64,000 bases of DNA from a virus, in the IMG/VR virus record IMGVR_UViG_3300017761_005873, positions 1-64,000 of that record, one strand, 5' to 3'. The notes beneath the pieces were generated by a model, which saw only the letters and a program-made list of their open reading frames with translations, did no database searches and was not told where the DNA came from. The translations under genes and the position numbers were made by a program. Below, piece after piece: positions 1 to 64,000 of the stretch (positions within the stretch are counted from its first letter, which is position 1; each line of letters opens with the position of its first letter).

Positions 1-660
1 AACATTTACTGTACCTCCTGATACATTCACAGTACCACCTGTTACATTGATTGTACCACCTGAAACAGTAACAGTACCACCACTTGGTAAATTGACTGAA
101 CCACCGCTAGAAACAATAACTGAACCACTAAATCCTGAAAGATTTATATTTCCACCACCACCAATAACAACTGTTCCTCCTGATTGATTAACAGAACCTC
201 CTGATTGATTAACAGTACCACCACTTCCAACATTGATTGTACCACCTGATTGATTAACAGTTCCACCACTTGTAACATTTACAGTACCGCCTGAAACACT
301 TACAGTACCACCACTTGGTAAATTAACACTACCACCACTACTAACAATTACTGAACCACTATAGCCTGAAAGATTAATATTTCCACCACCACCAATAACA
401 ACTGTTCCTCCTGATTGATTAACAGAACCTCCTGAAATATTTACAGTACCACCTGAAACAGTTACAGTTCCACCACTTGGTAAATTAACTGAACCACCAC
501 TACTAACAATTACTGAACCACTATAACCTGAAAGATTAACTGAACCACCACTAGTAATAATAACTGTTCCTCCTGAAATATTTAAATTACTACCGCTAGG
601 TAAATTAATACTACCACCGCTACTAACAATTACTGAACCACTATATCCTGAAAAACTAAT
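1..660 (-). repeat. Coding Gly/Ser/Val-rich short repeats (SGGTVNV, SGGSVNL) with near-exact DNA duplications
   Basis: For example tccaccaccaccaataacaactgttcctcctgattgattaacagaacctcctga occurs at ~151 and ~382. Confidence 0.8.
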
Positions 661-1989
661 TGTATTACCTGGTGTTAAAATATTTACAGTTCCACCATCT
701 CTTGATTGTACTGTAGTTCCTGTAGTATCAACATAAACAGAACCTCCACTAGTATTAACAGTACCACCACCACTTATAACTATTGTTGGTGTTCTATCAA
801 TTATTACGAATCCTTGACTATCAACAGCCAATGGATATAAAGTAGTCCCCGAAGGAACTGTTTTAATATTTAATCTATCGACATATGTTGTATTTGCTGA
901 ATAACCTTGGATATTTGCACCTAATACTATTGTATTTAATGAGTGTGCTGTACTGCTATTACCATGAACAAAACTATATTGTCCTATTGTAGTTGAACTA
1001 AAACCACCTGCATGTGAACTTCTACCACTAGCTATTGTATTTTCACCTTCAGAATGTGAATATTGTCCTAATGTTGATGTATATCCACCTTCAGAATGTG
1101 AACTTCTACCACTAGCTATTGTATTTTCACCTTCAGCATGTGAATAATTACCAATTGCTCTTGTTTGATATCCTTCAGCATGTGAACCTTGCCCATATGT
1201 TATAGTATTTTCACCTTCAGAATGTGAATACTGTGTTACTGCTGTTGTTACATATCCTTCAGCATGTGAATATTGTCCATATGTTATTGTTTCTCCACCT
1301 TCAGCATGTGAAGATATATTACTTGCTATTGTTCTATATCCTTCAGCATGTGAATAATTACCAATTGCTCTTGTTTGATATCCTTCAGCATGTGAACCTT
1401 GCCCATATGTTATAGTATTTTGCCCTTCAGCATGTGAATACTGTGTTACTGCTGTTGTTACATATCCTTCAGCATGTGAATATTGTCCATATGTTATTGT
1501 TTCTCCACCTTCAGCATGTGAACTTACACCGTTTGCAATTGTACCTCCACCTTCAGCGTGTGAATATGCCCCATTTGCTTCCGTATATGTTCCTTCGGAA
1601 TGGGAATTATCACCATATGCTCTTGTATAATTTCCTTCAGAATGAGAATCATTACCAATAGCAAATGTATAATAACCTTCAGCATGTGAAGCGTAGCCAC
1701 TAGCAATTGCTCCCCTACCTTCAGCATGTGCATAAGATGCATTAGTTGTTGCTGATGTTCTATAACCTTCGGCATGTGAATATGGACCACATGCTCTTGT
1801 TTCAAAACCAATTTCAGTTGCAGTTGAATTACAAGGTGGGTCTGATTGTGTGCTATATACACCTGATTGACCTAGTGTTACCCCTGATGGGCCACCAACA
1901 TAAATTGTTGTTGCTGTTATTGCACCTACAAATTTTATTCCACCGCCTTCTATTGTGGATTGTATATTATTAACTTTAAGAGTACTCAT
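1..1989 (-). CDS. Tail fibre/adhesin-like protein, partial (runs off window start): 14-aa SHAEG (YadA/Hep_Hag head-like) repeats followed by Gly-rich SGG(T/S)VNV repeats
   Basis: Not in ORF track. ATG at 1989 gives MSTLKVNNIQSTIEGGGIKF..., with repeated SHAEG/SHSEG at ~42-nt spacing (~1000-1790), then SGGTVNV/SGGSVIV repeats to position 1. ACTATTTAA motif upstream. Confidence 0.8.
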   Translation of the reverse strand, partial: MSTLKVNNIQSTIEGGGIKFVGAITATTIYVGGPSGVTLGQSGVYSTQSDPPCNSTATEIGFETRACGPYSHAEGYRTSATTNASYAHAEGRGAIASGYASHAEGYYTFAIGNDSHSEGNYTRAYGDNSHSEGTYTEANGAYSHAEGGGTIANGVSSHAEGGETITYGQYSHAEGYVTTAVTQYSHAEGQNTITYGQGSHAEGYQTRAIGNYSHAEGYRTIASNISSHAEGGETITYGQYSHAEGYVTTAVTQYSHSEGENTITYGQGSHAEGYQTRAIGNYSHAEGENTIASGRSSHSEGGYTSTLGQYSHSEGENTIASGRSSHAGGFSSTTIGQYSFVHGNSSTAHSLNTIVLGANIQGYSANTTYVDRLNIKTVPSGTTLYPLAVDSQGFVIIDRTPTIVISGGGTVNTSGGSVYVDTTGTTVQSRDGGTVNILTPGNTISFSGYSGSVIVSSGGSINLPSGSNLNISGGTVIITSGGSVNLSGYSGSVIVSSGGSVNLPSGGTVTVSGGTVNISGGSVNQSGGTVVIGGGGNINLSGYSGSVIVSSGGSVNLPSGGTVSVSGGTVNVTSGGTVNQSGGTINVGSGGTVNQSGGSVNQSGGTVVIGGGGNINLSGFSGSVIVSSGGSVNLPSGGTVTVSGGTINVTGGTVNVSGGTVNV
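1131..1522 (-). repeat. Near-identical direct duplication (210-bp offset, 5 x 42-bp units) in the SHAEG array
   Basis: 1131-1312 and 1341-1522 match except for a few substitutions (tcaccttcagaat vs tgcccttcagcat). Confidence 0.9.
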
Positions 1990-2008
1990 CTTTTTTTTCT
2001 TTAAATAG

Positions 2009-2311
2009 TTATAGTATTGTTAAATTTGAATTTAAAGGTACATTTATTGTTCCTAATAATCCTAATCCTATAGGTCCAATTATTATTGCATTAGAATTTT
2101 GTGGTATATCTATTGTTTCAGAAACAATTTGTGGATTACTAAAAAAATTAGCTGATATATTCATAAATGGTTCAGCAGTAGATAAAGTAGTTGCTAAATT
2201 ATCAACTGTAACATTATAAGTTGAATTACCTTCTTGTGCAGGTAATGCTGTATTTAATGTTGGTGTAATTAAATTGGGTAATTGGGTTATGGTTTTTCCT
2301 GTAACTATCAT
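2009..2311 (-). CDS. Small virion/fibre-associated protein
   Basis: 100-aa ORF. N-terminal KTITQLP and C-terminal TINVPLNSNLTIL resemble phage fibre accessory proteins. Lies in a structural operon. Confidence 0.5.
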   Translation of the reverse strand: MIVTGKTITQLPNLITPTLNTALPAQEGNSTYNVTVDNLATTLSTAEPFMNISANFFSNPQIVSETIDIPQNSNAIIIGPIGLGLLGTINVPLNSNLTIL

Positions 2312-2312
2312 T

Positions 2313-2840
2313 TTATGTAAATTTTAAGTATTGATTTTCACCAACTTTTATATATTCATCCGATATTCCTGTTAAGATTGCATCATAAATATCAATTTCA
2401 ATCGGTGGAGGTTGTGGTGGTATTGCATTTGTTTGTGTTATTGTTTGTGTTTTAGTAAAAGATGGTAAAACTTCAATATCAAGTTTATAATTTAATGGAA
2501 CAACAATAGTTTTTTGTTCTCCATATTTTTCAAAAATAATTTTAAACTCACCTTTGTATTTTCCAGGTTTTGATGTATCTTTTTTTGTAAATTTATATTG
2601 AATTGTAAAATCAATAATTTCTCTACAACTATCTTCTTGGTCTAATTGTAAATTATTTTTAGTTTCTACATTAACAATAGCACCTTTGTCACGGATTTTA
2701 TAAACACCTCTTTCATCAATCATTGAAAACAATACAGTTGCATTTTGAATTATTTCAACTAATTGATAGAAATTTCTACCTTTATAAGGTTTCAACTCTA
2801 ACATTGGTAGTTCGCTATTTTGTTTTATTGAAAAATCCAT
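2313..2840 (-). CDS. BppU-like baseplate upper/fibre adaptor protein
   Basis: MDFSIKQNSELPML...YKFTKKDTSKPGKYKGEFKI matches the BppU N-terminal Ig-like pattern. Confidence 0.6.
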   Translation of the reverse strand: MDFSIKQNSELPMLELKPYKGRNFYQLVEIIQNATVLFSMIDERGVYKIRDKGAIVNVETKNNLQLDQEDSCREIIDFTIQYKFTKKDTSKPGKYKGEFKIIFEKYGEQKTIVVPLNYKLDIEVLPSFTKTQTITQTNAIPPQPPPIEIDIYDAILTGISDEYIKVGENQYLKFT

Positions 2841-5800
2841 TTATTTAAGTTTTCTAAAACCGTATTTATTAGAGAAGTAATTATAGTTCTTTTTAATTTC
2901 AGGGAATGGTAAATCAATGTCATACATTCTAAGTCTTTGTATTTTTCCATAAAATGAGCCATCAAAATTTTCTTCAATAACAGATTTAATTCCTTTATTA
3001 TATAATATTTCAGTACTGATGGTATATGAAGTTGTACCTGTTAATTGAATTACATCATATTCACGGAATGAAATATCATCAAAATAAAAATTATAATAAG
3101 ATGTTATATTTTGTGAATTTTTGAATTTAACAACAGGTGTATAAGATGTATATCCAGTTATTCCACTTGGTGTTACAAAGTCAATTGATAAGTAAGTCCA
3201 TGTATTTGCAGAACTACTTGTATTGTAAGTTGTACTTGTTAATAATTCAATTTCAGAACTTAATGGATTTGTAAAATCAAAATAAATTCCTTTTTCTGTA
3301 TTTAGATTATATCCATTGTTATCATAGAAATATCCTTCCAAAACATATCTTTTATTTGGTTTTATTTCTAATGCATTTTCAAAAATTAATAGATTATTTG
3401 TTAATGAACTAAATGTTGTTGCAGTAGATGATGAAATAGAATTAGGAATTGGATTAAATTCAGTAAAGCTATAATTATCAATATAAAATTTATAATTTTT
3501 TGTTATTGCAGTAGTGTTTCCTGCTTTTATTACAGGTGTATAAACCGTGTAAGATGATAATACCCCAGGGGTTGTAAACTCAATACTTAAATCAACCCAA
3601 GTATTTGATGAAATAGTATTATTATATGTGATTGATGTTAAAATAACATTTTCACTTGACAATGTAGGTTCAAAATCAAAATAAATACTTTTTGATTGAC
3701 CACTTAAATAACTATTATCATCATAGAATTTAGTTGATAATTTGTATTTTTTACTAGGATTAATATTTATATCTTCAAATTTAAATATATTATTAGTTAA
3801 AGATGAATATGTTAAACCTGTAACAATATCTTGTTCATATAATTTAAAATCATCAAACTTAAACCCATAAATTGATGGGAAACAGTCACCAAAATCAACT
3901 GTAGCACCTAATGTGTAAGCTGTTGAACCTGTAATTATTGAAGGTGTTTTAATTTCAGTTCTTAATGTATACCAAGTATTAAAAGAATCTGAACTTGTGT
4001 ATGCTGTTTTACCAAGAACTTCATTTTCAGTATTTAAATTCAAGAAATTTATTTCGACATACTTATATGTACTTACAAAACTAAAGAAATCATTAAATCT
4101 TGATTCAATTATGTAAACTTTACTTGAATTTATTGGTTTAGGGTTTGTAAATGTAAAAATTGTATTACTAGGTGAATTGAATGTATTACCTGTAAGGTCA
4201 GTATTTCTTACATTTAAAATAAATTTAGATGGATTACCAATTTCACTAAATGGTAATGTTTCTAATGTACCACCAAACAAATCAATTGTAATACCAGATG
4301 TAATACCACTAGTATGACCACTATTTTCAAATTGACCAAAATTAGCATCATTTATTGTTAATGTATTTGATGTATATTGAGTTATTACAAGCGATGGTAA
4401 TGCAAGTTTAAGTGAACTATTTCCTGAGAAATATTGTTCTGTAGATACTTTTAATAATGTATTTTTTGTTTCGCTTGATACATTTTCAATAGAAGATTCA
4501 AATGTCTTTGTATAACCTGTATTATATACATAACTAAATCCTGTTAAGGAAAGTACAGGTAGTAAATTATAATTTTCATTATAAATTTCATCAAAATAAA
4601 ACTTATAACTTTGATTTATTCCTGATGGGTTATCAACAAAAACATATGGTGTATATGATGTATTTCCTGTTATTTGAGTTGGGGTGTTAAATTCAATTTT
4701 TAAATTATTCCAAACATTAAAAGATGTTGTGGTTGTGTAAGTTAAAGAACTTACAATAGTATGTTCTGAATTTAATGGTGGTAAGAATCCAATATAAACA
4801 CCTTTTGTTTCACCTGTATTGTAACTATTATTATCATAGAATTTAGCATTTATAATATATTTTTTATTAACTTCAGGAGTTAAAGCTGATAATCTTAATA
4901 ATGAATTGGTTGTTGAACTAAATGTAAACGATGTAAATGGTGTTAAAGGGTAATTTGTAATTTTAAAATTATCAAAATAAAATTTGTAATTTGAACTTAT
5001 ACCACTTTTGTTATATAATTTTGCAATAGGAATGTAAGATGTTGAACCTGTTAATGCACTAGGTGTTGTAAATTCTAAAGATAAATCAACCCAAGTTTTA
5101 GAAGAAGTTGTTGTGGTATAAGTTAAAGAAGATATTATTATATTTTCAGAATTTAAACCACCTGAAATTTGTAAAATTACACCTTTATCTTGACCGCTTA
5201 TATAACTATTATCATCATAAAATTGAGTATTAAGTATATATTTAGTATTACTTGTTATTGTAAATGAACTAAATTTAACTAAAACATCTGTTGTTGATGA
5301 TAAAGTGAATGATGTATAAACATCGATTGTTGAGGATGAGACAAAAAAGTTATCAAAATGAAATCTATAGCCAAGATTATTTATTGTAAGTGATGTTACT
5401 GTTTTTGCACTAAGTGTACCACCTGTAAATACTAAAGTAGCTTTAGATGGTTCACTTAAATCATGTTCATGGTCAATACTTGTTGAAAATTTATATGTTG
5501 TATTACCTGTCATTACAGAAGGTGTTTTGAATAAATAACTTAATTTTGTCCAAGTATTTGATGATGTCGTAGATGTATATGTTTTAGCAGATAAAATAAT
5601 AATTTCAGGGTCTAATTTTGGTATAGTATCTAAATAAATACCTTTATTTGAACCTGTCCAAGTTTTTGCTATATTTTGTGTATATGCAGAAACTCTAGTT
5701 GTATTACCACTTAAATCTGTTATCGTATAACTAGTTGTCAGATATATAGTAGTGGATGTATAATCATATGCATAACCTTCATAATAATATTCTGTATTTG

Positions 5801-8800
5801 GTAATAATGTTACATTTTTCTTAAAATAAAATAAATTATTATCAATACTAAAAAATGGCGCATAACTGTTTTTTTGTGGATATGGAATAATTTTTAATCC
5901 ACTAGTTCCACTATAAGGTAATGAGTTATCATATGGGTCTAAACCAGCTGTATTATTATTTGCTAATTTATATTGAAAATTTACCAAGTTTTCAAAATCA
6001 AAAATTTGTCCTGTTGGTATACCATCTATTTCGCTAAAATCAGAAATCGGATTAAACGTATTAATTGTAAGTCCTGTTGTAATTGTAATTCCTGATGAAT
6101 TACCAAATAATTTTAATGATGTTGCACTTGTATAGTATTGATTTGAAAATTGTTCAGTACTTGATGTTAATATTGATGCATTAATTTCTGATGTAAATCC
6201 ACTTATACTGCCTTCAAAATTGTATAATATTGTACCACCCGAAACATATTTATATAATGTTTTAGTTGATGAGGTTGCTGCTGATAATATTAATGAACTT
6301 AATCCTGAAAATGTTTGAGCAGTTGTTGATGTTATTACAACATCTAAAATATCTGTTGTTACACCACTAATGCTAGTATCAAAATTAATATTGCTTGATG
6401 TATTAAAGAAATATGTATAACTTGTTGAATAACCTGATAGGTATGTTATTGAAACAATTGGGTCAAAAGGTTTTAATTTTAATGAGTAATTACCTGAATG
6501 TGTAAATGCTGTACTTGATGTAATAATTATATTAATAACATCACTTGTAACACCTGTTATATTATTTTCAAATGTTCCAATATCACCATTTAAGAAATAA
6601 TTTGTATTTCCTGAAACTTCATATTGTTCAAAAACAAAATCATCAAAATAAAATTCATAATTATTTGATATTCCTGTTGGATTAACAAATTTAATTAAAG
6701 GTAAGTAAGTTGTATTTCCTGTTAATATTGATGGTGTTAAAAATGATAATTCTAAATCAACCCATGTCTGAGCAGATGTTGTAGTTGTATATGTTAAAGA
6801 TGAGATGATTATATTTTCAGAATTTAATCCACCTGAAAATGTTAAATAAACACCTTTGGTTTGCCCTGAATTATAACTATTATCATCATAAAATTTACCC
6901 TTATAAACATATTTTCTATCAGGAATTATATTTACAGGATTAAATATTAATAAGTTATTTCCTGTTGCACTAAATGTAAATGCTGATGTTGAGACAACAG
7001 TTTGTAAAATACTAGGTGAATATTCAATTATTGAAATATCATCAAAATAAAACTTATAATTATTAACTAAATTAGATGTAAAATCAACTTTAACAGATGG
7101 TAAATAATTTGTAATTCCTGTAAATGCCGATGGAGTTATAAATTCTAATTTTAAATCAACCCATTTTCTTTTTTCAACCGTATCACCATATGTGATTGAC
7201 GAAATAATTGTATTTTCAGAATTTAATCCACCTTGGAAAGTTAAAAATACTGACTTGCTATTACCTGTAAAACTATTATCATCATAAAATTTAGCAGTAT
7301 AAACATATCTACTATTAGGATTAAATGTTATACCTGTTGTACCAAAAATTGGTGTTGGTAAAGTGTTAATTAATAATAAATTATTAGTATCTGATGTGTA
7401 TGATAATGTAGATGCGCTAGAATTACTTAATTTAAGAGTTGTTTCACATTGATATGGATGGTCAGCACTTATTTCAACTAAACCATTATAAACTTCAGTA
7501 ATAACATTTCCAACTTGATAAATATCATTTATTAAATTTGTACTTGCAGTAATTGTTGTTGATGATACTACTGTTGTTGGTAGTATATTCATTTTTAAAT
7601 ATGAATTATCATTTGTTAGTACAGTTGTAAATAAATTATAAACCACATCAGTAGTAACACCTGTTATTGTAGCATCAAGAGTATTTGTATCACCATATTC
7701 TATTTGATTTGTACCACCTGTTAATTGAACAGTATAAGCATCAAAAGTAAAACTATCAAAATATAATTCATAAAATCTTGTTCCTGATGTTAAATTTTGA
7801 ATTTTAACGGCAGGTGTATATGATGTTAAACCTGTGATTATTTGTGGTGTTTGAATTTCTAAACTTAAATCAATCCAATTTTGTGGTAAATCTTCTGTTG
7901 TTAAATATGTTGAGGAGGTAATTACTTTTATTTCTGAATCTATAGTTTCTAGAAAACCTAAATAAATTTGGTTAACATAACAATTAAAACTATCATTATC
8001 ATATAATTTTGTACTATAAATATATTTTGTATTTGATGTTAAGATAATAGGTTGTGTAAATTTCAATAAATTATTACTTATAGCACTAAAACTATAACCT
8101 GTATAATCTGTATATGTTAATAGTAATGAAGAACTTCCTGAATAAGCCTGTGTTAAACTGCTTGTTAGTAATGAACCTACTAAATCAGATGAAACATTAT
8201 TAATACTTGTTTCAAAAGTACCAAAATCACCATCATTAAATAATGTTTGCCCTGTTACTAAAGTATAACTATAACCGCTTAAATTTTGAAGACTGTATCC
8301 ACTTTGATAAATAAATTCTCTACCTGTAATAATATTTTCAGTTACTGTTGCTGATGAAATCGCATCAACAAATGAATGTTTTAATCCCCAAGTACCGCCT
8401 CCCCAATTTATTGTGAATGGTATACCAATTTGTTTATCAACATCAGTTTTTAAAGGTCTTAACCAAAAAAATTCTTCAAGATTATCTATTTCGTGAAATA
8501 GAACACCATTCACAAAAATTTTAAAATGACCATCTCTTCTTGGAATACAATCAACTAAACTATCATTATCAAAATCTTTAATTTTTTTACAATATCTAAA
8601 AGTAGTTACGATATTTGTCCAACCTGTTGTTTCAATTGGATTATCTGTTTTAATCTCTGTTGTAAATGCAGATGTTACTAAATATTTCAATGATATTGTT
8701 TTATCATTATTGAATTTTAAACCTACTGCATTATATTCTAAATCATCAATAAAATTATAATTATCATAACTTATTTTAGATGTATCATCATTTGAACCTG

Positions 8801-9332
8801 AAAATGCGACATTAAATTTATTTTCTGATTTTGTTCCTAAATATAAGAAGAATCCATCTTTAAATGAATTAATATTTTCAAATGTTTCATTATCAATATA
8901 TAACCAAGTATCTATTGAAAAACCATTCTCATTTCTATATTTTCCAAGTTGAAATGGTTTATCATATAATTTAATATATGTGCTTAAATATCCACCTGAT
9001 AAATCAAAAGAATTACCTTCTGTGGATGATGTGTAAAGTTGTATGTTTGGAAATGTAGTATTACCTTCTGAATCATTATAACCGATTCTATTGAAAACTA
9101 GATTTCTATCTTTTATTGAAAAAGATTTTGAATCTGTAAAAGATGTTGCAAGACCAAAATCGTACATTGTCTGTCCAAAACCTGTTAAAGTAAGGTTTGA
9201 CAGAACATAATTTTCCCAAAATGTTAAACTAGTTACAGAAAATCCTGCATTATTGTCGAATGACTTTATATTTGATATGTCGAAATCAAATATAATGTTA
9301 TCTTTAGTAAGTCCTGTATTATTGAATATCAT
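2841..9332 (-). CDS. 2163-aa virion protein: LamG/ConA-like domain interrupted by nine nested CBM4/9-like modules
   Basis: LamG elements FSIDTWLY, GWTNIVTTF, KIFVNG and C-terminal FYGKIQRLRMY...EIKKNYN. Nine Y/F-x-F-D-terminated beta-sandwich repeats lie between them. Confidence 0.75.
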   Translation of the reverse strand: MIFNNTGLTKDNIIFDFDISNIKSFDNNAGFSVTSLTFWENYVLSNLTLTGFGQTMYDFGLATSFTDSKSFSIKDRNLVFNRIGYNDSEGNTTFPNIQLYTSSTEGNSFDLSGGYLSTYIKLYDKPFQLGKYRNENGFSIDTWLYIDNETFENINSFKDGFFLYLGTKSENKFNVAFSGSNDDTSKISYDNYNFIDDLEYNAVGLKFNNDKTISLKYLVTSAFTTEIKTDNPIETTGWTNIVTTFRYCKKIKDFDNDSLVDCIPRRDGHFKIFVNGVLFHEIDNLEEFFWLRPLKTDVDKQIGIPFTINWGGGTWGLKHSFVDAISSATVTENIITGREFIYQSGYSLQNLSGYSYTLVTGQTLFNDGDFGTFETSINNVSSDLVGSLLTSSLTQAYSGSSSLLLTYTDYTGYSFSAISNNLLKFTQPIILTSNTKYIYSTKLYDNDSFNCYVNQIYLGFLETIDSEIKVITSSTYLTTEDLPQNWIDLSLEIQTPQIITGLTSYTPAVKIQNLTSGTRFYELYFDSFTFDAYTVQLTGGTNQIEYGDTNTLDATITGVTTDVVYNLFTTVLTNDNSYLKMNILPTTVVSSTTITASTNLINDIYQVGNVITEVYNGLVEISADHPYQCETTLKLSNSSASTLSYTSDTNNLLLINTLPTPIFGTTGITFNPNSRYVYTAKFYDDNSFTGNSKSVFLTFQGGLNSENTIISSITYGDTVEKRKWVDLKLEFITPSAFTGITNYLPSVKVDFTSNLVNNYKFYFDDISIIEYSPSILQTVVSTSAFTFSATGNNLLIFNPVNIIPDRKYVYKGKFYDDNSYNSGQTKGVYLTFSGGLNSENIIISSLTYTTTTSAQTWVDLELSFLTPSILTGNTTYLPLIKFVNPTGISNNYEFYFDDFVFEQYEVSGNTNYFLNGDIGTFENNITGVTSDVINIIITSSTAFTHSGNYSLKLKPFDPIVSITYLSGYSTSYTYFFNTSSNINFDTSISGVTTDILDVVITSTTAQTFSGLSSLILSAATSSTKTLYKYVSGGTILYNFEGSISGFTSEINASILTSSTEQFSNQYYTSATSLKLFGNSSGITITTGLTINTFNPISDFSEIDGIPTGQIFDFENLVNFQYKLANNNTAGLDPYDNSLPYSGTSGLKIIPYPQKNSYAPFFSIDNNLFYFKKNVTLLPNTEYYYEGYAYDYTSTTIYLTTSYTITDLSGNTTRVSAYTQNIAKTWTGSNKGIYLDTIPKLDPEIIILSAKTYTSTTSSNTWTKLSYLFKTPSVMTGNTTYKFSTSIDHEHDLSEPSKATLVFTGGTLSAKTVTSLTINNLGYRFHFDNFFVSSSTIDVYTSFTLSSTTDVLVKFSSFTITSNTKYILNTQFYDDNSYISGQDKGVILQISGGLNSENIIISSLTYTTTTSSKTWVDLSLEFTTPSALTGSTSYIPIAKLYNKSGISSNYKFYFDNFKITNYPLTPFTSFTFSSTTNSLLRLSALTPEVNKKYIINAKFYDNNSYNTGETKGVYIGFLPPLNSEHTIVSSLTYTTTTSFNVWNNLKIEFNTPTQITGNTSYTPYVFVDNPSGINQSYKFYFDEIYNENYNLLPVLSLTGFSYVYNTGYTKTFESSIENVSSETKNTLLKVSTEQYFSGNSSLKLALPSLVITQYTSNTLTINDANFGQFENSGHTSGITSGITIDLFGGTLETLPFSEIGNPSKFILNVRNTDLTGNTFNSPSNTIFTFTNPKPINSSKVYIIESRFNDFFSFVSTYKYVEINFLNLNTENEVLGKTAYTSSDSFNTWYTLRTEIKTPSIITGSTAYTLGATVDFGDCFPSIYGFKFDDFKLYEQDIVTGLTYSSLTNNIFKFEDININPSKKYKLSTKFYDDNSYLSGQSKSIYFDFEPTLSSENVILTSITYNNTISSNTWVDLSIEFTTPGVLSSYTVYTPVIKAGNTTAITKNYKFYIDNYSFTEFNPIPNSISSSTATTFSSLTNNLLIFENALEIKPNKRYVLEGYFYDNNGYNLNTEKGIYFDFTNPLSSEIELLTSTTYNTSSSANTWTYLSIDFVTPSGITGYTSYTPVVKFKNSQNITSYYNFYFDDISFREYDVIQLTGTTSYTISTEILYNKGIKSVIEENFDGSFYGKIQRLRMYDIDLPFPEIKKNYNYFSNKYGFRKLK

Positions 9333-9385
9333 TCTATTTTATATATAAATAGAAAAATATTCAAAAAATGACGTAAGTATTTGAT

Positions 9386-11956
9386 TTAATTTTTAAATTC
9401 TATGAAAGAATTTCCATTTTCATCTTTATCAACCATAATGAGATAATCAGGATTAATTATATCACCATAAGCATGTTCAATGATAAGAATTTTATCAATA
9501 TCTTGTTTAACTTTATTCATTAAATTAATAAAATTCATTGCATTCCTTTCTGATAATTTTCCAAAAAGTTCATCAAGTAAAAGAATATTTGGTCTTGACC
9601 TATTATTCATAAATCTCAATGCAAGTCTAAGACAAATACAAGCAAATACTCTTTCCATCCCTGAACCTGAGATAACATTCTGAATAATTTCAGGAGTATC
9701 TTTCTTTGACATTTGAAAGAAAAGTTCATTATCAAAGAAAACATTAAAATCAATATCTTCTGTATATCCTTGAAGATACATATTTACTTTTGGGATTAGT
9801 TTCTTTAAAAGTGTGCTTGGAATACCCTCTCTATGAATACAATTTTGATATTCTTCTCTAATCAATTCTTGTCTTTGTTGTTCAAGATATTTCTCAATAG
9901 TGTTTTTATAATTTTCAATTTCATTTTTAGCAAAATCAATATTATATTTAAATTCATTAACTTTTTTTACATAAGACTCTTTTTCACTTTTAAATTCTTG
10001 AACTTTACTTTTATATGTCTCAATTTTAGTTTCAATTTTTTTATTTTCTTGAATATAAATAATATTTATATCATATTTTGAAAGTGTATCATTCCTTTGA
10101 GAAATCTTTAAATCAATATTTTCAATAAACATTGGAATATTATCATATTCCTGTTTGAATTTATTTCTTTTTTCTATTTCTTTAATTATAAGTTCAATCT
10201 TAGTAATCTTTTCTTTTACTTTAGTTATTGAAATACTTTCTTTTTTAATATCTTCTTCAAAATTAGTTATTAATAATTTTTTACTTTCAATAATTAATTC
10301 CTTATCTTTAATTTCCTCTTTATATTTATCAATATTTTTCTTAATTGATTTTATATCCAATTGATATTTATTTTTAAAGACTTCTTTTTTAATATCATCT
10401 TCAATTTTTTCAATATCTTGTTTTAGTTTATCAACTTTTACTTTAATTGCTGTTATTGCATCATCATCTTTTAAACGATTGCAACTTGGACAAACTTTGC
10501 TATCTTCTAATGAAGAAATTTGATTTTTAATCAAATCAATTTGTCTTTCTAAAGTTAATCTATCATTATCAATTTGGGAATCAATTTTACCTAAAGAAAG
10601 ATTTTCTTTATGAATATAACCATTTATAATACTAATATCATTTGTTATATTATTTATCTCTTTATTTAAATCCTTGATTTGGTCATTTTTAGAAATTAAC
10701 CAACCATTGAATGAATTTGATTTATCTTTTAATGAATTGTAAAGTTCTTCATCCAAAACAAACTTATTAAGTTCTTCAATTTGTTTTAAAAGGTCGATTT
10801 CTGACCTTTTCTTTTCTTCTTTATTATTAATAAGTTTATTAATTTCATCCTTAACTTTATTAATATCTAATTTAGACAATTCGGAATCAATTGGTTTTAA
10901 TGTTTTAATTGTATTTTCAACATGTGTTTCACCATTAGAAATTCTTTCATTTAAGACAGATATTTTATTTTTACTATCTTCAATATTTGTCTCATTTTCT
11001 TGAATTAAATTTTTTGCATCTTCAATTAATTGATTATATCTATCAACTGATATATTAAGTAATGATTCTTTTTTATATTCGTTCTTTTTATATGCTTTGA
11101 ATAGTTCAAGTTTCTTTTCAAAAATATCAAGACCAGTATCTCTAAGAATCGAATCTAAGAATTTAGCATGGTCGGTTGTTAAAATGTCATTTAATGTATC
11201 CGCATTAATTAATGATTTTGTAATAAATTCATCAAAATCACCAATTGAATGTTCAATTAATTTTTGTGTTTTAGACTTATCTTGTTCTGAAAGATTATTT
11301 TCATCAATTATTTCATTATTTGAGTCTAATTTATTGAAATAGGTTTTAGTTGAACATGATGTGATATCTGTGTGTGTTTTATCCCATTTTCTTTCAGTTC
11401 TTCTCCTAATGGCATAATCTTCACCATTAATTTCAACAATTAACTGAACTTCTGAATAATCTTTTTTGTTATTATTGTTGATAAATTTATTATCTCTGTT
11501 CTTCTCTTTTTTGAGAGTATCAAAGGTAGTACCATAAAGACCATATGTTATAGAATTTAAAATGTTTGAGTTATGTACTGCAATATTATTAGCATAATAT
11601 TCACCAATACCTTCAACTTGAATATCAACCAAGTCTTCATAGATATTAGGATTAAATAATATTGATTTGATAATTTCTAAACCATCCTTTGTTTGAAGTT
11701 TTATAAATCTCAATTCATTTCTGATTTCATTTAATGGTTTAAACAGTTTCAAATCTGTTCTAATAAGATGGTCTTTTGAAACTTTTATCGTTTTACCTGT
11801 TTCTGTTTCAATTGACCAAAATTCTGAATTTTTTGATGTTACATCATAAGCAAGTATTTTTGAATACCCACAAGGAGTCTCAACCTCAATATTTAATTCA
11901 GGAAGTAAATCTTTTAATATTTTAAGATTTTCAATTTTTATCTGTTTCTGTGTCAT
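9386..11956 (-). CDS. sbcC: SbcC/Rad50 (gp46-like) ATPase C-terminal fragment with N-terminal split-intein C-part (IntC)
   Basis: After ...NNIAVHN comes SNILNSITYGLYG (rest of Walker A helix), a long coiled coil, zinc hook CPSC, signature SGSGMER, Walker B ILLLDE and H-loop IIEH. Probable start ATG 11956 (track start 11980). Confidence 0.92.
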   Translation of the reverse strand: MTQKQIKIENLKILKDLLPELNIEVETPCGYSKILAYDVTSKNSEFWSIETETGKTIKVSKDHLIRTDLKLFKPLNEIRNELRFIKLQTKDGLEIIKSILFNPNIYEDLVDIQVEGIGEYYANNIAVHNSNILNSITYGLYGTTFDTLKKEKNRDNKFINNNNKKDYSEVQLIVEINGEDYAIRRRTERKWDKTHTDITSCSTKTYFNKLDSNNEIIDENNLSEQDKSKTQKLIEHSIGDFDEFITKSLINADTLNDILTTDHAKFLDSILRDTGLDIFEKKLELFKAYKKNEYKKESLLNISVDRYNQLIEDAKNLIQENETNIEDSKNKISVLNERISNGETHVENTIKTLKPIDSELSKLDINKVKDEINKLINNKEEKKRSEIDLLKQIEELNKFVLDEELYNSLKDKSNSFNGWLISKNDQIKDLNKEINNITNDISIINGYIHKENLSLGKIDSQIDNDRLTLERQIDLIKNQISSLEDSKVCPSCNRLKDDDAITAIKVKVDKLKQDIEKIEDDIKKEVFKNKYQLDIKSIKKNIDKYKEEIKDKELIIESKKLLITNFEEDIKKESISITKVKEKITKIELIIKEIEKRNKFKQEYDNIPMFIENIDLKISQRNDTLSKYDINIIYIQENKKIETKIETYKSKVQEFKSEKESYVKKVNEFKYNIDFAKNEIENYKNTIEKYLEQQRQELIREEYQNCIHREGIPSTLLKKLIPKVNMYLQGYTEDIDFNVFFDNELFFQMSKKDTPEIIQNVISGSGMERVFACICLRLALRFMNNRSRPNILLLDELFGKLSERNAMNFINLMNKVKQDIDKILIIEHAYGDIINPDYLIMVDKDENGNSFIEFKN
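11570..11956 (-). other. Split intein C-fragment (IntC, ~129 aa, no endonuclease)
   Basis: Block B-like KTIKVSKDHLI, block F LVDIQVEG-GEYYAN and terminal His-Asn followed by Ser+1. Confidence 0.92.
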
Positions 11957-12506
11957 ATTCAAGTAATGGAAAAATTTCAATAATATTATTTACCCTGTTA
12001 TTATAATTTTCATGTTTATTCTCAGGGTCAAAAAGAATAATTTTAGTATTTTTAAATTCTAATTCTGATAATTTAGGATTAGCACTTAGAATATAATCGA
12101 AATCTTCATCAACATATTCTACAAACTTATTGTAGAACCTAATCTCATCAAAATAAAATGATGCTGAAAAATTTGATATATAAAATGCTGTTAAACTTCT
12201 CATTTTAACACCCTCTCTTGATAGTATAATAATCCTATAGTTATTTTCAGATAATTCAGGATAAATTTGATTTATTTGTGCAATAATTTCTTTTGAAGGT
12301 AATGTTGATTTAGCAAATAATTCATACGAATATTGAAATATAAAATCTTCTAATTCATCATTTTCAAAATGAAATGAAAGTAATGGATTAAATGGGTCGA
12401 TTGGATAACCTATTGACCTATCAGCAAATTCAATTTTATAAAATTGTTCAAATTTTTTTATAAAATCTCTTAGAATTCCGTTTACTTCAATGGCAAATGT
12501 TTTCAT
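11931..12506 (-). CDS. HAD-superfamily 5'(3')-nucleotidase-like protein with degenerate motif I
   Basis: FAIEVNGILRDF resembles IAIDxDGVLxD. RIIILSRE is a motif II-like strand. Confidence 0.5.
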   Translation of the reverse strand: MKTFAIEVNGILRDFIKKFEQFYKIEFADRSIGYPIDPFNPLLSFHFENDELEDFIFQYSYELFAKSTLPSKEIIAQINQIYPELSENNYRIIILSREGVKMRSLTAFYISNFSASFYFDEIRFYNKFVEYVDEDFDYILSANPKLSELEFKNTKIILFDPENKHENYNNRVNNIIEIFPLLEYDTETDKN

Positions 12507-12510
12507 AACA

Positions 12511-12518
12511 CAAATATA
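12511..12518 (-). promoter_or_regulatory. Bacteroidota-type -7 promoter box TATATTTG driving the HAD-like plus IntC-sbcC operon
   Basis: TAnnTTTG just upstream of ATG 12506. The same box is at 17298, 28941, 35686, 39277 and 45012. Confidence 0.6.
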
Positions 12519-12529
12519 TGATTTTTTGT

Positions 12530-12538
12530 CGTATTTTA
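12530..12538 (+). promoter_or_regulatory. CGTATTTTA motif (putative middle promoter)
   Basis: Recurs upstream of ORF starts at 12530(+), 20209(-), 28951(-), 50538(+) and 59094(+). Confidence 0.5.
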
Positions 12539-12558
12539 ATTAAAAATATAAATAAAAA

Positions 12559-13632
12559 ATGGATAAATTAGACAAACTGAATGAATTATTCAATAATATT
12601 GAAAGCAATAATTTCAATATTTATTTGTATGTTCCATCTATTCCAGAGAATGTATATTCAATGGCTGTTGAGGAAATATACAATATTTGTTTCTTTCTAA
12701 GAAAAAATAACTATAATGCTTTTCTGATTACAGGAGAAGATGAAAAAGAAGTTGAATATAAAATTCCTTCTTATTTATCAGAAGATTTAAGAAATGTACC
12801 ACATCTTTCACCTAAAAAAGATAATATTAATGTATCACCTAGTGATGTATTAATTGTTCCTGAATTTTTCGTGAATGTAATGCATCAAATTTTTGATGCT
12901 AAAATTCAATGTGAGAAAATTGTTCTTTGTCAATCTCAAGTATATATGTTGGATTCTCTTCCACCAAATCATACTTGGGCTGCTTGGGGATTTAACACAA
13001 TCGTCACAACTTCTCAACAATTAAAAGAATTTATCCAAAGAAATTCAAGAGTAAATTATAATATTCAATCATATACAATTGGTATTCCTGATTATTTTAA
13101 ACCTAAAAAAATTAAAAAACCAATTATTATGTATTTTTCAAGAGAAGATAATGTTATTAAGAGATTATCAAAGATTTTCTTTATGAAATTTCCTGAACTT
13201 TCTTGGGTTCTTTTTGAAAGAGTACAAGGTGGTGAACCATTTATTACAAGAGAGAAACTTGCTGAAAAAATGGGTGAAGTTCCTGTTCTTCTATGGCTTG
13301 ATAAAGATGCAGGGTTTGGTACACTTCCACTTGAAGCAATGAAAAGTGGTGCTGTTGTAGTTGGTATGATTCCTGAAATCGAAAAGGATTATCTTAAAAA
13401 TGATGATACAGCAGTTTGGTCAAATTCACTTGAAGTGCTTGCAGAGCAACTAGGTGTAGTCATTAAAGAATGGATGGTTGATAATGTTCCACAAACAGTT
13501 TATGATAACATGGAAAAGGTTTCAAGTCAATTTACAACCGAAAATCATGAAAAAACACTAATTGAAGCATTTTCAAATATTTTTGAAAATAGAAAAAAAT
13601 TAATTAAACAAGTAATAGAAAATGAAAAATAA
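12559..13632 (+). CDS. GT-B fold (GT4-like) glycosyltransferase
   Basis: DVLIVPE and AGFGTLPLEAMKSGAVVVG motifs. Paralog of 28927-29883. Confidence 0.8.
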   Translation: MDKLDKLNELFNNIESNNFNIYLYVPSIPENVYSMAVEEIYNICFFLRKNNYNAFLITGEDEKEVEYKIPSYLSEDLRNVPHLSPKKDNINVSPSDVLIVPEFFVNVMHQIFDAKIQCEKIVLCQSQVYMLDSLPPNHTWAAWGFNTIVTTSQQLKEFIQRNSRVNYNIQSYTIGIPDYFKPKKIKKPIIMYFSREDNVIKRLSKIFFMKFPELSWVLFERVQGGEPFITREKLAEKMGEVPVLLWLDKDAGFGTLPLEAMKSGAVVVGMIPEIEKDYLKNDDTAVWSNSLEVLAEQLGVVIKEWMVDNVPQTVYDNMEKVSSQFTTENHEKTLIEAFSNIFENRKKLIKQVIENEK

Positions 13633-14431
13633 AACATTAGATTTAACTGTGATTATTCCATTTAATAAAATGGAAAATGATTTAGATAAAGAATTATTTG
13701 ATTTAGCAATCAAATCAATTTACAATCAAAATGATGGTATTTTACCAAAAGAAGTAATTGTTATTACAACTACTGAAACTAGTAAATCTTTAGATTTAAA
13801 AGAGTTTAAAAACACAAGAGTTGTTATTAATGATGAAACATCGGATAATGTTCAAAGTCAAATTAATAAAGCTGTAGATGAAGTTAAAACTAATTTCTTT
13901 ATGATTTTAGATGGTGATGATGAATTAAGTAATTTTTATTTTCAAAATGTAAATATTCATATGGAAGAAATGTCAAATATTGATATGTTTCTTCCTTTGA
14001 TTGCTGATGTTTCAATTGATAAAAAAATTCATCGATATATCAACGAAATTAATTGGGCAAAAGATGTGACAAATGATAGACATGGTTATTTGACTATGGA
14101 AACATTAATGAATTATAATCTTGTTTCAATTAATGGTGCTGTGATTAAAAAAGAAAAATTTGAAGAGGCAGGTAAATTAAAAGAATCAATGAAACTTAGT
14201 TTTGTTCATGAGTTTTTAATGAGATTTACTAACATTGATGGTATTACATATACTATTCCAAAGATTGGTTATTTAAGGAAATTTGGAAGAGAAAATTCAT
14301 ATCTATCAATTCAATCAAAAATGGATAATGATGAAATTAGTTTTTGGTGGAATCTTGCTAAAAAAGAATATGTTTGGCCTCATGACAGAAATAAGACCTA
14401 TGTAAAGAAGCAAGAAGCACCTATTATTTAA
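13622..14431 (+). CDS. GT2-family glycosyltransferase
   Basis: LTVIIPFN, SIYNQ, EVIVI and FMILDGDD (DxD) motifs. Confidence 0.8.
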   Translation: MKNKTLDLTVIIPFNKMENDLDKELFDLAIKSIYNQNDGILPKEVIVITTTETSKSLDLKEFKNTRVVINDETSDNVQSQINKAVDEVKTNFFMILDGDDELSNFYFQNVNIHMEEMSNIDMFLPLIADVSIDKKIHRYINEINWAKDVTNDRHGYLTMETLMNYNLVSINGAVIKKEKFEEAGKLKESMKLSFVHEFLMRFTNIDGITYTIPKIGYLRKFGRENSYLSIQSKMDNDEISFWWNLAKKEYVWPHDRNKTYVKKQEAPII

Positions 14432-15229
14432 ATGATAGAAGTGGTTAAAAAAGGCAGACGTGGTAGGAAAGCAAAACCAGGGTCTGTAAAGGAGTATTTT
14501 ACTGATGCAACAGAAAAGGCTATTATTAAATATAATAGCCCTTACTGTTCATTAGAAGAAAAAAATGAAATATATGAGAAAGAAATACATAAAGCTTTAA
14601 AGAAACTTGCATACTTTACAGCAAAATCATATTTTCTTTATTTTTCTAAAAGATACTCAATAGAAGATATGGAAAATGACCTGTTGATATTTGCATACAA
14701 TAATCTTCATATGTTTAATCCTGAAAAGATTAATAAAAATGGTGTAAAATCAAAGGCATTTTCCTACTTCTCCACAATATGTAAAAATGAAGCCAAGCAT
14801 ATATCTGAAAGAAATTTTAATCAAGATAAAACAAGTGATGATATTGTGGAAAATATAGAAATATTTGAAAGAAATATCAATCTATCTTATGAAATTAATG
14901 AAAATTTAGAAGAAGATATCGATAATAATTATATAAGAATTGTATTTTTTGGACTTTGTACAGAAATCAAAACTAAAATAGAAACTGATAAAAATTTAAA
15001 AGAAATTGATATAAATATTGGTTATTCATTAATATCGATAATTGAAAATTTTAAATATATTAATGAACCAACAGAATCAAAAATGAGTTTATTCTTTTTA
15101 AATAATAAGGTTGTTGATATGATTTGTGAACTAACTGAATCAAGATATAAAAAACAAGATATTAAAAAATCCCTTAAATCATTTAAATGTATTTATAAAA
15201 AATTAAAAGATGATTATTTATCATTATGA
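14432..15229 (+). CDS. Phage RNA polymerase sigma factor (T4 gp55-like)
   Basis: KEYF...AIIKYN...EDMENDLLIFAYNNLHMFNPEK...KAFSYFSTICKN is a sigma region 2 pattern typical of gp55-like factors. Confidence 0.7.
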   Translation: MIEVVKKGRRGRKAKPGSVKEYFTDATEKAIIKYNSPYCSLEEKNEIYEKEIHKALKKLAYFTAKSYFLYFSKRYSIEDMENDLLIFAYNNLHMFNPEKINKNGVKSKAFSYFSTICKNEAKHISERNFNQDKTSDDIVENIEIFERNINLSYEINENLEEDIDNNYIRIVFFGLCTEIKTKIETDKNLKEIDINIGYSLISIIENFKYINEPTESKMSLFFLNNKVVDMICELTESRYKKQDIKKSLKSFKCIYKKLKDDYLSL

Positions 15230-15384
15230 GGTTTTTTATCCTTATCACAACCACATGACTTTTGTTTGATATATTTTGTATTATCAAGTATAAGAATAAT
15301 AGAAGATATACCAATTTTATACCAAATACTTAAATTTGGTAAAAAATAACTTAATCCGAAAAAACATAATAAAGAATACAACAT
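15214..15384 (-). CDS. Small 56-aa membrane protein with C-terminal CGC
   Basis: Below the track cut-off: MLYSLLCFFGLSYFLPNLSIWYKIGISSIILILDNTKYIKQKSCGCDKDKKPHNDK. Preceded by a CTATTTAT motif. Confidence 0.55.
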   Translation of the reverse strand: MLYSLLCFFGLSYFLPNLSIWYKIGISSIILILDNTKYIKQKSCGCDKDKKPHNDK

Positions 15385-15386
15385 AC

Positions 15387-15403
15387 CTATTTATTATAAA
15401 TAG
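15387..15403. promoter_or_regulatory. Back-to-back putative late promoter palindrome CTATTTATTATAAATAG
   Basis: CTATTTAT on both strands between divergent ATGs 15384(-) and 15410(+). Confidence 0.6.
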
Positions 15404-15409
15404 ATTATA

Positions 15410-15712
15410 ATGGATGAATTTAATATATATGCAGATTTTGTAACAGATAATACTTTTGCTACACTACCATTCATAAAGATTGATGAAAGTCCTGAAGATG
15501 TATATGTTCAATGGACACTTGGTGACCGTTTAGATAGGTTAGCATATAAATATTATAATAATGTTGCATTTGGTAAATTTATTTTATTGGCAAATCCTCA
15601 ATATGTTTCGGAAAATGATATTGAAACGGATTCTATTGTTAGAATACCAATGCCAAAACAATCATTAATTAATATAATTCGTGATAAAATAAATAAAAGT
15701 AAAAAATTTTAA
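15410..15712 (+). CDS. LysM/tail-X-like baseplate wedge protein (gp53-like)
   Basis: GDRLDRLAYKYY...ILLANP...IVRIP motif. Confidence 0.75.
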   Translation: MDEFNIYADFVTDNTFATLPFIKIDESPEDVYVQWTLGDRLDRLAYKYYNNVAFGKFILLANPQYVSENDIETDSIVRIPMPKQSLINIIRDKINKSKKF

Positions 15713-15951
15713 AGCCTTTCTCCTTGATATCTATTTTTAATAAATTGTATGAATGCTTTACCTGTTGATTCGGCATTCTGTAATTCATTATAATCTGAAA
15801 GACTAACATTATCGTATTTATATACTAAATTACCTTTTACAAATGTTACTTGTAAAGTATTATTTGTAATATTGTAAATTGATGAAACAATATTAGATGA
15901 GTCATATGTTGCTTCAATGATTCCATTTTCTTCTTTTACACTTGTTGTCAT
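15709..15951 (-). CDS. KTSC domain protein
   Basis: DSSNIVSSIYN...LQVTF-KG-VYKYDNV...AESTGKAF..FIK pattern. Confidence 0.85.
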   Translation of the reverse strand: MTTSVKEENGIIEATYDSSNIVSSIYNITNNTLQVTFVKGNLVYKYDNVSLSDYNELQNAESTGKAFIQFIKNRYQGERL

Positions 15952-15955
15952 ATTT

Positions 15956-17293
15956 TTATTTTAAAAATTCAGGTAAATAACCTAGTTTACTTATTATTTC
16001 TTCTTCATTAAATCTAATGTTGATTTTAGTTTCAGGATGAACACATTTACCAACCTGATTCTCGCCATAGATTTGAATAATTCCATTTTTATCACTTAAA
16101 TCAAGTTCATATCGTTCTCCATGTGATTTGAAATTATCAAGAACAATCTTTTTAACTTTCCAATCGTAAAATTGATTCTCTATATCCTTTTCAATTAATG
16201 AACTAATTTCATTATCAAGACTTAAAACATCTTTAATAAAGTCTTCATTATGATTCTTTGCTTTTAGAAAATTAATGAATTCTTGTCTTACACTATCATC
16301 ATTATTTAAATCAATAGTTTCATCAAATTCTTTAATCTTTAAAGATTTATTAAGAATCTTTGATTTATCAAATTTAATAGTGGTGAATTCACCATATTTA
16401 GAATCTAAATGTTTTTTAATCTTTTGTTTATTCTCAACAGTAAATGTTGAATATTGGTCCATCCAATGAATTTTAAGATGATTATATTTACCAACATTTG
16501 TAAGTTCAATATTTAGATTTTCGTAATCATAATCTTCGTTTATATAAACATTAAAATATTTATATTCCGAAAATATTTCTTTCTTTTCAAAAATCTTTGC
16601 TTCAATATCCCAAAGAAGATAACCGTGAAAAGCATTATCACCTTCACCATAATTTGTACAATATAGTGAGGATGGGTAAGCAAAAAATTCTTTACCATTT
16701 TTTTGATATGATTGTTGGAGATGTATATCTCCTGCCATTACAATATCACCTTTAAAATCAGCAAGAGAAACAATATTACTATCGGTATGGAGTTGTCCAT
16801 TTTGTAGATAACATCCATTAATAGGGTCATGGAAAAGGTCAATATAACATTTATTATTATCACGCTCTTCTTGATTGAACTCAAGCCAAGGGGATTTTCT
16901 GTCAGGATGATACCAAACAGCGAAAGTAATGTTATCAAGTTCAAAAAAACCTGTTGAGTCATAATAATGTATGTTTGGGTTATTAATAATCTCAACAAGC
17001 ATCTTAATTGATGACATTCTATTGAGATTTGATTTCATTATATCGTGATTCCCATCGATAATCACTACAGGTGCTATCATAGCACATGAGTTTAAGAAAT
17101 CACCTGCAAGAACATTAATTTCATTAAATGGTTTTACATAATTGTGAAAAAGGTCTCCTGCAATTACAATTAAATCAGGTTTATCATTTGTAAGTGATTC
17201 AATCGTTAAATTTGAGACATGTTTTTGCTCCGCTAGTCTATCCAAATTATTTTGAAAATGGACATCAGCAAGGTGGGCAATTTTTTTAATCAT
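15956..17293 (-). CDS. sbcD: SbcD/Mre11 (gp47-like) nuclease fused to the first ~39 aa of SbcC/Rad50 and a 29-aa split-intein N-part
   Basis: Phosphoesterase motifs HLADVH, AGDLFH, GNHD, LFH and GDIH, then WKVKKIVLDNFKSH...IYGENQVGK, then CVHPETKI... Confidence 0.92.
   Translation of the reverse strand: MIKKIAHLADVHFQNNLDRLAEQKHVSNLTIESLTNDKPDLIVIAGDLFHNYVKPFNEINVLAGDFLNSCAMIAPVVIIDGNHDIMKSNLNRMSSIKMLVEIINNPNIHYYDSTGFFELDNITFAVWYHPDRKSPWLEFNQEERDNNKCYIDLFHDPINGCYLQNGQLHTDSNIVSLADFKGDIVMAGDIHLQQSYQKNGKEFFAYPSSLYCTNYGEGDNAFHGYLLWDIEAKIFEKKEIFSEYKYFNVYINEDYDYENLNIELTNVGKYNHLKIHWMDQYSTFTVENKQKIKKHLDSKYGEFTTIKFDKSKILNKSLKIKEFDETIDLNNDDSVRQEFINFLKAKNHNEDFIKDVLSLDNEISSLIEKDIENQFYDWKVKKIVLDNFKSHGERYELDLSDKNGIIQIYGENQVGKCVHPETKINIRFNEEEIISKLGYLPEFLK
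15959..16045 (-). other. Split intein N-fragment (IntN, 29 aa)
   Basis: Block A CVHPETKINI begins immediately after the Walker A GK, and the ORF stops 29 aa later. Confidence 0.9.
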
Positions 17294-17297
17294 GATT

Positions 17298-17305
17298 CAA
17301 ATATA
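17298..17305 (-). promoter_or_regulatory. Bacteroidota-type -7 box TATATTTG for sbcD-IntN
   Basis: TATATTTG 4 nt upstream of ATG 17293. Confidence 0.6.
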
Positions 17306-17336
17306 ATACCTTTATGGATAAATTCAATCTAATATT

Positions 17337-18191
17337 TCATAATTTTTTAGAAATTAAATTCATAATATTATTTTCATCATAGTTGTCAGTCCATGTTATA
17401 TCTTCGCCTGTATTTGAATAACCAGTGTACTCATATGAACCACATAGACAAATAAATTTATTATTTTTATAATTTTCTTTTACCATAGAAAATGTATATG
17501 GACCTGATGACCTACCTATTATAAGTGAAGTTTTTGTGCTTATATATGAAATTTCATTAAGATTTGAACCACTTGATGTTTCACCAATTATATCATGAGC
17601 AAAAATAAAATTATCTTTATTAATATATGTATCCATATTATTAGTAGCTATAATAATATAATCTTTATAAGTGTCACAAATCATTTCAATAAGATTATTC
17701 ATATTGAAATTAGATGCTTGACCAGACCTTACATCATTATTACAGACTAAAATAAATTTTTTACCTTTATTGGTTTCAAAATAATTTTTTGCATTTTCAA
17801 TTTCAAACATTTCATAATTAATTGAAGGTATATAATATTCGATATCTTTCATTAAATGAACGATATTTAATTTTTCATATATATGACCCATCACTTTATA
17901 AAGTGATGGAAAATTACACCCCGAAAAAAGATTTAATATTTCTCTATTCTGTCCAATCCAAGTATCTATATACAAACCTGTATTTGGATTAATAATAGGT
18001 ATAAAAATATTATTTGGATGACGTACAAATTGAACAAATTCAGCACCTAAATCTTTCATTAATGAAGGATTATTAAAATGATGGTAATAAATTTTATCAG
18101 GATTTAATATGTTTATTAAATCTTTTACATATTCTCTAGAAAAATGTAAATCACCATTATGAGCGCAATTAAAAAAATTAATTATTTTCAT
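17337..18191 (-). CDS. Putative glycosyltransferase-like protein (paralog of 20610-21464)
   Basis: Shares H-x-GDL-x-x-SR, SGQA-x-NF and EISYIST...IIGRSSGPYTF with its paralog. GT9-like GT-B pattern. Confidence 0.5.
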   Translation of the reverse strand: MKIINFFNCAHNGDLHFSREYVKDLINILNPDKIYYHHFNNPSLMKDLGAEFVQFVRHPNNIFIPIINPNTGLYIDTWIGQNREILNLFSGCNFPSLYKVMGHIYEKLNIVHLMKDIEYYIPSINYEMFEIENAKNYFETNKGKKFILVCNNDVRSGQASNFNMNNLIEMICDTYKDYIIIATNNMDTYINKDNFIFAHDIIGETSSGSNLNEISYISTKTSLIIGRSSGPYTFSMVKENYKNNKFICLCGSYEYTGYSNTGEDITWTDNYDENNIMNLISKKL

Positions 18192-19279
18192 TTAATAATT
18201 TTTATTATTTTATCACAAATAAAATTTATTTGACTTTTTGTTAAATTTGGAAATGATGGTAAAATAATACATTGAGATTGAAGAATTTTAGCATTTTTTG
18301 TTTCACAGTCTATATTTGATAAATATGAATGTTTTTTTATATCATAAAACATTGGTCTTGTTTCAATGCCATTTTTGTAAAGATATAATTGTAAGTCTTT
18401 TGTTTTTTCTAAATTAAATTTCGTAAATCTAATACCAAACATCCAATTTGAATGGACTGTATTATCTACAATTTTTTGAAATTGTAAATTTTCAACATCT
18501 TTTAAATTATTTTTATAATATTGAAATATTTCTTCCTTTTTATTTAAAATAATATCAAGGTCAAGCAATTGACCATACAAGATAGCAGCCTGTATATTGG
18601 TCATTCTATAGTTATAACCTAAAATATTATGTATAAATTTTTCTTCTGATTGTCCTTGATTTTTAACTGTATTAATATAATCAAAAACGTCATCATCATT
18701 TGTAATGAAAATACCACCCTCTCCACTTGTTATATTTTTATTACCAAAAAATGAAGCGGAAGATGCAAATGAATCAGTACCTGTGTATTTATCTTCATAT
18801 TTACCCAAAAATCCTTCGCAATTATCTTCCATAATTATTGTATTTGGAAAACGTATTTTAAGTTTGGGTACATTTATTATATTACCAATATTATGAACAA
18901 CTAATATTGCCGTATTTTCATCTAATTTTTCTTCTATTTTTTCTAAATCAAAATTCCATGTTTCTAAATCAGCATCAATTGGTATTAATTCATAATTTTT
19001 ATCAAATAAAAATGAATTCCATGCTGCTACATAAACATTATTTGGAACAATAATTTTATTTATATGTGGATACTTATATTTTAGTGCTAATGCTAATAAA
19101 TGTGTAGCTGTTGTACCATTATTAGTAAGAATAATTTTATTACATTTTAATAAATCTTTTAAATAATTTTTAACTAAATCTAAATATTCTCCTTGTGATG
19201 AAATCCAAGTGGAATCAATAGCATCATGTGCATATTTTAGATTTTCTTTTGTAAGATATGGTTTATATATTGGTATCAT
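18188..19279 (-). CDS. DegT/DnrJ/EryC1/StrS PLP aminotransferase (perosamine synthase-like)
   Basis: WISSQG, TNNGTTATHL, EDNCE, SFFGNKNITSGEGG, GYNYRMTNIQAA, GIETRPMF and LPSFP motifs. Confidence 0.92.
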   Translation of the reverse strand: MIPIYKPYLTKENLKYAHDAIDSTWISSQGEYLDLVKNYLKDLLKCNKIILTNNGTTATHLLALALKYKYPHINKIIVPNNVYVAAWNSFLFDKNYELIPIDADLETWNFDLEKIEEKLDENTAILVVHNIGNIINVPKLKIRFPNTIIMEDNCEGFLGKYEDKYTGTDSFASSASFFGNKNITSGEGGIFITNDDDVFDYINTVKNQGQSEEKFIHNILGYNYRMTNIQAAILYGQLLDLDIILNKKEEIFQYYKNNLKDVENLQFQKIVDNTVHSNWMFGIRFTKFNLEKTKDLQLYLYKNGIETRPMFYDIKKHSYLSNIDCETKNAKILQSQCIILPSFPNLTKSQINFICDKIIKIIK

Positions 19280-19881
19280 TTTACTTTTATTAAATGTGCA
19301 AAACCTGTTAATGTTATACCATCATCTATCACATTAACTACTTCAAATTTATCATTTTTTGTATCTTCTAAATATCTTTTAACAAAATTTCCTCTTCCAA
19401 TATTTATAGACCAATCGTGCAATAATAAATGACATCCAACACTAATTTTTTCTTCTAAAAATTTAAAAGATTCAACATTTTCTGAAAGATTATAATCATT
19501 TAAATATACTGTTATATCTTGTTTATGATACCCATTTGGTAATTCATCTCCACCATCAAGTAAAATTAAATCAACATTTTTAAAAAATTCATCTGAAAAA
19601 TTTTTTAATCCATTCATAAAAGAGGTATTATGTAGTTCTATATTTTTTGAATATATACTGTTAACATAAAAATTCTTTGCAACTTCATAGAAATCATAAT
19701 GTTCTTCAAAAGTGTGTAAAAATCCATTGGTTTCATATAATCCTTTGGTGAGACTTAATGTACTACCACCACCATACCATGTTCCAGATTCAATGGCTGA
19801 TTTTATATTATTTTTTATAATAGTGTTATAAATATATTCTCTTTCTTCTTTGGTCATTTGACCTTGTGGTATATTATCCAT
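19276..19881 (-). CDS. Class I SAM-dependent methyltransferase
   Basis: IESGTWYGGGST, DLILLDGG and LLLHD motifs. Confidence 0.75.
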   Translation of the reverse strand: MDNIPQGQMTKEEREYIYNTIIKNNIKSAIESGTWYGGGSTLSLTKGLYETNGFLHTFEEHYDFYEVAKNFYVNSIYSKNIELHNTSFMNGLKNFSDEFFKNVDLILLDGGDELPNGYHKQDITVYLNDYNLSENVESFKFLEEKISVGCHLLLHDWSINIGRGNFVKRYLEDTKNDKFEVVNVIDDGITLTGFAHLIKVK

Positions 19882-19885
19882 ATCA

Positions 19886-20194
19886 TTAATATGTTTTATG
19901 TGTTCTTTGCAAAAATTTACCGTTATCTAAATCTTCACCATTTATTTTAGCATTTACTAGTTCAATTATTCTTTCATCAACTTCATTTATTAATTGATTC
20001 CTTTGAACATTTAAATCACAAGCCTTTTTAAGGACTTCCCATAAATTTTTTGCCCCATCTTCAGATTTAAAATATTTATCAAGATATTCATCAAATGTCA
20101 TTCTTCTGATTTCATAAAGAAGTTCTTGATTATTCCACATTTTCATGTCAACAGTTATTAACTTGTCAACAACATTTCCTAAAGTATCTGCCAT
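19886..20194 (-). CDS. Small helical hypothetical protein in the glycan cluster
   Basis: 102-aa ORF TLGNVVDKL...LNVQRNQLINEVD. CGTATTTTA motif upstream. Confidence 0.5.
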   Translation of the reverse strand: MADTLGNVVDKLITVDMKMWNNQELLYEIRRMTFDEYLDKYFKSEDGAKNLWEVLKKACDLNVQRNQLINEVDERIIELVNAKINGEDLDNGKFLQRTHKTY

Positions 20195-20205
20195 AATTTA
20201 TTTTA

Positions 20206-20613
20206 TTATAAAATACGATTATTTTTCTCCATTATATAAAATCTTGGTTTAGTTTCTATAACAACAAACCCATTTTTTTCATATAATTTTTTTGCTATAT
20301 TGTTTTCAATATCAACTGATAATTTTATACTATCTTTTTGATTAATTAAAAGTTCAGCCATCATTTTCTTTCCATATCCACGACCTATACAATCGTCACA
20401 AACCATTATTCCTAACCATATTTGGTTATTTTCATCCTTATCTAAATGACCATAGCCAACAATTTTATTATTATCTTTTAAAAGTATGGTTTTAATGTGA
20501 TTTTTTATTATACTAAAATCTCTAGTTTTAAAATATCTAAAATTTACTTGGTTTTTTTCATTTTTTAAAAAAAAATCTCTTATTTCTTCTATTGTTGGTT
20601 GATATATAATCAT
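20206..20613 (-). CDS. GNAT acetyltransferase
   Basis: IVGYG, LGIMV...GRGYGKKMM and LSVD-EN-IAKKLYEKNGF motifs. Confidence 0.88.
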   Translation of the reverse strand: MIIYQPTIEEIRDFFLKNEKNQVNFRYFKTRDFSIIKNHIKTILLKDNNKIVGYGHLDKDENNQIWLGIMVCDDCIGRGYGKKMMAELLINQKDSIKLSVDIENNIAKKLYEKNGFVVIETKPRFYIMEKNNRIL

Positions 20614-21464
20614 ATATTTTTATCTAATAAAGACATAACATTTGTAACACTTTGGTTATCGGACCATATCCATTTAGCATTACCATCTTCAAACCAAGCA
20701 CCTTCTTTCTTATTAAAAGAAAAACATATAAATGTTTTGTTATTGTCCATTATATTATCTTTATGTGTGCAGAATGTATATGGACCTGAAGTTCTTCCAA
20801 CAATAATATCACAAAAAGTTGATATATAAGAAATTTCTAATAAATCTGGATTTAATTTTGTTATATCACTCGTATATAATACATTTTGTAAATTTATATT
20901 AGTATTTTGTGTTAATAAAAACAGACAATCTTTATTTTTATTTGCTAAAAAATTAATTGTTGAATTAAAATCAAAGTTAATTGCTTGACCTGATTCAACA
21001 TTTCCGTTAGATATTAATATGATTTTTTTGTATCTATCTTTAAGATTAGTCATAAAATCTTTAAGTAAAGATTTTGAATCTAAATAATCAAAATTTATAA
21101 TTGGTAGAAGTTCTTCATTATTCTTATAAATGTCTAAGTTGTAATGTTTATAAATTACATCAACCATGTTTTTATAAGCAAAAAATGAACAACCTTCATT
21201 TATAACATATTTACCACCGCCTTTTGCTATCCAACAGTTTATTAAATTATTTTCAAGTATATCATCACCTTTAGTGTCAATTTCTTTAGGTATACCACAA
21301 ACTTCTTTAAAATTTGAATATTTCTTTTCAATATCATTAAAAAAATATTTATTTTGATTGTGGTAAAATGTTATTTCAGCATTTAGATTTAATAGTGGTT
21401 GAATAAACATCCTACTTAAAAACAAATCACCTCTGTGATTATCATTGAATAGTGTAATTTTCAT
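20610..21464 (-). CDS. Putative glycosyltransferase-like protein (paralog of 17337-18191)
   Basis: NHRGDLFLSR, SGQAINF and LLEISYISTFCDIIVGRTSGPYTF motifs. Confidence 0.5.
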   Translation of the reverse strand: MKITLFNDNHRGDLFLSRMFIQPLLNLNAEITFYHNQNKYFFNDIEKKYSNFKEVCGIPKEIDTKGDDILENNLINCWIAKGGGKYVINEGCSFFAYKNMVDVIYKHYNLDIYKNNEELLPIINFDYLDSKSLLKDFMTNLKDRYKKIILISNGNVESGQAINFDFNSTINFLANKNKDCLFLLTQNTNINLQNVLYTSDITKLNPDLLEISYISTFCDIIVGRTSGPYTFCTHKDNIMDNNKTFICFSFNKKEGAWFEDGNAKWIWSDNQSVTNVMSLLDKNI

Positions 21465-22423
21465 TAAAAATTTAATTTTGTTTCTAAAACTTGATAAAAC
21501 CTTTCAAACATGGAATTTATATAATCAGGTTTAAAAATTATACCATTTAAATGCTCCATATATTTTTGTTTATTATTGTCTAACTCAATTATTTTTTCTA
21601 TCATGTACTCATCATTATTATAGTCATACCAATTAATAAACATATTATTATTAAATTCATTATTTATTAATTGATTACCCCAATAAAGAGGGATACTATT
21701 TGAACAAAATGGTTCAATAATCTTTTCTGTTGTATAACCAATATTAGGATATTTAACTCCTTCAGGTTCGCCAAAACATAAATCACTATTCGTGTTTTCC
21801 ATACCAAAACAGAATTTATAATTTATTCTTACATGTTCAGTTTTTTCATATGAAGCACCAGGTACTTTAATAACATCAACATTTTTATATTTACTTAATT
21901 TTTTTAAAAATTTAACCCTAAATAAATCTTCTCTATTATGACGATGTATATATGCACAAAAATTTCTATTAAATAAATTTTCATCCGTTATTACCCTATG
22001 GTTAAAAAAATAATCAAAACTTGGTATTCTATTATCAATATACATTTGATAATAATATAATAAATATGATGGAAATCTAACATGACTTTCGTTATCAATA
22101 TGATATGATGACATAATTATATCAGCATCTTCTATTGAGCGTCTAAATCTTTCCTTATAACCACCATCGCTAGGTCTGTAATAATTATGGTATGTATTTT
22201 TATCCCAAAAACCTGGTTCTTCAGTATGGAATAATTTTATACAGTCTTTAAAAGATTCATGACCATTGTGTGATAATGTATATATTAAAACATCGGGATT
22301 ATCATTTACAATTTCAACATCATATTTTTTTCTTAATAAATATAAAAATATATTATCTTGATAATAATTGGGTAAATTAGGATTTGTATCACATTGTAAA
22401 AAATGAACTCTTATTTTTTTCAT
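21464..22423 (-). CDS. GT10 alpha-1,3-fucosyltransferase-like
   Basis: YKFCFGMEN...GYTTEKIIEPF...SIPLYWG GT10 motif. Confidence 0.85.
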   Translation of the reverse strand: MKKIRVHFLQCDTNPNLPNYYQDNIFLYLLRKKYDVEIVNDNPDVLIYTLSHNGHESFKDCIKLFHTEEPGFWDKNTYHNYYRPSDGGYKERFRRSIEDADIIMSSYHIDNESHVRFPSYLLYYYQMYIDNRIPSFDYFFNHRVITDENLFNRNFCAYIHRHNREDLFRVKFLKKLSKYKNVDVIKVPGASYEKTEHVRINYKFCFGMENTNSDLCFGEPEGVKYPNIGYTTEKIIEPFCSNSIPLYWGNQLINNEFNNNMFINWYDYNNDEYMIEKIIELDNNKQKYMEHLNGIIFKPDYINSMFERFYQVLETKLNF

Positions 22424-23046
22424 AAAAAATCTTTAAATTTATAATTTAATTTTTCTTTTATATTATTATAATTTAAATGACAATAATCATCAAAAAAATT
22501 CATTTTTGTTAAACCATTTTCATCAATTAAATCATTTATAATTGAAACAAACGGAATTTCATTATCAATGCATTTTTTTTCTAAAAGATTGTTCCAATAT
22601 AAACTTATTTTATTTCTAGTTAAACAATCACCAAATATAGGATTATTTGGGTCGCTATTGTGTCCACTTGTTGTTGATGGATGACCTCCCCAACCAATAA
22701 TATTATACCCCCTTTCTTTTAAATCTAAATAAACTCTAAAATATCTATCAATACATTCGGTTACAATTTCTTCATTTGTTTTATTTTGTATTGATGCTTG
22801 ATATGGTAAATGCCATCTACAATCAACCTCACCGATTGCTAAAACAATATAATCTTTTTCTTGATTAATATTCAAACCATTAATCCAATTTAACATTGTT
22901 AAATAATGATGCTCATAAAAATTATATGCAATAGTTGGACCTAATGAAACAGATGTAAAATCATCGTTTTGATTACCTAAACCAGATGTTGCAGGATGTG
23001 TATTTGTAAACACATGTGCATGACTATTACCAAAAACAAAAATCAT
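22420..23046 (-). CDS. SGNH/GDSL hydrolase-like protein
   Basis: VFGNSH, GEVDCR and DDYCHLN motifs. Confidence 0.7.
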   Translation of the reverse strand: MIFVFGNSHAHVFTNTHPATSGLGNQNDDFTSVSLGPTIAYNFYEHHYLTMLNWINGLNINQEKDYIVLAIGEVDCRWHLPYQASIQNKTNEEIVTECIDRYFRVYLDLKERGYNIIGWGGHPSTTSGHNSDPNNPIFGDCLTRNKISLYWNNLLEKKCIDNEIPFVSIINDLIDENGLTKMNFFDDYCHLNYNNIKEKLNYKFKDFL

Positions 23047-24404
23047 GAATTAAAATTATTTAAGAAGTTTTGTAAATCTTCAGGTGTTCCTAATCCCCAC
23101 ATTTTTTGAATATCAAAAGTTCTAATTTTTTTACCATCCTCAATAGCTTGATTAAAGACAGGACAAACATAAAATTCATTATTAACTCTGATATTTTTTT
23201 CAATCATTTGTTCACCATATTTAACAAAATCAGAACCATGTTTCCAATAGTAATAACCAACGGTTGCTATGTTTGAAATTGGTTTTTTTTCCGCAACTTC
23301 AGTTGCATAACCGTTTTCATCTAATTTAACAAATGACCATTTTGGATGTGTTGATTGAAATGTAACAATACCCCCATCAGCATCTGTTTCATTCATTTTA
23401 TACATGAATTCTGTCGAATCCCACTCTACAAATTGGTCTGAATTGGCAAAAAACAATGGTGAATCATTATTAATAAATTCTTTTGCTAATAATGCGGTAC
23501 AAGCAGCACCTTCGGTTACTCCATCTGTTTCAATAACAGTACAATTTGGTGAAATCAAATTTAATAAAGTATCTAGATTATATTTTTCTCTGTGTTCTTT
23601 CTGAACAACAAAAATAAAATTAGCATCTACATTTAAATTATCAACAACAACCTGAATCATAGGTTTATTATTGACATCAATTAATGGTTTTGGAAATGTA
23701 TATCCTGCTTCTCTAAATCTTGTACCTGAACCTGCCATTGGTATTAGTACATTAAGTTTTTTATCAGTCCATTTAGGTTTCATATTTTTACTACTTGACT
23801 TAATTTCGTATATTTTTTGATTAATACTACCATAAAATACGTCATGAGGTGATTTGACTCTTAAAATATGTGTATTACTCCTATTGGCAGCTAATAATCC
23901 ATATGGTGAATCTTCAACAATTAATGTTTCTTCTGGAAGAACATTTAATTTTGAAATTGCTGACCAATAAATTTCAGGATGTGGTTTACTGTTGTTAACA
24001 TCTTCATTTGATAAAATTAAATCAAAATATTCAATTATACCCAATCTACTAAGAACAGTTAATACAGTTTTGCGAATACTATTTGAACATACAGCTAATT
24101 TATATCCATCTTTAAAAAGCATCTCCATACAATCAATCAAAATATTTGATTGATTTAAATTTTTTAATGCTTCAAGTGTATATTTTTGTTTTTCCTCCCA
24201 AATATTTTTGAAATATTCTTTTGGTAAACCTTTTTTCTGATGAAGCATTTCTAATTTTTGATTAGTTTTTAAACCATCATAAACTGACAAATGTTCATCC
24301 CAACTAATTGCATATTCTTTTAATGCTTTATTTAGTGCTTCAAAATGAATATTTTTAGCCTCTACTAATACACCATCTAAATCAAAAATAATTAATTTAA
24401 TCAT
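23043..24404 (-). CDS. HAD phosphatase fused to sugar-phosphate nucleotidyltransferase
   Basis: N-terminal IIFDLDGVL, SKPHPE and VEDS. C-terminal LIPMAGSGTRF, PKPLI, EVAEKKPIS and GLGTPEDL. Confidence 0.88.
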   Translation of the reverse strand: MIKLIIFDLDGVLVEAKNIHFEALNKALKEYAISWDEHLSVYDGLKTNQKLEMLHQKKGLPKEYFKNIWEEKQKYTLEALKNLNQSNILIDCMEMLFKDGYKLAVCSNSIRKTVLTVLSRLGIIEYFDLILSNEDVNNSKPHPEIYWSAISKLNVLPEETLIVEDSPYGLLAANRSNTHILRVKSPHDVFYGSINQKIYEIKSSSKNMKPKWTDKKLNVLIPMAGSGTRFREAGYTFPKPLIDVNNKPMIQVVVDNLNVDANFIFVVQKEHREKYNLDTLLNLISPNCTVIETDGVTEGAACTALLAKEFINNDSPLFFANSDQFVEWDSTEFMYKMNETDADGGIVTFQSTHPKWSFVKLDENGYATEVAEKKPISNIATVGYYYWKHGSDFVKYGEQMIEKNIRVNNEFYVCPVFNQAIEDGKKIRTFDIQKMWGLGTPEDLQNFLNNFNS

Positions 24405-25117
24405 TAGTAAGTTAAACTGATTGCGGTATCTTGAACCATGTTAACATTTTTATGTTCATCATTCCATTCTTCAAAATCCCATTTAATTGTTTTTAAATCA
24501 TCATAAAATTTTCTAACTTCATTTAACCTAATATCCCAAACATTATCAATTACTATTAGTGTTTCTTTATGTGAAACTTTTAATGCATGTTCCCAATCTT
24601 TTTTAGCACCTTCATAAGAGTGGTCACCATCAACGAAAATCAAATCAAAACCACCATCAGGTGTTACTTCTTCAAGAATTTTTTGATTCATATCATATAA
24701 CTCCTCATTTTCATAATTTACAAAATCTTTATACACAATTCCTGGGTCAGTAAATTTCCAAGTGTCATAACCTGTTTTATATGGATACCAATACAATGGT
24801 TTAATTCTTTTGTGTAATCCTGCTGTACTACCATAACCATCGTAACCACCATATTTTATATCAAAAGTTACTATATGACCTTCATCATCATTTAAATATG
24901 TATCCATACCTTCTGACATAATTTTTGTGCTATCATAATGCCAAGAACCAATTTCCAAAATTGATTTTGGTTTAAGCATCCTTACAATTGTATTTAGACA
25001 TGCTCTGCAATGTGTGGCACATCCTTCATATTTTGTTCCTTGCAAAATACCATTTTCTGGACCTCTATCAATATAAAAGTCCTTAAAGTTTTGCTTAATA
25101 AATTCTACTTTATTCAT
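24404..25117 (-). CDS. Class I SAM-dependent methyltransferase (Methyltransf_24-like)
   Basis: ILEIGS, FDLIFVDGDHSYEG and IVIDN motifs. Confidence 0.85.
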   Translation of the reverse strand: MNKVEFIKQNFKDFYIDRGPENGILQGTKYEGCATHCRACLNTIVRMLKPKSILEIGSWHYDSTKIMSEGMDTYLNDDEGHIVTFDIKYGGYDGYGSTAGLHKRIKPLYWYPYKTGYDTWKFTDPGIVYKDFVNYENEELYDMNQKILEEVTPDGGFDLIFVDGDHSYEGAKKDWEHALKVSHKETLIVIDNVWDIRLNEVRKFYDDLKTIKWDFEEWNDEHKNVNMVQDTAISLTY

Positions 25118-25793
25118 ATTTTTTTAAAATTTGTATTGTTTCTGTTTTTGGTTCTGTAAAACCATGATTGTTTTGTTGTTTTAATAATCTAACTATTGAG
25201 TTACTATTCATGTTGAATTGATATTCATTTCTAACTTTTTTAGACCAAATAACATCTTCACTTTCTCCCCATGTTAAATTTTCATCAAGTGGATATTTTT
25301 CCATTACACTTTTTTTAGCAATCCAATATGCACCTGATACATACATATATTTACTTAAATGTGTAATATCATATGGAATCATTATATCTCTTTTGATTAT
25401 TTCATCCATTTCATTTTCATTATGAGGCCAAATACACCAATCTCTAAATCTTGAACCATCAATGTTTTTTATTTTATCCATTCTAATATAAAAATCATTT
25501 CCACTTTTTAATTGACCTTCATACCATTGATGTGTAAAAAATATATAATCATGTAAATATACGATATTTTCATATTTTGCATTTTTTGTAATTATATTCT
25601 TTTTTCTAGTTATCCAACCTCTTTTTTGAGTTTCATCAAAATTAATATTTTTAATATCATCACCAAATATTTTATGATTTGAGCCTACAATTATAATTTC
25701 ATAATTTGATATATTTTGATTTCTTATTGAATCAATTATGTTTTCTAAATGAGGAGAATAAATTGATTTGCATATTCCAAAAGTAAAATCCAT
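25110..25793 (-). CDS. GT2-like glycosyltransferase
   Basis: FTFGI, YEIIIVG, WITRKKN, VYLHDY and WGESEDV motifs. Confidence 0.7.
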   Translation of the reverse strand: MDFTFGICKSIYSPHLENIIDSIRNQNISNYEIIIVGSNHKIFGDDIKNINFDETQKRGWITRKKNIITKNAKYENIVYLHDYIFFTHQWYEGQLKSGNDFYIRMDKIKNIDGSRFRDWCIWPHNENEMDEIIKRDIMIPYDITHLSKYMYVSGAYWIAKKSVMEKYPLDENLTWGESEDVIWSKKVRNEYQFNMNSNSIVRLLKQQNNHGFTEPKTETIQILKKYE

Positions 25794-25794
25794 A

Positions 25795-26613
25795 TTATTT
25801 TAATATGTTATATATATCATCATCTGCTAATAAATACTTTTTACTTAATTCAAAGTTTTTATGAATACTTTCTAAGTAATCTTCATATTTAATTTCATTA
25901 TTGTTAATTTTTTCAATTATAAAAAAAAGTTCTGTGATATTATCAAATGTTAATATACCATTTGAATCAAAAAATTTATCTATTGATGGTAATCCCCAAT
26001 AAATTGGAATTGTACCTGTTTGGAGACAATCAATTAGTTTCTCGGAAAAATAAAAATCTTCTCTACAATTTTCAATAACTATTGAAAATTTATAATCTTT
26101 AAGACCTTGAATTTTATTATCAATTGGATTAATCTCTCTACCAAAGATATCAATGTCTTTTTCATTAACCACATAATAATCAAGAATTTTATTTCTCAAT
26201 AAATGACCTTCCGTGCTTCTTTTTCTGCTTGAAATGAAAGAAATATTTCTTATTTTATTATGAATTTTTCTTTCATCTTTTGGTATCCAACAACCTCCAT
26301 ATGTTTGAAGAACACATTTATCAGATAAGTTTAATAATTCTTTATTATGTGTAAAAATTTTATGAAATTTATCATGATTTTGTTTTATAAAATGAATTGC
26401 ATGTGGTTTAACTTGTGGTGATTCTAACAACCATGCATAAACTTTTTTATTTTGTGACTTAGCAAAATCAACATAACTTAGTGTATCATCAGTAAGAATT
26501 ATAAAGTCGTAATTATTAAAATTTTGTCTATCCCAATTAAATTCTGATGGGTCATCAAAACTACTGCTTGATGCATGGGCAAATAAATGGTCTATAATTG
26601 GTAAATTATTCAT
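25795..26613 (-). CDS. GT10-like glycosyltransferase
   Basis: YKFSIVIEN...YFSEKLIDC...TIPIYWG motif. Confidence 0.8.
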   Translation of the reverse strand: MNNLPIIDHLFAHASSSSFDDPSEFNWDRQNFNNYDFIILTDDTLSYVDFAKSQNKKVYAWLLESPQVKPHAIHFIKQNHDKFHKIFTHNKELLNLSDKCVLQTYGGCWIPKDERKIHNKIRNISFISSRKRSTEGHLLRNKILDYYVVNEKDIDIFGREINPIDNKIQGLKDYKFSIVIENCREDFYFSEKLIDCLQTGTIPIYWGLPSIDKFFDSNGILTFDNITELFFIIEKINNNEIKYEDYLESIHKNFELSKKYLLADDDIYNILK

Positions 26614-27368
26614 TATTTGTAAATAATATCAGTATCAATATATTTAAATTTATTATTATTTGCAATTATGGAAAATGCCGAAACATTACTTGATGTTACT
26701 ATAATTTTATCACACAATGATAATTTTAAAGCATCATGATAAACATCAAAAAGTTTATTACTAATATGTTTAAAAGAATAATCATGTATAGGTCTACTAT
26801 CAGTACTTCTAAAACTATCAGTATAAATTAAGTTTCTACCATATTTTTGTACAAAAATATTTACAGTTTCTTCTTCATCTGTTATTAAAAAAACTTTTTC
26901 ATAATTATTTTTTTCAATTTCTTCGTCAATACTATTAAAATACCTTTCTAGTGGTATGAAATTACCATGAAGATAGTGGTCTGTTCCTCTTTTATGTATC
27001 CCTATAACTTTAGTTAAATCTATATCTTTAAAAAAATCTTTACATATGTCTATATCTTTTTGTCTTATAATATCATATTTTTCTAATAAATTTTGATATA
27101 AAAATGCCTTATCTTCATCTAATATTGAGCAAAATGTACAACCATATGGTGACCAATTATCAATAAAGGTATTTTCATTATTTGTATTTAACTCTTTTGG
27201 TTGATTAAATAATATATCCCAAACATTTTCATTATTATTAGTATATCTATTATTTGTGATATTTATTTTTAAATTCATATTATTGTCATCGGCATAATGC
27301 AATGCTGACAATGCACACAATACATTTGAAAAAAGTCCGTGATTTGTATTTACAATTAAATTAATCAT
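26613..27368 (-). CDS. NodZ/GT23-like (or GT11-like) fucosyltransferase
   Basis: GLFSN, IGIHKRGTD, FLITDE and LSLCDKII-TSSNVS motifs. Confidence 0.75.
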   Translation of the reverse strand: MINLIVNTNHGLFSNVLCALSALHYADDNNMNLKINITNNRYTNNNENVWDILFNQPKELNTNNENTFIDNWSPYGCTFCSILDEDKAFLYQNLLEKYDIIRQKDIDICKDFFKDIDLTKVIGIHKRGTDHYLHGNFIPLERYFNSIDEEIEKNNYEKVFLITDEEETVNIFVQKYGRNLIYTDSFRSTDSRPIHDYSFKHISNKLFDVYHDALKLSLCDKIIVTSSNVSAFSIIANNNKFKYIDTDIIYK

Positions 27369-28093
27369 ATCATTTTAAAAGATTTTTTATTTGATATAGT
27401 TTCATGACAATCCCATTGTAATTGTTGATGAACATTATGTTCTGATAGTGGATTATGGAAATTATAAAGATGTAAAACCTTATCAATATATTTAACTCTA
27501 TTAAATCCTGCTATTTCCATTACAGGAAACATTATTGCAACATCAGGTGCAGCTTTTAGATATTCACCTTTGTTATCTTTAAAACAATTAAGTTCGGGGT
27601 CTTGAATATAAATTTCTTTAAAGCATTGATATTTAAATGTTCTAAGATGTGATGCTATAAATGGTGCTTTTCTAAGATTTAAGAATTCAGATTCTGTATA
27701 TGGTCTAGCAAAACCTTTTCTACCATCTGTCCAAACGGATTGTCCATATGTAACAAAACATCCATTTTCATTATAAAAATTATTTAAATAACTAAGTGAT
27801 TTATTACCTTGTAATGCATCATCACCATCAACAACAATAATTATATCACCTTCATTTGCATACATTGGCAAATAATGTGCATAATTATATAGAAGTCCTT
27901 TATTTTCTTGGTTTTTAATTTTTATAAAACGCTCATCATCATCAATTAAATCAAATCCATTATCGGTTGATGCATCATCAACAAATAAAACACGATAATT
28001 TTGATAATCTTGTGATAAAATTGAACCAACACATCTTTCAATGAAAGGTTCGGCATTATAAAAACAAGATACAATTAAAAATTTATTCTGCAT
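27365..28093 (-). CDS. GT2-family glycosyltransferase
   Basis: FYNAEPFIERCV-SILSQ, VDDASTD and VDGDD motifs. Confidence 0.88.
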   Translation of the reverse strand: MQNKFLIVSCFYNAEPFIERCVGSILSQDYQNYRVLFVDDASTDNGFDLIDDDERFIKIKNQENKGLLYNYAHYLPMYANEGDIIIVVDGDDALQGNKSLSYLNNFYNENGCFVTYGQSVWTDGRKGFARPYTESEFLNLRKAPFIASHLRTFKYQCFKEIYIQDPELNCFKDNKGEYLKAAPDVAIMFPVMEIAGFNRVKYIDKVLHLYNFHNPLSEHNVHQQLQWDCHETISNKKSFKMI

Positions 28094-28922
28094 TTACTTT
28101 AAAAATTGGTCTTATTTCTTGATGACAACCATTAATTTCATCAAAATTCATTTTTTCTAAATTTAAAATCAAACCATCTAAATACATTTCATTTAAGTCT
28201 TCAACCGAATACCTATATTTCATTCCTGATAAATTTTGAAAAATATCTTGAACTTTATTAATTGGTGAATTAACGAGTTTACTATTTTGGTATGATGAAA
28301 TAATCATTTCATTTCTACTAAAATTTGATAACATTGCTTCAAATAAATTTGGATTTGCATATTCCAAAATTTGACAAAGATTTTTAATATATTCAGTTTT
28401 AAATATATGACCATCAACGGACATTGGATATGCATAATCATTTGTACCATCTCCAACCTTCCAAGATATTACAGATTCAATTAAATCAGTATCATAATAA
28501 AAATTATGTGTTTTGAAGTTTTTTAAATCATTTAGTCTTTGCATTGTATAGCAATGCTTTGTATTTAAGCCAAGACGCAATGAAAAACAATTTGCCTCCG
28601 TTAACATAAAAATATTATGTAACTCATCATTATTCAAGTTAAAAGACTGATATATAATATCATCATCAGTTAAAAATACTGTATATTTAGAATCGTTAAA
28701 TAATGATAGTAAATCTTGTTTAAAAGATTCTTCTTTTTTATATGTAAATTGTGGATACAAGTCTCTAATTGTATTATAACCTCTATTATATTCATCATTT
28801 GATACTTTATAGAGAATATTTAATTTATAATCTTCAACATTAAAATTTAATAAGATACTTTGCAAAAGCAAGTCAAGTTGCATTGCTCTGTCTTTTGAAA
28901 AAATAATTACGTTTAGTAGCAT
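28083..28922 (-). CDS. GT-A-like glycosyltransferase
   Basis: IIFSKDRAMQL, FLTDDD, FSLRLG and YPMSVDG motifs. Probable start ATG 28922 (track 28979), downstream of promoter motifs. Confidence 0.6.
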   Translation of the reverse strand: MLLNVIIFSKDRAMQLDLLLQSILLNFNVEDYKLNILYKVSNDEYNRGYNTIRDLYPQFTYKKEESFKQDLLSLFNDSKYTVFLTDDDIIYQSFNLNNDELHNIFMLTEANCFSLRLGLNTKHCYTMQRLNDLKNFKTHNFYYDTDLIESVISWKVGDGTNDYAYPMSVDGHIFKTEYIKNLCQILEYANPNLFEAMLSNFSRNEMIISSYQNSKLVNSPINKVQDIFQNLSGMKYRYSVEDLNEMYLDGLILNLEKMNFDEINGCHQEIRPIFKVNAE

Positions 28923-28926
28923 AGTT

Positions 28927-29883
28927 TTATTTAAAAGTTTCAAATATATATAAAATACGTTCTTTTTCCTGTTCTTCATTGTATTCAGAAGAAGTATTTA
29001 TTTCATGAAGACACAAATCATCATACTCATAGCCATCAAGAAATCTATTTAATTCATCAATAATATTATCAGTAAGTGTATGATAGTCACCATTTTGACA
29101 CCAAAATCCATTATTATTTCTTACATATTCTTTATTACCAATGTTTGAAAAACCAATAACATGGGTATTGCAAGCCATTGCTTCTAATGGAAGTGTTCCA
29201 AACCCTGCAATTTCATCTGTGTAAAGACAAAAAGCACAATCAGCAAGTTCATTTGCAAATTGTTGTTTTGACATTCCTTTTAATTCAACAAATTGAACAT
29301 TTTTCAGTCTTTTATCACTTGATTTAATAATATTAATCAAATTATGTGTATTCATCTGTTGTGTATTTGACCTTGAAGATGAATAACATACTTTAAATGC
29401 TTTATCTAAATTTGATTTAAATATTGGACTTATAGATTGTTTATATTGTTCAACCTCAATTCCTAGCATATGTTTTTGTATGTATTCACTAATACCTTGT
29501 GATACACTAATTACTTTTTCAATACCTGATTCTTTCCAAGATTTTGGTTGTGGCATTGATGTATAAATGTAAATCCAACTCTGAGCAAGAACCGTTCTTT
29601 TACACTTCATATTCTTTGTATAATCAATGATATTTCCAAATCCTTCAGGTATTACCAAAAGGTCATTTGAATCGATTCTAAGGCTTCCTATGCCGTTGAT
29701 TCTAACTTTAGGAATATGGGAAATGCTAAACTCCATCCAAGTTGGATTAAAAATTCCATCACCTTCGTAAAGAAGGGTAACATCATATCCATTTTCAGCA
29801 AGAATTTTTGCTTGTTTAAATAAAACACCCATTCCACCTGATGGGGAATTCATATTTGGGCAATAATAATAGACTTTCATCAA
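28927..29883 (-). CDS. GT-B (GT4-like) glycosyltransferase
   Basis: PSGGM, DLLVIPE and AGFGTLPLEAMAC motifs. Paralog of 12559-13632. Confidence 0.8.
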   Translation of the reverse strand: MMKVYYYCPNMNSPSGGMGVLFKQAKILAENGYDVTLLYEGDGIFNPTWMEFSISHIPKVRINGIGSLRIDSNDLLVIPEGFGNIIDYTKNMKCKRTVLAQSWIYIYTSMPQPKSWKESGIEKVISVSQGISEYIQKHMLGIEVEQYKQSISPIFKSNLDKAFKVCYSSSRSNTQQMNTHNLINIIKSSDKRLKNVQFVELKGMSKQQFANELADCAFCLYTDEIAGFGTLPLEAMACNTHVIGFSNIGNKEYVRNNNGFWCQNGDYHTLTDNIIDELNRFLDGYEYDDLCLHEINTSSEYNEEQEKERILYIFETFK

Positions 29884-30251
29884 AAAGTTTCAATAAAAAT
29901 ATTTAAATAAAGTATTACTTTCTCTTCATCATAAGAGTATAAAACATGTTTATGTTCAGATATAAATCTATCAAAAGATTTAACTAATTTTACTTCATCT
30001 ATGAAGTTATTTCTAGTATAAAGTTCAAAAAATAAATCATAAATAAAATTAATAAGTCTTCTTGCATTTCTTATAAGTTTTCTATCATAAAAATTAGTAT
30101 ATATGTAATTATGCATTGATTGAAGTTTCAATGCTACATGTTCATTTTCAAGTTCTAGAAATAAATCTTCTTTCCATCTTGTTAAAGCGAGAACACCTTC
30201 TCTTGTGGAAGGTGTCCTAACTCTATAAAAATAATAACTTGGATTAATCAT
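29880..30251 (-). CDS. Hypothetical protein
   Basis: 123-aa ORF with ATGA-type overlaps to both neighbours. Confidence 0.5.
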   Translation of the reverse strand: MINPSYYFYRVRTPSTREGVLALTRWKEDLFLELENEHVALKLQSMHNYIYTNFYDRKLIRNARRLINFIYDLFFELYTRNNFIDEVKLVKSFDRFISEHKHVLYSYDEEKVILYLNIFIETF

Positions 30252-31693
30252 AAAGATTTTAACAAATCAATTTCTTTTCTTGTTTCAACAAGCAATTGTT
30301 TTGTTTCTTTAACCTCATCATAATCGGTATCAATTATTTCATCATCATCAAATTGTTCAACAACTGAGCCTGTTGGTGTTGATAATTCAAACTTCATATA
30401 AGCAGTATCAAAGGTTGAATCTTCAAAAACATGTCCAGATGGGGAAATATTTGATTTTGCAAGATGAAATGTAGCCCTGTTGTGATTTCTATCATCGGAA
30501 TCACGACCAATAGTAAGAACTACTTGTGCTTTCTTTACTTTTGCGACAGAACCACCTGAATCATTTAGGTCAAGTTGTTTTTTATTATTGGATTCTTTCT
30601 TTGCTTGTGTTGCTGTCCAACCGCAAATATCAAATTCAACAAACATATCAAGAATACCTGCTACAACTTCCTTTTCACCTTGATATGGATTATTCTGATT
30701 TGAAAGGTGTGAAATCATTTCATCAACATAATCAATATTTATTTGGTCAAATTTATACCCTACCTTCTGTTGATACTTGATAATCCAATTTTTTAACTTT
30801 GGAACTGTCATTTCATTGGATGGAAAACGTTTGATTTTAATTAAACCAAGATTTTTTGTTTTAATTTTTTCAATTTGTTCTTTAGTTCTCTTTGTTGCTT
30901 CTTCAGGGTTCTTTTGAGCATCTTTAAAACTCATTCCTGTTAAAGCGGTTGAAACAAGAAGTTTTACATCCCTAACCTCATTCTCACCAAAGATTACATG
31001 AAGAACCCTTTTACCCTGTTTAAACGCATTTACAGAGAAATTGGTGAGGATTGTTGATTTACCAACACCTTGACCTGCTAGAATCATCCCAAGTTTTCCT
31101 TTTGGAAGACCTGTAATAATTTTATCTATTTCAACAAGACCTGTTTTGATAAAATCTCTATAACGCTGTGTGAATAAAGTTTCATCAAAATCATCCACAT
31201 CTTCAGGGTCTTCATCTTCAGTACCAATACTAATAATTTTCCTAATTTTTTCAAGAACCATATCAAGTGATTCTAAACTATTGTTTTCAACAATATTTTT
31301 AATATCACTTTCTGATAGGTTTTTTAATTCTTGAACTTGAATAAATGAATTTGTTGTCTTTTTTACAAATTCAAAATCATTTCTTTCTTTACCTTCTAAA
31401 AGATTTTTATAATCTTTATAGATTAATGAAAGTTCATGAACCCAAGCATCTTTTTGTTCTGTTGTGTGGTTGTTGTTTGACCTTATTATCTCTGCAATAT
31501 TTTTTTCGGCAGGTAATGAGTTATAGGTCTGAACATACTGTTTGATTAATGAAAATATAATCTTATGTTTTTCATCAGAAAAATGTTGTGATTCAAGTTT
31601 TAATATGGTTTCCTTTGGGAAATCACTATGAAAAATATGAAATAAAATTCTTCTCTGATGTTTGTCAGAACCTAATGATAAAGTATTACGCAT
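30248..31693 (-). CDS. dnaB: Replicative DNA helicase (DnaB/T4 gp41-like)
   Basis: IKTGL, Walker A AGQGVGKST, IDYVDE and WTATQ motifs. Confidence 0.9.
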   Translation of the reverse strand: MRNTLSLGSDKHQRRILFHIFHSDFPKETILKLESQHFSDEKHKIIFSLIKQYVQTYNSLPAEKNIAEIIRSNNNHTTEQKDAWVHELSLIYKDYKNLLEGKERNDFEFVKKTTNSFIQVQELKNLSESDIKNIVENNSLESLDMVLEKIRKIISIGTEDEDPEDVDDFDETLFTQRYRDFIKTGLVEIDKIITGLPKGKLGMILAGQGVGKSTILTNFSVNAFKQGKRVLHVIFGENEVRDVKLLVSTALTGMSFKDAQKNPEEATKRTKEQIEKIKTKNLGLIKIKRFPSNEMTVPKLKNWIIKYQQKVGYKFDQINIDYVDEMISHLSNQNNPYQGEKEVVAGILDMFVEFDICGWTATQAKKESNNKKQLDLNDSGGSVAKVKKAQVVLTIGRDSDDRNHNRATFHLAKSNISPSGHVFEDSTFDTAYMKFELSTPTGSVVEQFDDDEIIDTDYDEVKETKQLLVETRKEIDLLKSL

Positions 31694-31709
31694 TATTTAT
31701 TGTTAAAAA

Positions 31710-32504
31710 TTAGTTGTATGAATATTCCATTTTTAAGAGTTTTTTCTTCTCTTCTTGTGATAATACTTTTAAATCATTAAAAGGCATATCGTGTTTAGAC
31801 ATTATTTCAAAATCTAAATATTGTGCATCAATATCATTTTTCTTGATATAATTTTTAATAACACTTACAATTTGATTATTAGCTTTAATAAATTCTTCAG
31901 AAAGGACTGAATCGGGATTAAAATTAAAGACTGTAAATTTTCTTTGAATAATATAATTTTCATTCAAATATAAGGCAAAATCAAACTGAAGTTCTTCCAC
32001 AAATTCAATTTGTCTAATTTTTGCAAATGAAATTGTTGATTTGGCTTTAACATCAATAATTGAATCTTCGGTTACTTTTATATTGTTCTTATAAAATAAC
32101 TCTGTAGAATTATCTTTCAAAGAAATAACAATCATATACTTGTCATTAATATGATTGAGATTATTTTCAATAGATTTTTTATTAATATTCCTATCTTTAA
32201 TAGAAGAAGTATTTGTTTTGTGTTTTTCCTTCAAATATTGAAATCTATGATTTAGATTTTCATCTCTTAAATCATCAATTTTAATTGTAATTGGATTGTT
32301 TTTCTTATCAAAACCAACATAATACTCATTTGTCAATCTTTGTGTTGGAATTGACATAATCTTTTGTAATACTTTACGAATTTCAGGAACTAAATCCTTA
32401 ATATTAACCATCTGTCTAACCATAGGGTTATAACAATCTGCATCAAATATTCTTTCGTAAAGAACATTGTTTCTATAAGAAACGGAAAATTTAAAATTGT
32501 TCAT
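31710..32504 (-). CDS. Hypothetical protein in the replication operon
   Basis: 264-aa ORF between the exonuclease and helicase genes. Confidence 0.55.
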   Translation of the reverse strand: MNNFKFSVSYRNNVLYERIFDADCYNPMVRQMVNIKDLVPEIRKVLQKIMSIPTQRLTNEYYVGFDKKNNPITIKIDDLRDENLNHRFQYLKEKHKTNTSSIKDRNINKKSIENNLNHINDKYMIVISLKDNSTELFYKNNIKVTEDSIIDVKAKSTISFAKIRQIEFVEELQFDFALYLNENYIIQRKFTVFNFNPDSVLSEEFIKANNQIVSVIKNYIKKNDIDAQYLDFEIMSKHDMPFNDLKVLSQEEKKKLLKMEYSYN

Positions 32505-32528
32505 TATTTTTTACTTAAATATCTTTTA

Positions 32529-33608
32529 TCAAATATGCGTGTTTTTTTTGAAAAAATCTTTTTCTCTTAGGATAACAGGATAAAAAGGTTCGTGAAATCT
32601 TATAAAATCTGCATTAAAATTTTCAAGATAAGAATCCTCTGTTAACATTTTTAATAAATTCTCTTCGCCTCTACCATTTGGGTCTAAAGGTTCTTCTGCA
32701 ACCAAAACAAGTTCAGCCATTGCTTCTTTTGTAAGAAAAGGTTCAAGAAGATTAATTATTTTATAATTGAGTTTGTATTGGTCTAAACCTACCTTACCAA
32801 ATGTTTTGAAAATACCTTCAGTAATATTTTCAAGAACTTTAAGAGGTTTCTTTTTATTGGCGATTCTGTCTTCATTTATTTGTCTTGCTTCTTTAATAAT
32901 AGTTGCTGCCCTAACTTTTTCTGTTTGAATTTTTGGAAAATGCTTGATAAGAGTGTTTTCACCCAAACCATCAATCCCACTAATATTATCAGAGTCATCG
33001 CCACACATAGTTTTAATAATTGTAAGATTAGAGTAATGATGTTTGAAAAGAAGATAGTAGTTTTTCTTGGTAACATTCTGTTTTAAATTAGCAACATAAA
33101 CAGAGACATTATCATATTCAAGAAGTTGACAAATATCTCTATCGTTAGTGTAAATAGTTATATTTTCTTTATCATGATACTTTTGACAATAATATGCAAT
33201 CATATCATCAGATTCAATTTGGTCAACCTGGACTTGTCTTATAAATAACTCTTCAAGATAGTTTTTTACTCTAACCATCTGCCAAAGATATGATTCTTTT
33301 TCTTGTTGTTGTTTTTTAATTTCAGAAGGTGTTAAATCAATCTTTTTATACCATTCTTTTCCTTCACGATTAGCCTTATATTCTCTATAAATATTATATC
33401 TAAGTTTACCACCGTTCTCTCCATCCCAAAATACAATAACTTTATTAATATTTTGGGAACGGATGAGACTTCGGGTTTGCATTATAAATTGATAGAGACC
33501 ACCAATGTGACGAGTTCCGTTAAATGTGTGTTTAGCACCATTAAAAGACCGTTTTAAAAGGTAGTTTCCATCAATTAATAATGTATTTATAGGGAATTTA
33601 CTTACCAT
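32529..33608 (-). CDS. 5'-3' exonuclease / RNase H (T4 rnh, FEN-like)
   Basis: LLIDGN, VFWDG, YKANR, ESDD, TNDRD and GDDSDNISGIDGLGE motifs. Confidence 0.92.
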   Translation of the reverse strand: MVSKFPINTLLIDGNYLLKRSFNGAKHTFNGTRHIGGLYQFIMQTRSLIRSQNINKVIVFWDGENGGKLRYNIYREYKANREGKEWYKKIDLTPSEIKKQQQEKESYLWQMVRVKNYLEELFIRQVQVDQIESDDMIAYYCQKYHDKENITIYTNDRDICQLLEYDNVSVYVANLKQNVTKKNYYLLFKHHYSNLTIIKTMCGDDSDNISGIDGLGENTLIKHFPKIQTEKVRAATIIKEARQINEDRIANKKKPLKVLENITEGIFKTFGKVGLDQYKLNYKIINLLEPFLTKEAMAELVLVAEEPLDPNGRGEENLLKMLTEDSYLENFNADFIRFHEPFYPVILREKDFFKKNTHI

Positions 33609-34666
33609 TAATCTTCTTTAGAATTATCTTGAATGCGTACTAATTGTACATCATCAATTCCTTCTTCACCGATTTCAGAAAGTAATTCAGATAAGTGGTT
33701 CTTTTTGAATTCCTCAAGGTCGGACTCCAATACAAGACCATAACTTGTTGAAAGAATTTTACCTTCAAATGAAATATTTGAAACGTGATTCTTTGCAACT
33801 TTTACAGGTGCTAGAATACCTAATGCTGTTACTTTTTTATTTTTAGTAATATTAATTTTTTCAACACCTCTAGTTTTTACACCACCAACATGAATAATTA
33901 ATCTAGCAACTGAATATGCTGATTCACCTCCTTTATGTCTAACAACACCTTGTCCACCTGCTTGTGAGTCAAACCAAATCTTTTGAACACCAATAGCAGT
34001 TGCAGTATATTTCTTACTTACTTTTCTTGTGGATGGAATTCTTTGGTGAAAAATACCTTTAAAGGATTGTTCCATTGCACCTGCATTCCACATATTATTT
34101 GCTTCTTTATCTTTCTCCTTTGCAGATAATGTTTTTCTACAATCGCTTGAACCAAATGAATCAATACAGAATACAACATCCATTTGGAGTTCATCTCTTT
34201 CTTGTGCATCTAAAATATCATGCATGAATTCGGAAATATCTTCAATAGATGATTCTTTAAATTCTTTATTATATTTTTTACCGTAATTTTGAAGCAAATA
34301 ATCAGTATCAACATATAAATGAGGCAAATCAAAGTCAAAACCCATTTTAGCAAGGTGGTCTTTTTTCATTGCATTTTCAGTATCAATGATAATTGGTAGT
34401 TCACCATTTTGTTGAGCAGAAACTGCTGCTCCATAAACAAATGTTGACTTACCTGTATCGGAATATCCTCTTACTAATGTTAATTCACAACGTGGTATAC
34501 CTTCAAGACCAATAACTTCTTGATATGCTTTACCCATCGGTAACCAAGATAATGGTTTTACATCTTCATCATTAATCTTAAACTTTTGTTTAAAATCTGC
34601 TAATGAAAACTCTTTCTTTTTAATTGGTTTTTTTTCTTCGGAATCGTTTACTAATGTTCTACCCAT
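33608..34666 (-). CDS. recA: RecA/UvsX-like recombinase
   Basis: Walker A GYSDTGKST, IIDTEN, CIDS, KGGES and KVAKNH motifs. Confidence 0.85.
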   Translation of the reverse strand: MGRTLVNDSEEKKPIKKKEFSLADFKQKFKINDEDVKPLSWLPMGKAYQEVIGLEGIPRCELTLVRGYSDTGKSTFVYGAAVSAQQNGELPIIIDTENAMKKDHLAKMGFDFDLPHLYVDTDYLLQNYGKKYNKEFKESSIEDISEFMHDILDAQERDELQMDVVFCIDSFGSSDCRKTLSAKEKDKEANNMWNAGAMEQSFKGIFHQRIPSTRKVSKKYTATAIGVQKIWFDSQAGGQGVVRHKGGESAYSVARLIIHVGGVKTRGVEKINITKNKKVTALGILAPVKVAKNHVSNISFEGKILSTSYGLVLESDLEEFKKNHLSELLSEIGEEGIDDVQLVRIQDNSKED

Positions 34667-34699
34667 ATAGATATTTTAATTATTTTAATTAATAGATAT

Positions 34700-34760
34700 A
34701 AAAAAAGGATGCGACAACAATAAGTAAGGGTGAGTATGAAACTTACTGTGTCGCATCCTT
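34700..34760 (-). terminator. Intrinsic terminator-like extended hairpin after ssb
   Basis: Perfect 12-bp inverted repeat AAGGATGCGACA (34705-34716) / TGTCGCATCCTT (34749-34760), inner AGTAAG/CTTACT stem, and a U7 tract on the minus strand. Confidence 0.75.
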
Positions 34761-34772
34761 AATGATTACCGT

Positions 34773-35642
34773 TTAGAACGGCAAATCATCGTCATCATCA
34801 GCATTAAGGTCTAAGGGAGAATTGACCTTTTTTGTTGAGTTTGTAACTGTAGCTGATGATTCCATTACAAATTCTGCATCACTATCATCACCATCTTCAT
34901 CAAAGATTTGAGAAGAAGTGAGTGAATTGTTCATAGATGCTGATTTGTTTTCTCCAATATCATATGTAGCAGATTTGATTGCTTCATTGATAAGTTCAAT
35001 TTCTTTCAAAAAGAAATCTTGTTGTTTTTTTCTGTTGTCAATGGTTACCATTTCGCCATCAACTTTTTTGGTTACTTCAAAAGAAGGAATATCTTTTGCA
35101 TTATATTTCCAATCAACTTTTGTTGAATCTTCCATATAAATGCTAAAGTTTTTACTTCCTGAAACCCAATCTTTTGCACATCTTAGAGCAAGATTAAACC
35201 TTTTAGTTTCTGTTTTATCAACTGATTGTGAAATATACAGTTTAACATAACCAAGTTTATTGTTTGCTGCTAACCATCCAATAGAATTTACAAAACCAAA
35301 GATATAAGTACTTACTCTTTTGTCTTGTGAGGTAAATGGTAAGTCAAGGATAAAGATTTCACCACTATCATCGGTGAATTCAAAATTTACCTTTGGACTT
35401 GGAATTTTAGTGCCATCTGTTCTTGTAATAAGATTATCAAGAATAGGTGTTACTCTAGTCAAAAATCCATAAAAAGGTTTAGGATAGTTGTTTTGGTCAA
35501 CCATCGGAAGCTTTTCATACTGACCATTATTGTTTTTTTTGTTTACAACGAAGAATTTCGATGTTACTTTGTTGTCATTTGACTTTGTTGAACCCAATGA
35601 CATGTAGGTTCGGTTTTTTCTTTCATTCGTTTCAAAACCCAT
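34773..35642 (-). CDS. Probable single-stranded DNA-binding protein
   Basis: Acidic C-terminal tail ADDDDDLPF. First gene of the recA/rnh/dnaB operon. Confidence 0.65.
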   Translation of the reverse strand: MGFETNERKNRTYMSLGSTKSNDNKVTSKFFVVNKKNNNGQYEKLPMVDQNNYPKPFYGFLTRVTPILDNLITRTDGTKIPSPKVNFEFTDDSGEIFILDLPFTSQDKRVSTYIFGFVNSIGWLAANNKLGYVKLYISQSVDKTETKRFNLALRCAKDWVSGSKNFSIYMEDSTKVDWKYNAKDIPSFEVTKKVDGEMVTIDNRKKQQDFFLKEIELINEAIKSATYDIGENKSASMNNSLTSSQIFDEDGDDSDAEFVMESSATVTNSTKKVNSPLDLNADDDDDLPF

Positions 35643-35685
35643 GATGTTAAAAATTTAAAATGTTAAAAATTAATTATTGTTTAAA

Positions 35686-35693
35686 CAAATATA
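35686..35693 (-). promoter_or_regulatory. Bacteroidota-type -7 box TATATTTG for the replication operon
   Basis: TAnnTTTG ~44 nt upstream of the ssb ATG. Confidence 0.55.
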
Positions 35694-35742
35694 TATGTTT
35701 TTTTGTAAATAGTCTGATTTTAATGAAAAAAAGTGAAAATTT

Positions 35743-37725
35743 TTAATTTGTCACTCTAAATTTCACATAATTTGTATTAGGATATTGAACACCATTTTTA
35801 TCTAATGCTCTCATTTCTATTGTGTAATCGTGAGCAATAAACCAAGAAAAATCAACTTCTGTAAAATATTCATTATTAACTTTTGATGCTTTAGTATATG
35901 GTATCACATCAATTTGATTCTTGCCCTGATTAACAAAAATTCTAAATTCAATATCACCAATAATGCTTTTTAAAATCTTTGTTTCAATTAGTCTTTTTGC
36001 TTTAAAAACTAATCTTTTTACACCTGATTTTTTTGTAATTGATTCACTTGATTTAATACCCAATACATTTATATATACTTCAGTACCATATGTTAGACTA
36101 GTACCATCATTTAGATTTTCTTTAGATATATTGAATTCTTTTTCAAGAATTTTAATTTTACCATTTTGTGTATAATACCATTTAGCATAAAATATTTCTA
36201 CATCTTCATATGTTTCAGAATCAATTGTAGTTGTATATTTATAATTATAACCATTTAATGGTGTAAATCCTGATGTAACATTTAATATTGTTTGTTCATA
36301 ATAATCAACTATTTCTAATCTATCCAATGATGTGATTGGTGTTTGAGATACAAAAAAGAAATCATTTGGTGTATCAAAAATTAAACAACATGTTTCATCA
36401 TTTACTCTATCATCATATAAAGTTTCTAAAAATGGTTCAAAAAATGTTTGTGTATATTTTGAAAAGAATGTTACTACATTCTTACTTACTGCTGTTAATG
36501 TTTCTGTATTTGCCGAATATACGATTGCAATACCATTATTTGGATTTCCTGAAAATAATATACCATTTACATAATCAGTTATATCAACTTCAATATCTTC
36601 ATTACCAATTTCAAATCTTTGAGAACTTATGATTGATAAATTTGTTGCTCCTGTTGTATATGTATATGATGTTTCAACTTTTGTTGAAAAATCAAAATTA
36701 TCAAAGAAAAAATTATAATTATCTGTTATTCCACTTGTTCCATCAATTTTTAAAGACAGAGTATATGATGTATTACCTGTAAAACCACTTGGAACTGTAA
36801 ATTTATATTCTAAATTATTCCAAACACCTGAATTAAATGCTGATGTATATTCAATAGTAGAATTCAATATAATACCTGAATCTAAACTAGGTGATACATC
36901 AAGATAAATATGTTTATAATCACAAGTATAACTACTTAAATCAAATATTTTTCCTGTAATATAATAACTTGTATTTGCACTTGTATTTGCTGATATTGTT
37001 ATTGGTGTTGTAAATGTAAAAAGTGTGTTTGTTGGTGAATAAAATGAATAATTTAATGGGTCAGTATTTGATAGTTGTAATGAATTTAATCCTGAATACT
37101 TATAAAGTGTTGATGATGTTAAAATACTATTAGTGGTATCACTTGTGATACCTGTTATATTTAATTCAAAAGTACCAAAATCACCATCAATTATTTGATT
37201 TGATGTATTACCTGTTGTAAGACCTGTAACACTAATAATATCATCAATATAATTAGTATCATTTAAAAAAATACCAGGTTGAAACCAACTAACTTGAGGG
37301 TTTTTTCTGTTATACCAATTAGCTGCTGATTTATTTAAATCAATTTCTCTAAATTGTCTATCATTGTAGACATAATCATAACCTGTACCTTCGTCAAATT
37401 CTTCACTTAAATTAATGAATGCTAAATCAAAACCACTTGCTCTTTTTGATGTAATAAAATCAACACCAACTAAATCATCATTCATTGAAATACAATTCTT
37501 AATTTTTAAAAAATGTGATTTAATTGTATGTTCATTTAACGTATTGCTTGATATTTTTTGTTTTAATTTATCTAGGTCTATATTAAAAACATAGCGACTT
37601 ATTATAGTGGTTGCACTTGTCTCACCACCACCATAAGTAAGTTCAATAATAGGATTTCTTGAATTGTTTGAAAACGAATTCTTTATTAGAATTGCTTGTT
37701 TTTTAAAGTAAGACCTGAATATCAT
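35743..37725 (-). CDS. Virion structural protein with one inserted CBM-like module
   Basis: FDEGTGYDY, ANWYNR, QRFEIGNEDIEVDITDYVN and FFSKYTQTFFEPFLE motifs. Insert 36690-37200 is homologous to the repeats of the 2163-aa protein. Confidence 0.65.
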   Translation of the reverse strand: MIFRSYFKKQAILIKNSFSNNSRNPIIELTYGGGETSATTIISRYVFNIDLDKLKQKISSNTLNEHTIKSHFLKIKNCISMNDDLVGVDFITSKRASGFDLAFINLSEEFDEGTGYDYVYNDRQFREIDLNKSAANWYNRKNPQVSWFQPGIFLNDTNYIDDIISVTGLTTGNTSNQIIDGDFGTFELNITGITSDTTNSILTSSTLYKYSGLNSLQLSNTDPLNYSFYSPTNTLFTFTTPITISANTSANTSYYITGKIFDLSSYTCDYKHIYLDVSPSLDSGIILNSTIEYTSAFNSGVWNNLEYKFTVPSGFTGNTSYTLSLKIDGTSGITDNYNFFFDNFDFSTKVETSYTYTTGATNLSIISSQRFEIGNEDIEVDITDYVNGILFSGNPNNGIAIVYSANTETLTAVSKNVVTFFSKYTQTFFEPFLETLYDDRVNDETCCLIFDTPNDFFFVSQTPITSLDRLEIVDYYEQTILNVTSGFTPLNGYNYKYTTTIDSETYEDVEIFYAKWYYTQNGKIKILEKEFNISKENLNDGTSLTYGTEVYINVLGIKSSESITKKSGVKRLVFKAKRLIETKILKSIIGDIEFRIFVNQGKNQIDVIPYTKASKVNNEYFTEVDFSWFIAHDYTIEMRALDKNGVQYPNTNYVKFRVTN

Positions 37726-38414
37726 TAGGTATTTTTAATTATATCTTTAATTTGTAAATCACTAATTTCAGGTGTTTTGTAAACTCCCGAATTCATGCCT
37801 TTTTCATTTTCGCTATATTGTTTATCACCATAATATAAAGAACCATTTACTAAATCATTTCTACCATGTTTCATAAAATATTGATTCCAATAGTCTTCAA
37901 TTGATTGTGCGCCTGTAGTATTTGAAATCATTTTATTTAATGATTCAAGTGGTGTTGGTGGTGTAAGTTTTTCAACTCTTTGGTTTAGTTCATTATACTT
38001 ATTACCCATTTCACCAACATTTGATGATATTTCATCTGTCTTTTGACCTAACATTTGAAGAAGTTTAACAGAATCGTTGATATATCCTGTTAATTTATCA
38101 ATTTTAGATGCATGTATTTTAAGTAAATCACTTGCCGTATCTTCAAAACCTTGATTATCTGTTACATTAACATCAACGTCTGTTTTATTTTCAATAGGTT
38201 GTTCGATAGTTGATTCTTGACTAACTTCTGTTTCGGGTTTTTTATTTGTATCAAGAGAGTCTCCTAATTCATTAAAGACATTACCTGAAATATTATCATC
38301 AGATGGTGTTTCATCTTGTTCGTCTTGTTCAACGACAGCACCTTTTTTTACTTGATATTCAAGCAAAAATCTAAATCTGTCATAAGATTGTTTTTTCTTA
38401 TATTTAACTCTCAT
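37725..38414 (-). CDS. Hypothetical protein (acidic, coiled-coil; likely late/virion)
   Basis: 229-aa ORF in a late-motif operon. Confidence 0.55.
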   Translation of the reverse strand: MRVKYKKKQSYDRFRFLLEYQVKKGAVVEQDEQDETPSDDNISGNVFNELGDSLDTNKKPETEVSQESTIEQPIENKTDVDVNVTDNQGFEDTASDLLKIHASKIDKLTGYINDSVKLLQMLGQKTDEISSNVGEMGNKYNELNQRVEKLTPPTPLESLNKMISNTTGAQSIEDYWNQYFMKHGRNDLVNGSLYYGDKQYSENEKGMNSGVYKTPEISDLQIKDIIKNT

Positions 38415-38416
38415 AA

Positions 38417-38608
38417 TTACTGCTCAAATCTAACTTCTTTCAATAATTGTCTACCATCATTGGTTACATACTTTTTGTTAATAACTTCAGTATGTTCAAA
38501 TAAACCATCTCTAACTTTAATAACAACTTCATTTTCATCTAGTTGTTCTTCATTTTGTTTTGGCGAGATGATTTCAGAAAGTTTATTGTTTAAATCCTTA
38601 TTTTCCAT
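38417..38608 (-). CDS. Small hypothetical protein
   Basis: 63-aa ORF with ACTAATTATA motif upstream. Confidence 0.55.
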   Translation of the reverse strand: MENKDLNNKLSEIISPKQNEEQLDENEVVIKVRDGLFEHTEVINKKYVTNDGRQLLKEVRFEQ

Positions 38609-38624
38609 AGTTATTTTCTTATAA

Positions 38625-39269
38625 TTAGTATTTATTTTGATGTTTTAAATAAATAAAATATGGAATTGTCTTTTCTATAAAAAAATTATCTTGAAAAGAA
38701 AAAAGATTTGTGAAATAATTAAAAATCTTTAAATCTTTATCATAAAAAAATTGTTTATCATTGAATAAATCATCCAAATCATTAAAACTTATTAAATCAA
38801 ACCAAAAAAATTCATTCAGATTTATTATAAAAATTTTGTTATTTATACTTGAATAACAATATAACATTTTATTTACTTGATAATAAATATCTATGTCTAA
38901 TGTTTTTATGTGTTCTATTAATTGTTTCTTCTCATTAATGTTTTTAAAAAAAACATCAATAATTTCAAAATTTAAAAAATTTAAATAAATATTATGAATA
39001 CCAATTATAAATTCTTCATATCTTTTTAGAAATTCTGATAAATATTCTTCAGGTGAATAACACCAATAAATATTTTTTTCAATATGATTATTACTTAAAT
39101 CAACTTTATTGGGATAAAGTTCTTTTGCCTTTTTAATACCAACAATTAATAATGGTTTATCGTTATATATTTTATTAACAATTGAAATATTTTTTGTAAT
39201 AGGATAATGGGAATATGTTGACAAATAAGGATTTGTCGAATCAATACCGTATAAATATGCCAATTTCAT
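38625..39269 (-). CDS. Hypothetical protein
   Basis: 214-aa ORF with TAGATTTG box upstream. Confidence 0.55.
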   Translation of the reverse strand: MKLAYLYGIDSTNPYLSTYSHYPITKNISIVNKIYNDKPLLIVGIKKAKELYPNKVDLSNNHIEKNIYWCYSPEEYLSEFLKRYEEFIIGIHNIYLNFLNFEIIDVFFKNINEKKQLIEHIKTLDIDIYYQVNKMLYCYSSINNKIFIINLNEFFWFDLISFNDLDDLFNDKQFFYDKDLKIFNYFTNLFSFQDNFFIEKTIPYFIYLKHQNKY

Positions 39270-39324
39270 AATTGCACAAATCTACGGAAAATTTTTAGAT
39301 TTGCCGTAATTTTATGAAAAAAAA

Positions 39325-42300
39325 TTAAAGATAAATTTGGTATTGTATTAATTTTTGTTGTAAATCTGAAGTAATATTATTATAAATATTTGAGTCTATA
39401 TATTTTGCACTATTGTAGTATGTTTGCTTAACCCAATTCCCATCTTTTGTTGCCAAATCTTTTATTAGTGCAATTGCTGCATCAGCATCACTACCTGATA
39501 CTATTGCTGCTCTTATGTTTATCATATTTGGGTCTTTGCTTCTTATACTACCAAATCCATATGAAACATATGTTAGTGCAATTTGTGCTTTTTGACCTAA
39601 TTTAGCAAATCCTGTTGGATTAACAGCCCTTGTAATATCTAAAAACTTTTTAAAGGTAAAATCAAATGCTTTATCTGCATGATTTTTTGTATAAAATTTT
39701 GTTAAATATCCTTTGTATTTATCATCATTTCTAGCAGCATCCCATTGAGCCAAACCACGTTTTGTTAAACTTTTATTATAATTATATTTTTCAACATGAC
39801 CATTATCTATTTTTTTAAAATTAATAATACCTGTACCTAAATCAATATGTCTGGGCCATTGTGTCTTATCACTTGGTAATGTTCTGTAATATTTACCATT
39901 AAATCTGTCATCGCCTTTTGCTTTTAAAGCACTATCTAATGCAAATATTTCACTACCATAACCTATTCTCCAATTGTTTACATCCCAATATGTATGGTCA
40001 ACAAATCCTTCTTTTGGTATAACAAATCTTCTAGCATTTGTATAAAAATCATCTGATGGGTTAAATGTTGGTAAATCAATATTTCCTAATACACCTAAAT
40101 CATTTAAACCTTGAGTATAAATATCATTATTAAGAAAATCAACAAATTGTTGTGTTATGATTGGATTTGTATCTTTTTTTAATCTATATCCTTTGAATGT
40201 TGTTTCTAATCTTTGTGTGTCTGCGTTAATTGAATGTGATACACTATGAATAATATATAGACCATCAAATAATGGCATATGTTCTTGGTAAAAATATTGA
40301 GTTGGTTGAATACCCATATTACCAAATGGTATTTTTACTGTTGAAACATAACTTTGCTTTTGATAAACATTTAATAATGATTGCCCTTTTGGTATTGCAT
40401 ATGAATTACTTGAATTATTAATAATTTCAGATTGTATTCTTAATCCTTCATCTGTATTTTTTAAAGATTCAGTTGATATTTGAAGATTTGAAAATACTGA
40501 TTGATTTTGTAATCCTGTGAATTTAACTAAAAATGCATTTAAGTCTGTTCCAAAATCTGATGGTATTTTATCTTTAGTAATTCCATCATTTTGCAATTGT
40601 GAAGTTGGTAATGAATTTGGATTGCTTGATAAAGCACCAACATACATTGCAACAAATACAGGTTTTGTTGTTTCGGGATTATTTAAATTTATATCAAAAA
40701 GAGTATTATAATTTTTTGTAGTTGTTATAAAACTTTGAAACGGATAAAACCAAAAATTATTATCAGATAATAGTCTTGATATTGAACTTAATAAACTAAC
40801 ATCAGTATCGTTAATATCATTTAATAATGTTTTAACATCTAAAATACAATCATTTCCTATATTTTTATATGCTCTATCAATAAATTTAAAAGAACTTGTA
40901 TCATTGTTATTTACCGAAAGTAATATATCAGCTTCTTCAACACCATGAAGATAATTTTCATAAATTATTTGAAAGGATTTGTAAATAGCTAATTTAACTT
41001 CAGGGTCATTAATGTATGAACCAAAAGATTTTAATTTATCTTGTATTTTTTTATCATCCTCTTTTATAAATTGTGCAACTTTAGGTAATAAAACTTTTAA
41101 ATATTGTGTATATAATGTATCAGAATCTATACCACCAGTAAAAAAACTATCAAAAACATTATTATTATCATATGATGTAAAAGAAAAATCATTAACACTT
41201 AAATATCTTTTTTGATAAAAATATTCAATAATTTCTTCACTATTACCTGGTGAACCTAAAGTTCTTTTAATACTTATTATGTCTACATTACTAAGAGATG
41301 GAATATTTGTATTTATAAAATAACTATAGCTAAAACCAAATTTTATTCTAGAAAGTTCATATTCTTCTAATAAATAATTATATATTGGTGTATTTTTTTT
41401 TATATATAATTTTTTTAAATCTAATAGTTTAAAAGAAACTGGAATGTCTAAAATATCTTTATTAGGATAAAAATCTACATTTGCTTTTAATAAACCACCT
41501 AAAACAATTAATATTCCTCTTGGTATTTCAATTAAAGATGGATATCTTGCATTATCATATAATTTAATCATATTAAATGCAGTTGGCATACTTGTAGTTA
41601 CAATATCTGGTCTTTCAACTAATGTTGATATAAACCCATCTTCATCAAGTTGTTTTTGTAATGTTTTGACAGCAAAAATACTATCATAATCACTTTCATT
41701 TTGATTTAATTTTGTATCTTGAATATAAAATATATTATCTTTTGTTATTTTATATTGAACTTTAGTATCATGTAATGTTTTCATAAATGAACTAATGATA
41801 TCACCAGGTTGTGAACTATCTGATATTAAATTTTTATTAGGTGATATTGTTGAAACTGTTACATAATTATCATCAAATAGTTTAATATTATTATATAAAG
41901 GTAAACTTTTTCTATCATTAACAGTTCCTTTAAATAATTCATGATTTTCATTTGCAAAAATACCATTTACTTCTTCATAGAAAAAATTATCAGAAAAAGT
42001 ATTTGATAATTGTGTTATATCTTTTTTTAATTTATCATTTAATGATACTGAATATGCAATATTTCTAGCCTCAATTTCTGCCATTAAAAAAAATAAAGAT
42101 TTTTTAATCTCTACACTATCAACATTTTTATCAACAAATAATTCCTTTGTAAATGTTAACCAATCTTGTTTAACATCTTGGGTATTAGTCCAATTAGAAT
42201 ATTCATTTGGTGTAAGATTTGTAAAACTAATATTTATATTTACCAAACATAAAAATCTTTCATAAATTAATTGATAAAATTCTTTATTTGTTTTGTTAAA

Positions 42301-43950
42301 ATATATATTTTCAACATTATTTTTATATGGTTCGTTATTAACGAATGTATAAAACTCTCTTGGGTTTAAAGGAGCATATTTACTTCTACCATCTTCTTCT
42401 CTATTTAATAAAGAATCAGAAATTATAGTATTTTTTAATGCTTGATAATATGAATCAATAAAATCCTCAATAAATATTATTTCAGACCAATTTTTAAAAT
42501 CATTTATTATTCCTGGATATACTAGTTTTCCATCTTGAATAACAGTTGGAAAACCCATTTTATCAAAAGTTTGTTGATTTCTATTCTCTGTATTAACAAT
42601 CTCATTGTATCCACTATCCCCTGCTTTTTTTATTCTACTCATTAGATAATTATAATCTTCAAAGATTATTTTAAATATATTACCTATTGATAATTTGGTT
42701 TCACCAAGAACTTCAGTTGGTAAATTAGATATTCTAACGTATTTATCATTATGAAATTTATATCCTTTTTCAAATATTTGGTTATCTTTATCATTAATTT
42801 TTTTAATTAATTCAGAATAATCAATAAATTCTATTACGAGTTGTGTAGTATTAAATGTTGTATAATCATATATTATTATATCTTCATTATCATCTAAAAT
42901 ATTAACATTTTTTTCTACTATTTCACGGATATATGTATAAAACTCACTTGACAATGATATATTTGTTAGTGAAGGAAAATTTATTTTATTATTTTTTAAA
43001 TCAAAAGTACAACTATTAACATAATTAATAACAGTATCTTTCAAACTTTGTGAAAAACTTATAAATTTTACATCTTCTTTAAACCAATTTAAAAAAATAT
43101 CTTTATTTTTAATATTTTCTAGTTTTTGTTGATAATTTGTTCTTTCTTCAGATAATTTTTGAAATTCTGCTTCATTTTCTTTTTCAACATCAGATTCAAG
43201 TGCTTGATTTAATTTTTCGTATAGTCTTTTTGATGAATTAGTTAATTCAAGAAAACTTTCAATAAATTCATCTTGTATGTTTACATCTGTACCATTTTTT
43301 AAATATGGTACTGCCATTAAATATAATAATGGTAAATCTGATAATGGTGAAAATCTATCTCCAATAAATTTACTTGTAATAATATAATTACCTGATTCAT
43401 CAACAGAAATATCATCTCTTATTTTCAATAATCTATATTCAATTATTGGACCAAATCCACCTTTAATTTTAAGTTGAAAAATAGGATATGGAAGTTGAAA
43501 CATTTTAGCATACTTACTATTAAAATCATTTAAAACATTTCCTCTTAAATCATAAAAAACTACAGTAACTTGTGGTATTTTATTTGCATCATATACAATA
43601 TCTACGCTATTAATACCAAAACCTTCATAGTTATTTTCAGTAGAATTATTTCCACCCATTAATTCATCTGTATATCTAGTTGAATAGTAAGTTTCATTAT
43701 CTTTATTTGTGAAATCTCCTCCTAACTTTAAAATAATACTATCCTGTACTGTTGACCTTGAACTAACTTCATCTCCAGTATATTCAATAAAGTTAGGATT
43801 TTTAGGTTTCATTGATAATTCAACAAAAGACCTAATATCTTCAAAATTAGGTATACCATTTTCAGTTGAACTAGTCCAAGGACTATTCTTTAATATTTGA
43901 CAATTAGGGTCTAATAAATTTATATTAACAAGATTGTTATCAACACACAT
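39325..43950 (-). CDS. Baseplate hub-like protein with C-terminal lysozyme-like domain
   Basis: GFGINSVDI...PQVTVVFYDLRG at the N-terminus, and IQPTQYF...DGLYIIHSVSHSI (gp27/VgrG-like end). C-terminal KEGFVDHTYWDVNNWRIGYGS resembles the GH24 EG-x-Y-x-D-x-IGYG motif. Confidence 0.65.
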   Translation of the reverse strand: MCVDNNLVNINLLDPNCQILKNSPWTSSTENGIPNFEDIRSFVELSMKPKNPNFIEYTGDEVSSRSTVQDSIILKLGGDFTNKDNETYYSTRYTDELMGGNNSTENNYEGFGINSVDIVYDANKIPQVTVVFYDLRGNVLNDFNSKYAKMFQLPYPIFQLKIKGGFGPIIEYRLLKIRDDISVDESGNYIITSKFIGDRFSPLSDLPLLYLMAVPYLKNGTDVNIQDEFIESFLELTNSSKRLYEKLNQALESDVEKENEAEFQKLSEERTNYQQKLENIKNKDIFLNWFKEDVKFISFSQSLKDTVINYVNSCTFDLKNNKINFPSLTNISLSSEFYTYIREIVEKNVNILDDNEDIIIYDYTTFNTTQLVIEFIDYSELIKKINDKDNQIFEKGYKFHNDKYVRISNLPTEVLGETKLSIGNIFKIIFEDYNYLMSRIKKAGDSGYNEIVNTENRNQQTFDKMGFPTVIQDGKLVYPGIINDFKNWSEIIFIEDFIDSYYQALKNTIISDSLLNREEDGRSKYAPLNPREFYTFVNNEPYKNNVENIYFNKTNKEFYQLIYERFLCLVNINISFTNLTPNEYSNWTNTQDVKQDWLTFTKELFVDKNVDSVEIKKSLFFLMAEIEARNIAYSVSLNDKLKKDITQLSNTFSDNFFYEEVNGIFANENHELFKGTVNDRKSLPLYNNIKLFDDNYVTVSTISPNKNLISDSSQPGDIISSFMKTLHDTKVQYKITKDNIFYIQDTKLNQNESDYDSIFAVKTLQKQLDEDGFISTLVERPDIVTTSMPTAFNMIKLYDNARYPSLIEIPRGILIVLGGLLKANVDFYPNKDILDIPVSFKLLDLKKLYIKKNTPIYNYLLEEYELSRIKFGFSYSYFINTNIPSLSNVDIISIKRTLGSPGNSEEIIEYFYQKRYLSVNDFSFTSYDNNNVFDSFFTGGIDSDTLYTQYLKVLLPKVAQFIKEDDKKIQDKLKSFGSYINDPEVKLAIYKSFQIIYENYLHGVEEADILLSVNNNDTSSFKFIDRAYKNIGNDCILDVKTLLNDINDTDVSLLSSISRLLSDNNFWFYPFQSFITTTKNYNTLFDINLNNPETTKPVFVAMYVGALSSNPNSLPTSQLQNDGITKDKIPSDFGTDLNAFLVKFTGLQNQSVFSNLQISTESLKNTDEGLRIQSEIINNSSNSYAIPKGQSLLNVYQKQSYVSTVKIPFGNMGIQPTQYFYQEHMPLFDGLYIIHSVSHSINADTQRLETTFKGYRLKKDTNPIITQQFVDFLNNDIYTQGLNDLGVLGNIDLPTFNPSDDFYTNARRFVIPKEGFVDHTYWDVNNWRIGYGSEIFALDSALKAKGDDRFNGKYYRTLPSDKTQWPRHIDLGTGIINFKKIDNGHVEKYNYNKSLTKRGLAQWDAARNDDKYKGYLTKFYTKNHADKAFDFTFKKFLDITRAVNPTGFAKLGQKAQIALTYVSYGFGSIRSKDPNMINIRAAIVSGSDADAAIALIKDLATKDGNWVKQTYYNSAKYIDSNIYNNITSDLQQKLIQYQIYL

Positions 43951-44067
43951 AAACAGTTACAAAAATAAATATTCTATTTTCTATAATTAGTTTTCTTTTA
44001 TTCATTAGTTTATATTGTTATTAGAACCCTTTTATTATGGTTTCCAGAATTTCCAATAAATAAATGA

Positions 44068-44991
44068 TTATTTAACTCTCCTTGTGGTTAGTTTAACATT
44101 AGATTTAATTTCATCATAACCTGTCTCATAAACAACTATCATATCATTTTGTCTCTTAGTAATAAATCTACTATACTTTTCAGGACAATTTATTGATAGA
44201 TATTTTCTTACATTAAATGTAATAGGAAATGAATCAATTAACTTAAATTTTTTCTTATATTCTAATAAAGATAATAAAGAAGATTTTTTCTTCATCTTAG
44301 AACCCCAAGATTTACTTCTATTAAATTTATTAGATATAAAAGAATTAGAAACACCTAAATATTCTTTATCATCCATATAGAGATTAGAACTAAGGTGGTT
44401 TGGATTTTCCTTTTTAATTGAATCTCCCTTAGTTTTTTTCTCTGAATTATAAATATTCTTTAAATATCTCTTTGTATTTTCGCTACCATTATCATAGCGT
44501 TTTAACAAATTATTGCTAACTAAATATTGTTTAAAAATTAATTTATTTTTATATTTTAATTGATATTTTAAAATTAAACTTTCAGTAGCACTAAATGTTA
44601 AAAATTTAAGATTCTTAAAATCAGATACATTTAAAACAAATGATGTCTTAGTTAAGATATCATCATTATAATCATTATTTATGTATACTAATCTTTTTAT
44701 CTTTTTTAAACCATTTATAAAAAGTGTATTAGTCTTAATATTATATCCAAAGTAATTTTTATCTATTAAACTTTGAATATGTTTATTTAGTGTTCTTTGA
44801 CTAATATCTAAATGGTTTGAAATATCGTTTTTAATTTTATTATTTAACTTACAATTCCCTGATGTATGAAATGCAAAACTTAAATATGTTTTAAATTCAT
44901 TGAATTCATAGGTAGATGAAGACACAATTGTGTTCACCATTTGTAATGGCAAATGCATATGTGTTTTAACCTTACTCACCCTTAAATTCAA
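44068..44991 (-). CDS. Basic helix-turn-helix DNA-binding protein
   Basis: ISNHLDISQRTLNKHIQSLIDKNY (wHTH-like) and a second HTH-like SNSFISNKFNRSKSWGSK. TTG start with its own TATATTTG box. Confidence 0.5.
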   Translation of the reverse strand: MNLRVSKVKTHMHLPLQMVNTIVSSSTYEFNEFKTYLSFAFHTSGNCKLNNKIKNDISNHLDISQRTLNKHIQSLIDKNYFGYNIKTNTLFINGLKKIKRLVYINNDYNDDILTKTSFVLNVSDFKNLKFLTFSATESLILKYQLKYKNKLIFKQYLVSNNLLKRYDNGSENTKRYLKNIYNSEKKTKGDSIKKENPNHLSSNLYMDDKEYLGVSNSFISNKFNRSKSWGSKMKKKSSLLSLLEYKKKFKLIDSFPITFNVRKYLSINCPEKYSRFITKRQNDMIVVYETGYDEIKSNVKLTTRRVK

Positions 44992-45023
44992 AATAAAAAC
45001 TTTACTGAAGTCAAATATATGCT

Positions 45024-47237
45024 TTATTTTGGCATTAGACCTTTTTTGACAATAATTGGAATCATTCTTTCTACTTTTTTATAAAACTTATCCCCATCAA
45101 TATCAATCGTAATATCATTTTTAATAACAGGATTACCATCAAGAGTAACCTTCATAGTTCCACTTGCAAACAATTTACCTAAATTATCTAATTTTGATAA
45201 ATCAATAGAATTAATTCTGTTTAAAATATCAAACATTTCATTCATTCTTTCAATATCACTTTCTTTGAAGTTTTGTAAAACTTTCAATTTATCCATGTTA
45301 TTGAAATCTACATTATTCAATGATTCTAAACCTGTAAAATTTAAATTTTCTGTATTAAAACCTTCAAACATTTTACCAAGACCATAACCTGCTGCACCAA
45401 CACCTGCTCCAATCAAAGCAACAGCAGCACCCAACTCTATTAACGACACAGCAGCAGCAGCAGCACCAGGTGCTAAAGTAATTAAAGAAGATATACCACC
45501 TGTTAACAATCTAAATGCACCACCAATACCACCTGCTATTAAACCTACCAAACTCTTAATTAGCCCACCACCCAAACTAAATACAGCAGTTGCTGCGGTT
45601 GCACCAAATAATAAACCTCCAATAGGTAATATCCCAGCAATTGATTTCATTTTACCTGTTGATTCTCTCCAACCATCCATAATACCATTAAACCATTTTA
45701 ATGTATCATTAATATATACTAACAATGGCAGTAATGATGCTTTTAATTGCATTACTGTATTATCAAATGTTTCATTAAAGTTTTGTGAATCTTCTGCTCT
45801 TTGTTTTAATGTTTTTTCTTGCTGTCTTAAAAGACTTATTTGTTCACCTGTTAATTCATTTACTTTAAAGTTTTTACCATCAATTTCAATTGTAGCAATG
45901 CTTGAACCTTTTTGAAAAGTTGCTAAATTAGCAATGATTTCCTTGTCTTCCTCTGTACCTCCAATTATTTGTTTTCTTGCTAAACTTACTTGATTGAATT
46001 TTTTAGCTGACTCAACTAATTTAGTAAAATCTTGATTTGTTGCTTCTGCTGCTGACCTTAAAATATCCATATTAATATCAGAAACCTCAAATACACCTGT
46101 TTCTTTATTAAATGATGCCATACCTTTGGTCATTTTGGCTAATTCTGCTGTTAATTTTTCAGGTTCATTTCTTGCAAGAAACGAAATCTTAAATTCATCC
46201 ATTTTTGCAAATTCACCACCTAAAACTCTTAGTTGCGCTCCTGCTTCAAGTAGTCCTTCTAATGTTCTGAATTTATCAGCAACAGCAAAAGCATTTTCCA
46301 TTGATACTTTAAATTTAGTTGATTCTTGAACCATCTTTTTTAATCCATCAAGACCACCTTGAAATCTATATTGATTTAATTTACCTATGTTTGAAGTAAT
46401 ACCTTTTAATACAGTTGAAGAATTTAATCCAAGTTTTGCAGTTTCATTTACAGTACCCTCAATAAATTTAGTTGAATCATTAATTGAAGAACCTATATTC
46501 ATCATATTACCAAGAAAAGCAGCAGCCTCTTCATTAGCCATACCTGTTCCTTTGGCAATTAAAACCATATTACCAACTTGGTTTTCACTTAAAACATTTG
46601 CTCTACCTGTTGTCTCATTTAGAGTACTTTGCATTTGAACAAGTTGTTCCATATTTACACCAAATCGTGCTGAAATATTTACAGCACCTTCCATTTGTCT
46701 TCTAAAGTCTTCAGCACGTTCTCCTGTAATACCCATTGATAACTGCATTGACCTAATACCACCATCAATTTTTTGTAAATAACTCCAAATACTTTTTACT
46801 CCAAACTCTTGTTTAAGCCAAGATTTTGTTTGTGAAATTAATTCATTACCAATTGCTTCAAGAGCATTTCTTTCTTGATTAATAACACTTAATTCATCAT
46901 TTATAATTTCTTTATTTTGTGCTAATAATGTTATTCTTTGTTTAAGTAATTTAATTCTTTCATGTTCTATTTGGCTCATAGCAAGACCACCTTCTCTTTC
47001 TCTTTTTTCAATGTAGGCTATGATTTCTTCCTCCTCCTTTTTTAATGATAATATAGTTTTTTCTAATGTTGTCCTTTGTCTAAGTCTTTCATTTATTGAA
47101 TTTTGAGTATTTAAAAATCCATTAATAGAACTATTTTGTTCACTAAGAATAGAACTAACTCTATTATAAACATCAGCAAGTTCATTTGCCGATGTTATAG
47201 TTTCTGCTAAAGCTTTTAATCTTTCCTCTGGTGTCAT
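45024..47237 (-). CDS. Tail tape measure protein
   Basis: Long helical Ala/Gln/Met-rich sequence with a C-terminal Gly/Ala hydrophobic segment. Lies downstream of chaperone-like genes. Confidence 0.7.
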   Translation of the reverse strand: MTPEERLKALAETITSANELADVYNRVSSILSEQNSSINGFLNTQNSINERLRQRTTLEKTILSLKKEEEEIIAYIEKREREGGLAMSQIEHERIKLLKQRITLLAQNKEIINDELSVINQERNALEAIGNELISQTKSWLKQEFGVKSIWSYLQKIDGGIRSMQLSMGITGERAEDFRRQMEGAVNISARFGVNMEQLVQMQSTLNETTGRANVLSENQVGNMVLIAKGTGMANEEAAAFLGNMMNIGSSINDSTKFIEGTVNETAKLGLNSSTVLKGITSNIGKLNQYRFQGGLDGLKKMVQESTKFKVSMENAFAVADKFRTLEGLLEAGAQLRVLGGEFAKMDEFKISFLARNEPEKLTAELAKMTKGMASFNKETGVFEVSDINMDILRSAAEATNQDFTKLVESAKKFNQVSLARKQIIGGTEEDKEIIANLATFQKGSSIATIEIDGKNFKVNELTGEQISLLRQQEKTLKQRAEDSQNFNETFDNTVMQLKASLLPLLVYINDTLKWFNGIMDGWRESTGKMKSIAGILPIGGLLFGATAATAVFSLGGGLIKSLVGLIAGGIGGAFRLLTGGISSLITLAPGAAAAAVSLIELGAAVALIGAGVGAAGYGLGKMFEGFNTENLNFTGLESLNNVDFNNMDKLKVLQNFKESDIERMNEMFDILNRINSIDLSKLDNLGKLFASGTMKVTLDGNPVIKNDITIDIDGDKFYKKVERMIPIIVKKGLMPK

Positions 47238-47242
47238 TTAAT

Positions 47243-48199
47243 TTATACAAAATTAGTAATATTTAGTGTTCCTTGTATTGGTCCTGGGGTAACGTTTCTT
47301 ATTTCAATAAAACAATTTATTGGATTGTTAAGCATTGTCCTAACATTAATCATTCCTTGATGTGCAAATAATATATCATAATTTTGTGTTATTATATTTG
47401 TATAATAATAACCAATTGGAATAGTATTAGGTCTATTACCAAATCCACTAGGTCTACTACTAAGATTTAAATTAACAATAGAAGATTGTGGTGTATTAAA
47501 ATTTCTAATTATATTTCCTACATTTGTAGGAAGTTGTTGTGCATTAAAAGTAAATGATATTTGATGCCTATTTTGTTGAGTACTTGATTGAGTATTATCA
47601 ATTCTTCTAAATTCTTGTGCAACCAAACCAACATAATAATTTGTATTTACCTGACTACCATATAGCGGTGGATTTTGACCTAATAAATTATTTAGATTTG
47701 AATATTTTCCTTTATTTAGATTTTGAAAATCACTTCCAATTCCTAACGAATAATAATAATTACCATTATTTTTTTGTGTAAAAACATTTCTAATATCTAA
47801 TGGATTATAAGTAATATTTTGACCTGAAATAGCTGTATATAAACTTAAAGAAGCATAATTTTCTAACTCTTCTATTGGCATACCTATTATTTCATTACCA
47901 ATATATGGATATAAATGTGCTACCTGATTACTATCACTAAAATATACACCAAATTCATAACTAAAAACATTAGGAAAAAATGGTTGATTAACTGAACCAA
48001 ATTTATAAAAATTAAATGTTAAACCAACTATGTCAGTAATAGTTCTAATACCTTCATCAGCACCTTCCAATCCCCTCCCTTTTGCAATTCTTGATGATTT
48101 AAATATATCTCTACCAAGATTACCACCTAATTGCCCACTTACTTGACGATATCTATTATTAATAGCTTCATTTAAAATCTTATAAGATAAAATTTGCAT
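47243..48199 (-). CDS. Hypothetical late protein
   Basis: 318-aa Asn-rich ORF with CTATTTATA upstream. Confidence 0.55.
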   Translation of the reverse strand: MQILSYKILNEAINNRYRQVSGQLGGNLGRDIFKSSRIAKGRGLEGADEGIRTITDIVGLTFNFYKFGSVNQPFFPNVFSYEFGVYFSDSNQVAHLYPYIGNEIIGMPIEELENYASLSLYTAISGQNITYNPLDIRNVFTQKNNGNYYYSLGIGSDFQNLNKGKYSNLNNLLGQNPPLYGSQVNTNYYVGLVAQEFRRIDNTQSSTQQNRHQISFTFNAQQLPTNVGNIIRNFNTPQSSIVNLNLSSRPSGFGNRPNTIPIGYYYTNIITQNYDILFAHQGMINVRTMLNNPINCFIEIRNVTPGPIQGTLNITNFV

Positions 48200-48224
48200 G
48201 TTATAATTTTAATATAAATAGACA

Positions 48225-48485
48225 TTAAATAGACTTATAACCTGCTGCTCTTTCTTTTTCCTGTAATAGTTTCTTATTTTTTTCAAAAATAATATTTATT
48301 ATTTTTTTACGAAAATAAGTTGGTATCATGTACATTACATCATAGTATGAATAATTATTTTCAACAAGAAAATTAATCTCTTGCGCTATTAATTCCTCAT
48401 ACCTTGGCTCTTGGATAAAAAAAGTCAATACCGAAGGTAATCTTACTACGAAAAAAGTCACCTGTGAATTTCCCTTCAAATTCAT
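48225..48485 (-). CDS. gp51-like tail/baseplate assembly protein, possibly expressed as a frameshift extension of 48397-49191
   Basis: QEINFLVENNYSYYDVMYMIPTYFRKKII resembles T4 gp51/GT-type chaperone C-parts. Overlaps the upstream ORF by 89 nt. Confidence 0.55.
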   Translation of the reverse strand: MNLKGNSQVTFFVVRLPSVLTFFIQEPRYEELIAQEINFLVENNYSYYDVMYMIPTYFRKKIINIIFEKNKKLLQEKERAAGYKSI

Positions 48486-49191
48486 AATTATAATTTAAAC
48501 CAGGTTCTACATCAAGTATATATGTTCTTAAATCTAATGCATCTTTTGGTGGCATTAGTTTAACAAACTTTTCAATAAATGTTCTATCAGTTTCACCTGC
48601 TATTGTTTCTATTTGTGTAATAATTCTTTCCTGCATATCAAAAATTGGTGAACCATTTTTATATTTTGCAAGTTTTTCAATTCTTTGGTCTAATTTCTTT
48701 TTTTCACCATGTGTTAACAATTTGAATGTCACATCTGTCTTACAAATTGGTAAGTGAAAACTATATGTGTTATCAGGACCTGTTGGTTGTATAATTTCTT
48801 TATACCCCATTTTTGATAAATCAATGGTGGTTTCAAACATTTGACCATTTGTATCACGAACTTGTACAGGATATTCTTCACCATATGCAAATCTTCTTAA
48901 AAATAGAAGTACAGCATCTAAATCACCTGTTAACAACTCTTCAATTGACATTGTTGAATTAAATTCAGGGTCTTTAATTTTATTTTTTGCTAGTAGTTCA
49001 AAACCTGTACCATTTTTGATATAGTTTTCAGATAAAAGATATTGTTCATCTGATGCAGTCATATACTCTACCATGACTTTATCAATACCTGATTCATAAA
49101 ATAGACCTTGTGATGGGAAATCAACATAGTCAGATACAACTTTTGGAAGCAAACTATCAAGTTTTGCTTTTGAATTTGAAACATTTTCCAT
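48397..49191 (-). CDS. T4 gp26-like baseplate hub/tail assembly chaperone
   Basis: FPSQGLFY, YMTASDE, LLTGDLDAVLLFLRRFAYG, FKLLT and terminal GIDFFYP motifs. Confidence 0.7.
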   Translation of the reverse strand: MENVSNSKAKLDSLLPKVVSDYVDFPSQGLFYESGIDKVMVEYMTASDEQYLLSENYIKNGTGFELLAKNKIKDPEFNSTMSIEELLTGDLDAVLLFLRRFAYGEEYPVQVRDTNGQMFETTIDLSKMGYKEIIQPTGPDNTYSFHLPICKTDVTFKLLTHGEKKKLDQRIEKLAKYKNGSPIFDMQERIITQIETIAGETDRTFIEKFVKLMPPKDALDLRTYILDVEPGLNYNYEFEGKFTGDFFRSKITFGIDFFYPRAKV

Positions 49192-49205
49192 AGATATAAT
49201 TTTAA

Positions 49206-49237
49206 TATAAATAGTTTCAATTTAATGCACTATTTAT
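49206..49237. promoter_or_regulatory. Divergent pair of putative late promoters (ACTATTTAT)
   Basis: ACTATTTATA on minus (49206-49215) before ATG 49191 and ACTATTTAT on plus (49229-49237) before ATG 49253. Confidence 0.6.
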
Positions 49238-49252
49238 TATAAAAAAACATAT

Positions 49253-50137
49253 ATGAAATCCATTTCAGAAGTTTGGTTACCACAGATTAAGGAAGAAAAT
49301 GTTAATGAAATCCTTCAAGAATTAAAAGATAGCGGTGTTATTGTAAAAAATGTTCTTGTTGAACCAAGTTATTTAAAACCACTTCAAAAGAAAGTTACCA
49401 AACATAAAATTGATGAAATAAATCAACTTGTTGATAATGATTCATATCTTCCTAAAACATGGGTTGATGCTAATAATAATATTTTAGATGGTCATCATAG
49501 AGCATATGTTTATCAAACAAGACCCGATATATCAAAAGTTGAGTGTTTTAAAATATTTTTAAATTCAAATGATGCTTGCAGATTATTAAATAAAATTCAA
49601 GATAGAATTGAATTTAAAAAAGAATATAATATTACTGAACCAACCTCATATAGTATGTTTAATCCTTTAGAAAGGGAAATATCAAACATAAATCAACCAA
49701 AAGCAAAATACTTAGGTAAAGATTCTGAACAAGACTTACAGCAAGAAGATGCTACACAAAATAATTTAACATTTGATGATGTTACAAATAAAACTTGTAC
49801 TCTTTATTCAGTAAGACCTTTTGATAAAGGAAATACTTCAGGATTTATTATGTCATTTACAAAAGATAAAGGATATGATAAAGAATATGAAATACTTTTT
49901 GATAAGGTATTGAATGTACCAAAAGAAGAAATGGATTTATATGAACCATTTTATTTAGCAGGTATGTATATCCTTGACCCTAATTTTGAAAAAGAACCAA
50001 GTAAGATTAAAAAAATGGCTTCTGATGTAAACAAAGTTTATGCTGAATTTATTAAAGATAGATTAAATGGTTTTGCAAAAAGAGCAGGTTATGATGGTAT
50101 AAACTTTGGGGATAAATTAATGTTAATTATTACATAA
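49253..50137 (+). CDS. ParB/Srx-like N-terminal domain protein
   Basis: LKPLQ and NNILDGHHRA motifs. Confidence 0.65.
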   Translation: MKSISEVWLPQIKEENVNEILQELKDSGVIVKNVLVEPSYLKPLQKKVTKHKIDEINQLVDNDSYLPKTWVDANNNILDGHHRAYVYQTRPDISKVECFKIFLNSNDACRLLNKIQDRIEFKKEYNITEPTSYSMFNPLEREISNINQPKAKYLGKDSEQDLQQEDATQNNLTFDDVTNKTCTLYSVRPFDKGNTSGFIMSFTKDKGYDKEYEILFDKVLNVPKEEMDLYEPFYLAGMYILDPNFEKEPSKIKKMASDVNKVYAEFIKDRLNGFAKRAGYDGINFGDKLMLIIT

Positions 50138-50529
50138 TGGCAAATAATAAAACGATATCAATAGCATTTCCATTTAGAGATGATGGAATAGATGGTAAAT
50201 TATTAAAGATGAATACCACAAGTCTTGATGATATTCGTTCTTCATTATATTTCTTTGTTACAACTAAAAAAGGAGAAAGATGGTATGACCCTGATTTTGG
50301 AACAAGACTATATGAATTTCTTTTTGAAAAAAATGATATGATTGTTGCATCAGAAATAAAAGAATCATTAAAAAAAGATATTGAAAAATATTTTAAAAAC
50401 TTATTAATTGAAGATATTACAATTGACCAAACAGAAAATACAAATACTTTAAATCTAAATATTGATTTTTTATATACAAATCTATACACAACTACATCAG
50501 ATAATATTTCAATATCTTTTAATGCATAA
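50137..50529 (+). CDS. Baseplate wedge protein, gp25-like
   Basis: IAFPF...TKKGERWYDPDFGTRLYEFLFE motif. Confidence 0.88.
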   Translation: MANNKTISIAFPFRDDGIDGKLLKMNTTSLDDIRSSLYFFVTTKKGERWYDPDFGTRLYEFLFEKNDMIVASEIKESLKKDIEKYFKNLLIEDITIDQTENTNTLNLNIDFLYTNLYTTTSDNISISFNA

Positions 50530-50565
50530 CATTTTATCGTATTTTAAGTAAATTGTACTTAATTT

Positions 50566-51969
50566 ATGAAAAAACCAAGAATTTTGATTACCAACATGGA
50601 TGTTCATGGTGTTAATTTTTATCGCTCTGAACAACCTGCAATATCTTTATCAAAACTTTATGATGATGAATTTGAAATTGATTATATTAAAAATATAAAT
50701 TGGAATGACGATGAATTTTTAAAACAATATGATATTATTCATGGTCATAGAACTCTTTGTGATTTTTCTCAAATGCCAATGCTTGTTGATAAACTTCATT
50801 CATTTGGAGTTAAAGTAATTCTTGATATTGATGATTATTGGGAAGTATCAAGAGAACATCCTCTTTATCATGCCGTTAAAAAAGATAATCTAAAAGATAA
50901 AATTGTTGGTAATTTAAAAATTGTTGATGCTGTTTCAACCACAACATCTGTTTACGCAGATTATATTAAACCATATAATAAAAATATTTTAATAATTCCA
51001 AATGGTGTTAATAGAAATTTAAAAGAATGGATTCCTGCTAATGATAAATGCTCATATGATAAAATGAGAATTCTTTATCTTGCAGGTTCATCTCACCTAC
51101 AAGATGTTTCACTTTTAAAAGATAGTTTTGAAAGGCTTGTAAGCGATACATCATTAACAGATAAGTTTCAGGTTCATCTTTCAGGTTTTGACCTTAGAGG
51201 TACGACTACAAATTATATTGTTAATGAAGAATTTATTAAAGAAATGCAATCAATGGGTCTTTTTAATGAACATGTTTATAAAAAACTTGTTGCAAATAAT
51301 TTTGATATTGTTAATACACCTGAAATTCCAAGAGAACTTGTTCAAAAATATAATGGAAAGGTATTAGATGAACAAACTAGACCAATTAATCCTCAAGAAA
51401 CGGTTTGGACAAGATATGAAGAAATATTTACTTCAAATTATAAACTTATTAAAGATAAAGATTACTATGATTTTCTAATGAAGTTTGATTTGGATGCTGT
51501 TTATGAAAAACAATCTGAACAAAACTATTTTAGACATAAAACTCAAGGTCTTTATAAATTTGCTGCAAATTATAAACATGGTGATGTGGCACTTGCACCA
51601 ATTAAAGTTTATGGTAAAGGTGTTATGGATGATAATTCTGATAATCGTTATCAATTTGCTAAATCAAATCTTAAAATTATTGAAGCAGCTTTTCATAAAG
51701 TTCCTGTAATTGCCTCTGATGTTCCAATTTATAATCACGATAAGGATTGGGTTGATGGAAAAAATATTTTATTTTTAAATCCTGATAGACAATATAAAGA
51801 TTGGTATAAAAAGATTAAATATTGCATCAATAATCCAAACCATGTTAAGGATATGGGTGAAGCAGCTTATGAATTGGCTTGTAAAAGATATGACATAGAT
51901 GTTCTAAGCCATACTAGAGCAGATTTTTATAGAGGTTTAATTAAACAAGAACAACCCGAATTGGTTTAG
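50566..51969 (+). CDS. GT-B (GT4-like) glycosyltransferase
   Basis: GVNFYR, DIDDYW, IIPNG, GSSH..D, DVALAP, KSNLKIIEA and PVIASD motifs. Confidence 0.82.
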   Translation: MKKPRILITNMDVHGVNFYRSEQPAISLSKLYDDEFEIDYIKNINWNDDEFLKQYDIIHGHRTLCDFSQMPMLVDKLHSFGVKVILDIDDYWEVSREHPLYHAVKKDNLKDKIVGNLKIVDAVSTTTSVYADYIKPYNKNILIIPNGVNRNLKEWIPANDKCSYDKMRILYLAGSSHLQDVSLLKDSFERLVSDTSLTDKFQVHLSGFDLRGTTTNYIVNEEFIKEMQSMGLFNEHVYKKLVANNFDIVNTPEIPRELVQKYNGKVLDEQTRPINPQETVWTRYEEIFTSNYKLIKDKDYYDFLMKFDLDAVYEKQSEQNYFRHKTQGLYKFAANYKHGDVALAPIKVYGKGVMDDNSDNRYQFAKSNLKIIEAAFHKVPVIASDVPIYNHDKDWVDGKNILFLNPDRQYKDWYKKIKYCINNPNHVKDMGEAAYELACKRYDIDVLSHTRADFYRGLIKQEQPELV

Positions 51970-52310
51970 GATGGTGAATTTCCATCAATCACATTTGGGT
52001 CTAAAGGATTTGGTGTATAAGGTTGACCTGTTTCAATATTATTTCTATTAATATAATTTTTATGAAAAATTATTGAACTAATGAAAGCAAAATCTTCTAA
52101 CAATAAAGTATGGTCAATTTCTTTCTTTTCAAACATTATTTGAATTGCTTTGACATGAAACCAAACAACCATAACAAATAAAACAGCAGCTAAAAATCTA
52201 CTTAATGAGAATTTTTTAGAATTACTATCTCTAAAAGAATCAAATAAAATTTTATAAAGAAATTTAACAAAAGCATTTTCTGCTAATATATTAAAGAAAG
52301 AATTAAACAT
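51966..52310 (-). CDS. Small membrane protein (holin-like)
   Basis: Probable ATG 52310 (track start 52382). DSNSKKFSLSRFLAAVLFVMVVWF is a hydrophobic segment. Late motif upstream. Confidence 0.45.
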   Translation of the reverse strand: MFNSFFNILAENAFVKFLYKILFDSFRDSNSKKFSLSRFLAAVLFVMVVWFHVKAIQIMFEKKEIDHTLLLEDFAFISSIIFHKNYINRNNIETGQPYTPNPLDPNVIDGNSPS

Positions 52311-52316
52311 AATCGA

Positions 52317-52335
52317 ACTATTTATTATAAATAGT
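52317..52335. promoter_or_regulatory. Back-to-back putative late promoter palindrome ACTATTTATTATAAATAGT
   Basis: Lies between divergent ATGs 52310(-) and 52342(+). Same core as 15387-15403. Confidence 0.62.
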
Positions 52336-52341
52336 ATTCCA

Positions 52342-54399
52342 ATGAGTTTTATACAGAAAAACGATGCAGTTGTAATAAACACAAAACTTACAAATAAAGG
52401 TAGGTTATTACTCGCCTCTGGCGGTTTAACATTTAAAAAAATTGAATTTGGTGATTCAGAAGTTGATTACAATTTTTTAAGAGATTTTAATAGTGTAATT
52501 ACTGGTAAAGATTTATCAATAATGCGCCCAAAAGATTCTAATCCTAATATTAAGTATCCAATACCTATAACAGATGGCGTATTAAATGTTACAAAAACAG
52601 ATATTACTACAATTAATACTGATACTAGATTGATTATTAATACTGCAAAAGAAAGAGGTTTTTTTACAGGCTCAACATCACAAGGATTTACAGCATTTAC
52701 ATCAAGTACATATATTCAAAATTTTGTTACTGTATCAACTAGTGCTGTAACAGGTGGAACTGTTATTACACTACCATCTGTAACAAATATCACAGCAGGT
52801 ACAATGTTATTAATTGATTGGAGAAATCCAAAATTAACCACCTTTACAAGTTTAACAGGTGCTATTGGTGAATCATATCCAAGACAATTCCTTTGGTATA
52901 AAGTTCAATCAGTTGCAGGTAGTAATGTTACAGTTGATAGAACATTACCTAATTTTAATACTGCTACAACAAAAAATAAAAGTATTGTTTATGTATACCC
53001 ACCAAATAATGCAATTGATAATTATTACAGTACAGGAACAACAGTAAGTTATTGGAATTATAATACTTTATCATTTGATTCAACATGTAATATTGGTTCA
53101 AATGATGATGTCGCTGTATGGAATTTAAATATTGTATATAGAGACACACCTGCTGGTGTACCAAATAGTTATTTCTCACAATATTATGATGGTGCAATTT
53201 TTTCAGGATTCAAAGAATATATTCATGGATATACAACTAATAATAAAAAATCTCAAATAGCAATCATACATTATACAAATAATTCAATATCAAACTATTA
53301 TGGTGAAGCTTTTTATAATGATACATTTAAATTAACATTACCAACCATAATGTATCACGGTAAATTAAATGCAACAATGGGTATTGTTTTATCATCTACA
53401 ACAAAACAAGTTTATCCAACAACATTAACAGGATTTACAACCACATTTTATGATTTAATAGAAACCACATCTGGAAATAAAGTTGGTAAAGTATTTAATG
53501 ATTTAAAAATTGCAGTAATTGAAGATGAAGAATTGGTAAATGTACTTGCTCTTAAAAGTGATAGGTCACACACGCTACCATCACCAGAATGGTCTTTAAC
53601 ACCTGCAACAACAGATATATTATTACCAAAATATACATCAACACCAACACAATATCTTGCATTAACATATTTATTTACAAATGAAAACATTTCAAATAAT
53701 GGATACAACACAGCTAGAAGTTATGGATTAAGAGGTGGTATTCATTGTGGTTACATTAAATATTTTGACCAAAATTTAACAACAGGACAAAATGTAAGAT
53801 TTACTTTTATTGATAGTGATTTAAAATTCATGAAATCTGATATTTCAGGAGCAGATGGAACAGGTTTCAATGCTAATAAATTTTATATTTTAGCACAAAA
53901 GGTAACAAATGGAACAGAACCTAACCCTGCAAGTTGGAAATTAATTGATTATACACCAGAATTACTTAATGTTAATAGTTGGACATCTACAACAATGCCT
54001 ATATCGGCATTAACTGGTAGAGTATATACATTAACAAATAGTCATTATACTGCGAGTACAAATACATATGATTTAACAAATTTTATTGGAACATTACCAA
54101 CATCTAGCAATTGGTCATCAACACCACAATTAGGATTTGGTGAAGAAAGTATATTTTTAGGAAATGTTAATACAAACATACAAGCAACAGTATACAAAAC
54201 AAGTTTTAAACAAACTTTAGGATTTAGTAATTATAATTCATCAATTAATCCAACATGGACATCAGGTGATGATGTATATATTACTGAAGCAGCAATTTAT
54301 GATACATTTGATGAATTGGTTGCAGTTGGTAAGTTAAATAATCCAGTTAAAAAGAATACCAATAAGTTATTTACAATAGAATTAGATATGGATTTTTAA
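52342..54399 (+). CDS. Baseplate/tail-collar structural protein
   Basis: N-terminal KLTNKGRLLLASG...FGDSEVDY and C-terminal VYITEAAIYD..DELVAVGKL..PVKK, both tail-collar-like motifs. Confidence 0.65.
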   Translation: MSFIQKNDAVVINTKLTNKGRLLLASGGLTFKKIEFGDSEVDYNFLRDFNSVITGKDLSIMRPKDSNPNIKYPIPITDGVLNVTKTDITTINTDTRLIINTAKERGFFTGSTSQGFTAFTSSTYIQNFVTVSTSAVTGGTVITLPSVTNITAGTMLLIDWRNPKLTTFTSLTGAIGESYPRQFLWYKVQSVAGSNVTVDRTLPNFNTATTKNKSIVYVYPPNNAIDNYYSTGTTVSYWNYNTLSFDSTCNIGSNDDVAVWNLNIVYRDTPAGVPNSYFSQYYDGAIFSGFKEYIHGYTTNNKKSQIAIIHYTNNSISNYYGEAFYNDTFKLTLPTIMYHGKLNATMGIVLSSTTKQVYPTTLTGFTTTFYDLIETTSGNKVGKVFNDLKIAVIEDEELVNVLALKSDRSHTLPSPEWSLTPATTDILLPKYTSTPTQYLALTYLFTNENISNNGYNTARSYGLRGGIHCGYIKYFDQNLTTGQNVRFTFIDSDLKFMKSDISGADGTGFNANKFYILAQKVTNGTEPNPASWKLIDYTPELLNVNSWTSTTMPISALTGRVYTLTNSHYTASTNTYDLTNFIGTLPTSSNWSSTPQLGFGEESIFLGNVNTNIQATVYKTSFKQTLGFSNYNSSINPTWTSGDDVYITEAAIYDTFDELVAVGKLNNPVKKNTNKLFTIELDMDF

Positions 54400-54400
54400 T

Positions 54401-55366
54401 ATGGGATATTTACCAAGTTCATCAACACGCACTTTATATGCTTATTTAACACAAAAAGGAAGATACAACTTACTTTTTTCATCAGCAACTGCATCTACGG
54501 TAACATACTTTAGTTTACATGACGATGATATTAATTATAGAATTACATCAAAAAAAATAAGTACTCAATTTAATAAATTACCAAAAGGATTTGTTCCTGA
54601 CATTACAGGTGATGGATTTGATAATGATTGTATTATAAGTGTTTCACAAGCACATATTGTTGATGATTTAAATTATTTAATCTATACAGGAGTCTCATCA
54701 CCACCCGAACCACCCGAACCACCCGAACCACCCGAACCACCTCAATCTAGATTTTTATTTTTAGAATTTGATTTCCCAACTAATTACATAAATAGTCCTA
54801 ATGATATATGGGAGCATAGGAAAAAATTAGTTAATGGAAATTTTGTTGATACAGTAAAATTTGGTGAAAATGTTATTATTTATCCAAATAATGGTGCTAC
54901 ACAACCTATTGGTAATTATGATTCTAGATTTAGTCTTACTTTAAGAACAGCACCAGGAGATACAACACCAATAACACAACAAGAAAAGGATGCAGCAACA
55001 TTTACTTTGACAAATACTGCACCACCCAACGTAGCATATTCCAACCCTAATTTCCCTCAAGGTGTTTTTCAAAATAAATTTAGTTCATTTATTAACGAAG
55101 TTCATTTTTTTAATGATAGTCAATATCCTGCAAGGTTTGGAACAATGCCAATTAATTATAGTTTTAGTAATGTAACACAAAATAGTTCATCTATAAATTT
55201 AAAAGATATTTTTCTCCTTATAAGTGATGGATTACTTTTTAATAATGAAAATGATTTTTTACCTTTTCAATTTACTTTGACAGTATCATCAACCAATCCA
55301 AATATAATTATTAATAGTAATAAAAATAGTTATACATATAAAGCCAGGTTAATAAATCAAGTTTAA
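54401..55366 (+). CDS. Putative fibre/receptor-binding protein, paralog 1
   Basis: Conserved N-module LYAYLTQKGR...YFSLHDDDINY...GFVPDITGD, followed by a PPE linker. Confidence 0.6.
   Translation: MGYLPSSSTRTLYAYLTQKGRYNLLFSSATASTVTYFSLHDDDINYRITSKKISTQFNKLPKGFVPDITGDGFDNDCIISVSQAHIVDDLNYLIYTGVSSPPEPPEPPEPPEPPQSRFLFLEFDFPTNYINSPNDIWEHRKKLVNGNFVDTVKFGENVIIYPNNGATQPIGNYDSRFSLTLRTAPGDTTPITQQEKDAATFTLTNTAPPNVAYSNPNFPQGVFQNKFSSFINEVHFFNDSQYPARFGTMPINYSFSNVTQNSSSINLKDIFLLISDGLLFNNENDFLPFQFTLTVSSTNPNIIINSNKNSYTYKARLINQV
54701..54740 (+). repeat. 9-bp tandem repeat (CCACCCGAA)x4 encoding a PPE linker
   Basis: ccacccgaaccacccgaaccacccgaaccacccgaaccac read directly from the sequence. Confidence 0.92.
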
Positions 55367-55369
55367 AAT

Positions 55370-56194
55370 ATGGGTTTTGTAACAAGTTCATCAACAATTC
55401 AACTATATGCATATTTAACACAATATGCAAGAGAAAGAATTTTTAATGGTGATACTAACGAATTTCAAGCAAAATATTTTAGTTTACATGATGAAGATGT
55501 AAACTATAAAATCACATCAAATTTAGATGGTACAATTAATCAACCACTAACAAGTGGTTTCATACCCGATATCACAGGTGACCCTGATAATTGTATAAAA
55601 AGTATGGTTAGTAAAGTTTTAACTAAAAATATGTTAGTTGGTACAACACAAATAATATCACCTGTAGCAGGATGTACTGACCCAGATGCTACTAATTATA
55701 ATTCAGCAGCAATAATTGATAATGGAAGCTGTATATATGCACCATCTCCACCATCTAGTAGAATATTAACAATAGGTTTTCAAAATAATACAAACACACC
55801 AATAGATGATTATTCAACACCACCAAATAAAAAGAACTTTAGTTATGTTTTAAATATCAACCTATTACAAAATGCTGGTGAACCAAATCCAACTACATCA
55901 GAAATAAATACAACTTCATTTATTATTGAATTAGTAGAACCACCATTAGGAGATGCTATTTTAACTAGTAGTATTCAAGTTGGTAATAAATCATTACCTG
56001 CAACAATTAATTTTACAAGTTCTTCAAATTTACAAACTTTATTAACATTTAGTAGAGATATAAATCATAATCCAGAACCATCCGAAGTTGAACCTGCTCA
56101 AATAAAATTGAGATTAATATCAACAAACTCAAATAGAGCAATTGACCCAATAAAACAGATATTTACATACAGAGCAAATATTTATTCAGCATAA
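55370..56194 (+). CDS. Putative fibre/receptor-binding protein, paralog 2
   Basis: Same N-module, plus the GCTDPDATNYNSAAIIDNGSC motif seen in Bacteroidota surface proteins. Confidence 0.6.
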   Translation: MGFVTSSSTIQLYAYLTQYARERIFNGDTNEFQAKYFSLHDEDVNYKITSNLDGTINQPLTSGFIPDITGDPDNCIKSMVSKVLTKNMLVGTTQIISPVAGCTDPDATNYNSAAIIDNGSCIYAPSPPSSRILTIGFQNNTNTPIDDYSTPPNKKNFSYVLNINLLQNAGEPNPTTSEINTTSFIIELVEPPLGDAILTSSIQVGNKSLPATINFTSSSNLQTLLTFSRDINHNPEPSEVEPAQIKLRLISTNSNRAIDPIKQIFTYRANIYSA

Positions 56195-56195
56195 C

Positions 56196-57653
56196 ATGGG
56201 ATACATACAACAATCAAATACAAAAAAAATATATGCCTATCTTACACAGACAGGTAAAGAAAAAATTATTACAGGTGAAACTAAAGATTTTTTAATAAAA
56301 TATTTTACTTTGCATGATGAAGATATAAATTACAAAATTGGTTCAAAAAAAAGTGGAACAACATATAATGTTCCTAAAAGTGGATTTATACCTGATATTA
56401 CAGGTGATTATAATTTATGTTTACCAAATATATCAGATGCAACTTTTTTAGAAAAAAATATGTTGATATATGAAATTCAAACCCAAAAAACATATTCAAT
56501 AACACCAGATAAAACTAATGTTTTTGAAACAGAAAGTGTTACATATACAATAACAACTCAAAATGTAGCGGATGGAACAGTATTATATTGGTCATTCCAA
56601 GGTACTGCAAGTGCATCAGATTTTACTGAAAATACAGATAATGGTTCTGTTACAATTATATCAAATACTGCTAATTTTACTCTAAATGTTAAACAAGATA
56701 ATACAATAGAAAACGATGAAAGTGTAACTATGTATTTAAAAGATTCGACAGGAATTAATTTAGCAGCATCAACAACTGTCTTCTTAAAAGATAAACCAAT
56801 ACCTATTGCAACAGCAAATGTTATTAATCAATGTAGTGGTAGTAAACAATTTTTATATGTTGAAAATCCTAGTAGTGGTTCAGGTCCTCCTTACACATGG
56901 AAAGTTGTAGCTGTAGATATAAATAACATTCCAATTACATTTCCAATAGTAGGAAACATACCCTTAAATTGGGCAAGTATTAAAACAATACCTCCTTCAC
57001 CTGTTGATAATGCACTTTTATTAGAAACAAATTATAATAATACTGATATTTATTATAATGTTTATTTATATGATAGTAATAATACTGAATATTTTTTACT
57101 AAAAACAACAATTTGTGTACCTCCAGTTGGACCTAAAACATATTTATTAACAGCACCATCAACTGAATTAGCCACTTCTGATGTTATTGGTAGTTATTTT
57201 TCAGGAAATTTTATTACTCAATTTCCATCCGCAACTGCTAATTTTGAATTATCCATTAAAGATAATGATAATACTCAATTAACACCTACCGAATTAGGTA
57301 ATATAGTTTATAGATTTATAAAGAAAGATTATAGTAATCCAAAATGGCTTTATGTTGATTTTGATTTTAATAATGTTGGCATAGTTGGTGAAGGATATGG
57401 TGGTAGTTTTTGGAATTTTGCAAATGCAACTAATCCTAGCGGTGATTTAACAAATTATATACTACCATTTACTATAGATATACGCAGAACTAGTTATGAA
57501 CTAGAAAAACCATTTAGTAGACCACTAGCACAGGCTGTCGTAAATAATGCTTTATATGAGTTTACAGTTTTAGTAGAGGGTACGAACACCAACTTCAATA
57601 ATTCAATTGATACAATTAGTATGCGTATATATACCTATACTTGGGTAGGTTAA
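56196..57653 (+). CDS. Putative fibre/receptor-binding protein, paralog 3, with Calx-beta/Ig-like domain
   Basis: Same N-module. VFETESVTYTITT-NV-DGT-LYW...DF...GSVTI...DNTIE-DE is a Calx-beta-like pattern. Confidence 0.6.
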   Translation: MGYIQQSNTKKIYAYLTQTGKEKIITGETKDFLIKYFTLHDEDINYKIGSKKSGTTYNVPKSGFIPDITGDYNLCLPNISDATFLEKNMLIYEIQTQKTYSITPDKTNVFETESVTYTITTQNVADGTVLYWSFQGTASASDFTENTDNGSVTIISNTANFTLNVKQDNTIENDESVTMYLKDSTGINLAASTTVFLKDKPIPIATANVINQCSGSKQFLYVENPSSGSGPPYTWKVVAVDINNIPITFPIVGNIPLNWASIKTIPPSPVDNALLLETNYNNTDIYYNVYLYDSNNTEYFLLKTTICVPPVGPKTYLLTAPSTELATSDVIGSYFSGNFITQFPSATANFELSIKDNDNTQLTPTELGNIVYRFIKKDYSNPKWLYVDFDFNNVGIVGEGYGGSFWNFANATNPSGDLTNYILPFTIDIRRTSYELEKPFSRPLAQAVVNNALYEFTVLVEGTNTNFNNSIDTISMRIYTYTWVG

Positions 57654-57683
57654 TAATTACTATTTATAATAAAAAATATCAAT

Positions 57684-59090
57684 ATGGCAATAGTAAACGG
57701 ATTAAAACCAATAGAATCACAAGCAGCTAGTTTTCAAAAAACAATTTATAATAGTACATCAAATTTAAGCGGTAATAAACTATTATATACATATGCTGAA
57801 AGAAACAAAACCACAACACCATATGGAAATTTGTTTAGGTCTTTTAATTTTCCAATAACTAGTGATGAAATTACAACATTTAATGGAAATTACATAGATA
57901 CCGCATTAGAATATTTAAATGTTGATAAAATTATTGTTGTTGAAATACCAAAAGGTGAGTACGGTGAATTAATTGATGGTAAAACATTTCAATTAACACT
58001 ACCAGTTACATTAAACAACATTAAAACTGCAACAACAGTTTATGGAACATATTTTGGTTATAATGGATTAGGTGGTACTTCATTTATTAGAAATTTAGAT
58101 AAACAATTATCAGAAAAAAATTCTAATTATTTTGGTTTTACACCAAGTGCTGAGAATGATTACAATACAAATGTAACATTTTTATATTGTAATGATGTTA
58201 TCAATGGAAGACCAAAAAATAAAGGTGATATGGTTACTATTTTAACAGCAACCACATTTACTATAAATAATCCTGCAAATAATAAATATACATTTACAAC
58301 TGTAACTTTTAGTACAAATGATTTAATAAAAATTGAAATAACACCAAGTAATAATACTTCTGATATTAAATTTATAATTGATGGTTATGAATACCCAATA
58401 AATTCTACTGATTTTGTTAATATAACACAACCAGGTATTACATCAGTTAATCCACAATTATACCAAATTGGTAATCCAGTTCTATCAAAAGATATAACAG
58501 TAACTATAAAACAAATTATTAATTATGATTTGTCTTGGGATGCTTGGTCACCAACAAATAAATTTCCAACAGTTGAAGCAGATGAAACTAAAAAAATATA
58601 TGCAGCATATGATGGTGTTATATTAAATAATGCTTTTTTAAAGTATTACGATAAACCTGTAGGTATTTTATATAACGATAAAGGATTTGCTGTAATAACT
58701 GACCCTACATTAGTATCAGGTTTTACATATTCAGCAGGTACAAGTTCAGGATTTAATACAATTCCATCAGGAAGTCCGTATAATAGTGGTATTGATTTTG
58801 CAAAAATTTATTTTACATCTTCAACATTATCAAATTCACAATTTGATTCAATTACAACAGAGTTTGTTCAAAATATTATTTGTATAGCAGGTGCTAATGA
58901 ATTTGTATCAACAACAAACACATCATATCAAGATGCTTACGATATTAATTCAACAGATAAACCAACATTTATAACATCTATTGGGTTATATAATGAAGCA
59001 CAAGAATTAATTGGTATTGCAAAAGTAAGTGAACCCATAAAAAAATTACCATCTAATATAGTACCGTTTAATATTAGATTAATAATTTAA
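57684..59090 (+). CDS. Baseplate/tail structural protein
   Basis: YGELIDGK, VGILYNDKG and C-terminal FITSIGLYN..ELIGIAKVSEPIKK, the same motif that ends 52342-54399. Confidence 0.62.
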   Translation: MAIVNGLKPIESQAASFQKTIYNSTSNLSGNKLLYTYAERNKTTTPYGNLFRSFNFPITSDEITTFNGNYIDTALEYLNVDKIIVVEIPKGEYGELIDGKTFQLTLPVTLNNIKTATTVYGTYFGYNGLGGTSFIRNLDKQLSEKNSNYFGFTPSAENDYNTNVTFLYCNDVINGRPKNKGDMVTILTATTFTINNPANNKYTFTTVTFSTNDLIKIEITPSNNTSDIKFIIDGYEYPINSTDFVNITQPGITSVNPQLYQIGNPVLSKDITVTIKQIINYDLSWDAWSPTNKFPTVEADETKKIYAAYDGVILNNAFLKYYDKPVGILYNDKGFAVITDPTLVSGFTYSAGTSSGFNTIPSGSPYNSGIDFAKIYFTSSTLSNSQFDSITTEFVQNIICIAGANEFVSTTNTSYQDAYDINSTDKPTFITSIGLYNEAQELIGIAKVSEPIKKLPSNIVPFNIRLII

Positions 59091-59106
59091 TATCGTATTA
59101 TATTAT

Positions 59107-59727
59107 ATGGAAATTATTGATTTTAAAGATTTGGCTATAATGACAGCCAAAGATAAGGTTTTTATATCTTTTGATATATCAACAAGTTGTATTGGTGTAT
59201 CTATTTTTAATGAAAACTTTAATCTTACATCAGTTAAAGCACTTAAAATGATAAAGACTAAGGATTGTGAAGATGACCCTGAAATCATAAAAGGAGATGC
59301 TTTTAAAAAATTTGTTGAAGATTTAAAAATATATGACATTATTGATATATTTGTTGAAGAACCATTAGTTAAATCTAATAATGTTTATACTGTTAATAAG
59401 TTATTAAAATTTAATGGAATTTGTTCATATATACTAAGAGATGTTTTAGGAATCATTCCTAAATTTATGAGTGTAGATGAAGTAAGAAGGTTATTCTGTC
59501 CTGAAATGACAGAATATGATATGAAAAAGGATAAAACAATTTTAAAATTTAAATCTAGAAAAAATGACCCAAAAAGTTATATATTTGAAAAAATATCTAA
59601 AGAATATGAAAATATTTCTTGGATATTAGATAAAAAGGGAAAATTAAAGACTGAGAATTATGACATAACAGATTCAATTGCTCTTGCCAAAGCATCTTTT
59701 AAAAAATTTTATGAAAAAGAATACTAA
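59107..59727 (+). CDS. RuvC-like Holliday junction resolvase
   Basis: SFDISTSCIG, IFVEEP and YDITDSIALA motifs. Confidence 0.7.
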   Translation: MEIIDFKDLAIMTAKDKVFISFDISTSCIGVSIFNENFNLTSVKALKMIKTKDCEDDPEIIKGDAFKKFVEDLKIYDIIDIFVEEPLVKSNNVYTVNKLLKFNGICSYILRDVLGIIPKFMSVDEVRRLFCPEMTEYDMKKDKTILKFKSRKNDPKSYIFEKISKEYENISWILDKKGKLKTENYDITDSIALAKASFKKFYEKEY

Positions 59728-60223
59728 AAATGAAAAAAATCAAACCTACCTCGATTTCTTATTAAAAATTAATAATTTTTCATATTTTTCTTGTGAGATG
59801 ATTCTTCCAGATGATGTTGATGAATTTTTTGAAGAATATGCAAAAGAATATGAAAATCCTGAAGTTTTTTTTGAAACATTAGACCCATTACTAGAAAAAT
59901 CACATAGAGTTATGTATTTAACAGGTACACTAGTCGATGTTGAATATATTAATTTTATAAATTCATTTGAACAAATATCAGAAGAAGATAAAAAAATTTT
60001 AGTTAAAAAAGACAACACAGATTTATTAATACCAATAACATTACACTATAGTGACAACAATGAATTTATCACTTTGTATGTTATTGATTTATTTAAGATT
60101 AAGACCAAAAGAAGAAGGAAAACGGAATTGGAACTTCAGTCCGAATTAGATGATGCTTTAAAAACGGAAAATTACGAATTAGCTGTTAAAATCAGAGAAA
60201 AAATCAAAAAGATTAAAAAATAG
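59711..60223 (+). CDS. Protein with C-terminal UvrB/UvrC motif
   Basis: ELQSELDDALKTENYELAVKIREKIK. Probable ATG 59711 (track start 59678). Confidence 0.65.
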   Translation: MKKNTKNEKNQTYLDFLLKINNFSYFSCEMILPDDVDEFFEEYAKEYENPEVFFETLDPLLEKSHRVMYLTGTLVDVEYINFINSFEQISEEDKKILVKKDNTDLLIPITLHYSDNNEFITLYVIDLFKIKTKRRRKTELELQSELDDALKTENYELAVKIREKIKKIKK

Positions 60224-60237
60224 TTTATATTTAACTT

Positions 60238-61830
60238 ATGATAAAACTTAATTGGAATTCAAAAAACGATTTTTTTGTTAACAACGAGAATAGAGTTAAC
60301 AAAGCAATTGAGGTCATTGAAAATTGTATTAATAATAATACATCGATTAACAATACCGAACAGTATGAAGGTTTTGTAAGAAAAGTTTTGGTTAGTAAAA
60401 ATACTAAAGAATCCAAAAATTACAAAAAATTAATAGATATTTATAATACATATTTAACTTTAAGAAAAACTTCTAAAAAGGTTGTAAACACAACCAATGT
60501 TGATAAAGAAGAAAAATATGATAATAGAAGTAGTTGGATAGCTAATCGTGATAAGGATAATAAAATTATTGACTATTCATATATAATATATGTTCAAGGA
60601 GAAAGACCATTTAGTGGTAAATTAACAAGAGAACAACTTGAAACAATTCATCAATATTATCCACATGTAACAATGATGAATGTGTCTTCATATTTTCCAT
60701 ATTTAACATTCCAACAATTTAAAAGAATTTTAAGATGTTTTAACATTACAAAAGATATGTTATTTCCTTTGCATATTCTTGAAGAACATACAGAGGAAGA
60801 GATTGCTGAGTTTGCTTTAAAAAATAAAGCATCCGCAACACTTAATAAGATTGTTGAAAAGAAAGCATCTTTTATTGAAAAGAAATATTTTGAAAGTCAA
60901 GAAAAAATTCAAGACCTTCAGAACATTCAAAATTTTATTGAAAATACAATTGAAAAATATTACACAGAAAAGCCTGAAGGAGATTTAAAAAAACCTGATT
61001 TGCTTACCAAATATACAGATGTATGTTATCTATTTTATTCTGATATACATTATGGTAAAAAATATTCAAATCCTGTTTTTGGAAGGGGTTATAATAAAGA
61101 AATTGCCCATGAAAGAATGATACAAATTGCTAAAAGAACTATTGAGTATATTAAATATAGAAATCTTAATAAACTTTATATTCTTTTTGGTGGTGATATG
61201 TTTGAATCTGTAATGACAGGTGGTATGAGAGCAGAACATCTTAAATCAATGGATGTTACAGGCATTGACCAAATTCTTTATGGTGTTGATTCTCAAATTG
61301 AATTTTTAAATGAATTGAGAAAAAATCTTGGCGCAAATTTCCCTGTTATTGTTACATACATTGGTGGTAATCATGATAGGATTGGAAAAGATAGGGATGA
61401 TGACCAAGAAAGAACAGGTTCATTAATTGCATATAACATCATTCAAAGAGAATTTAAAAATGATGAATATATTATGTTTAATATTCCAAGAAAACAAGTT
61501 TATGTTGAAAAGATTCAAAATCACGAAATGAATGATTTGTGTATTATTGCTCATCATGGTGATGCTGAAATCATTAAAAAGAAAGGTCATGAACTTGTTA
61601 ATCTTTATGGTATTGGAACATCAGGATATCATTTAGTTATAAACGGTCATTGGCATACAACAGAAATTTCATATAATGCAGGTACAAATTATATGGAAAT
61701 TTCATTACCATCAGTTTGTTCAGTAGATGAATTTATTTTGGATAGACTTGGAAATAATCAACTACCAGGATTTATTTTAGGTATATGTGAAAATTCAGGT
61801 TTTACTTTTTCAAATGAAGTTCTTTATTAA
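60238..61830 (+). CDS. Calcineurin-like metallophosphoesterase with long N-terminal extension
   Basis: SDIHYG, GGDMFE, GGNHDR, HHGD and GHWH motifs. Confidence 0.82.
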   Translation: MIKLNWNSKNDFFVNNENRVNKAIEVIENCINNNTSINNTEQYEGFVRKVLVSKNTKESKNYKKLIDIYNTYLTLRKTSKKVVNTTNVDKEEKYDNRSSWIANRDKDNKIIDYSYIIYVQGERPFSGKLTREQLETIHQYYPHVTMMNVSSYFPYLTFQQFKRILRCFNITKDMLFPLHILEEHTEEEIAEFALKNKASATLNKIVEKKASFIEKKYFESQEKIQDLQNIQNFIENTIEKYYTEKPEGDLKKPDLLTKYTDVCYLFYSDIHYGKKYSNPVFGRGYNKEIAHERMIQIAKRTIEYIKYRNLNKLYILFGGDMFESVMTGGMRAEHLKSMDVTGIDQILYGVDSQIEFLNELRKNLGANFPVIVTYIGGNHDRIGKDRDDDQERTGSLIAYNIIQREFKNDEYIMFNIPRKQVYVEKIQNHEMNDLCIIAHHGDAEIIKKKGHELVNLYGIGTSGYHLVINGHWHTTEISYNAGTNYMEISLPSVCSVDEFILDRLGNNQLPGFILGICENSGFTFSNEVLY

Positions 61831-61832
61831 TT

Positions 61833-62552
61833 ATGATTACAAGATACGATATAGAAAATGGTATTATCATTGACATTGAAACAGTACCTGAATTTTCATC
61901 ATTTGAGGAATGTAAAAAACAAAAACCTGCATTAGCAGCAAGTTTTGCAAAAAGAGCAAAATGGTATGCAGATAATGAGTATCGTTGTGATTTAAACGAT
62001 GAACTTCTAAGTAAAATTTATTTTGAAAAAGCATCTCTTTATTCAGAATACGGTAAGATTGTTGTAATCACTTGTGGTGGATTCAAAGATGATGAAGTAG
62101 CAACAATTTCATTTTCATCTAAAGATAATGAAGCACAAATTCTCAATGATTTCTACTCATTTAGTTATAAAAAATTGTTGAAAAATCCAAATACTTGTAT
62201 TGTTGGTTATAATATCAATATGTTTGATGTACCTTTCATTATAAAAAGGTCATTTGTTAACAATATTGAAAAAATCCCACCTATTTTTAGAATATTTGAT
62301 AAAAAACCTTGGGAATTGTCAGCAAAATTCAAAGATATATTTCTTCTTTGGCAAATGAACACAAGGAATTTTGTTTCTTTGGATGCTGTTGCAAGTTGTT
62401 TAGGACTTGAATCACACAAAGATTTTATGGATGGTTCAATGGTTGGTTCAACATTTCATATTGATAATAATTTAGAAAAGATTGTTAATTACTGTGAAAT
62501 GGATGTGGTATTAACAGGTAAAATAATGAAAAGATTGTGTTTAGATGCTTAA
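61833..62552 (+). CDS. PolB-like 3'-5' exonuclease (DnaQ fold)
   Basis: IDIETVP, GYNINMFDVPFI, SLD and YCEMDV motifs. Confidence 0.88.
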   Translation: MITRYDIENGIIIDIETVPEFSSFEECKKQKPALAASFAKRAKWYADNEYRCDLNDELLSKIYFEKASLYSEYGKIVVITCGGFKDDEVATISFSSKDNEAQILNDFYSFSYKKLLKNPNTCIVGYNINMFDVPFIIKRSFVNNIEKIPPIFRIFDKKPWELSAKFKDIFLLWQMNTRNFVSLDAVASCLGLESHKDFMDGSMVGSTFHIDNNLEKIVNYCEMDVVLTGKIMKRLCLDA

Positions 62553-63117
62553 AGAAATATTAATCAATCCTATTGAAAATTGTGTTAAAGATAAAAATGA
62601 TAAAAAATATATCATTATACATGATACTTTAAGAAAGGATTTTGATAAATATATTCTCTCATTAAAAAAGAAAGAATATGCTCCTGCATATGTTATTAAA
62701 AAAAATGGAGATATTCATAAATTTTATGATGATTTTTATTATAGCAACATAACTAATATAGAAAAAATAAACAAAACTTCTATTTTTATTGGATTAGAAA
62801 ATTCAGGTTTATTAAATAAACTTGAAAATAATTTTCTTAATTGGTGCAATGAAATTATTGACAAGAAAGATGTTGAAGAAGTTACTTTAAATAAAGAAAG
62901 TTTTTTGTATGATAAATATACAAAAACACAGATAGAATCTATTGGTCATTTAATAATTTATTTAAGCAATAAACATAATCTATCATTAAAAGAAATAAAC
63001 ATAAAGAATAGAGAAGAAAACTCAATTATTTTTTTAAAGGATATTGATATATTTTCTAATTCACCAAATCCCACATTAAATATTGACAAATTAAATTCAA
63101 TTATTTTTGGTAATTAA
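62545..63117 (+). CDS. N-acetylmuramoyl-L-alanine amidase-like protein, possibly inactive
   Basis: YIIIHDT, YVIKKNGDI, SIFIGLEN and YTKTQIES motifs. Lacks the later His/Cys ligands (SPNP). Confidence 0.6.
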   Translation: MLKEILINPIENCVKDKNDKKYIIIHDTLRKDFDKYILSLKKKEYAPAYVIKKNGDIHKFYDDFYYSNITNIEKINKTSIFIGLENSGLLNKLENNFLNWCNEIIDKKDVEEVTLNKESFLYDKYTKTQIESIGHLIIYLSNKHNLSLKEINIKNREENSIIFLKDIDIFSNSPNPTLNIDKLNSIIFGN

Positions 63118-63536
63118 AATTTAGTTTGTTTCATATCCATTAAATCCTGAATCATTTTTTGAACTTCATCTTGGTCTTCTTTACTTAAAGAAGCATTATC
63201 ACCTGAACTTGTTTTAGTTTTATTATTTTTAACATCCAAATCACCAAATATCTTAACACTATTAAGGTGTTTTGTGATTAAGTCAGTTTTCATTCTTAAA
63301 TACTCCTTAAAAGCATTTAAAGAATTATTTCTAGACTGTTCAAGTTGAGCCATTAATTGAAGTCTTACAGGGTCTTCAATGCTGTCAGAACCAAGTTCTT
63401 CAATAATACGGAGAACGAAGTTATAATGTCTAACACCCATTTGTTTATAGTGTTCTAAAATACCATAAACTTCATTCATGTGTTTTTCGATACTTTCTTG
63501 CGTAAGAGATAATTTTGAGCGTTTAGGTCTTGGCAT
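63114..63536 (-). CDS. Hypothetical helical protein
   Basis: 140-aa ORF with ACTATTTATA upstream. Confidence 0.55.
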   Translation of the reverse strand: MPRPKRSKLSLTQESIEKHMNEVYGILEHYKQMGVRHYNFVLRIIEELGSDSIEDPVRLQLMAQLEQSRNNSLNAFKEYLRMKTDLITKHLNSVKIFGDLDVKNNKTKTSSGDNASLSKEDQDEVQKMIQDLMDMKQTKF

Positions 63537-63590
63537 AATGTTTCTTATAAATAGTATTTTTTCAACTATTTAAGGAAAATAAGTAAATAA

Positions 63591-64000
63591 ATGGCAACTG
63601 TTTTAAATTATAATAAAAGAAATTTTTACGAATTAAGAGAAGAATTAAAAAGCTACATAAGACAAAATTATCCTGATGTTTTTTTAAATTTAGAAGATAA
63701 TTCTGTTGGTTCTGTTTTCATTGATATCCTTGCAGGTACAAGTGAAATGTTATATTTTAATCTTGACCGTGTATTTCAAGAAACACAACTTGAAAATGCC
63801 CAATTAAAAAAATCCTTATTTAACATTGCCAAAAATCTTGGTGTTAAACTACCAAATAAAAAACCTTCAATTACATTAATCGATATAGATGTTATTGTAC
63901 CTACATTAAATGATTCATATAATGATGATTATTTACCAATAGTTAAAGCAGGTACTCAATTTACCAATGGTAATGTAAGTTTTGAATTATTATCTGATGT
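63591..64000 (+). CDS. Baseplate wedge protein, T4 gp6-like, partial
   Basis: Not in ORF track: MATVLNYNKRNFYELREELKSYIRQNYP...SVGSVFIDILA...LYFNLD...ETQLENAQLKKSLFNIAKNLG. ACTATTTAA upstream. Confidence 0.85.
   Translation, partial: MATVLNYNKRNFYELREELKSYIRQNYPDVFLNLEDNSVGSVFIDILAGTSEMLYFNLDRVFQETQLENAQLKKSLFNIAKNLGVKLPNKKPSITLIDIDVIVPTLNDSYNDDYLPIVKAGTQFTNGNVSFELLSD

Follow-up and report, generated by a model that had tools for sequence, protein, structure and literature searches.

A large phage protein with nested CBM-type modules inside a LamG/ConA-like domain: a probable single-chain tree

We analysed a 64,000-nt window from a large uncultured phage (IMG/VR record IMGVR_UViG_3300017761_005873; assembly of 129,260 bases). 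An open reading frame at 2841..9332 (stop codon 2841-2843), on the minus strand like every feature described below, encodes a protein of 2163 aa, P0001, and the repeat-bearing stretch at 3058-8245 corresponds to aa 363-2092 within this single frame. Searched as a whole protein, P0001 had no Pfam match and no match among PDB sequences at E ≤ 10, and a PHROGs search returned no functional name. Twelve full-length orthologues on separate contigs (69-89% identity, 2145-2164 aa) share its architecture, none of them interrupted, and an uninterrupted frame of 2149 aa is also kept in three further IMG/VR contigs.

The two ends of P0001 correspond to parts of a LamG/ConA-like domain. Two insert-less homologues, L014 and L025 (415 aa each), aligned to P0001 by blastp (E 1e-46 to 1e-56) in two blocks, residues 6/7-342 with aa 10/11-321 and residues 363-408 with aa 2118-2163; between the two blocks, from aa 321 to aa 2118, ~1,800 residues of P0001 are unmatched. 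Together with Pfam searches of the insert-less homologues and a structure model, these alignments delimit an N-terminal host part (~aa 1-340; 8313..9332) and a C-terminal host part (~aa 2093-2163; 2844..3056) lying ~1,750 residues apart. Pfam Laminin_G_3 scored 29.5 bits on L025 and 27.4 bits on L014 (cut-off 27.6) and did not match P0001 itself; another homologue, P0039, carries a precomputed PF13385 annotation. P0019, a homologue with a single module, was modelled with AlphaFold (39 sequences, mean pLDDT 74.9; about 90 for the C-terminal piece); on this model, single ConA-like domains aligned over ~200 residues with Z 15-18, spanning residue 7 to residues 612-624. One of them, an arabinanase domain of 206 aa, superposed on P0019 residues 7-612 through 198 residues, with rmsd 2.9 and Z 17.8. 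Since these alignments bridge the insert, the modelled host domain of P0019 is closed around it, as a two-sheet jelly roll that includes the last strands. The module array is therefore itself inserted in a LamG-like domain, one level beyond what the preliminary description had proposed. At the root of P0001 we place a lectin-fold domain of the LamG/ConA-like kind, whose last strands are split off by an insert of nine modules.

The module in this insert, ~170 aa long and present nine times, would be a jelly roll of the CBM4/9/16/22 type, its opening strands supplied by an N-half and all others by a C-half. A C-half HMM derived from P0001 itself detected nine copies of ~122 aa (E 1e-10 to 1e-54), at aa 411-533, 641-771, 783-904, 1156-1300, 1340-1461, 1467-1588, 1714-1834, 1838-1959 and 1970-2092; the C-half positions given in the preliminary description are those of their end motifs. 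C1 (7725..8102, aa 411-536, E 6e-49) is contiguous with the first N-half as part of module M1, C2 (7008..7412, aa 641-775, E 3e-49) belongs to M3, and C3 (6618..6995, aa 780-905, E 1e-54) is the proposed outer C-half of M2. C4 (5325..5873, aa 1154-1336), the C-half of M7, was delimited from two HMM pieces and alignment; it carries two insertions, which is why it is detected in pieces and truly ends at ~aa 1336. C5 (4944..5324, aa 1337-1463, E 5e-51) and C6 (4563..4943, aa 1464-1590, E 4e-51) are the proposed partners of N6 and N5, C7 (3825..4196, aa 1713-1836, E 1e-43) belongs to M9, and C8 (3447..3824, aa 1837-1962, E 5e-50) and C9 (3051..3434, aa 1967-2094, E 2e-51) are the proposed partners of N8 and N4.

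N-halves are shorter (~45 aa), and HMMs built from orthologues and the wider family detected seven of them in P0001 at E ≤ 1e-11 (aa 365, 541, 588, 910, 973, 1029 and 1600). N1 (8103..8252, aa 361-410, E 7e-17) belongs to the leaf module M1. N2 (7575..7724, aa 537-586, E 2e-12), the proposed outer N-half of M2, is atypical and lacks the S-G-x-x-S-L-x-L end, and N3 (7413..7574, aa 587-640, E 7e-12), of the leaf M3, is divergent. N4 (6453..6617, aa 906-960, E 8e-21) would be the outer N-half of M4, the largest nest; N5 (6273..6440, aa 965-1020, E 2e-15), N6 (6093..6263, aa 1024-1080, E 7e-12) and N8 (4389..4559, aa 1592-1648, E 9e-18) belong to M5, M6 and M8. N7 (5874..6050, aa 1095-1153), of the deepest leaf M7, was placed by motifs and position: no N-half HMM matched P0001 there (~aa 1107), and seven of the 14 orthologues matched at the corresponding place (E ≤ 7e-10). 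It is the least conserved segment among the orthologues (mean pairwise identity 0.40). N9 (4197..4370, aa 1655-1712), of the leaf M9, matched weakly (aa 1660, E 5e-3), and at the same place in all 14 orthologues at E 2e-3 to 5e-2. A short strand motif, T-G-x-[TS]-[YF], is found repeatedly where modules and C-halves begin and where the chain re-enters the host domain.

As a control for chance matches, the half HMMs were run on 200 shuffled copies of P0001, which gave three N and three C matches at E ≤ 1e-3 and 94 N matches at E ≤ 0.05. N9 is therefore not significant by score alone; it was called from its place directly upstream of a C-half and its N-x-N-F-G-x-F-E start. The composition of P0001 is rich in S, T and N, which inflates weak HMM matches. 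This composition and the chance N matches would also suit a decaying or mis-assembled repeat gene that maintains no structure, as would two truncated relatives, P0038 and a 500-aa ORF in L010. The conserved length and architecture of the 12 full-length orthologues, free of stops at 69-89% identity, and the three additional intact frames argue against decay, which we regard as very improbable.

Along P0001 the halves run N C, N N C C, N N N N C C C N N C C C. The nine N- and nine C-halves claimed in this order by the preliminary description were recovered, all nine C-halves and seven N-halves solidly, and its reservation about two or three N-halves was borne out by the weak N9 and by N7, detected in orthologues only. 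Its 9 + 9 balance in a count by separate half HMMs holds only after manual merging and two weak calls: scanned automatically, 14 of the 14 large proteins were unbalanced, with 7-9 N against 10 C, because C4 gives two matches and N7 and N9 are missed. Among proteins of up to 1190 aa, 21 of 24 were balanced in the automated scan, and all six distinct architectures, together with the insert-less form, can be written as balanced words.

The order of the halves in P0001 implies nesting four modules deep. Written as a tree it would read LamG[ M1, M2[M3], M4[ M5[M6[M7]], M8[M9] ] ], with five levels including the LamG domain; M1, M3, M7 and M9 would be contiguous leaf modules, and the other five would each be split at one fixed N/C loop by one or two whole modules. 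By the order of the halves, the split of the LamG-like domain and the insertions and deletions among relatives, guests lie wholly inside the sequence gap of a host domain, over and over, the arrangement of recursive domain insertion. Any insertion of an N+C unit at a half boundary keeps the word balanced, so balance records history and is no test of pairing.

Close relatives carry 0, 1, 2, 3 or 4 modules. They are 83-90% identical in their shared parts, and what sets them apart is a single block (186, 197-199, 383 or 577-583 aa) made up of one, two or three complete N+C modules and located at the N/C junction. P0039 (603 aa, one module) and P0015 (989 aa) share 519 of 603 residues and differ by one 383-aa gap, which amounts to two whole modules and opens directly behind the N-half; the comparison of P0039 with P0014 (1190 aa) shows 530 of 603 identical residues and one gap of 577 aa. 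The gap is 583 aa for P0040 and P0041, P0037 is without one 186-aa module, and P0030 and P0033 are without a module of 197-199 aa that in P0014 and P0028 is located inside module 2. Furthermore, in the proteins of 603-606 aa a single unbroken module, 84-88% identical, joins what are the outer N-half and the last C-half in the 989- and 1190-aa proteins. These comparisons strongly support a history of whole-module gain and loss at one fixed site, the N/C junction, as read from sequence. Of the repeated whole-domain insertion at one site, up to four levels deep, put forward in the preliminary description, the insertions and deletions among relatives and the order of halves support the history, and the pairing of separated halves is what we infer.

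A contiguous N+C unit is predicted from modelling to be one CBM-like sandwich. In one-module proteins the module HMM spans both halves, and Foldseek searches with the P0019 model returned whole CBM22, CBM16 and CBM4 domains at probability 1.0 and target-normalised TM 0.50-0.65, matched range in the model not given; whole CBM domains matched a stretch of ~170-180 columns of this model. By Atlas features, module 1 was nearest to CBM_4_9 clusters (score 0.95, 25 of 30 matches), with 159-161 shared features, fewer than the 170 that members of one family usually share. A weak Pfam CBM_4_9_1 match paired residues 69-175 of a module with positions 60-145 of the 148-position profile, leaving its first ~45 positions to the N-half. 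The G-x-F-E start of the N-half resembles the usual start of CBM_4_9 domains. No significant CBM-family sequence match was found among 12 contiguous modules, two of which matched PF22637 at E 0.033-0.096 (cut-off 27 bits). The CBM_4_9, CBM22 and CBM16 domains of glycoside hydrolases are beta jelly rolls of ~150-170 aa, a fold that the P0001 module would share, and they stand singly or as tandem beads beside enzymes, whereas the P0001 modules are nested.

For the separated halves, we modelled aa 534-908 of P0001, the N N C C segment, with AlphaFold (12 sequences, mean pLDDT 53). The expectation of the preliminary description that the outer halves would pair around the inner domain was not borne out in this low-confidence model: the outer N-half N2 was unplaced (pLDDT 24-30), and the outer C-half alone formed a small jelly roll resembling a lactococcal phage receptor-binding head (Z 7.4), which suggests that a C-half might fold without its N-half. 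The late part of N3 together with C2 matched CBM22 in a VIA alignment of this model (Z 7.0-7.4, 117-119 residues), in the chance-level range of best scores.

Co-evolution across the five separated pairs was not significant: with orthologue distance vectors, 9/120 and 16/120 permutations were equal or higher, and with similarity profiles against 14 contiguous reference modules 37/120 were. A Mantel test over all nine pairs was marginal (26,024 and 16,089 of 362,880 permutations, p ~0.07 and 0.04), its signal partly driven by the contiguous pairs; r was 0.45-0.59 for nested pairing versus ~0 for sequential pairing. Among orthologues, separated N-halves are as well conserved as C-halves (0.77-0.81 versus 0.77-0.85), a constraint in keeping with the tree reading. 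Counting against it, the very atypical N2 would be paired with C3, which is closer to the consensus than any other C-half.

These results bear on a reading in which N- and C-halves fold independently and N+C units were copied into a tolerant linker, the brackets being a fossil of duplication and the chain consisting of small N units and C jelly rolls in a row, its distant segments unpaired. Such a copying history would guarantee balance, and it agrees with the unplaced N2, with an outer C-half that folds alone like a complete ~110-aa receptor-binding head in the low-confidence model, and with the missing co-evolution signal. It is countered by the size of the N-half, as a stable beta domain needs more than 45 aa, whereas the whole N+C unit is the size of CBM4, CBM16 and CBM22 and whole CBM domains match the P0019 model. 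The match of late N3 and C2 to whole CBM22 domains, direct in the low-confidence model, the tolerance of true domain insertion by the LamG host, whose last strands are integral to its fold, and the identity that outer halves still retain to the contiguous one-module form also speak against independent folding, which we judge unlikely.

Alternatively, the halves could pair sequentially, promiscuously among the nine copies, or between chains by domain swapping. Cross-pairing is conceivable as all halves are homologous (20-57% identity) and the separated pairs give no partner-specific signal, and many phage fibres are trimers. Four N-halves, however, directly abut a C-half, as in the one-module proteins, so that the innermost pairs are given and, beyond them, no order but the nested one pairs the halves without crossing chains; the one-module form joins the outer N-half to the last C-half, not the first, and sequential order finds no correlation in the Mantel test. 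We hold pairing of this other kind to be improbable. Each separated N-half of P0001 putatively closes a sandwich with its bracket partner, and the protein as a whole is probably a single-chain tree of beta-sandwich domains, with a LamG/ConA-like root and nested CBM-type modules.

P0001 appears to be a rare extreme of a known mode of protein building. In an ECOD-based survey, the A1-B-A2 architecture occurs in 20% of multidomain proteins, nested cases being a minority, and 65.8% of insertion events join different homology groups (PMC13114784); in contrast to this majority, host and guest in P0001 would be of the same family five times over. The closest precedent is Si3 of the cyanobacterial RNA polymerase beta' subunit, described there as a 6-level recursive insertion of eight domains, sandwich-barrel hybrid motifs (SBHM), with relatives that have fewer copies, arranged in a simple tandem (PMC13114784). 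On that description, both cases have one small beta fold recursively inserted and the whole set placed as an insert in a host element. They differ in fold (SBHM of ~80 aa versus a CBM-type jelly roll of ~170 aa in LamG) and in setting, a core enzyme versus an accessory or structural-looking phage protein. The Si3 structure is solved, as one elongated body, whereas for P0001 the pairing is what we infer. Unlike Si3 as described there, the P0001 tree would branch, with three children in LamG and two in M4, and individual insertions or deletions can be seen directly among relatives that are 83-90% identical and have 0-4 copies.

Among phages, CBM-type BppA-like modules are found inserted in tail proteins, 'evolved' Dit among them, of siphophages that infect Gram-positive bacteria, and some CBM-bearing siphophage tail proteins have been shown to bind host cells (PMC6669499). 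As in P0001, CBM-type modules are there inserted into a host domain of a phage protein, and the only Pfam hint for the P0001-type module is the BppA-derived model PF22637, far below threshold (E 0.03-0.1). In those proteins insertion has one level with one or two modules, none inside another, whereas the modules of P0001 are nested, and the host domain there is the galectin-like Dit rather than LamG.

A six-frame search of the window with the module HMM found a tenth, contiguous N+C copy at 36682..37197 (E 1e-40) within an unrelated 660-aa ORF (35743-37725), and the 129,260-base assembly holds no further copy. The window also contains baseplate-hub-like ORFs. The LamG gene of L025 lies directly beside a baseplate-hub gene, with a virion-structural-protein gene ~1 kb downstream; that of L014 adjoins a tail-spike-like gene and has a baseplate-hub homologue ~2.5 kb downstream. 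In BFVD, the model has neighbours annotated as LamG-like, CenC-like, baseplate wedge or minor tail proteins. P0001 is putatively associated with the tail or baseplate and would bind glycans on the host surface multivalently, its leaf modules serving as putative specificity tips, the deepest the most variable among orthologues.

More tentatively, and as a possibility that we do not favour, the module may be a self-propagating loop-insertion cassette that places copies in a single fixed loop of its fellow modules and enters other phage proteins, as with the tenth copy, building a branched single-chain tree adhesin; its copying may be guided by the T-G-x-[TS]-[YF] motif. If so, the four leaves would be exchangeable host-range tips, and the phage would have a multivalent receptor binder that needs no oligomerisation and can evolve by single insertions and deletions.

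The 2163-aa ORF on the minus strand at 2841-9332 (P0001), which contains the nested array (3058-8245), was scanned with HMMs of each half of the module, the C-half HMM having been grown from a single copy. Nine C-halves (C1-C9) were matched at E 1e-10 to 1e-54, and seven N-halves at E ≤ 1e-11; N9 reached an E of only 5e-3, and no N-half HMM matched N7. Shuffle controls (200 shuffled copies) gave three N and three C matches at E ≤ 1e-3 and 94 N matches at E ≤ 0.05, counts that place the strong half calls far above chance, and N9 not on score alone. N9 was matched, weakly, in all 14 orthologues, and N7 at the equivalent position in seven of them (E ≤ 7e-10), which carry the more canonical of two very different alleles, the other seven having a divergent one. 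N7 (5874-6050, minus) is the least conserved segment of P0001, with a mean pairwise identity of 0.40, and the deepest leaf (a contiguous module) is the most variable part among orthologues. The order of halves and their coordinates in the preliminary description were correct, giving the bracket form ()(())(((()))(())); its count of nine N- and nine C-halves stands for the C-halves and for seven strong N-halves, with N9 weak and N7 unmatched in P0001 itself. Self-BLAST of the whole protein returned nothing beyond the identity match, and the self-comparison was made with fragment BLAST and the HMMs instead.

In an automated half scan, 21 of 24 small proteins were balanced, the other three being explained by spurious weak partial N matches (P0041, P0029) or truncation (P0038). 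All 14 large proteins appeared unbalanced (7-9 N and 10 C), because C4, which is interrupted by two insertions and truly ends near aa 1336, gives two matches, and because N7 and N9 are missed. A partial C-HMM match (aa 2095-2129) was rejected as a further, tenth copy of the C-half: the matched stretch belongs to the C-terminal strand region of the LamG-like host domain, and the relatives P0015 and P0018 give the same match. Conservation among orthologues was similar for separated N-halves (0.77-0.81) and C-halves (0.77-0.85), which argues for folded parts of domains. Within 2841-9332 (minus), boundaries of three types share a short strand motif, approximately [LV]-[ST]-G-x-[TS]-x-[YF] or T-[SG]-x-T-[FY]: it precedes modules (before N1, N2, N4, N5, N6 and N8), opens C-halves (C1 and C5-C9) and stands where the chain re-enters the LamG host (after C9). 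Judged from sequence, this motif might mark structural register, or provide microhomology guiding in-register insertion.

Sequence methods gave the module no family name in Pfam or among PDB sequences: Pfam yielded nothing useful on P0001, and the module profile retrieved 0 matches from PDB sequences. PHROGs assigned P0001 only to phrog_12678, a family of unknown function. A profile of contiguous N+C modules retrieved 13 proteins among 1.84 billion representatives, the last three of which (P0024, P0025 and P0026, E 5e-5 to 9e-4) are probably unrelated and were left out of family counts, as were P0002 (identical to P0001), P0016 (a fragment or chimera) and P0021 (a 97-aa fragment). No match was found by tblastn against 50,697 phage records, and two IMG/VR scans returned only three contigs, all with the same 2149-aa orthologue. 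Structural comparison of the predicted model of a one-module relative (P0019) by Foldseek returned whole CBM16, CBM22 and CBM4 domains at TM 0.50-0.65 normalised to the target, and Atlas features placed module 1 nearest to CBM_4_9 clusters (score 0.95, 25/30 matches, 159-161 shared features). Weak PF22637 matches align residues 69-175 of the module with positions 60-145 of the 148-position profile, so the N-half would supply the first ~45 positions. These results point to a predicted jelly-roll of the CBM4/9/16/22 group, as a lead rather than a membership. A tenth, contiguous copy (E 1e-40) lies at 36682-37197 (minus) and spans residues ~178-351 of a 660-aa ORF (35743-37725) that is elsewhere unrelated and has a 661-aa orthologue, P0017; this points to movement of the module from one protein to another. 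The 447-aa P0016 fuses large-protein C-halves to an end resembling the one in the tenth-module protein, after which comes an unrelated tail.

Both ends of P0001, ~340 N-terminal and ~70 C-terminal residues, are conserved in all relatives. A metagenome scan with an alignment of these ends yielded 182 relatives, with 80 loci kept, where most ORFs have 560-720 aa and one ~170-aa insert; a wide-family HMM matched most P0001 C-halves (E 1e-8 to 1e-14), and therefore this insert is the same module. The proteins of two loci, L014 and L025, have 415 aa and no insert, and align to P0001 as two segments (their residues 6/7-342 with aa 10/11-321, and 363-408 with aa 2118-2163); Pfam Laminin_G_3 scored them at 27.4 and 29.5 bits, with a cut-off of 27.6. 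We folded P0019 rather than P0018 (786 aa, N-N-C-C), because the MAFFT alignment of the latter spread single modules of distant relatives over its outer N-, inner C- and outer C-half and would feed a false pairing signal. The AlphaFold model of P0019 (39 sequences) had a mean pLDDT of 74.9 and a pTM of 0.62, with a pLDDT of about 90 for its C-terminal piece. Single ConA-like lectin domains superposed on it by VIA-align at Z 15-18 (about 200 residues, rmsd ~2.8-3.5, spanning model positions 7 to 612-624). At least in this predicted structure, a LamG-like sandwich is closed around the insert.

Searches for relatives yielded proteins of 581-1190 aa with the half orders (), (()), ((())), (()()) and ((())()); no forms with a module number between 4 and 9 were found at searched lengths of 543 to 3786 aa. 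Pairwise global alignments revealed that the one-module P0039 (603 aa) shares 519/603 identical residues with P0015 (989 aa) across one 383-aa gap, which comprises two whole modules directly after the N-half, and 530/603 with P0014 (1190 aa) across one 577-aa gap; P0040 and P0041 were 84-86% identical to P0014, with one 583-aa gap. Single modules also differ: P0037 lacks one 186-aa module of P0014 (826/959 identical), P0030 lacks 199 aa of P0014, split as 117 + 82 (891/991 identical), and P0033 lacks 197 aa of P0028 (779/983 identical), the 197- and 199-aa blocks being a whole module located between the two halves of module 2. Large proteins thus have as many as 583 residues between the outer N-half and the last C-half, which directly adjoin in near-identical small proteins. 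The proposal that whole modules were inserted at one site is borne out by these differences at the junction of N- and C-half, and an insertion history of whole modules, in which each step may be an insertion or a deletion alike, is well supported. At one metagenome locus (L010:8001-9503), a gene resembling P0001 breaks off after 500 aa, with the similarity continuing beyond; P0038 has a frame change near its end.

Bracket balance shows history, not pairing, since insertion of an N+C unit at any half boundary keeps the word balanced. The preliminary description expected outer halves to pair into one sandwich around the inner domains; the AlphaFold model of aa 534-908, made with 11 orthologues (a shallow alignment), was of low confidence overall (mean pLDDT 53), with the outer N-half at 24-30. 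In this low-confidence model, late N3 with C2 resembles CBM22 at only Z 7.0-7.4, and the outer C-half alone resembles a phage receptor-binding head (Z 7.4). Mantel tests of N against C similarity gave r 0.45-0.59 for nested pairing (equalled or exceeded in 26,024 and 16,089 of 362,880 permutations) and r about 0 for sequential pairing. Distance vectors among orthologues were equalled or exceeded in 895-1,168 of 362,880 permutations for all nine pairs, and in 9/120 and 16/120 for the five separated pairs; similarity profiles against 14 reference modules gave 37/120. We found no one-to-one orthology between P0014 and P0001 halves, and the co-phylogeny, co-evolution and P0014/P0001 orthology tests held no usable partner signal for separated pairs. 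In our judgement, structural nesting in P0001 is likely rather than proven; P0001 would then be a LamG-rooted tree, LamG[ M1, M2[M3], M4[ M5[M6[M7]], M8[M9] ] ], of modules M1-M9.

The DNA has a G+C of ~25%, the assembly containing it comprises 129,260 bases, and P0001 orthologues occur on contigs up to 243 kb; the source is a large uncultured tailed phage. Its genes include a baseplate-hub-like ORF (phrog_150; 48397-49191, minus), a baseplate hub/tail lysozyme-like ORF (phrog_1922; 56196-57653, plus), a DnaB-like helicase, an SbcC-like nuclease subunit (9386-11980, minus) and metallophosphoesterases. The SbcC-like ORF and one metallophosphoesterase ORF (15956-17293, minus) each match part of the long phrog_35725, with several genes between them. 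Adjacent to P0001, an ORF that runs off the window (1-1989, minus; 663 aa visible) carries YadA-head repeats (Pfam E 2e-7; phrog_25468); its product is probably of fibre or adhesin-like type. A HAD-type hydrolase and nucleotidyltransferase fusion identified by Pfam (23043-24404, minus), set among several sugar-modifying genes in a row, may be of interest with regard to glycan metabolism in phages.

Synteny of the window neighbours with the metagenome loci is almost absent. In L025, the LamG gene has a baseplate-hub gene homologous to ORF 48397-49191 directly beside it and, about 1 kb downstream, a gene for a virion structural protein. The LamG gene of L014 adjoins a tail-spike-like gene, with a homologue of ORF 48397-49191 about 2.5 kb downstream. 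Among the BFVD neighbours of the P0019 model are proteins with the names baseplate wedge, minor tail, LamG-like and CenC-like. Gene context suggests that P0001 is a tail or baseplate accessory protein, and from fold class only, we infer that it may bind glycans multivalently.

To our knowledge, Si3 of cyanobacterial RNA polymerase is essentially the only well-studied example of a domain inserted recursively into its own copies. Of the eight SBHMs in Si3, four are assembled from segments far apart in the chain (PMC10895346), and an ECOD survey calls it a six-level recursion (PMC13114784); phage tail proteins with one-level CBM insertions are already known (PMC6669499). A full-text search of a limited literature collection found no paper on the P0001 family. 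This family would be a second, independent case of recursive self-insertion, with a different fold, branching and a lectin-like host domain wrapped around it. For annotation, it is a warning that tandem-repeat logic mis-segments nested proteins, the P0001 domains having been missed by Pfam. Unusually, individual steps of the process are preserved in close relatives, which have 0, 1, 2, 3, 4 and 9 modules. They open to direct testing how an entire tree of domains is accommodated within one loop of a beta sandwich, how nested-domain chains fold, and whether nesting is a phage means of tuning valency or host range.

Follow-up and report, generated by a model that had tools for sequence, protein, structure and literature searches.

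The 64,000-nt window analysed here (positions 1 to 64,000 of IMG/VR virus record IMGVR_UViG_3300017761_005873) very probably encodes, at a probability that we put at almost 0.9, a naturally split class-1 mini-intein in the Walker A motif of a phage single-chain Mre11-Rad50 (SbcD-SbcC) protein, whose two halves are predicted to be joined by protein trans-splicing. A preliminary description of this DNA had proposed that a 29-aa IntN and a 129-aa IntC divide the Rad50 Walker A motif between two genes 4 kb apart, and its coordinates were confirmed to the base.

Organisation of the split locus

The N-half ORF (15956-17293, minus strand, 445 aa) has the C-terminal end ...IIQIYGENQVGK, CVHPETKINIRFNEEEIISKLGYLPEFLK, followed by the IntN stop codon at 15956-15958. 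The Cys1 codon (16043-16045; Cys417 of the ORF) comes directly after that of the Walker A Lys. The C-half ORF (9386-11956, minus strand) encodes 856 aa from the ATG at 11956, and its first 129 residues are the IntC, ending ...YYANNIAVHN. The codon of the terminal Asn (11570-11572) is followed by that of Ser+1 (11567-11569), which opens SNILNSITYGLYG... of the C-extein. The motif GxxxxGK|S is cut between Lys and Ser/Thr, and Walker A is intact only once the protein is spliced. ORF calling also offered an earlier TTG (11980) as the C-half start, which was rejected because the relatives begin at the Met of 11956.

Table 1. Features of the split Mre11-Rad50 locus (positions in the window)
Feature	Position	Strand	Description
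N-extein, 416 aa	16046..17293	-	Mre11/SbcD calcineurin-like nuclease domain and Rad50 N-terminal segment, in frame; ends at Walker A Lys
IntN, 29 aa	15959..16045	-	Cys1 and beta1-beta2 hairpin (CVHPETKINIRF), then conserved tail (NEEEIISKLGYLPEFLK)
KTSC-domain ORF, 80 aa	15709-15951	-	Pfam KTSC, E 7.7e-14
Baseplate-wedge-like ORF, 100 aa	15410-15712	+	phrog_7145, E 7.1e-7
Three ORFs between the halves	12559..15229	+	Weak GT1-like (357 aa), glycosyltransferase family 2-like (269 aa), one without assignment (265 aa); all family matches under curated cut-offs
ORF without family, 191 aa	11931..12506	-	Between the halves; no Pfam or PHROG match
IntC, 129 aa	11570..11956	-	Strand beta3, helix alpha1, block B (SKDH), block F (DLVDIQVEG..YYANN), block G (His-Asn)
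C-extein, 727 aa and stop	9386..11569	-	Remaining Rad50/SbcC from Walker A Ser+1

A stretch of 3,999 nt (11957-15955) separates the halves and holds six unrelated genes, four of which lie on the opposite strand. No match to a homing endonuclease family was found in these six ORFs with Pfam and PHROGs. The ATG of the C half sits 26 nt within the 3' end of the upstream 191-aa gene, and the two are therefore probably co-transcribed. At the other end of the gap the KTSC ORF begins 4 nt past the IntN stop codon and is convergent with the baseplate-wedge-like ORF. The 191-aa ORF is syntenic in relatives, and the three plus-strand ORFs are syntenic in loci L005-L010. Coverage by the single RNA run was confined to two short segments within the genes between the halves.

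A fused Mre11-Rad50 as host protein

The N-extein matched Pfam Metallophos (E 7.2e-12), the Mre11 metal-binding motifs are present in the N half, and the first ~40 Rad50 residues (...WKVKKIVLDNFKSHGE...GENQVGK) are fused behind the nuclease. The C-extein comprises a coiled coil, a CPSC zinc hook, the signature motif and Walker B. It matched the SbcC-like phrog_77 (E 5.5e-28) and, with 23.8 bits under a cut-off of 27 bits, Pfam SbcC_Walker_B (E 5.5e-5); Cys492 of the CPxC hook was invariant among 27 C fragments. Both halves were matched by phrog_35725, a profile of fused phage Mre11-Rad50 with 1376 positions (E 5.4e-25 to the N half). As the N-half gene thus joins an Mre11/SbcD nuclease in frame to the start of Rad50, an addition to the preliminary description, the predicted spliced product would combine Mre11 and Rad50 in one chain of about 1,143 residues.

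Intein-free alleles and relatives

Removal of the intein parts should, according to the preliminary description, rejoin the P-loop, and an intein-free allele runs through exactly the same junction. The 735-kb phage LR756501.1 carries a 1202-aa ORF without an intein in which ...GENQQGK continues straight into TTIIDAICFILYG. In tblastn comparisons residues 1-418 of the N fragment and 130-853 of the C fragment matched this genome end to end, and the N-extein was colinear with residues 1-413 of the 1202-aa ORF. Among 65 IMG/VR loci (L003-L067) 55 were intein-free fusions, nine were split and one was uncallable; 25 of 30 metagenome loci were likewise intein-free and colinear over the insertion point. 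The 29-aa IntN was found behind the same Gly-Lys in all 11 further full-length split-type N fragments (38-91% identity). Since the same IntN follows the same Gly-Lys in each of them and the intein-free alleles join there, the split pattern is far beyond chance.

A contiguous-intein relative, the other kind of allele that the preliminary description had pointed to, was found as well: in P0078 a short loop connects beta2 to the start of the IntC. Other relatives have gaps of 0.1-1.3 kb between the halves. One of them (L071) contains a GIY-YIG ORF there (E 1.2e-10), and others a single ORF of 338-439 aa without assignment. One relative has an IntN of only 17 aa. The intein family is widespread in uncultured phages.

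Sequence and fold of the intein

The residues that the preliminary description regarded as canonical, Cys1, the terminal His-Asn and Ser+1, proved to be conserved. All 12 split-type N fragments have Cys1; H63, D111 (the Asp of block F), H128 and N129 were invariant among the 27 C fragments, in which S60 and S130 (+1) were at least 90% conserved. Block B, whose consensus is Thr-x-x-His, reads S60-K-D-H63, with Ser in place of the usual Thr. The dN/dS values (0.02-0.15 for IntN, 0.20-0.35 for IntC and 0.05-0.08 for the exteins) show purifying selection on both intein halves.

Profile searches, as suggested in the preliminary description, gave a divided answer. Pfam Intein_splicing (PF14890) scored 15.1 bits, far short of its gathering score of 35.8, and gave E 0.07 when the genome was scanned. 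As a single sequence the IntC reached gp41-1 in a phmmer search of the PDB (E 1.3e-3), and a profile of the IntC family matched gp41-1 (2.7e-12), VidaL (4e-12), NrdJ-1 (5e-11) and Cat (1.6e-8). Because the family's own profile reaches solved inteins at 1e-12, we read the shortfall with PF14890 as low sensitivity of the Pfam model. The AF2 model of the IntC (pLDDT 89.9) adopts a Hint fold with helix alpha1 at 8-17. Foldseek returned 45 PDB matches at E <= 0.001; all 39 matches listed were inteins, intein-like BIL domains or a hedgehog autoprocessing domain, and the best TM score among them was that of VidaL (6vgv; 0.80 at 2.3 Å).

Docking of the halves and position of the split

The complex of IntN and IntC, which the preliminary description had proposed to model, was predicted to dock with an ipSAE of 0.80 (0.78, 0.81 and 0.80 in the individual runs) against 0.00 for the best of three controls. 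The mark applied was attained by 58 of 80 solved complexes and by two of 110 mismatched pairs; agreement between the runs covered at least 69% of contacts, with a partner pLDDT of at least 65. Since similar complexes have already been solved, this result may mirror likeness to solved split inteins, or the model's memory of them. Contacts were predicted between residues 417-430 and IntC residues 1-10 and 20-26, with IntN 422-426 paired with IntC 3-8 and 23-26. The split site lies directly after strand beta2 (S1 site, VidaL/PolB16 type), and position 2 of the IntC profile aligns to residue 22 of the VidaL chain.

Alternative explanations

The record is a metagenome-assembled virus estimated to be about 40% complete, and the preliminary description had named misassembly as a way in which its reading could fail: the intein parts might in truth be contiguous and the 4-kb block an artefact. 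The chance of this appears next to negligible. All six independent IMG/VR contigs that show both halves have the same order and the same split, with a gap of 4.9-5.8 kb, and separate ORFs, the IntN with its own stop and the IntC with its own Met start, also occur in L005-L011 and in contigs of three other studies. Logan contigs of three other studies cross both the junction of IntN stop and KTSC ORF and that of the 191-aa ORF and IntC start with 0-1 differences, and among the Logan contigs examined none joins IntN to IntC directly. Since the same split recurs in independent contigs, it is not a misassembly.

It is conceivable that the halves associate without splicing, either as a non-covalent dimerisation module or with the P-loop remaining interrupted and the enzyme working in some other way. 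The IntC evolves more quickly than its exteins, with 58-75% identity in relatives where the exteins have about 85%, which would be compatible with some relaxation, and the Ser of block B departs from the usual residue. We nevertheless regard this explanation as very unlikely, as 158 foreign residues between the Walker A Lys and Ser are hardly compatible with ATP binding. Moreover, docking alone would not demand conservation of catalytic residues, so the (near-)invariance of residues that serve only the chemistry across 12 to 27 diverged sequences weakens it further. Equally little credence is due to the idea that the split gene is a decaying remnant in a phage that no longer needs its own Mre11-Rad50 and whose ORFs are heading to loss. 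Both ORFs were intact in every contig examined, the dN/dS of the exteins is low, none of the Mre11 metal-binding motifs, the zinc hook, the signature motif and Walker B is missing, and the arrangement persists in relatives down to 55% identity (L011). These observations contrast with the one feature that such decay might account for, a gap that has gathered unrelated genes and contains no recognised homing endonuclease. The preferred explanation is thus the natural trans-splicing pair of the preliminary description, a prediction supported by colinearity, homology, Hint fold, docking, conservation, selection and independent assemblies.

Proposed mechanism and origin

The N half is the penultimate gene of a long operon read leftward, and the C half, at a distance of 4 kb, opens another transcription unit of the same direction. 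Because the halves are in different transcription units, their co-expression is an assumption. After translation the beta1-beta2 hairpin of the IntN would slot in between beta3 of the IntC (residues 3-8) and the strand that follows it (23-26), which would complete the Hint fold. Cys1 would then form the thioester, Ser+1 would attack it and the terminal Asn would cyclise. The new peptide bond would restore the P-loop of an Mre11-Rad50 of about 1,143 aa, whose ATPase activity would depend on splicing.

The most likely origin of the split is the insertion of a free-standing homing endonuclease gene into a mini-intein that was still contiguous, at its beta2-beta3 loop. In the clade of this phage the endonuclease would have been lost or replaced while other genes gathered in the gap. 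The relatives form a graded series that traces the drifting apart of a fractured gene, from the contiguous form over a 0.1-kb gap and a gap of 1 kb with an endonuclease gene to gaps of 4-6 kb with cargo genes.

A more speculative and on balance unlikely extension is that this clade now uses the split as a post-translational AND-gate, with the conserved IntN tail as an affinity module. The nuclease half would close one operon and the ATPase half head another, and because the operons are separate the potentially self-damaging Mre11-Rad50 nuclease would become active only upon expression of both. The tail (NEEEIISKLGYLPEFLK) might pack on helix alpha1 of the IntC as added affinity module, which would let an IntN core of 13-17 residues find its partner at low concentration with a folded N-extein of 416 residues attached.

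The Mre11-Rad50 end-processing enzyme is near-universal in large phages, and the predicted splicing would mean that it can depend on protein trans-splicing. Split inteins with a short IntN are prized for protein semisynthesis and live-cell labelling; to our knowledge few natural ones have been characterised. The family described here supplies many diverged, presumably orthogonal, S1-site pairs, and the 29-aa and 17-aa IntN variants of one intein offer a natural comparison for the contribution of the tail. The Mre11-Rad50 intein would also have to cope with an N-extein that is both large and folded, a point relevant to the 'threading' problem that the available part of PMC11766414 reports for atypical split inteins.

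Comparison with known systems

According to the accessible text of PMC13014065 (2026), the short IntN of natural atypically split inteins measures 15-37 aa, and no more than two split sites occur naturally among them. VidaL, which is naturally atypically split with a 16-aa IntN (Burton et al. 2020, as cited in PMC13014065), belongs to the class-1 Cys1 mini-inteins and has its split immediately behind beta2 (S1; PDB 6vgv/6vgw). The Mre11-Rad50 intein shares this split site and is therefore a member of the known atypically split inteins rather than a new kind. VidaL differs in sequence (about 21% identity to the IntC) and is without the conserved ~16-aa tail, the addition of which makes the Mre11-Rad50 IntN 29 aa long. 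The host protein Mre11-Rad50 and the 4 kb between the two genes further characterise the present intein.

AceL-TerL, GOS-TerL and their consensus Cat are also atypically split, with an IntN of 25-37 aa (Thiel 2014, Bachmann & Mootz 2015, as cited in PMC11766414 and PMC13014065). Like the present intein, they come from phages in nature and pair a short IntN with a long IntC, and the Cat IntC (6dsl_B) was reached by the family profile. The preliminary description had named AceL-TerL as an example of the short-IntN type. The likeness holds for the short IntN and fails for the split site, which in the AceL-TerL type follows helix alpha1 (S2 site; available part of PMC13014065); the Mre11-Rad50 intein is split at S1 and keeps alpha1 in the IntC, and the host of AceL-TerL and GOS-TerL is the large terminase. 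gp41-1 (PDB 6qaz), the best sequence match to the IntC, is likewise inserted in a phage P-loop ATPase; it differs in its canonical split (long IntN, short IntC) and in its host, the gp41 helicase.

The fractured genes of Dassa, London, Stoddard, Schueler-Furman and Pietrokovski (2009, PMC2677866), for which the available text lists eight host enzymes, are similar in that a DNA-metabolism gene of a phage is severed at an intein and its halves share one strand. Relatives of the Mre11-Rad50 intein share a further feature with them, a single ORF between the halves, of the GIY-YIG type in L071. The gap described here differs in that it holds six unrelated genes without a recognised free-standing endonuclease. 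The words Rad50, SbcC and gp46 are absent from the available part of that paper, and our literature search found no report of a fused Mre11-Rad50 as an intein host. The kind of element was already known; this member of it stands out by its host protein, by the six genes between the halves and by the conserved tail of its IntN. Fusion proteins that combine the Mre11 nuclease and the Rad50 ATPase in one chain have been described (Yoshida et al. 2011, PMC3175470); these are, in the portion of that paper available, products of contiguous genes, whereas in the phage studied here the fusion would arise only through the predicted protein splicing.

The split gene and its host protein

The minus-strand ORF 15956-17293 (445 aa; N gene) ends in ...IIQIYGENQVGK, then CVHPETKINIRFNEEEIISKLGYLPEFLK and a stop codon, and the minus-strand ORF starting at ATG 11956 (856 aa; C gene) opens with 129 residues leading to ...YYANNIAVHN, after which it continues as SNILNSITYGLYG.... 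The coordinates previously proposed for IntN and IntC proved exact; the IntN stop and the start of IntC are separated by 3,999 nt. The surrounding DNA has a low G+C content of about 25%. It makes up the initial 64 kb of a virus record of 129 kb, ~40% complete by estimate. Its phage genes include a DnaB-like helicase, a baseplate hub and an exonuclease.

The N gene is more than the start of Rad50. A Rad50 N-terminus (WKVKKIVLDNFKSHGE...) runs in frame from about residue 378, with no intervening stop or Met, but the gene also carries an Mre11/SbcD domain, a calcineurin-like phosphoesterase at residues 4-191 (Pfam Metallophos, E 7.2e-12). The two genes each hit phrog_35725, a fused nuclease-ATPase family of phages with a profile of 1376 positions: the N gene covers positions 6-481, the C gene 1021-1356. 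A further match of the C gene is to phrog_77, an SbcC-like subunit (E 5.5e-28). Given the Metallophos domain and these fused-family matches, the predicted spliced product would be a single-chain Mre11-Rad50 of 416 + 727 = 1,143 residues. Contiguous fusions of this type are already in print (Yoshida et al. 2011, PMC3175470).

Two relatives of the Mre11 domain, P0036 (552 aa) and P0041 (520 aa), contain a second, different intein, annotated as PF14890 in both. It is full-length (~300-330 aa), has an inner domain resembling a homing endonuclease, and is inserted immediately behind GNHD, a motif for metal binding (GNHD then C...). The Mre11-Rad50 family has therefore been invaded at two conserved sites.

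Other observations concern the flanking DNA. Positions 1-2000 have a G+C content of 0.37, compared with about 0.25 across the remaining window, and four stretches of an open-ended 663-aa ORF in these first 2 kb match phrog_25468. The gene next downstream of the Rad50 C half is a 2163-aa ORF (2841-9332, minus strand) made of many diverged repeats of ~120-130 aa, each with a YKFYFDD-like motif at its end. It is 73-80% identical in relatives and may encode a fibre or adhesin.

Intein halves, ORFs between them, and additional genes found at this position in related loci
Feature	Source	Position	Strand	Basis or remark
IntN	window	15959-16045	-	ORF translation
IntC	window	11570-11956	-	ORF translation
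191-aa ORF	window	11931-12506	-	3' end overlaps IntC start by 26 nt
Two glycosyltransferase-like ORFs	window	between halves	+	weak matches
265-aa ORF	window	between halves	+	ORF call
100-aa ORF	window	between halves	+	baseplate-wedge-like
80-aa ORF	window	between halves	-	KTSC domain
AAA+ ATPase gene	L008	11339-12439
AAA+ ATPase/methyltransferase region	L007	11341-11949 and 11942-13048		coordinates given jointly

Evidence for an intein

As a single sequence IntC is only weakly recognisable: it scored 15.1 bits with Pfam Intein_splicing, below the cut-off of 35.8, and its PDB match was weak (gp41-1 intein, E 1.3e-3). Clear matches came only from a family profile built from 15 IntC sequences, which found gp41-1 (2.7e-12), VidaL (4e-12), NrdJ-1 (5e-11) and Cat (1.6e-8) in the PDB. 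The intein assignment is thus upheld at about 1e-12 by the profile and not by the single-sequence Pfam scan. The Hint fold that the assignment presupposes is predicted: an AlphaFold2 model of IntC had a mean pLDDT of 89.9, and in Foldseek searches of the PDB the matches listed were inteins and other Hint domains, VidaL giving the best TM-score among them (0.80, rmsd 2.3 A).

An exhaustive phmmer search with IntC over 1.84 billion representatives returned 79 hits at E <= 1e-3. By coordinates, the match lies within 10 residues of the hit's N-terminus in 62 of them, which means that these are further IntC-first fragments. The 17 hits whose sequences were inspected include Rad50 C fragments of both the fused type and the T4 gp46 type. 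Contiguous versions of this intein are found in fused Mre11-Rad50 (P0072, 1017 aa; P0115, 1211 aa), as well as in the gp46-like P0086 and P0094. In P0134 (376 aa) an IntC of this family (E 2.4e-4) heads the C fragment of a DnaB/gp41-like helicase; the atypically split family is therefore also found in a helicase P-loop.

Residues required for splicing chemistry are conserved. All 12 N fragments have Cys1. In the 27 C fragments there is no variation at His63 (block B), Asp111, His128 or Asn129, and conservation is at least 90% at Ser60 and at Ser130 (the +1 residue).

Intein-free alleles at the insertion point

A search of relatives for contiguous-intein and intein-free alleles recovered both kinds, the former for example in P0072 and P0115. 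In LR756501.1, from a 735-kb uncultured phage, tblastn aligned residues 1-418 of the N gene to 280889-282133 and residues 130-853 of the C gene to 278534-280894, abutting on the same strand. The corresponding ORF (1202 aa) runs uninterrupted from ...GENQQGK into TTIIDAICFILYG. Among 65 IMG/VR relatives of the N gene (L003-L067), 55 are contiguous fusions in which Thr or Ser comes next after GK at the junction, nine carry the split intein and one match was too weak for a decision. In another clade, retrieved with P0010, 25 of the 30 metagenome loci lack the intein, four are split and one gave no call. The junction is fixed by these intein-free alleles. Sporadic occurrence at one exact site in a highly conserved motif is the pattern expected of a mobile intein.

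Intein homology, the Hint fold, conserved catalytic residues and colinear intein-free alleles together make the split-intein reading of the preliminary description correct and the finding real, while splicing and co-expression are predicted and any regulatory use would be hypothetical.

Split site and predicted docking of the halves

Complex prediction with N-gene residues 397-445 and C-gene residues 1-150 (three runs, three controls) predicted that the halves dock, with a score of 0.80 (0.78, 0.81, 0.80) against 0.00 for the best of the three controls; because split-intein complexes have already been solved, this pass may show likeness to them and not binding of this copy. The 0.80 mark is attained by 58 of 80 solved complexes and by 2 of 110 mismatched pairs. 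The runs shared at least 69% of contacts, with a partner pLDDT of at least 65.

In the most confident predicted contacts, the second strand of IntN (residues 422-426) is flanked by residues 3-8 and 23-26 of IntC. Helix alpha1 lies within IntC (residues 8-17 of the AlphaFold2 model), the IntC profile aligns from position 2 onward to VidaL chain residue 22, and in the contiguous relative P0078 a short loop leads from strand beta2 to the start of IntC. These observations together put the split directly after beta2, at the S1 site.

The last 16-17 residues of IntN (NEEEIISKLGYLPEFLK) form an extra tail, which is conserved down to 38% extein identity and also present in the contiguous forms P0072, P0082 and P0115; its residues 432-444 are predicted to contact IntC. 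A locus whose N gene is 55% identical to that of the window (L011 11238-11291; L076 is the same contig) has a 17-residue IntN (CLHPSTRVKIRYGLSER, with a clean stop) without the conserved tail, and its IntC lies 5.0 kb downstream of IntN. Natural short IntN fragments range from 15 to 37 aa according to a 2026 paper (PMC13014065).

Separation of the halves

The distance between the halves might be thought to reflect a misassembly of two parts that are contiguous in reality, or the decay of a disused gene. In six IMG/VR contigs (L005-L010) the two halves share a strand at a distance of 4.9-5.8 kb. Three other studies yielded Logan contigs that span both the junction of the IntN stop with the KTSC gene and that of ORF 11931-12506 with the IntC start, with 0-1 differences, and no contig joins IntN directly to IntC. 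An assembly artefact is ruled out by these contigs together with L011. As for decay, pairwise comparison of the window with these relatives gave dN/dS values of 0.20-0.35 (IntC), 0.02-0.15 (IntN) and 0.05-0.08 (exteins). Purifying selection hence acts on both halves of the intein, IntC being less constrained than the host protein; judged by these ratios, the split gene is not decaying. An RNA run (X19) yielded two short contigs, both inside intervening genes and none on the split gene, and is neutral on expression.

A graded series emerges from 28 IMG/VR loci that the IntC profile retrieved and in which IntN was sought by pattern search. The intein is contiguous in five (L073, L074, L075, L083, L091). 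Its halves are about 0.1-0.3 kb apart in four (L078, L079, L094, L096). In eight they flank a single ORF at a distance of about 0.9-1.3 kb (L071, L080-L082, L084, L092, L093, L095), and in three they lie about 5 kb apart (the contigs of L007, L010 and L011 again). These sizes are approximate and may be up to about 0.1 kb too small, since the pattern could overrun the first stop. The remaining eight (L072, L077, L085-L090) gave no IntN candidate by pattern; IntN possibly lay beyond the fetched DNA or was missed. The clade of the window is the far end of this series.

In L071 the ORF between the halves encodes a GIY-YIG endonuclease (E 1.2e-10). ORFs of 338-439 aa occupy the gap in L080-L084, L092, L093, L095 and L114 (11355-12674). 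Pfam assigned them to no family, and for three of the six scanned the sole match is phrog_22677, whose function is unknown. Those of L080, L081, L084, L092, L093, L095 and L114 contain repeats of a 'YW..KG[YFW]S..E' motif, and their C-terminal region is conserved. The P0010 clade has a gap of about 1.3 kb with one 439-aa ORF of this second type. By position these ORFs are candidate homing endonucleases; the label Vsr-like endonuclease was withheld because position would be its sole basis. The one-ORF gap is the 'fractured gene' layout described by Dassa et al. 2009 (PMC2677866).

Six ORFs separate the halves in the window, and Pfam and PHROG scans found no endonuclease family among them. In close relatives the six are syntenic, and the IntN stop is immediately followed by an extra gene, for an AAA+ ATPase (phrog_7485; 366-368 aa), that is not in the window; L006 and L007 additionally have an FkbM-like methyltransferase gene there, likewise missing from the window. 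The presence of these genes in relatives and not in the window marks the gap as a variable cargo region. One contig of sequencing run X4 joins 12568 to 15389, skipping the 2.8-kb plus-strand cassette. This joint, with 24 letters only on one side, is regarded as unreliable and unrelated to the intein; it could be a cassette-free variant or a chimera.

The N half ends a long leftward gene run (17337-49191 is entirely minus strand), and the C half and ORF 11931-12506 start another behind a 52-nt divergent spacer. Gene orientation suggests that the halves may belong to separate transcription units.

Comparison with known split inteins

Class-1 protein trans-splicing, the short-IntN asymmetry and the S1 split site are already known. 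The host enzyme is what appears to be new. The eight host enzymes in Dassa et al. 2009 include neither Rad50 nor SbcC nor gp46, words absent from that paper (PMC2677866). A literature search, which extended neither to supplementary intein tables nor to the VidaL paper, found no intein, split or not, in Rad50, SbcC or gp46, and none in fused Mre11-Rad50.

The window's intein comes from an extensive natural family, split at the S1 site, in which IntN occurs in 29-aa and 17-aa variants. The window offers a case of a near-universal large-phage repair enzyme that would depend on predicted splicing, and of a fractured gene whose halves have drifted to putatively different transcription units without a recognisable endonuclease.

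The preliminary description named AceL-TerL as an example of the short-IntN type. The likeness does not extend to the split site: according to PMC13014065, AceL-TerL and GOS-TerL are split after alpha1, whereas the S1 site of the window's intein is that used by VidaL and PolB16. Passages on VidaL name no native host gene, and VidaL may itself come from a gene related to the Rad50 host; it is the closest characterised relative of the intein described here.
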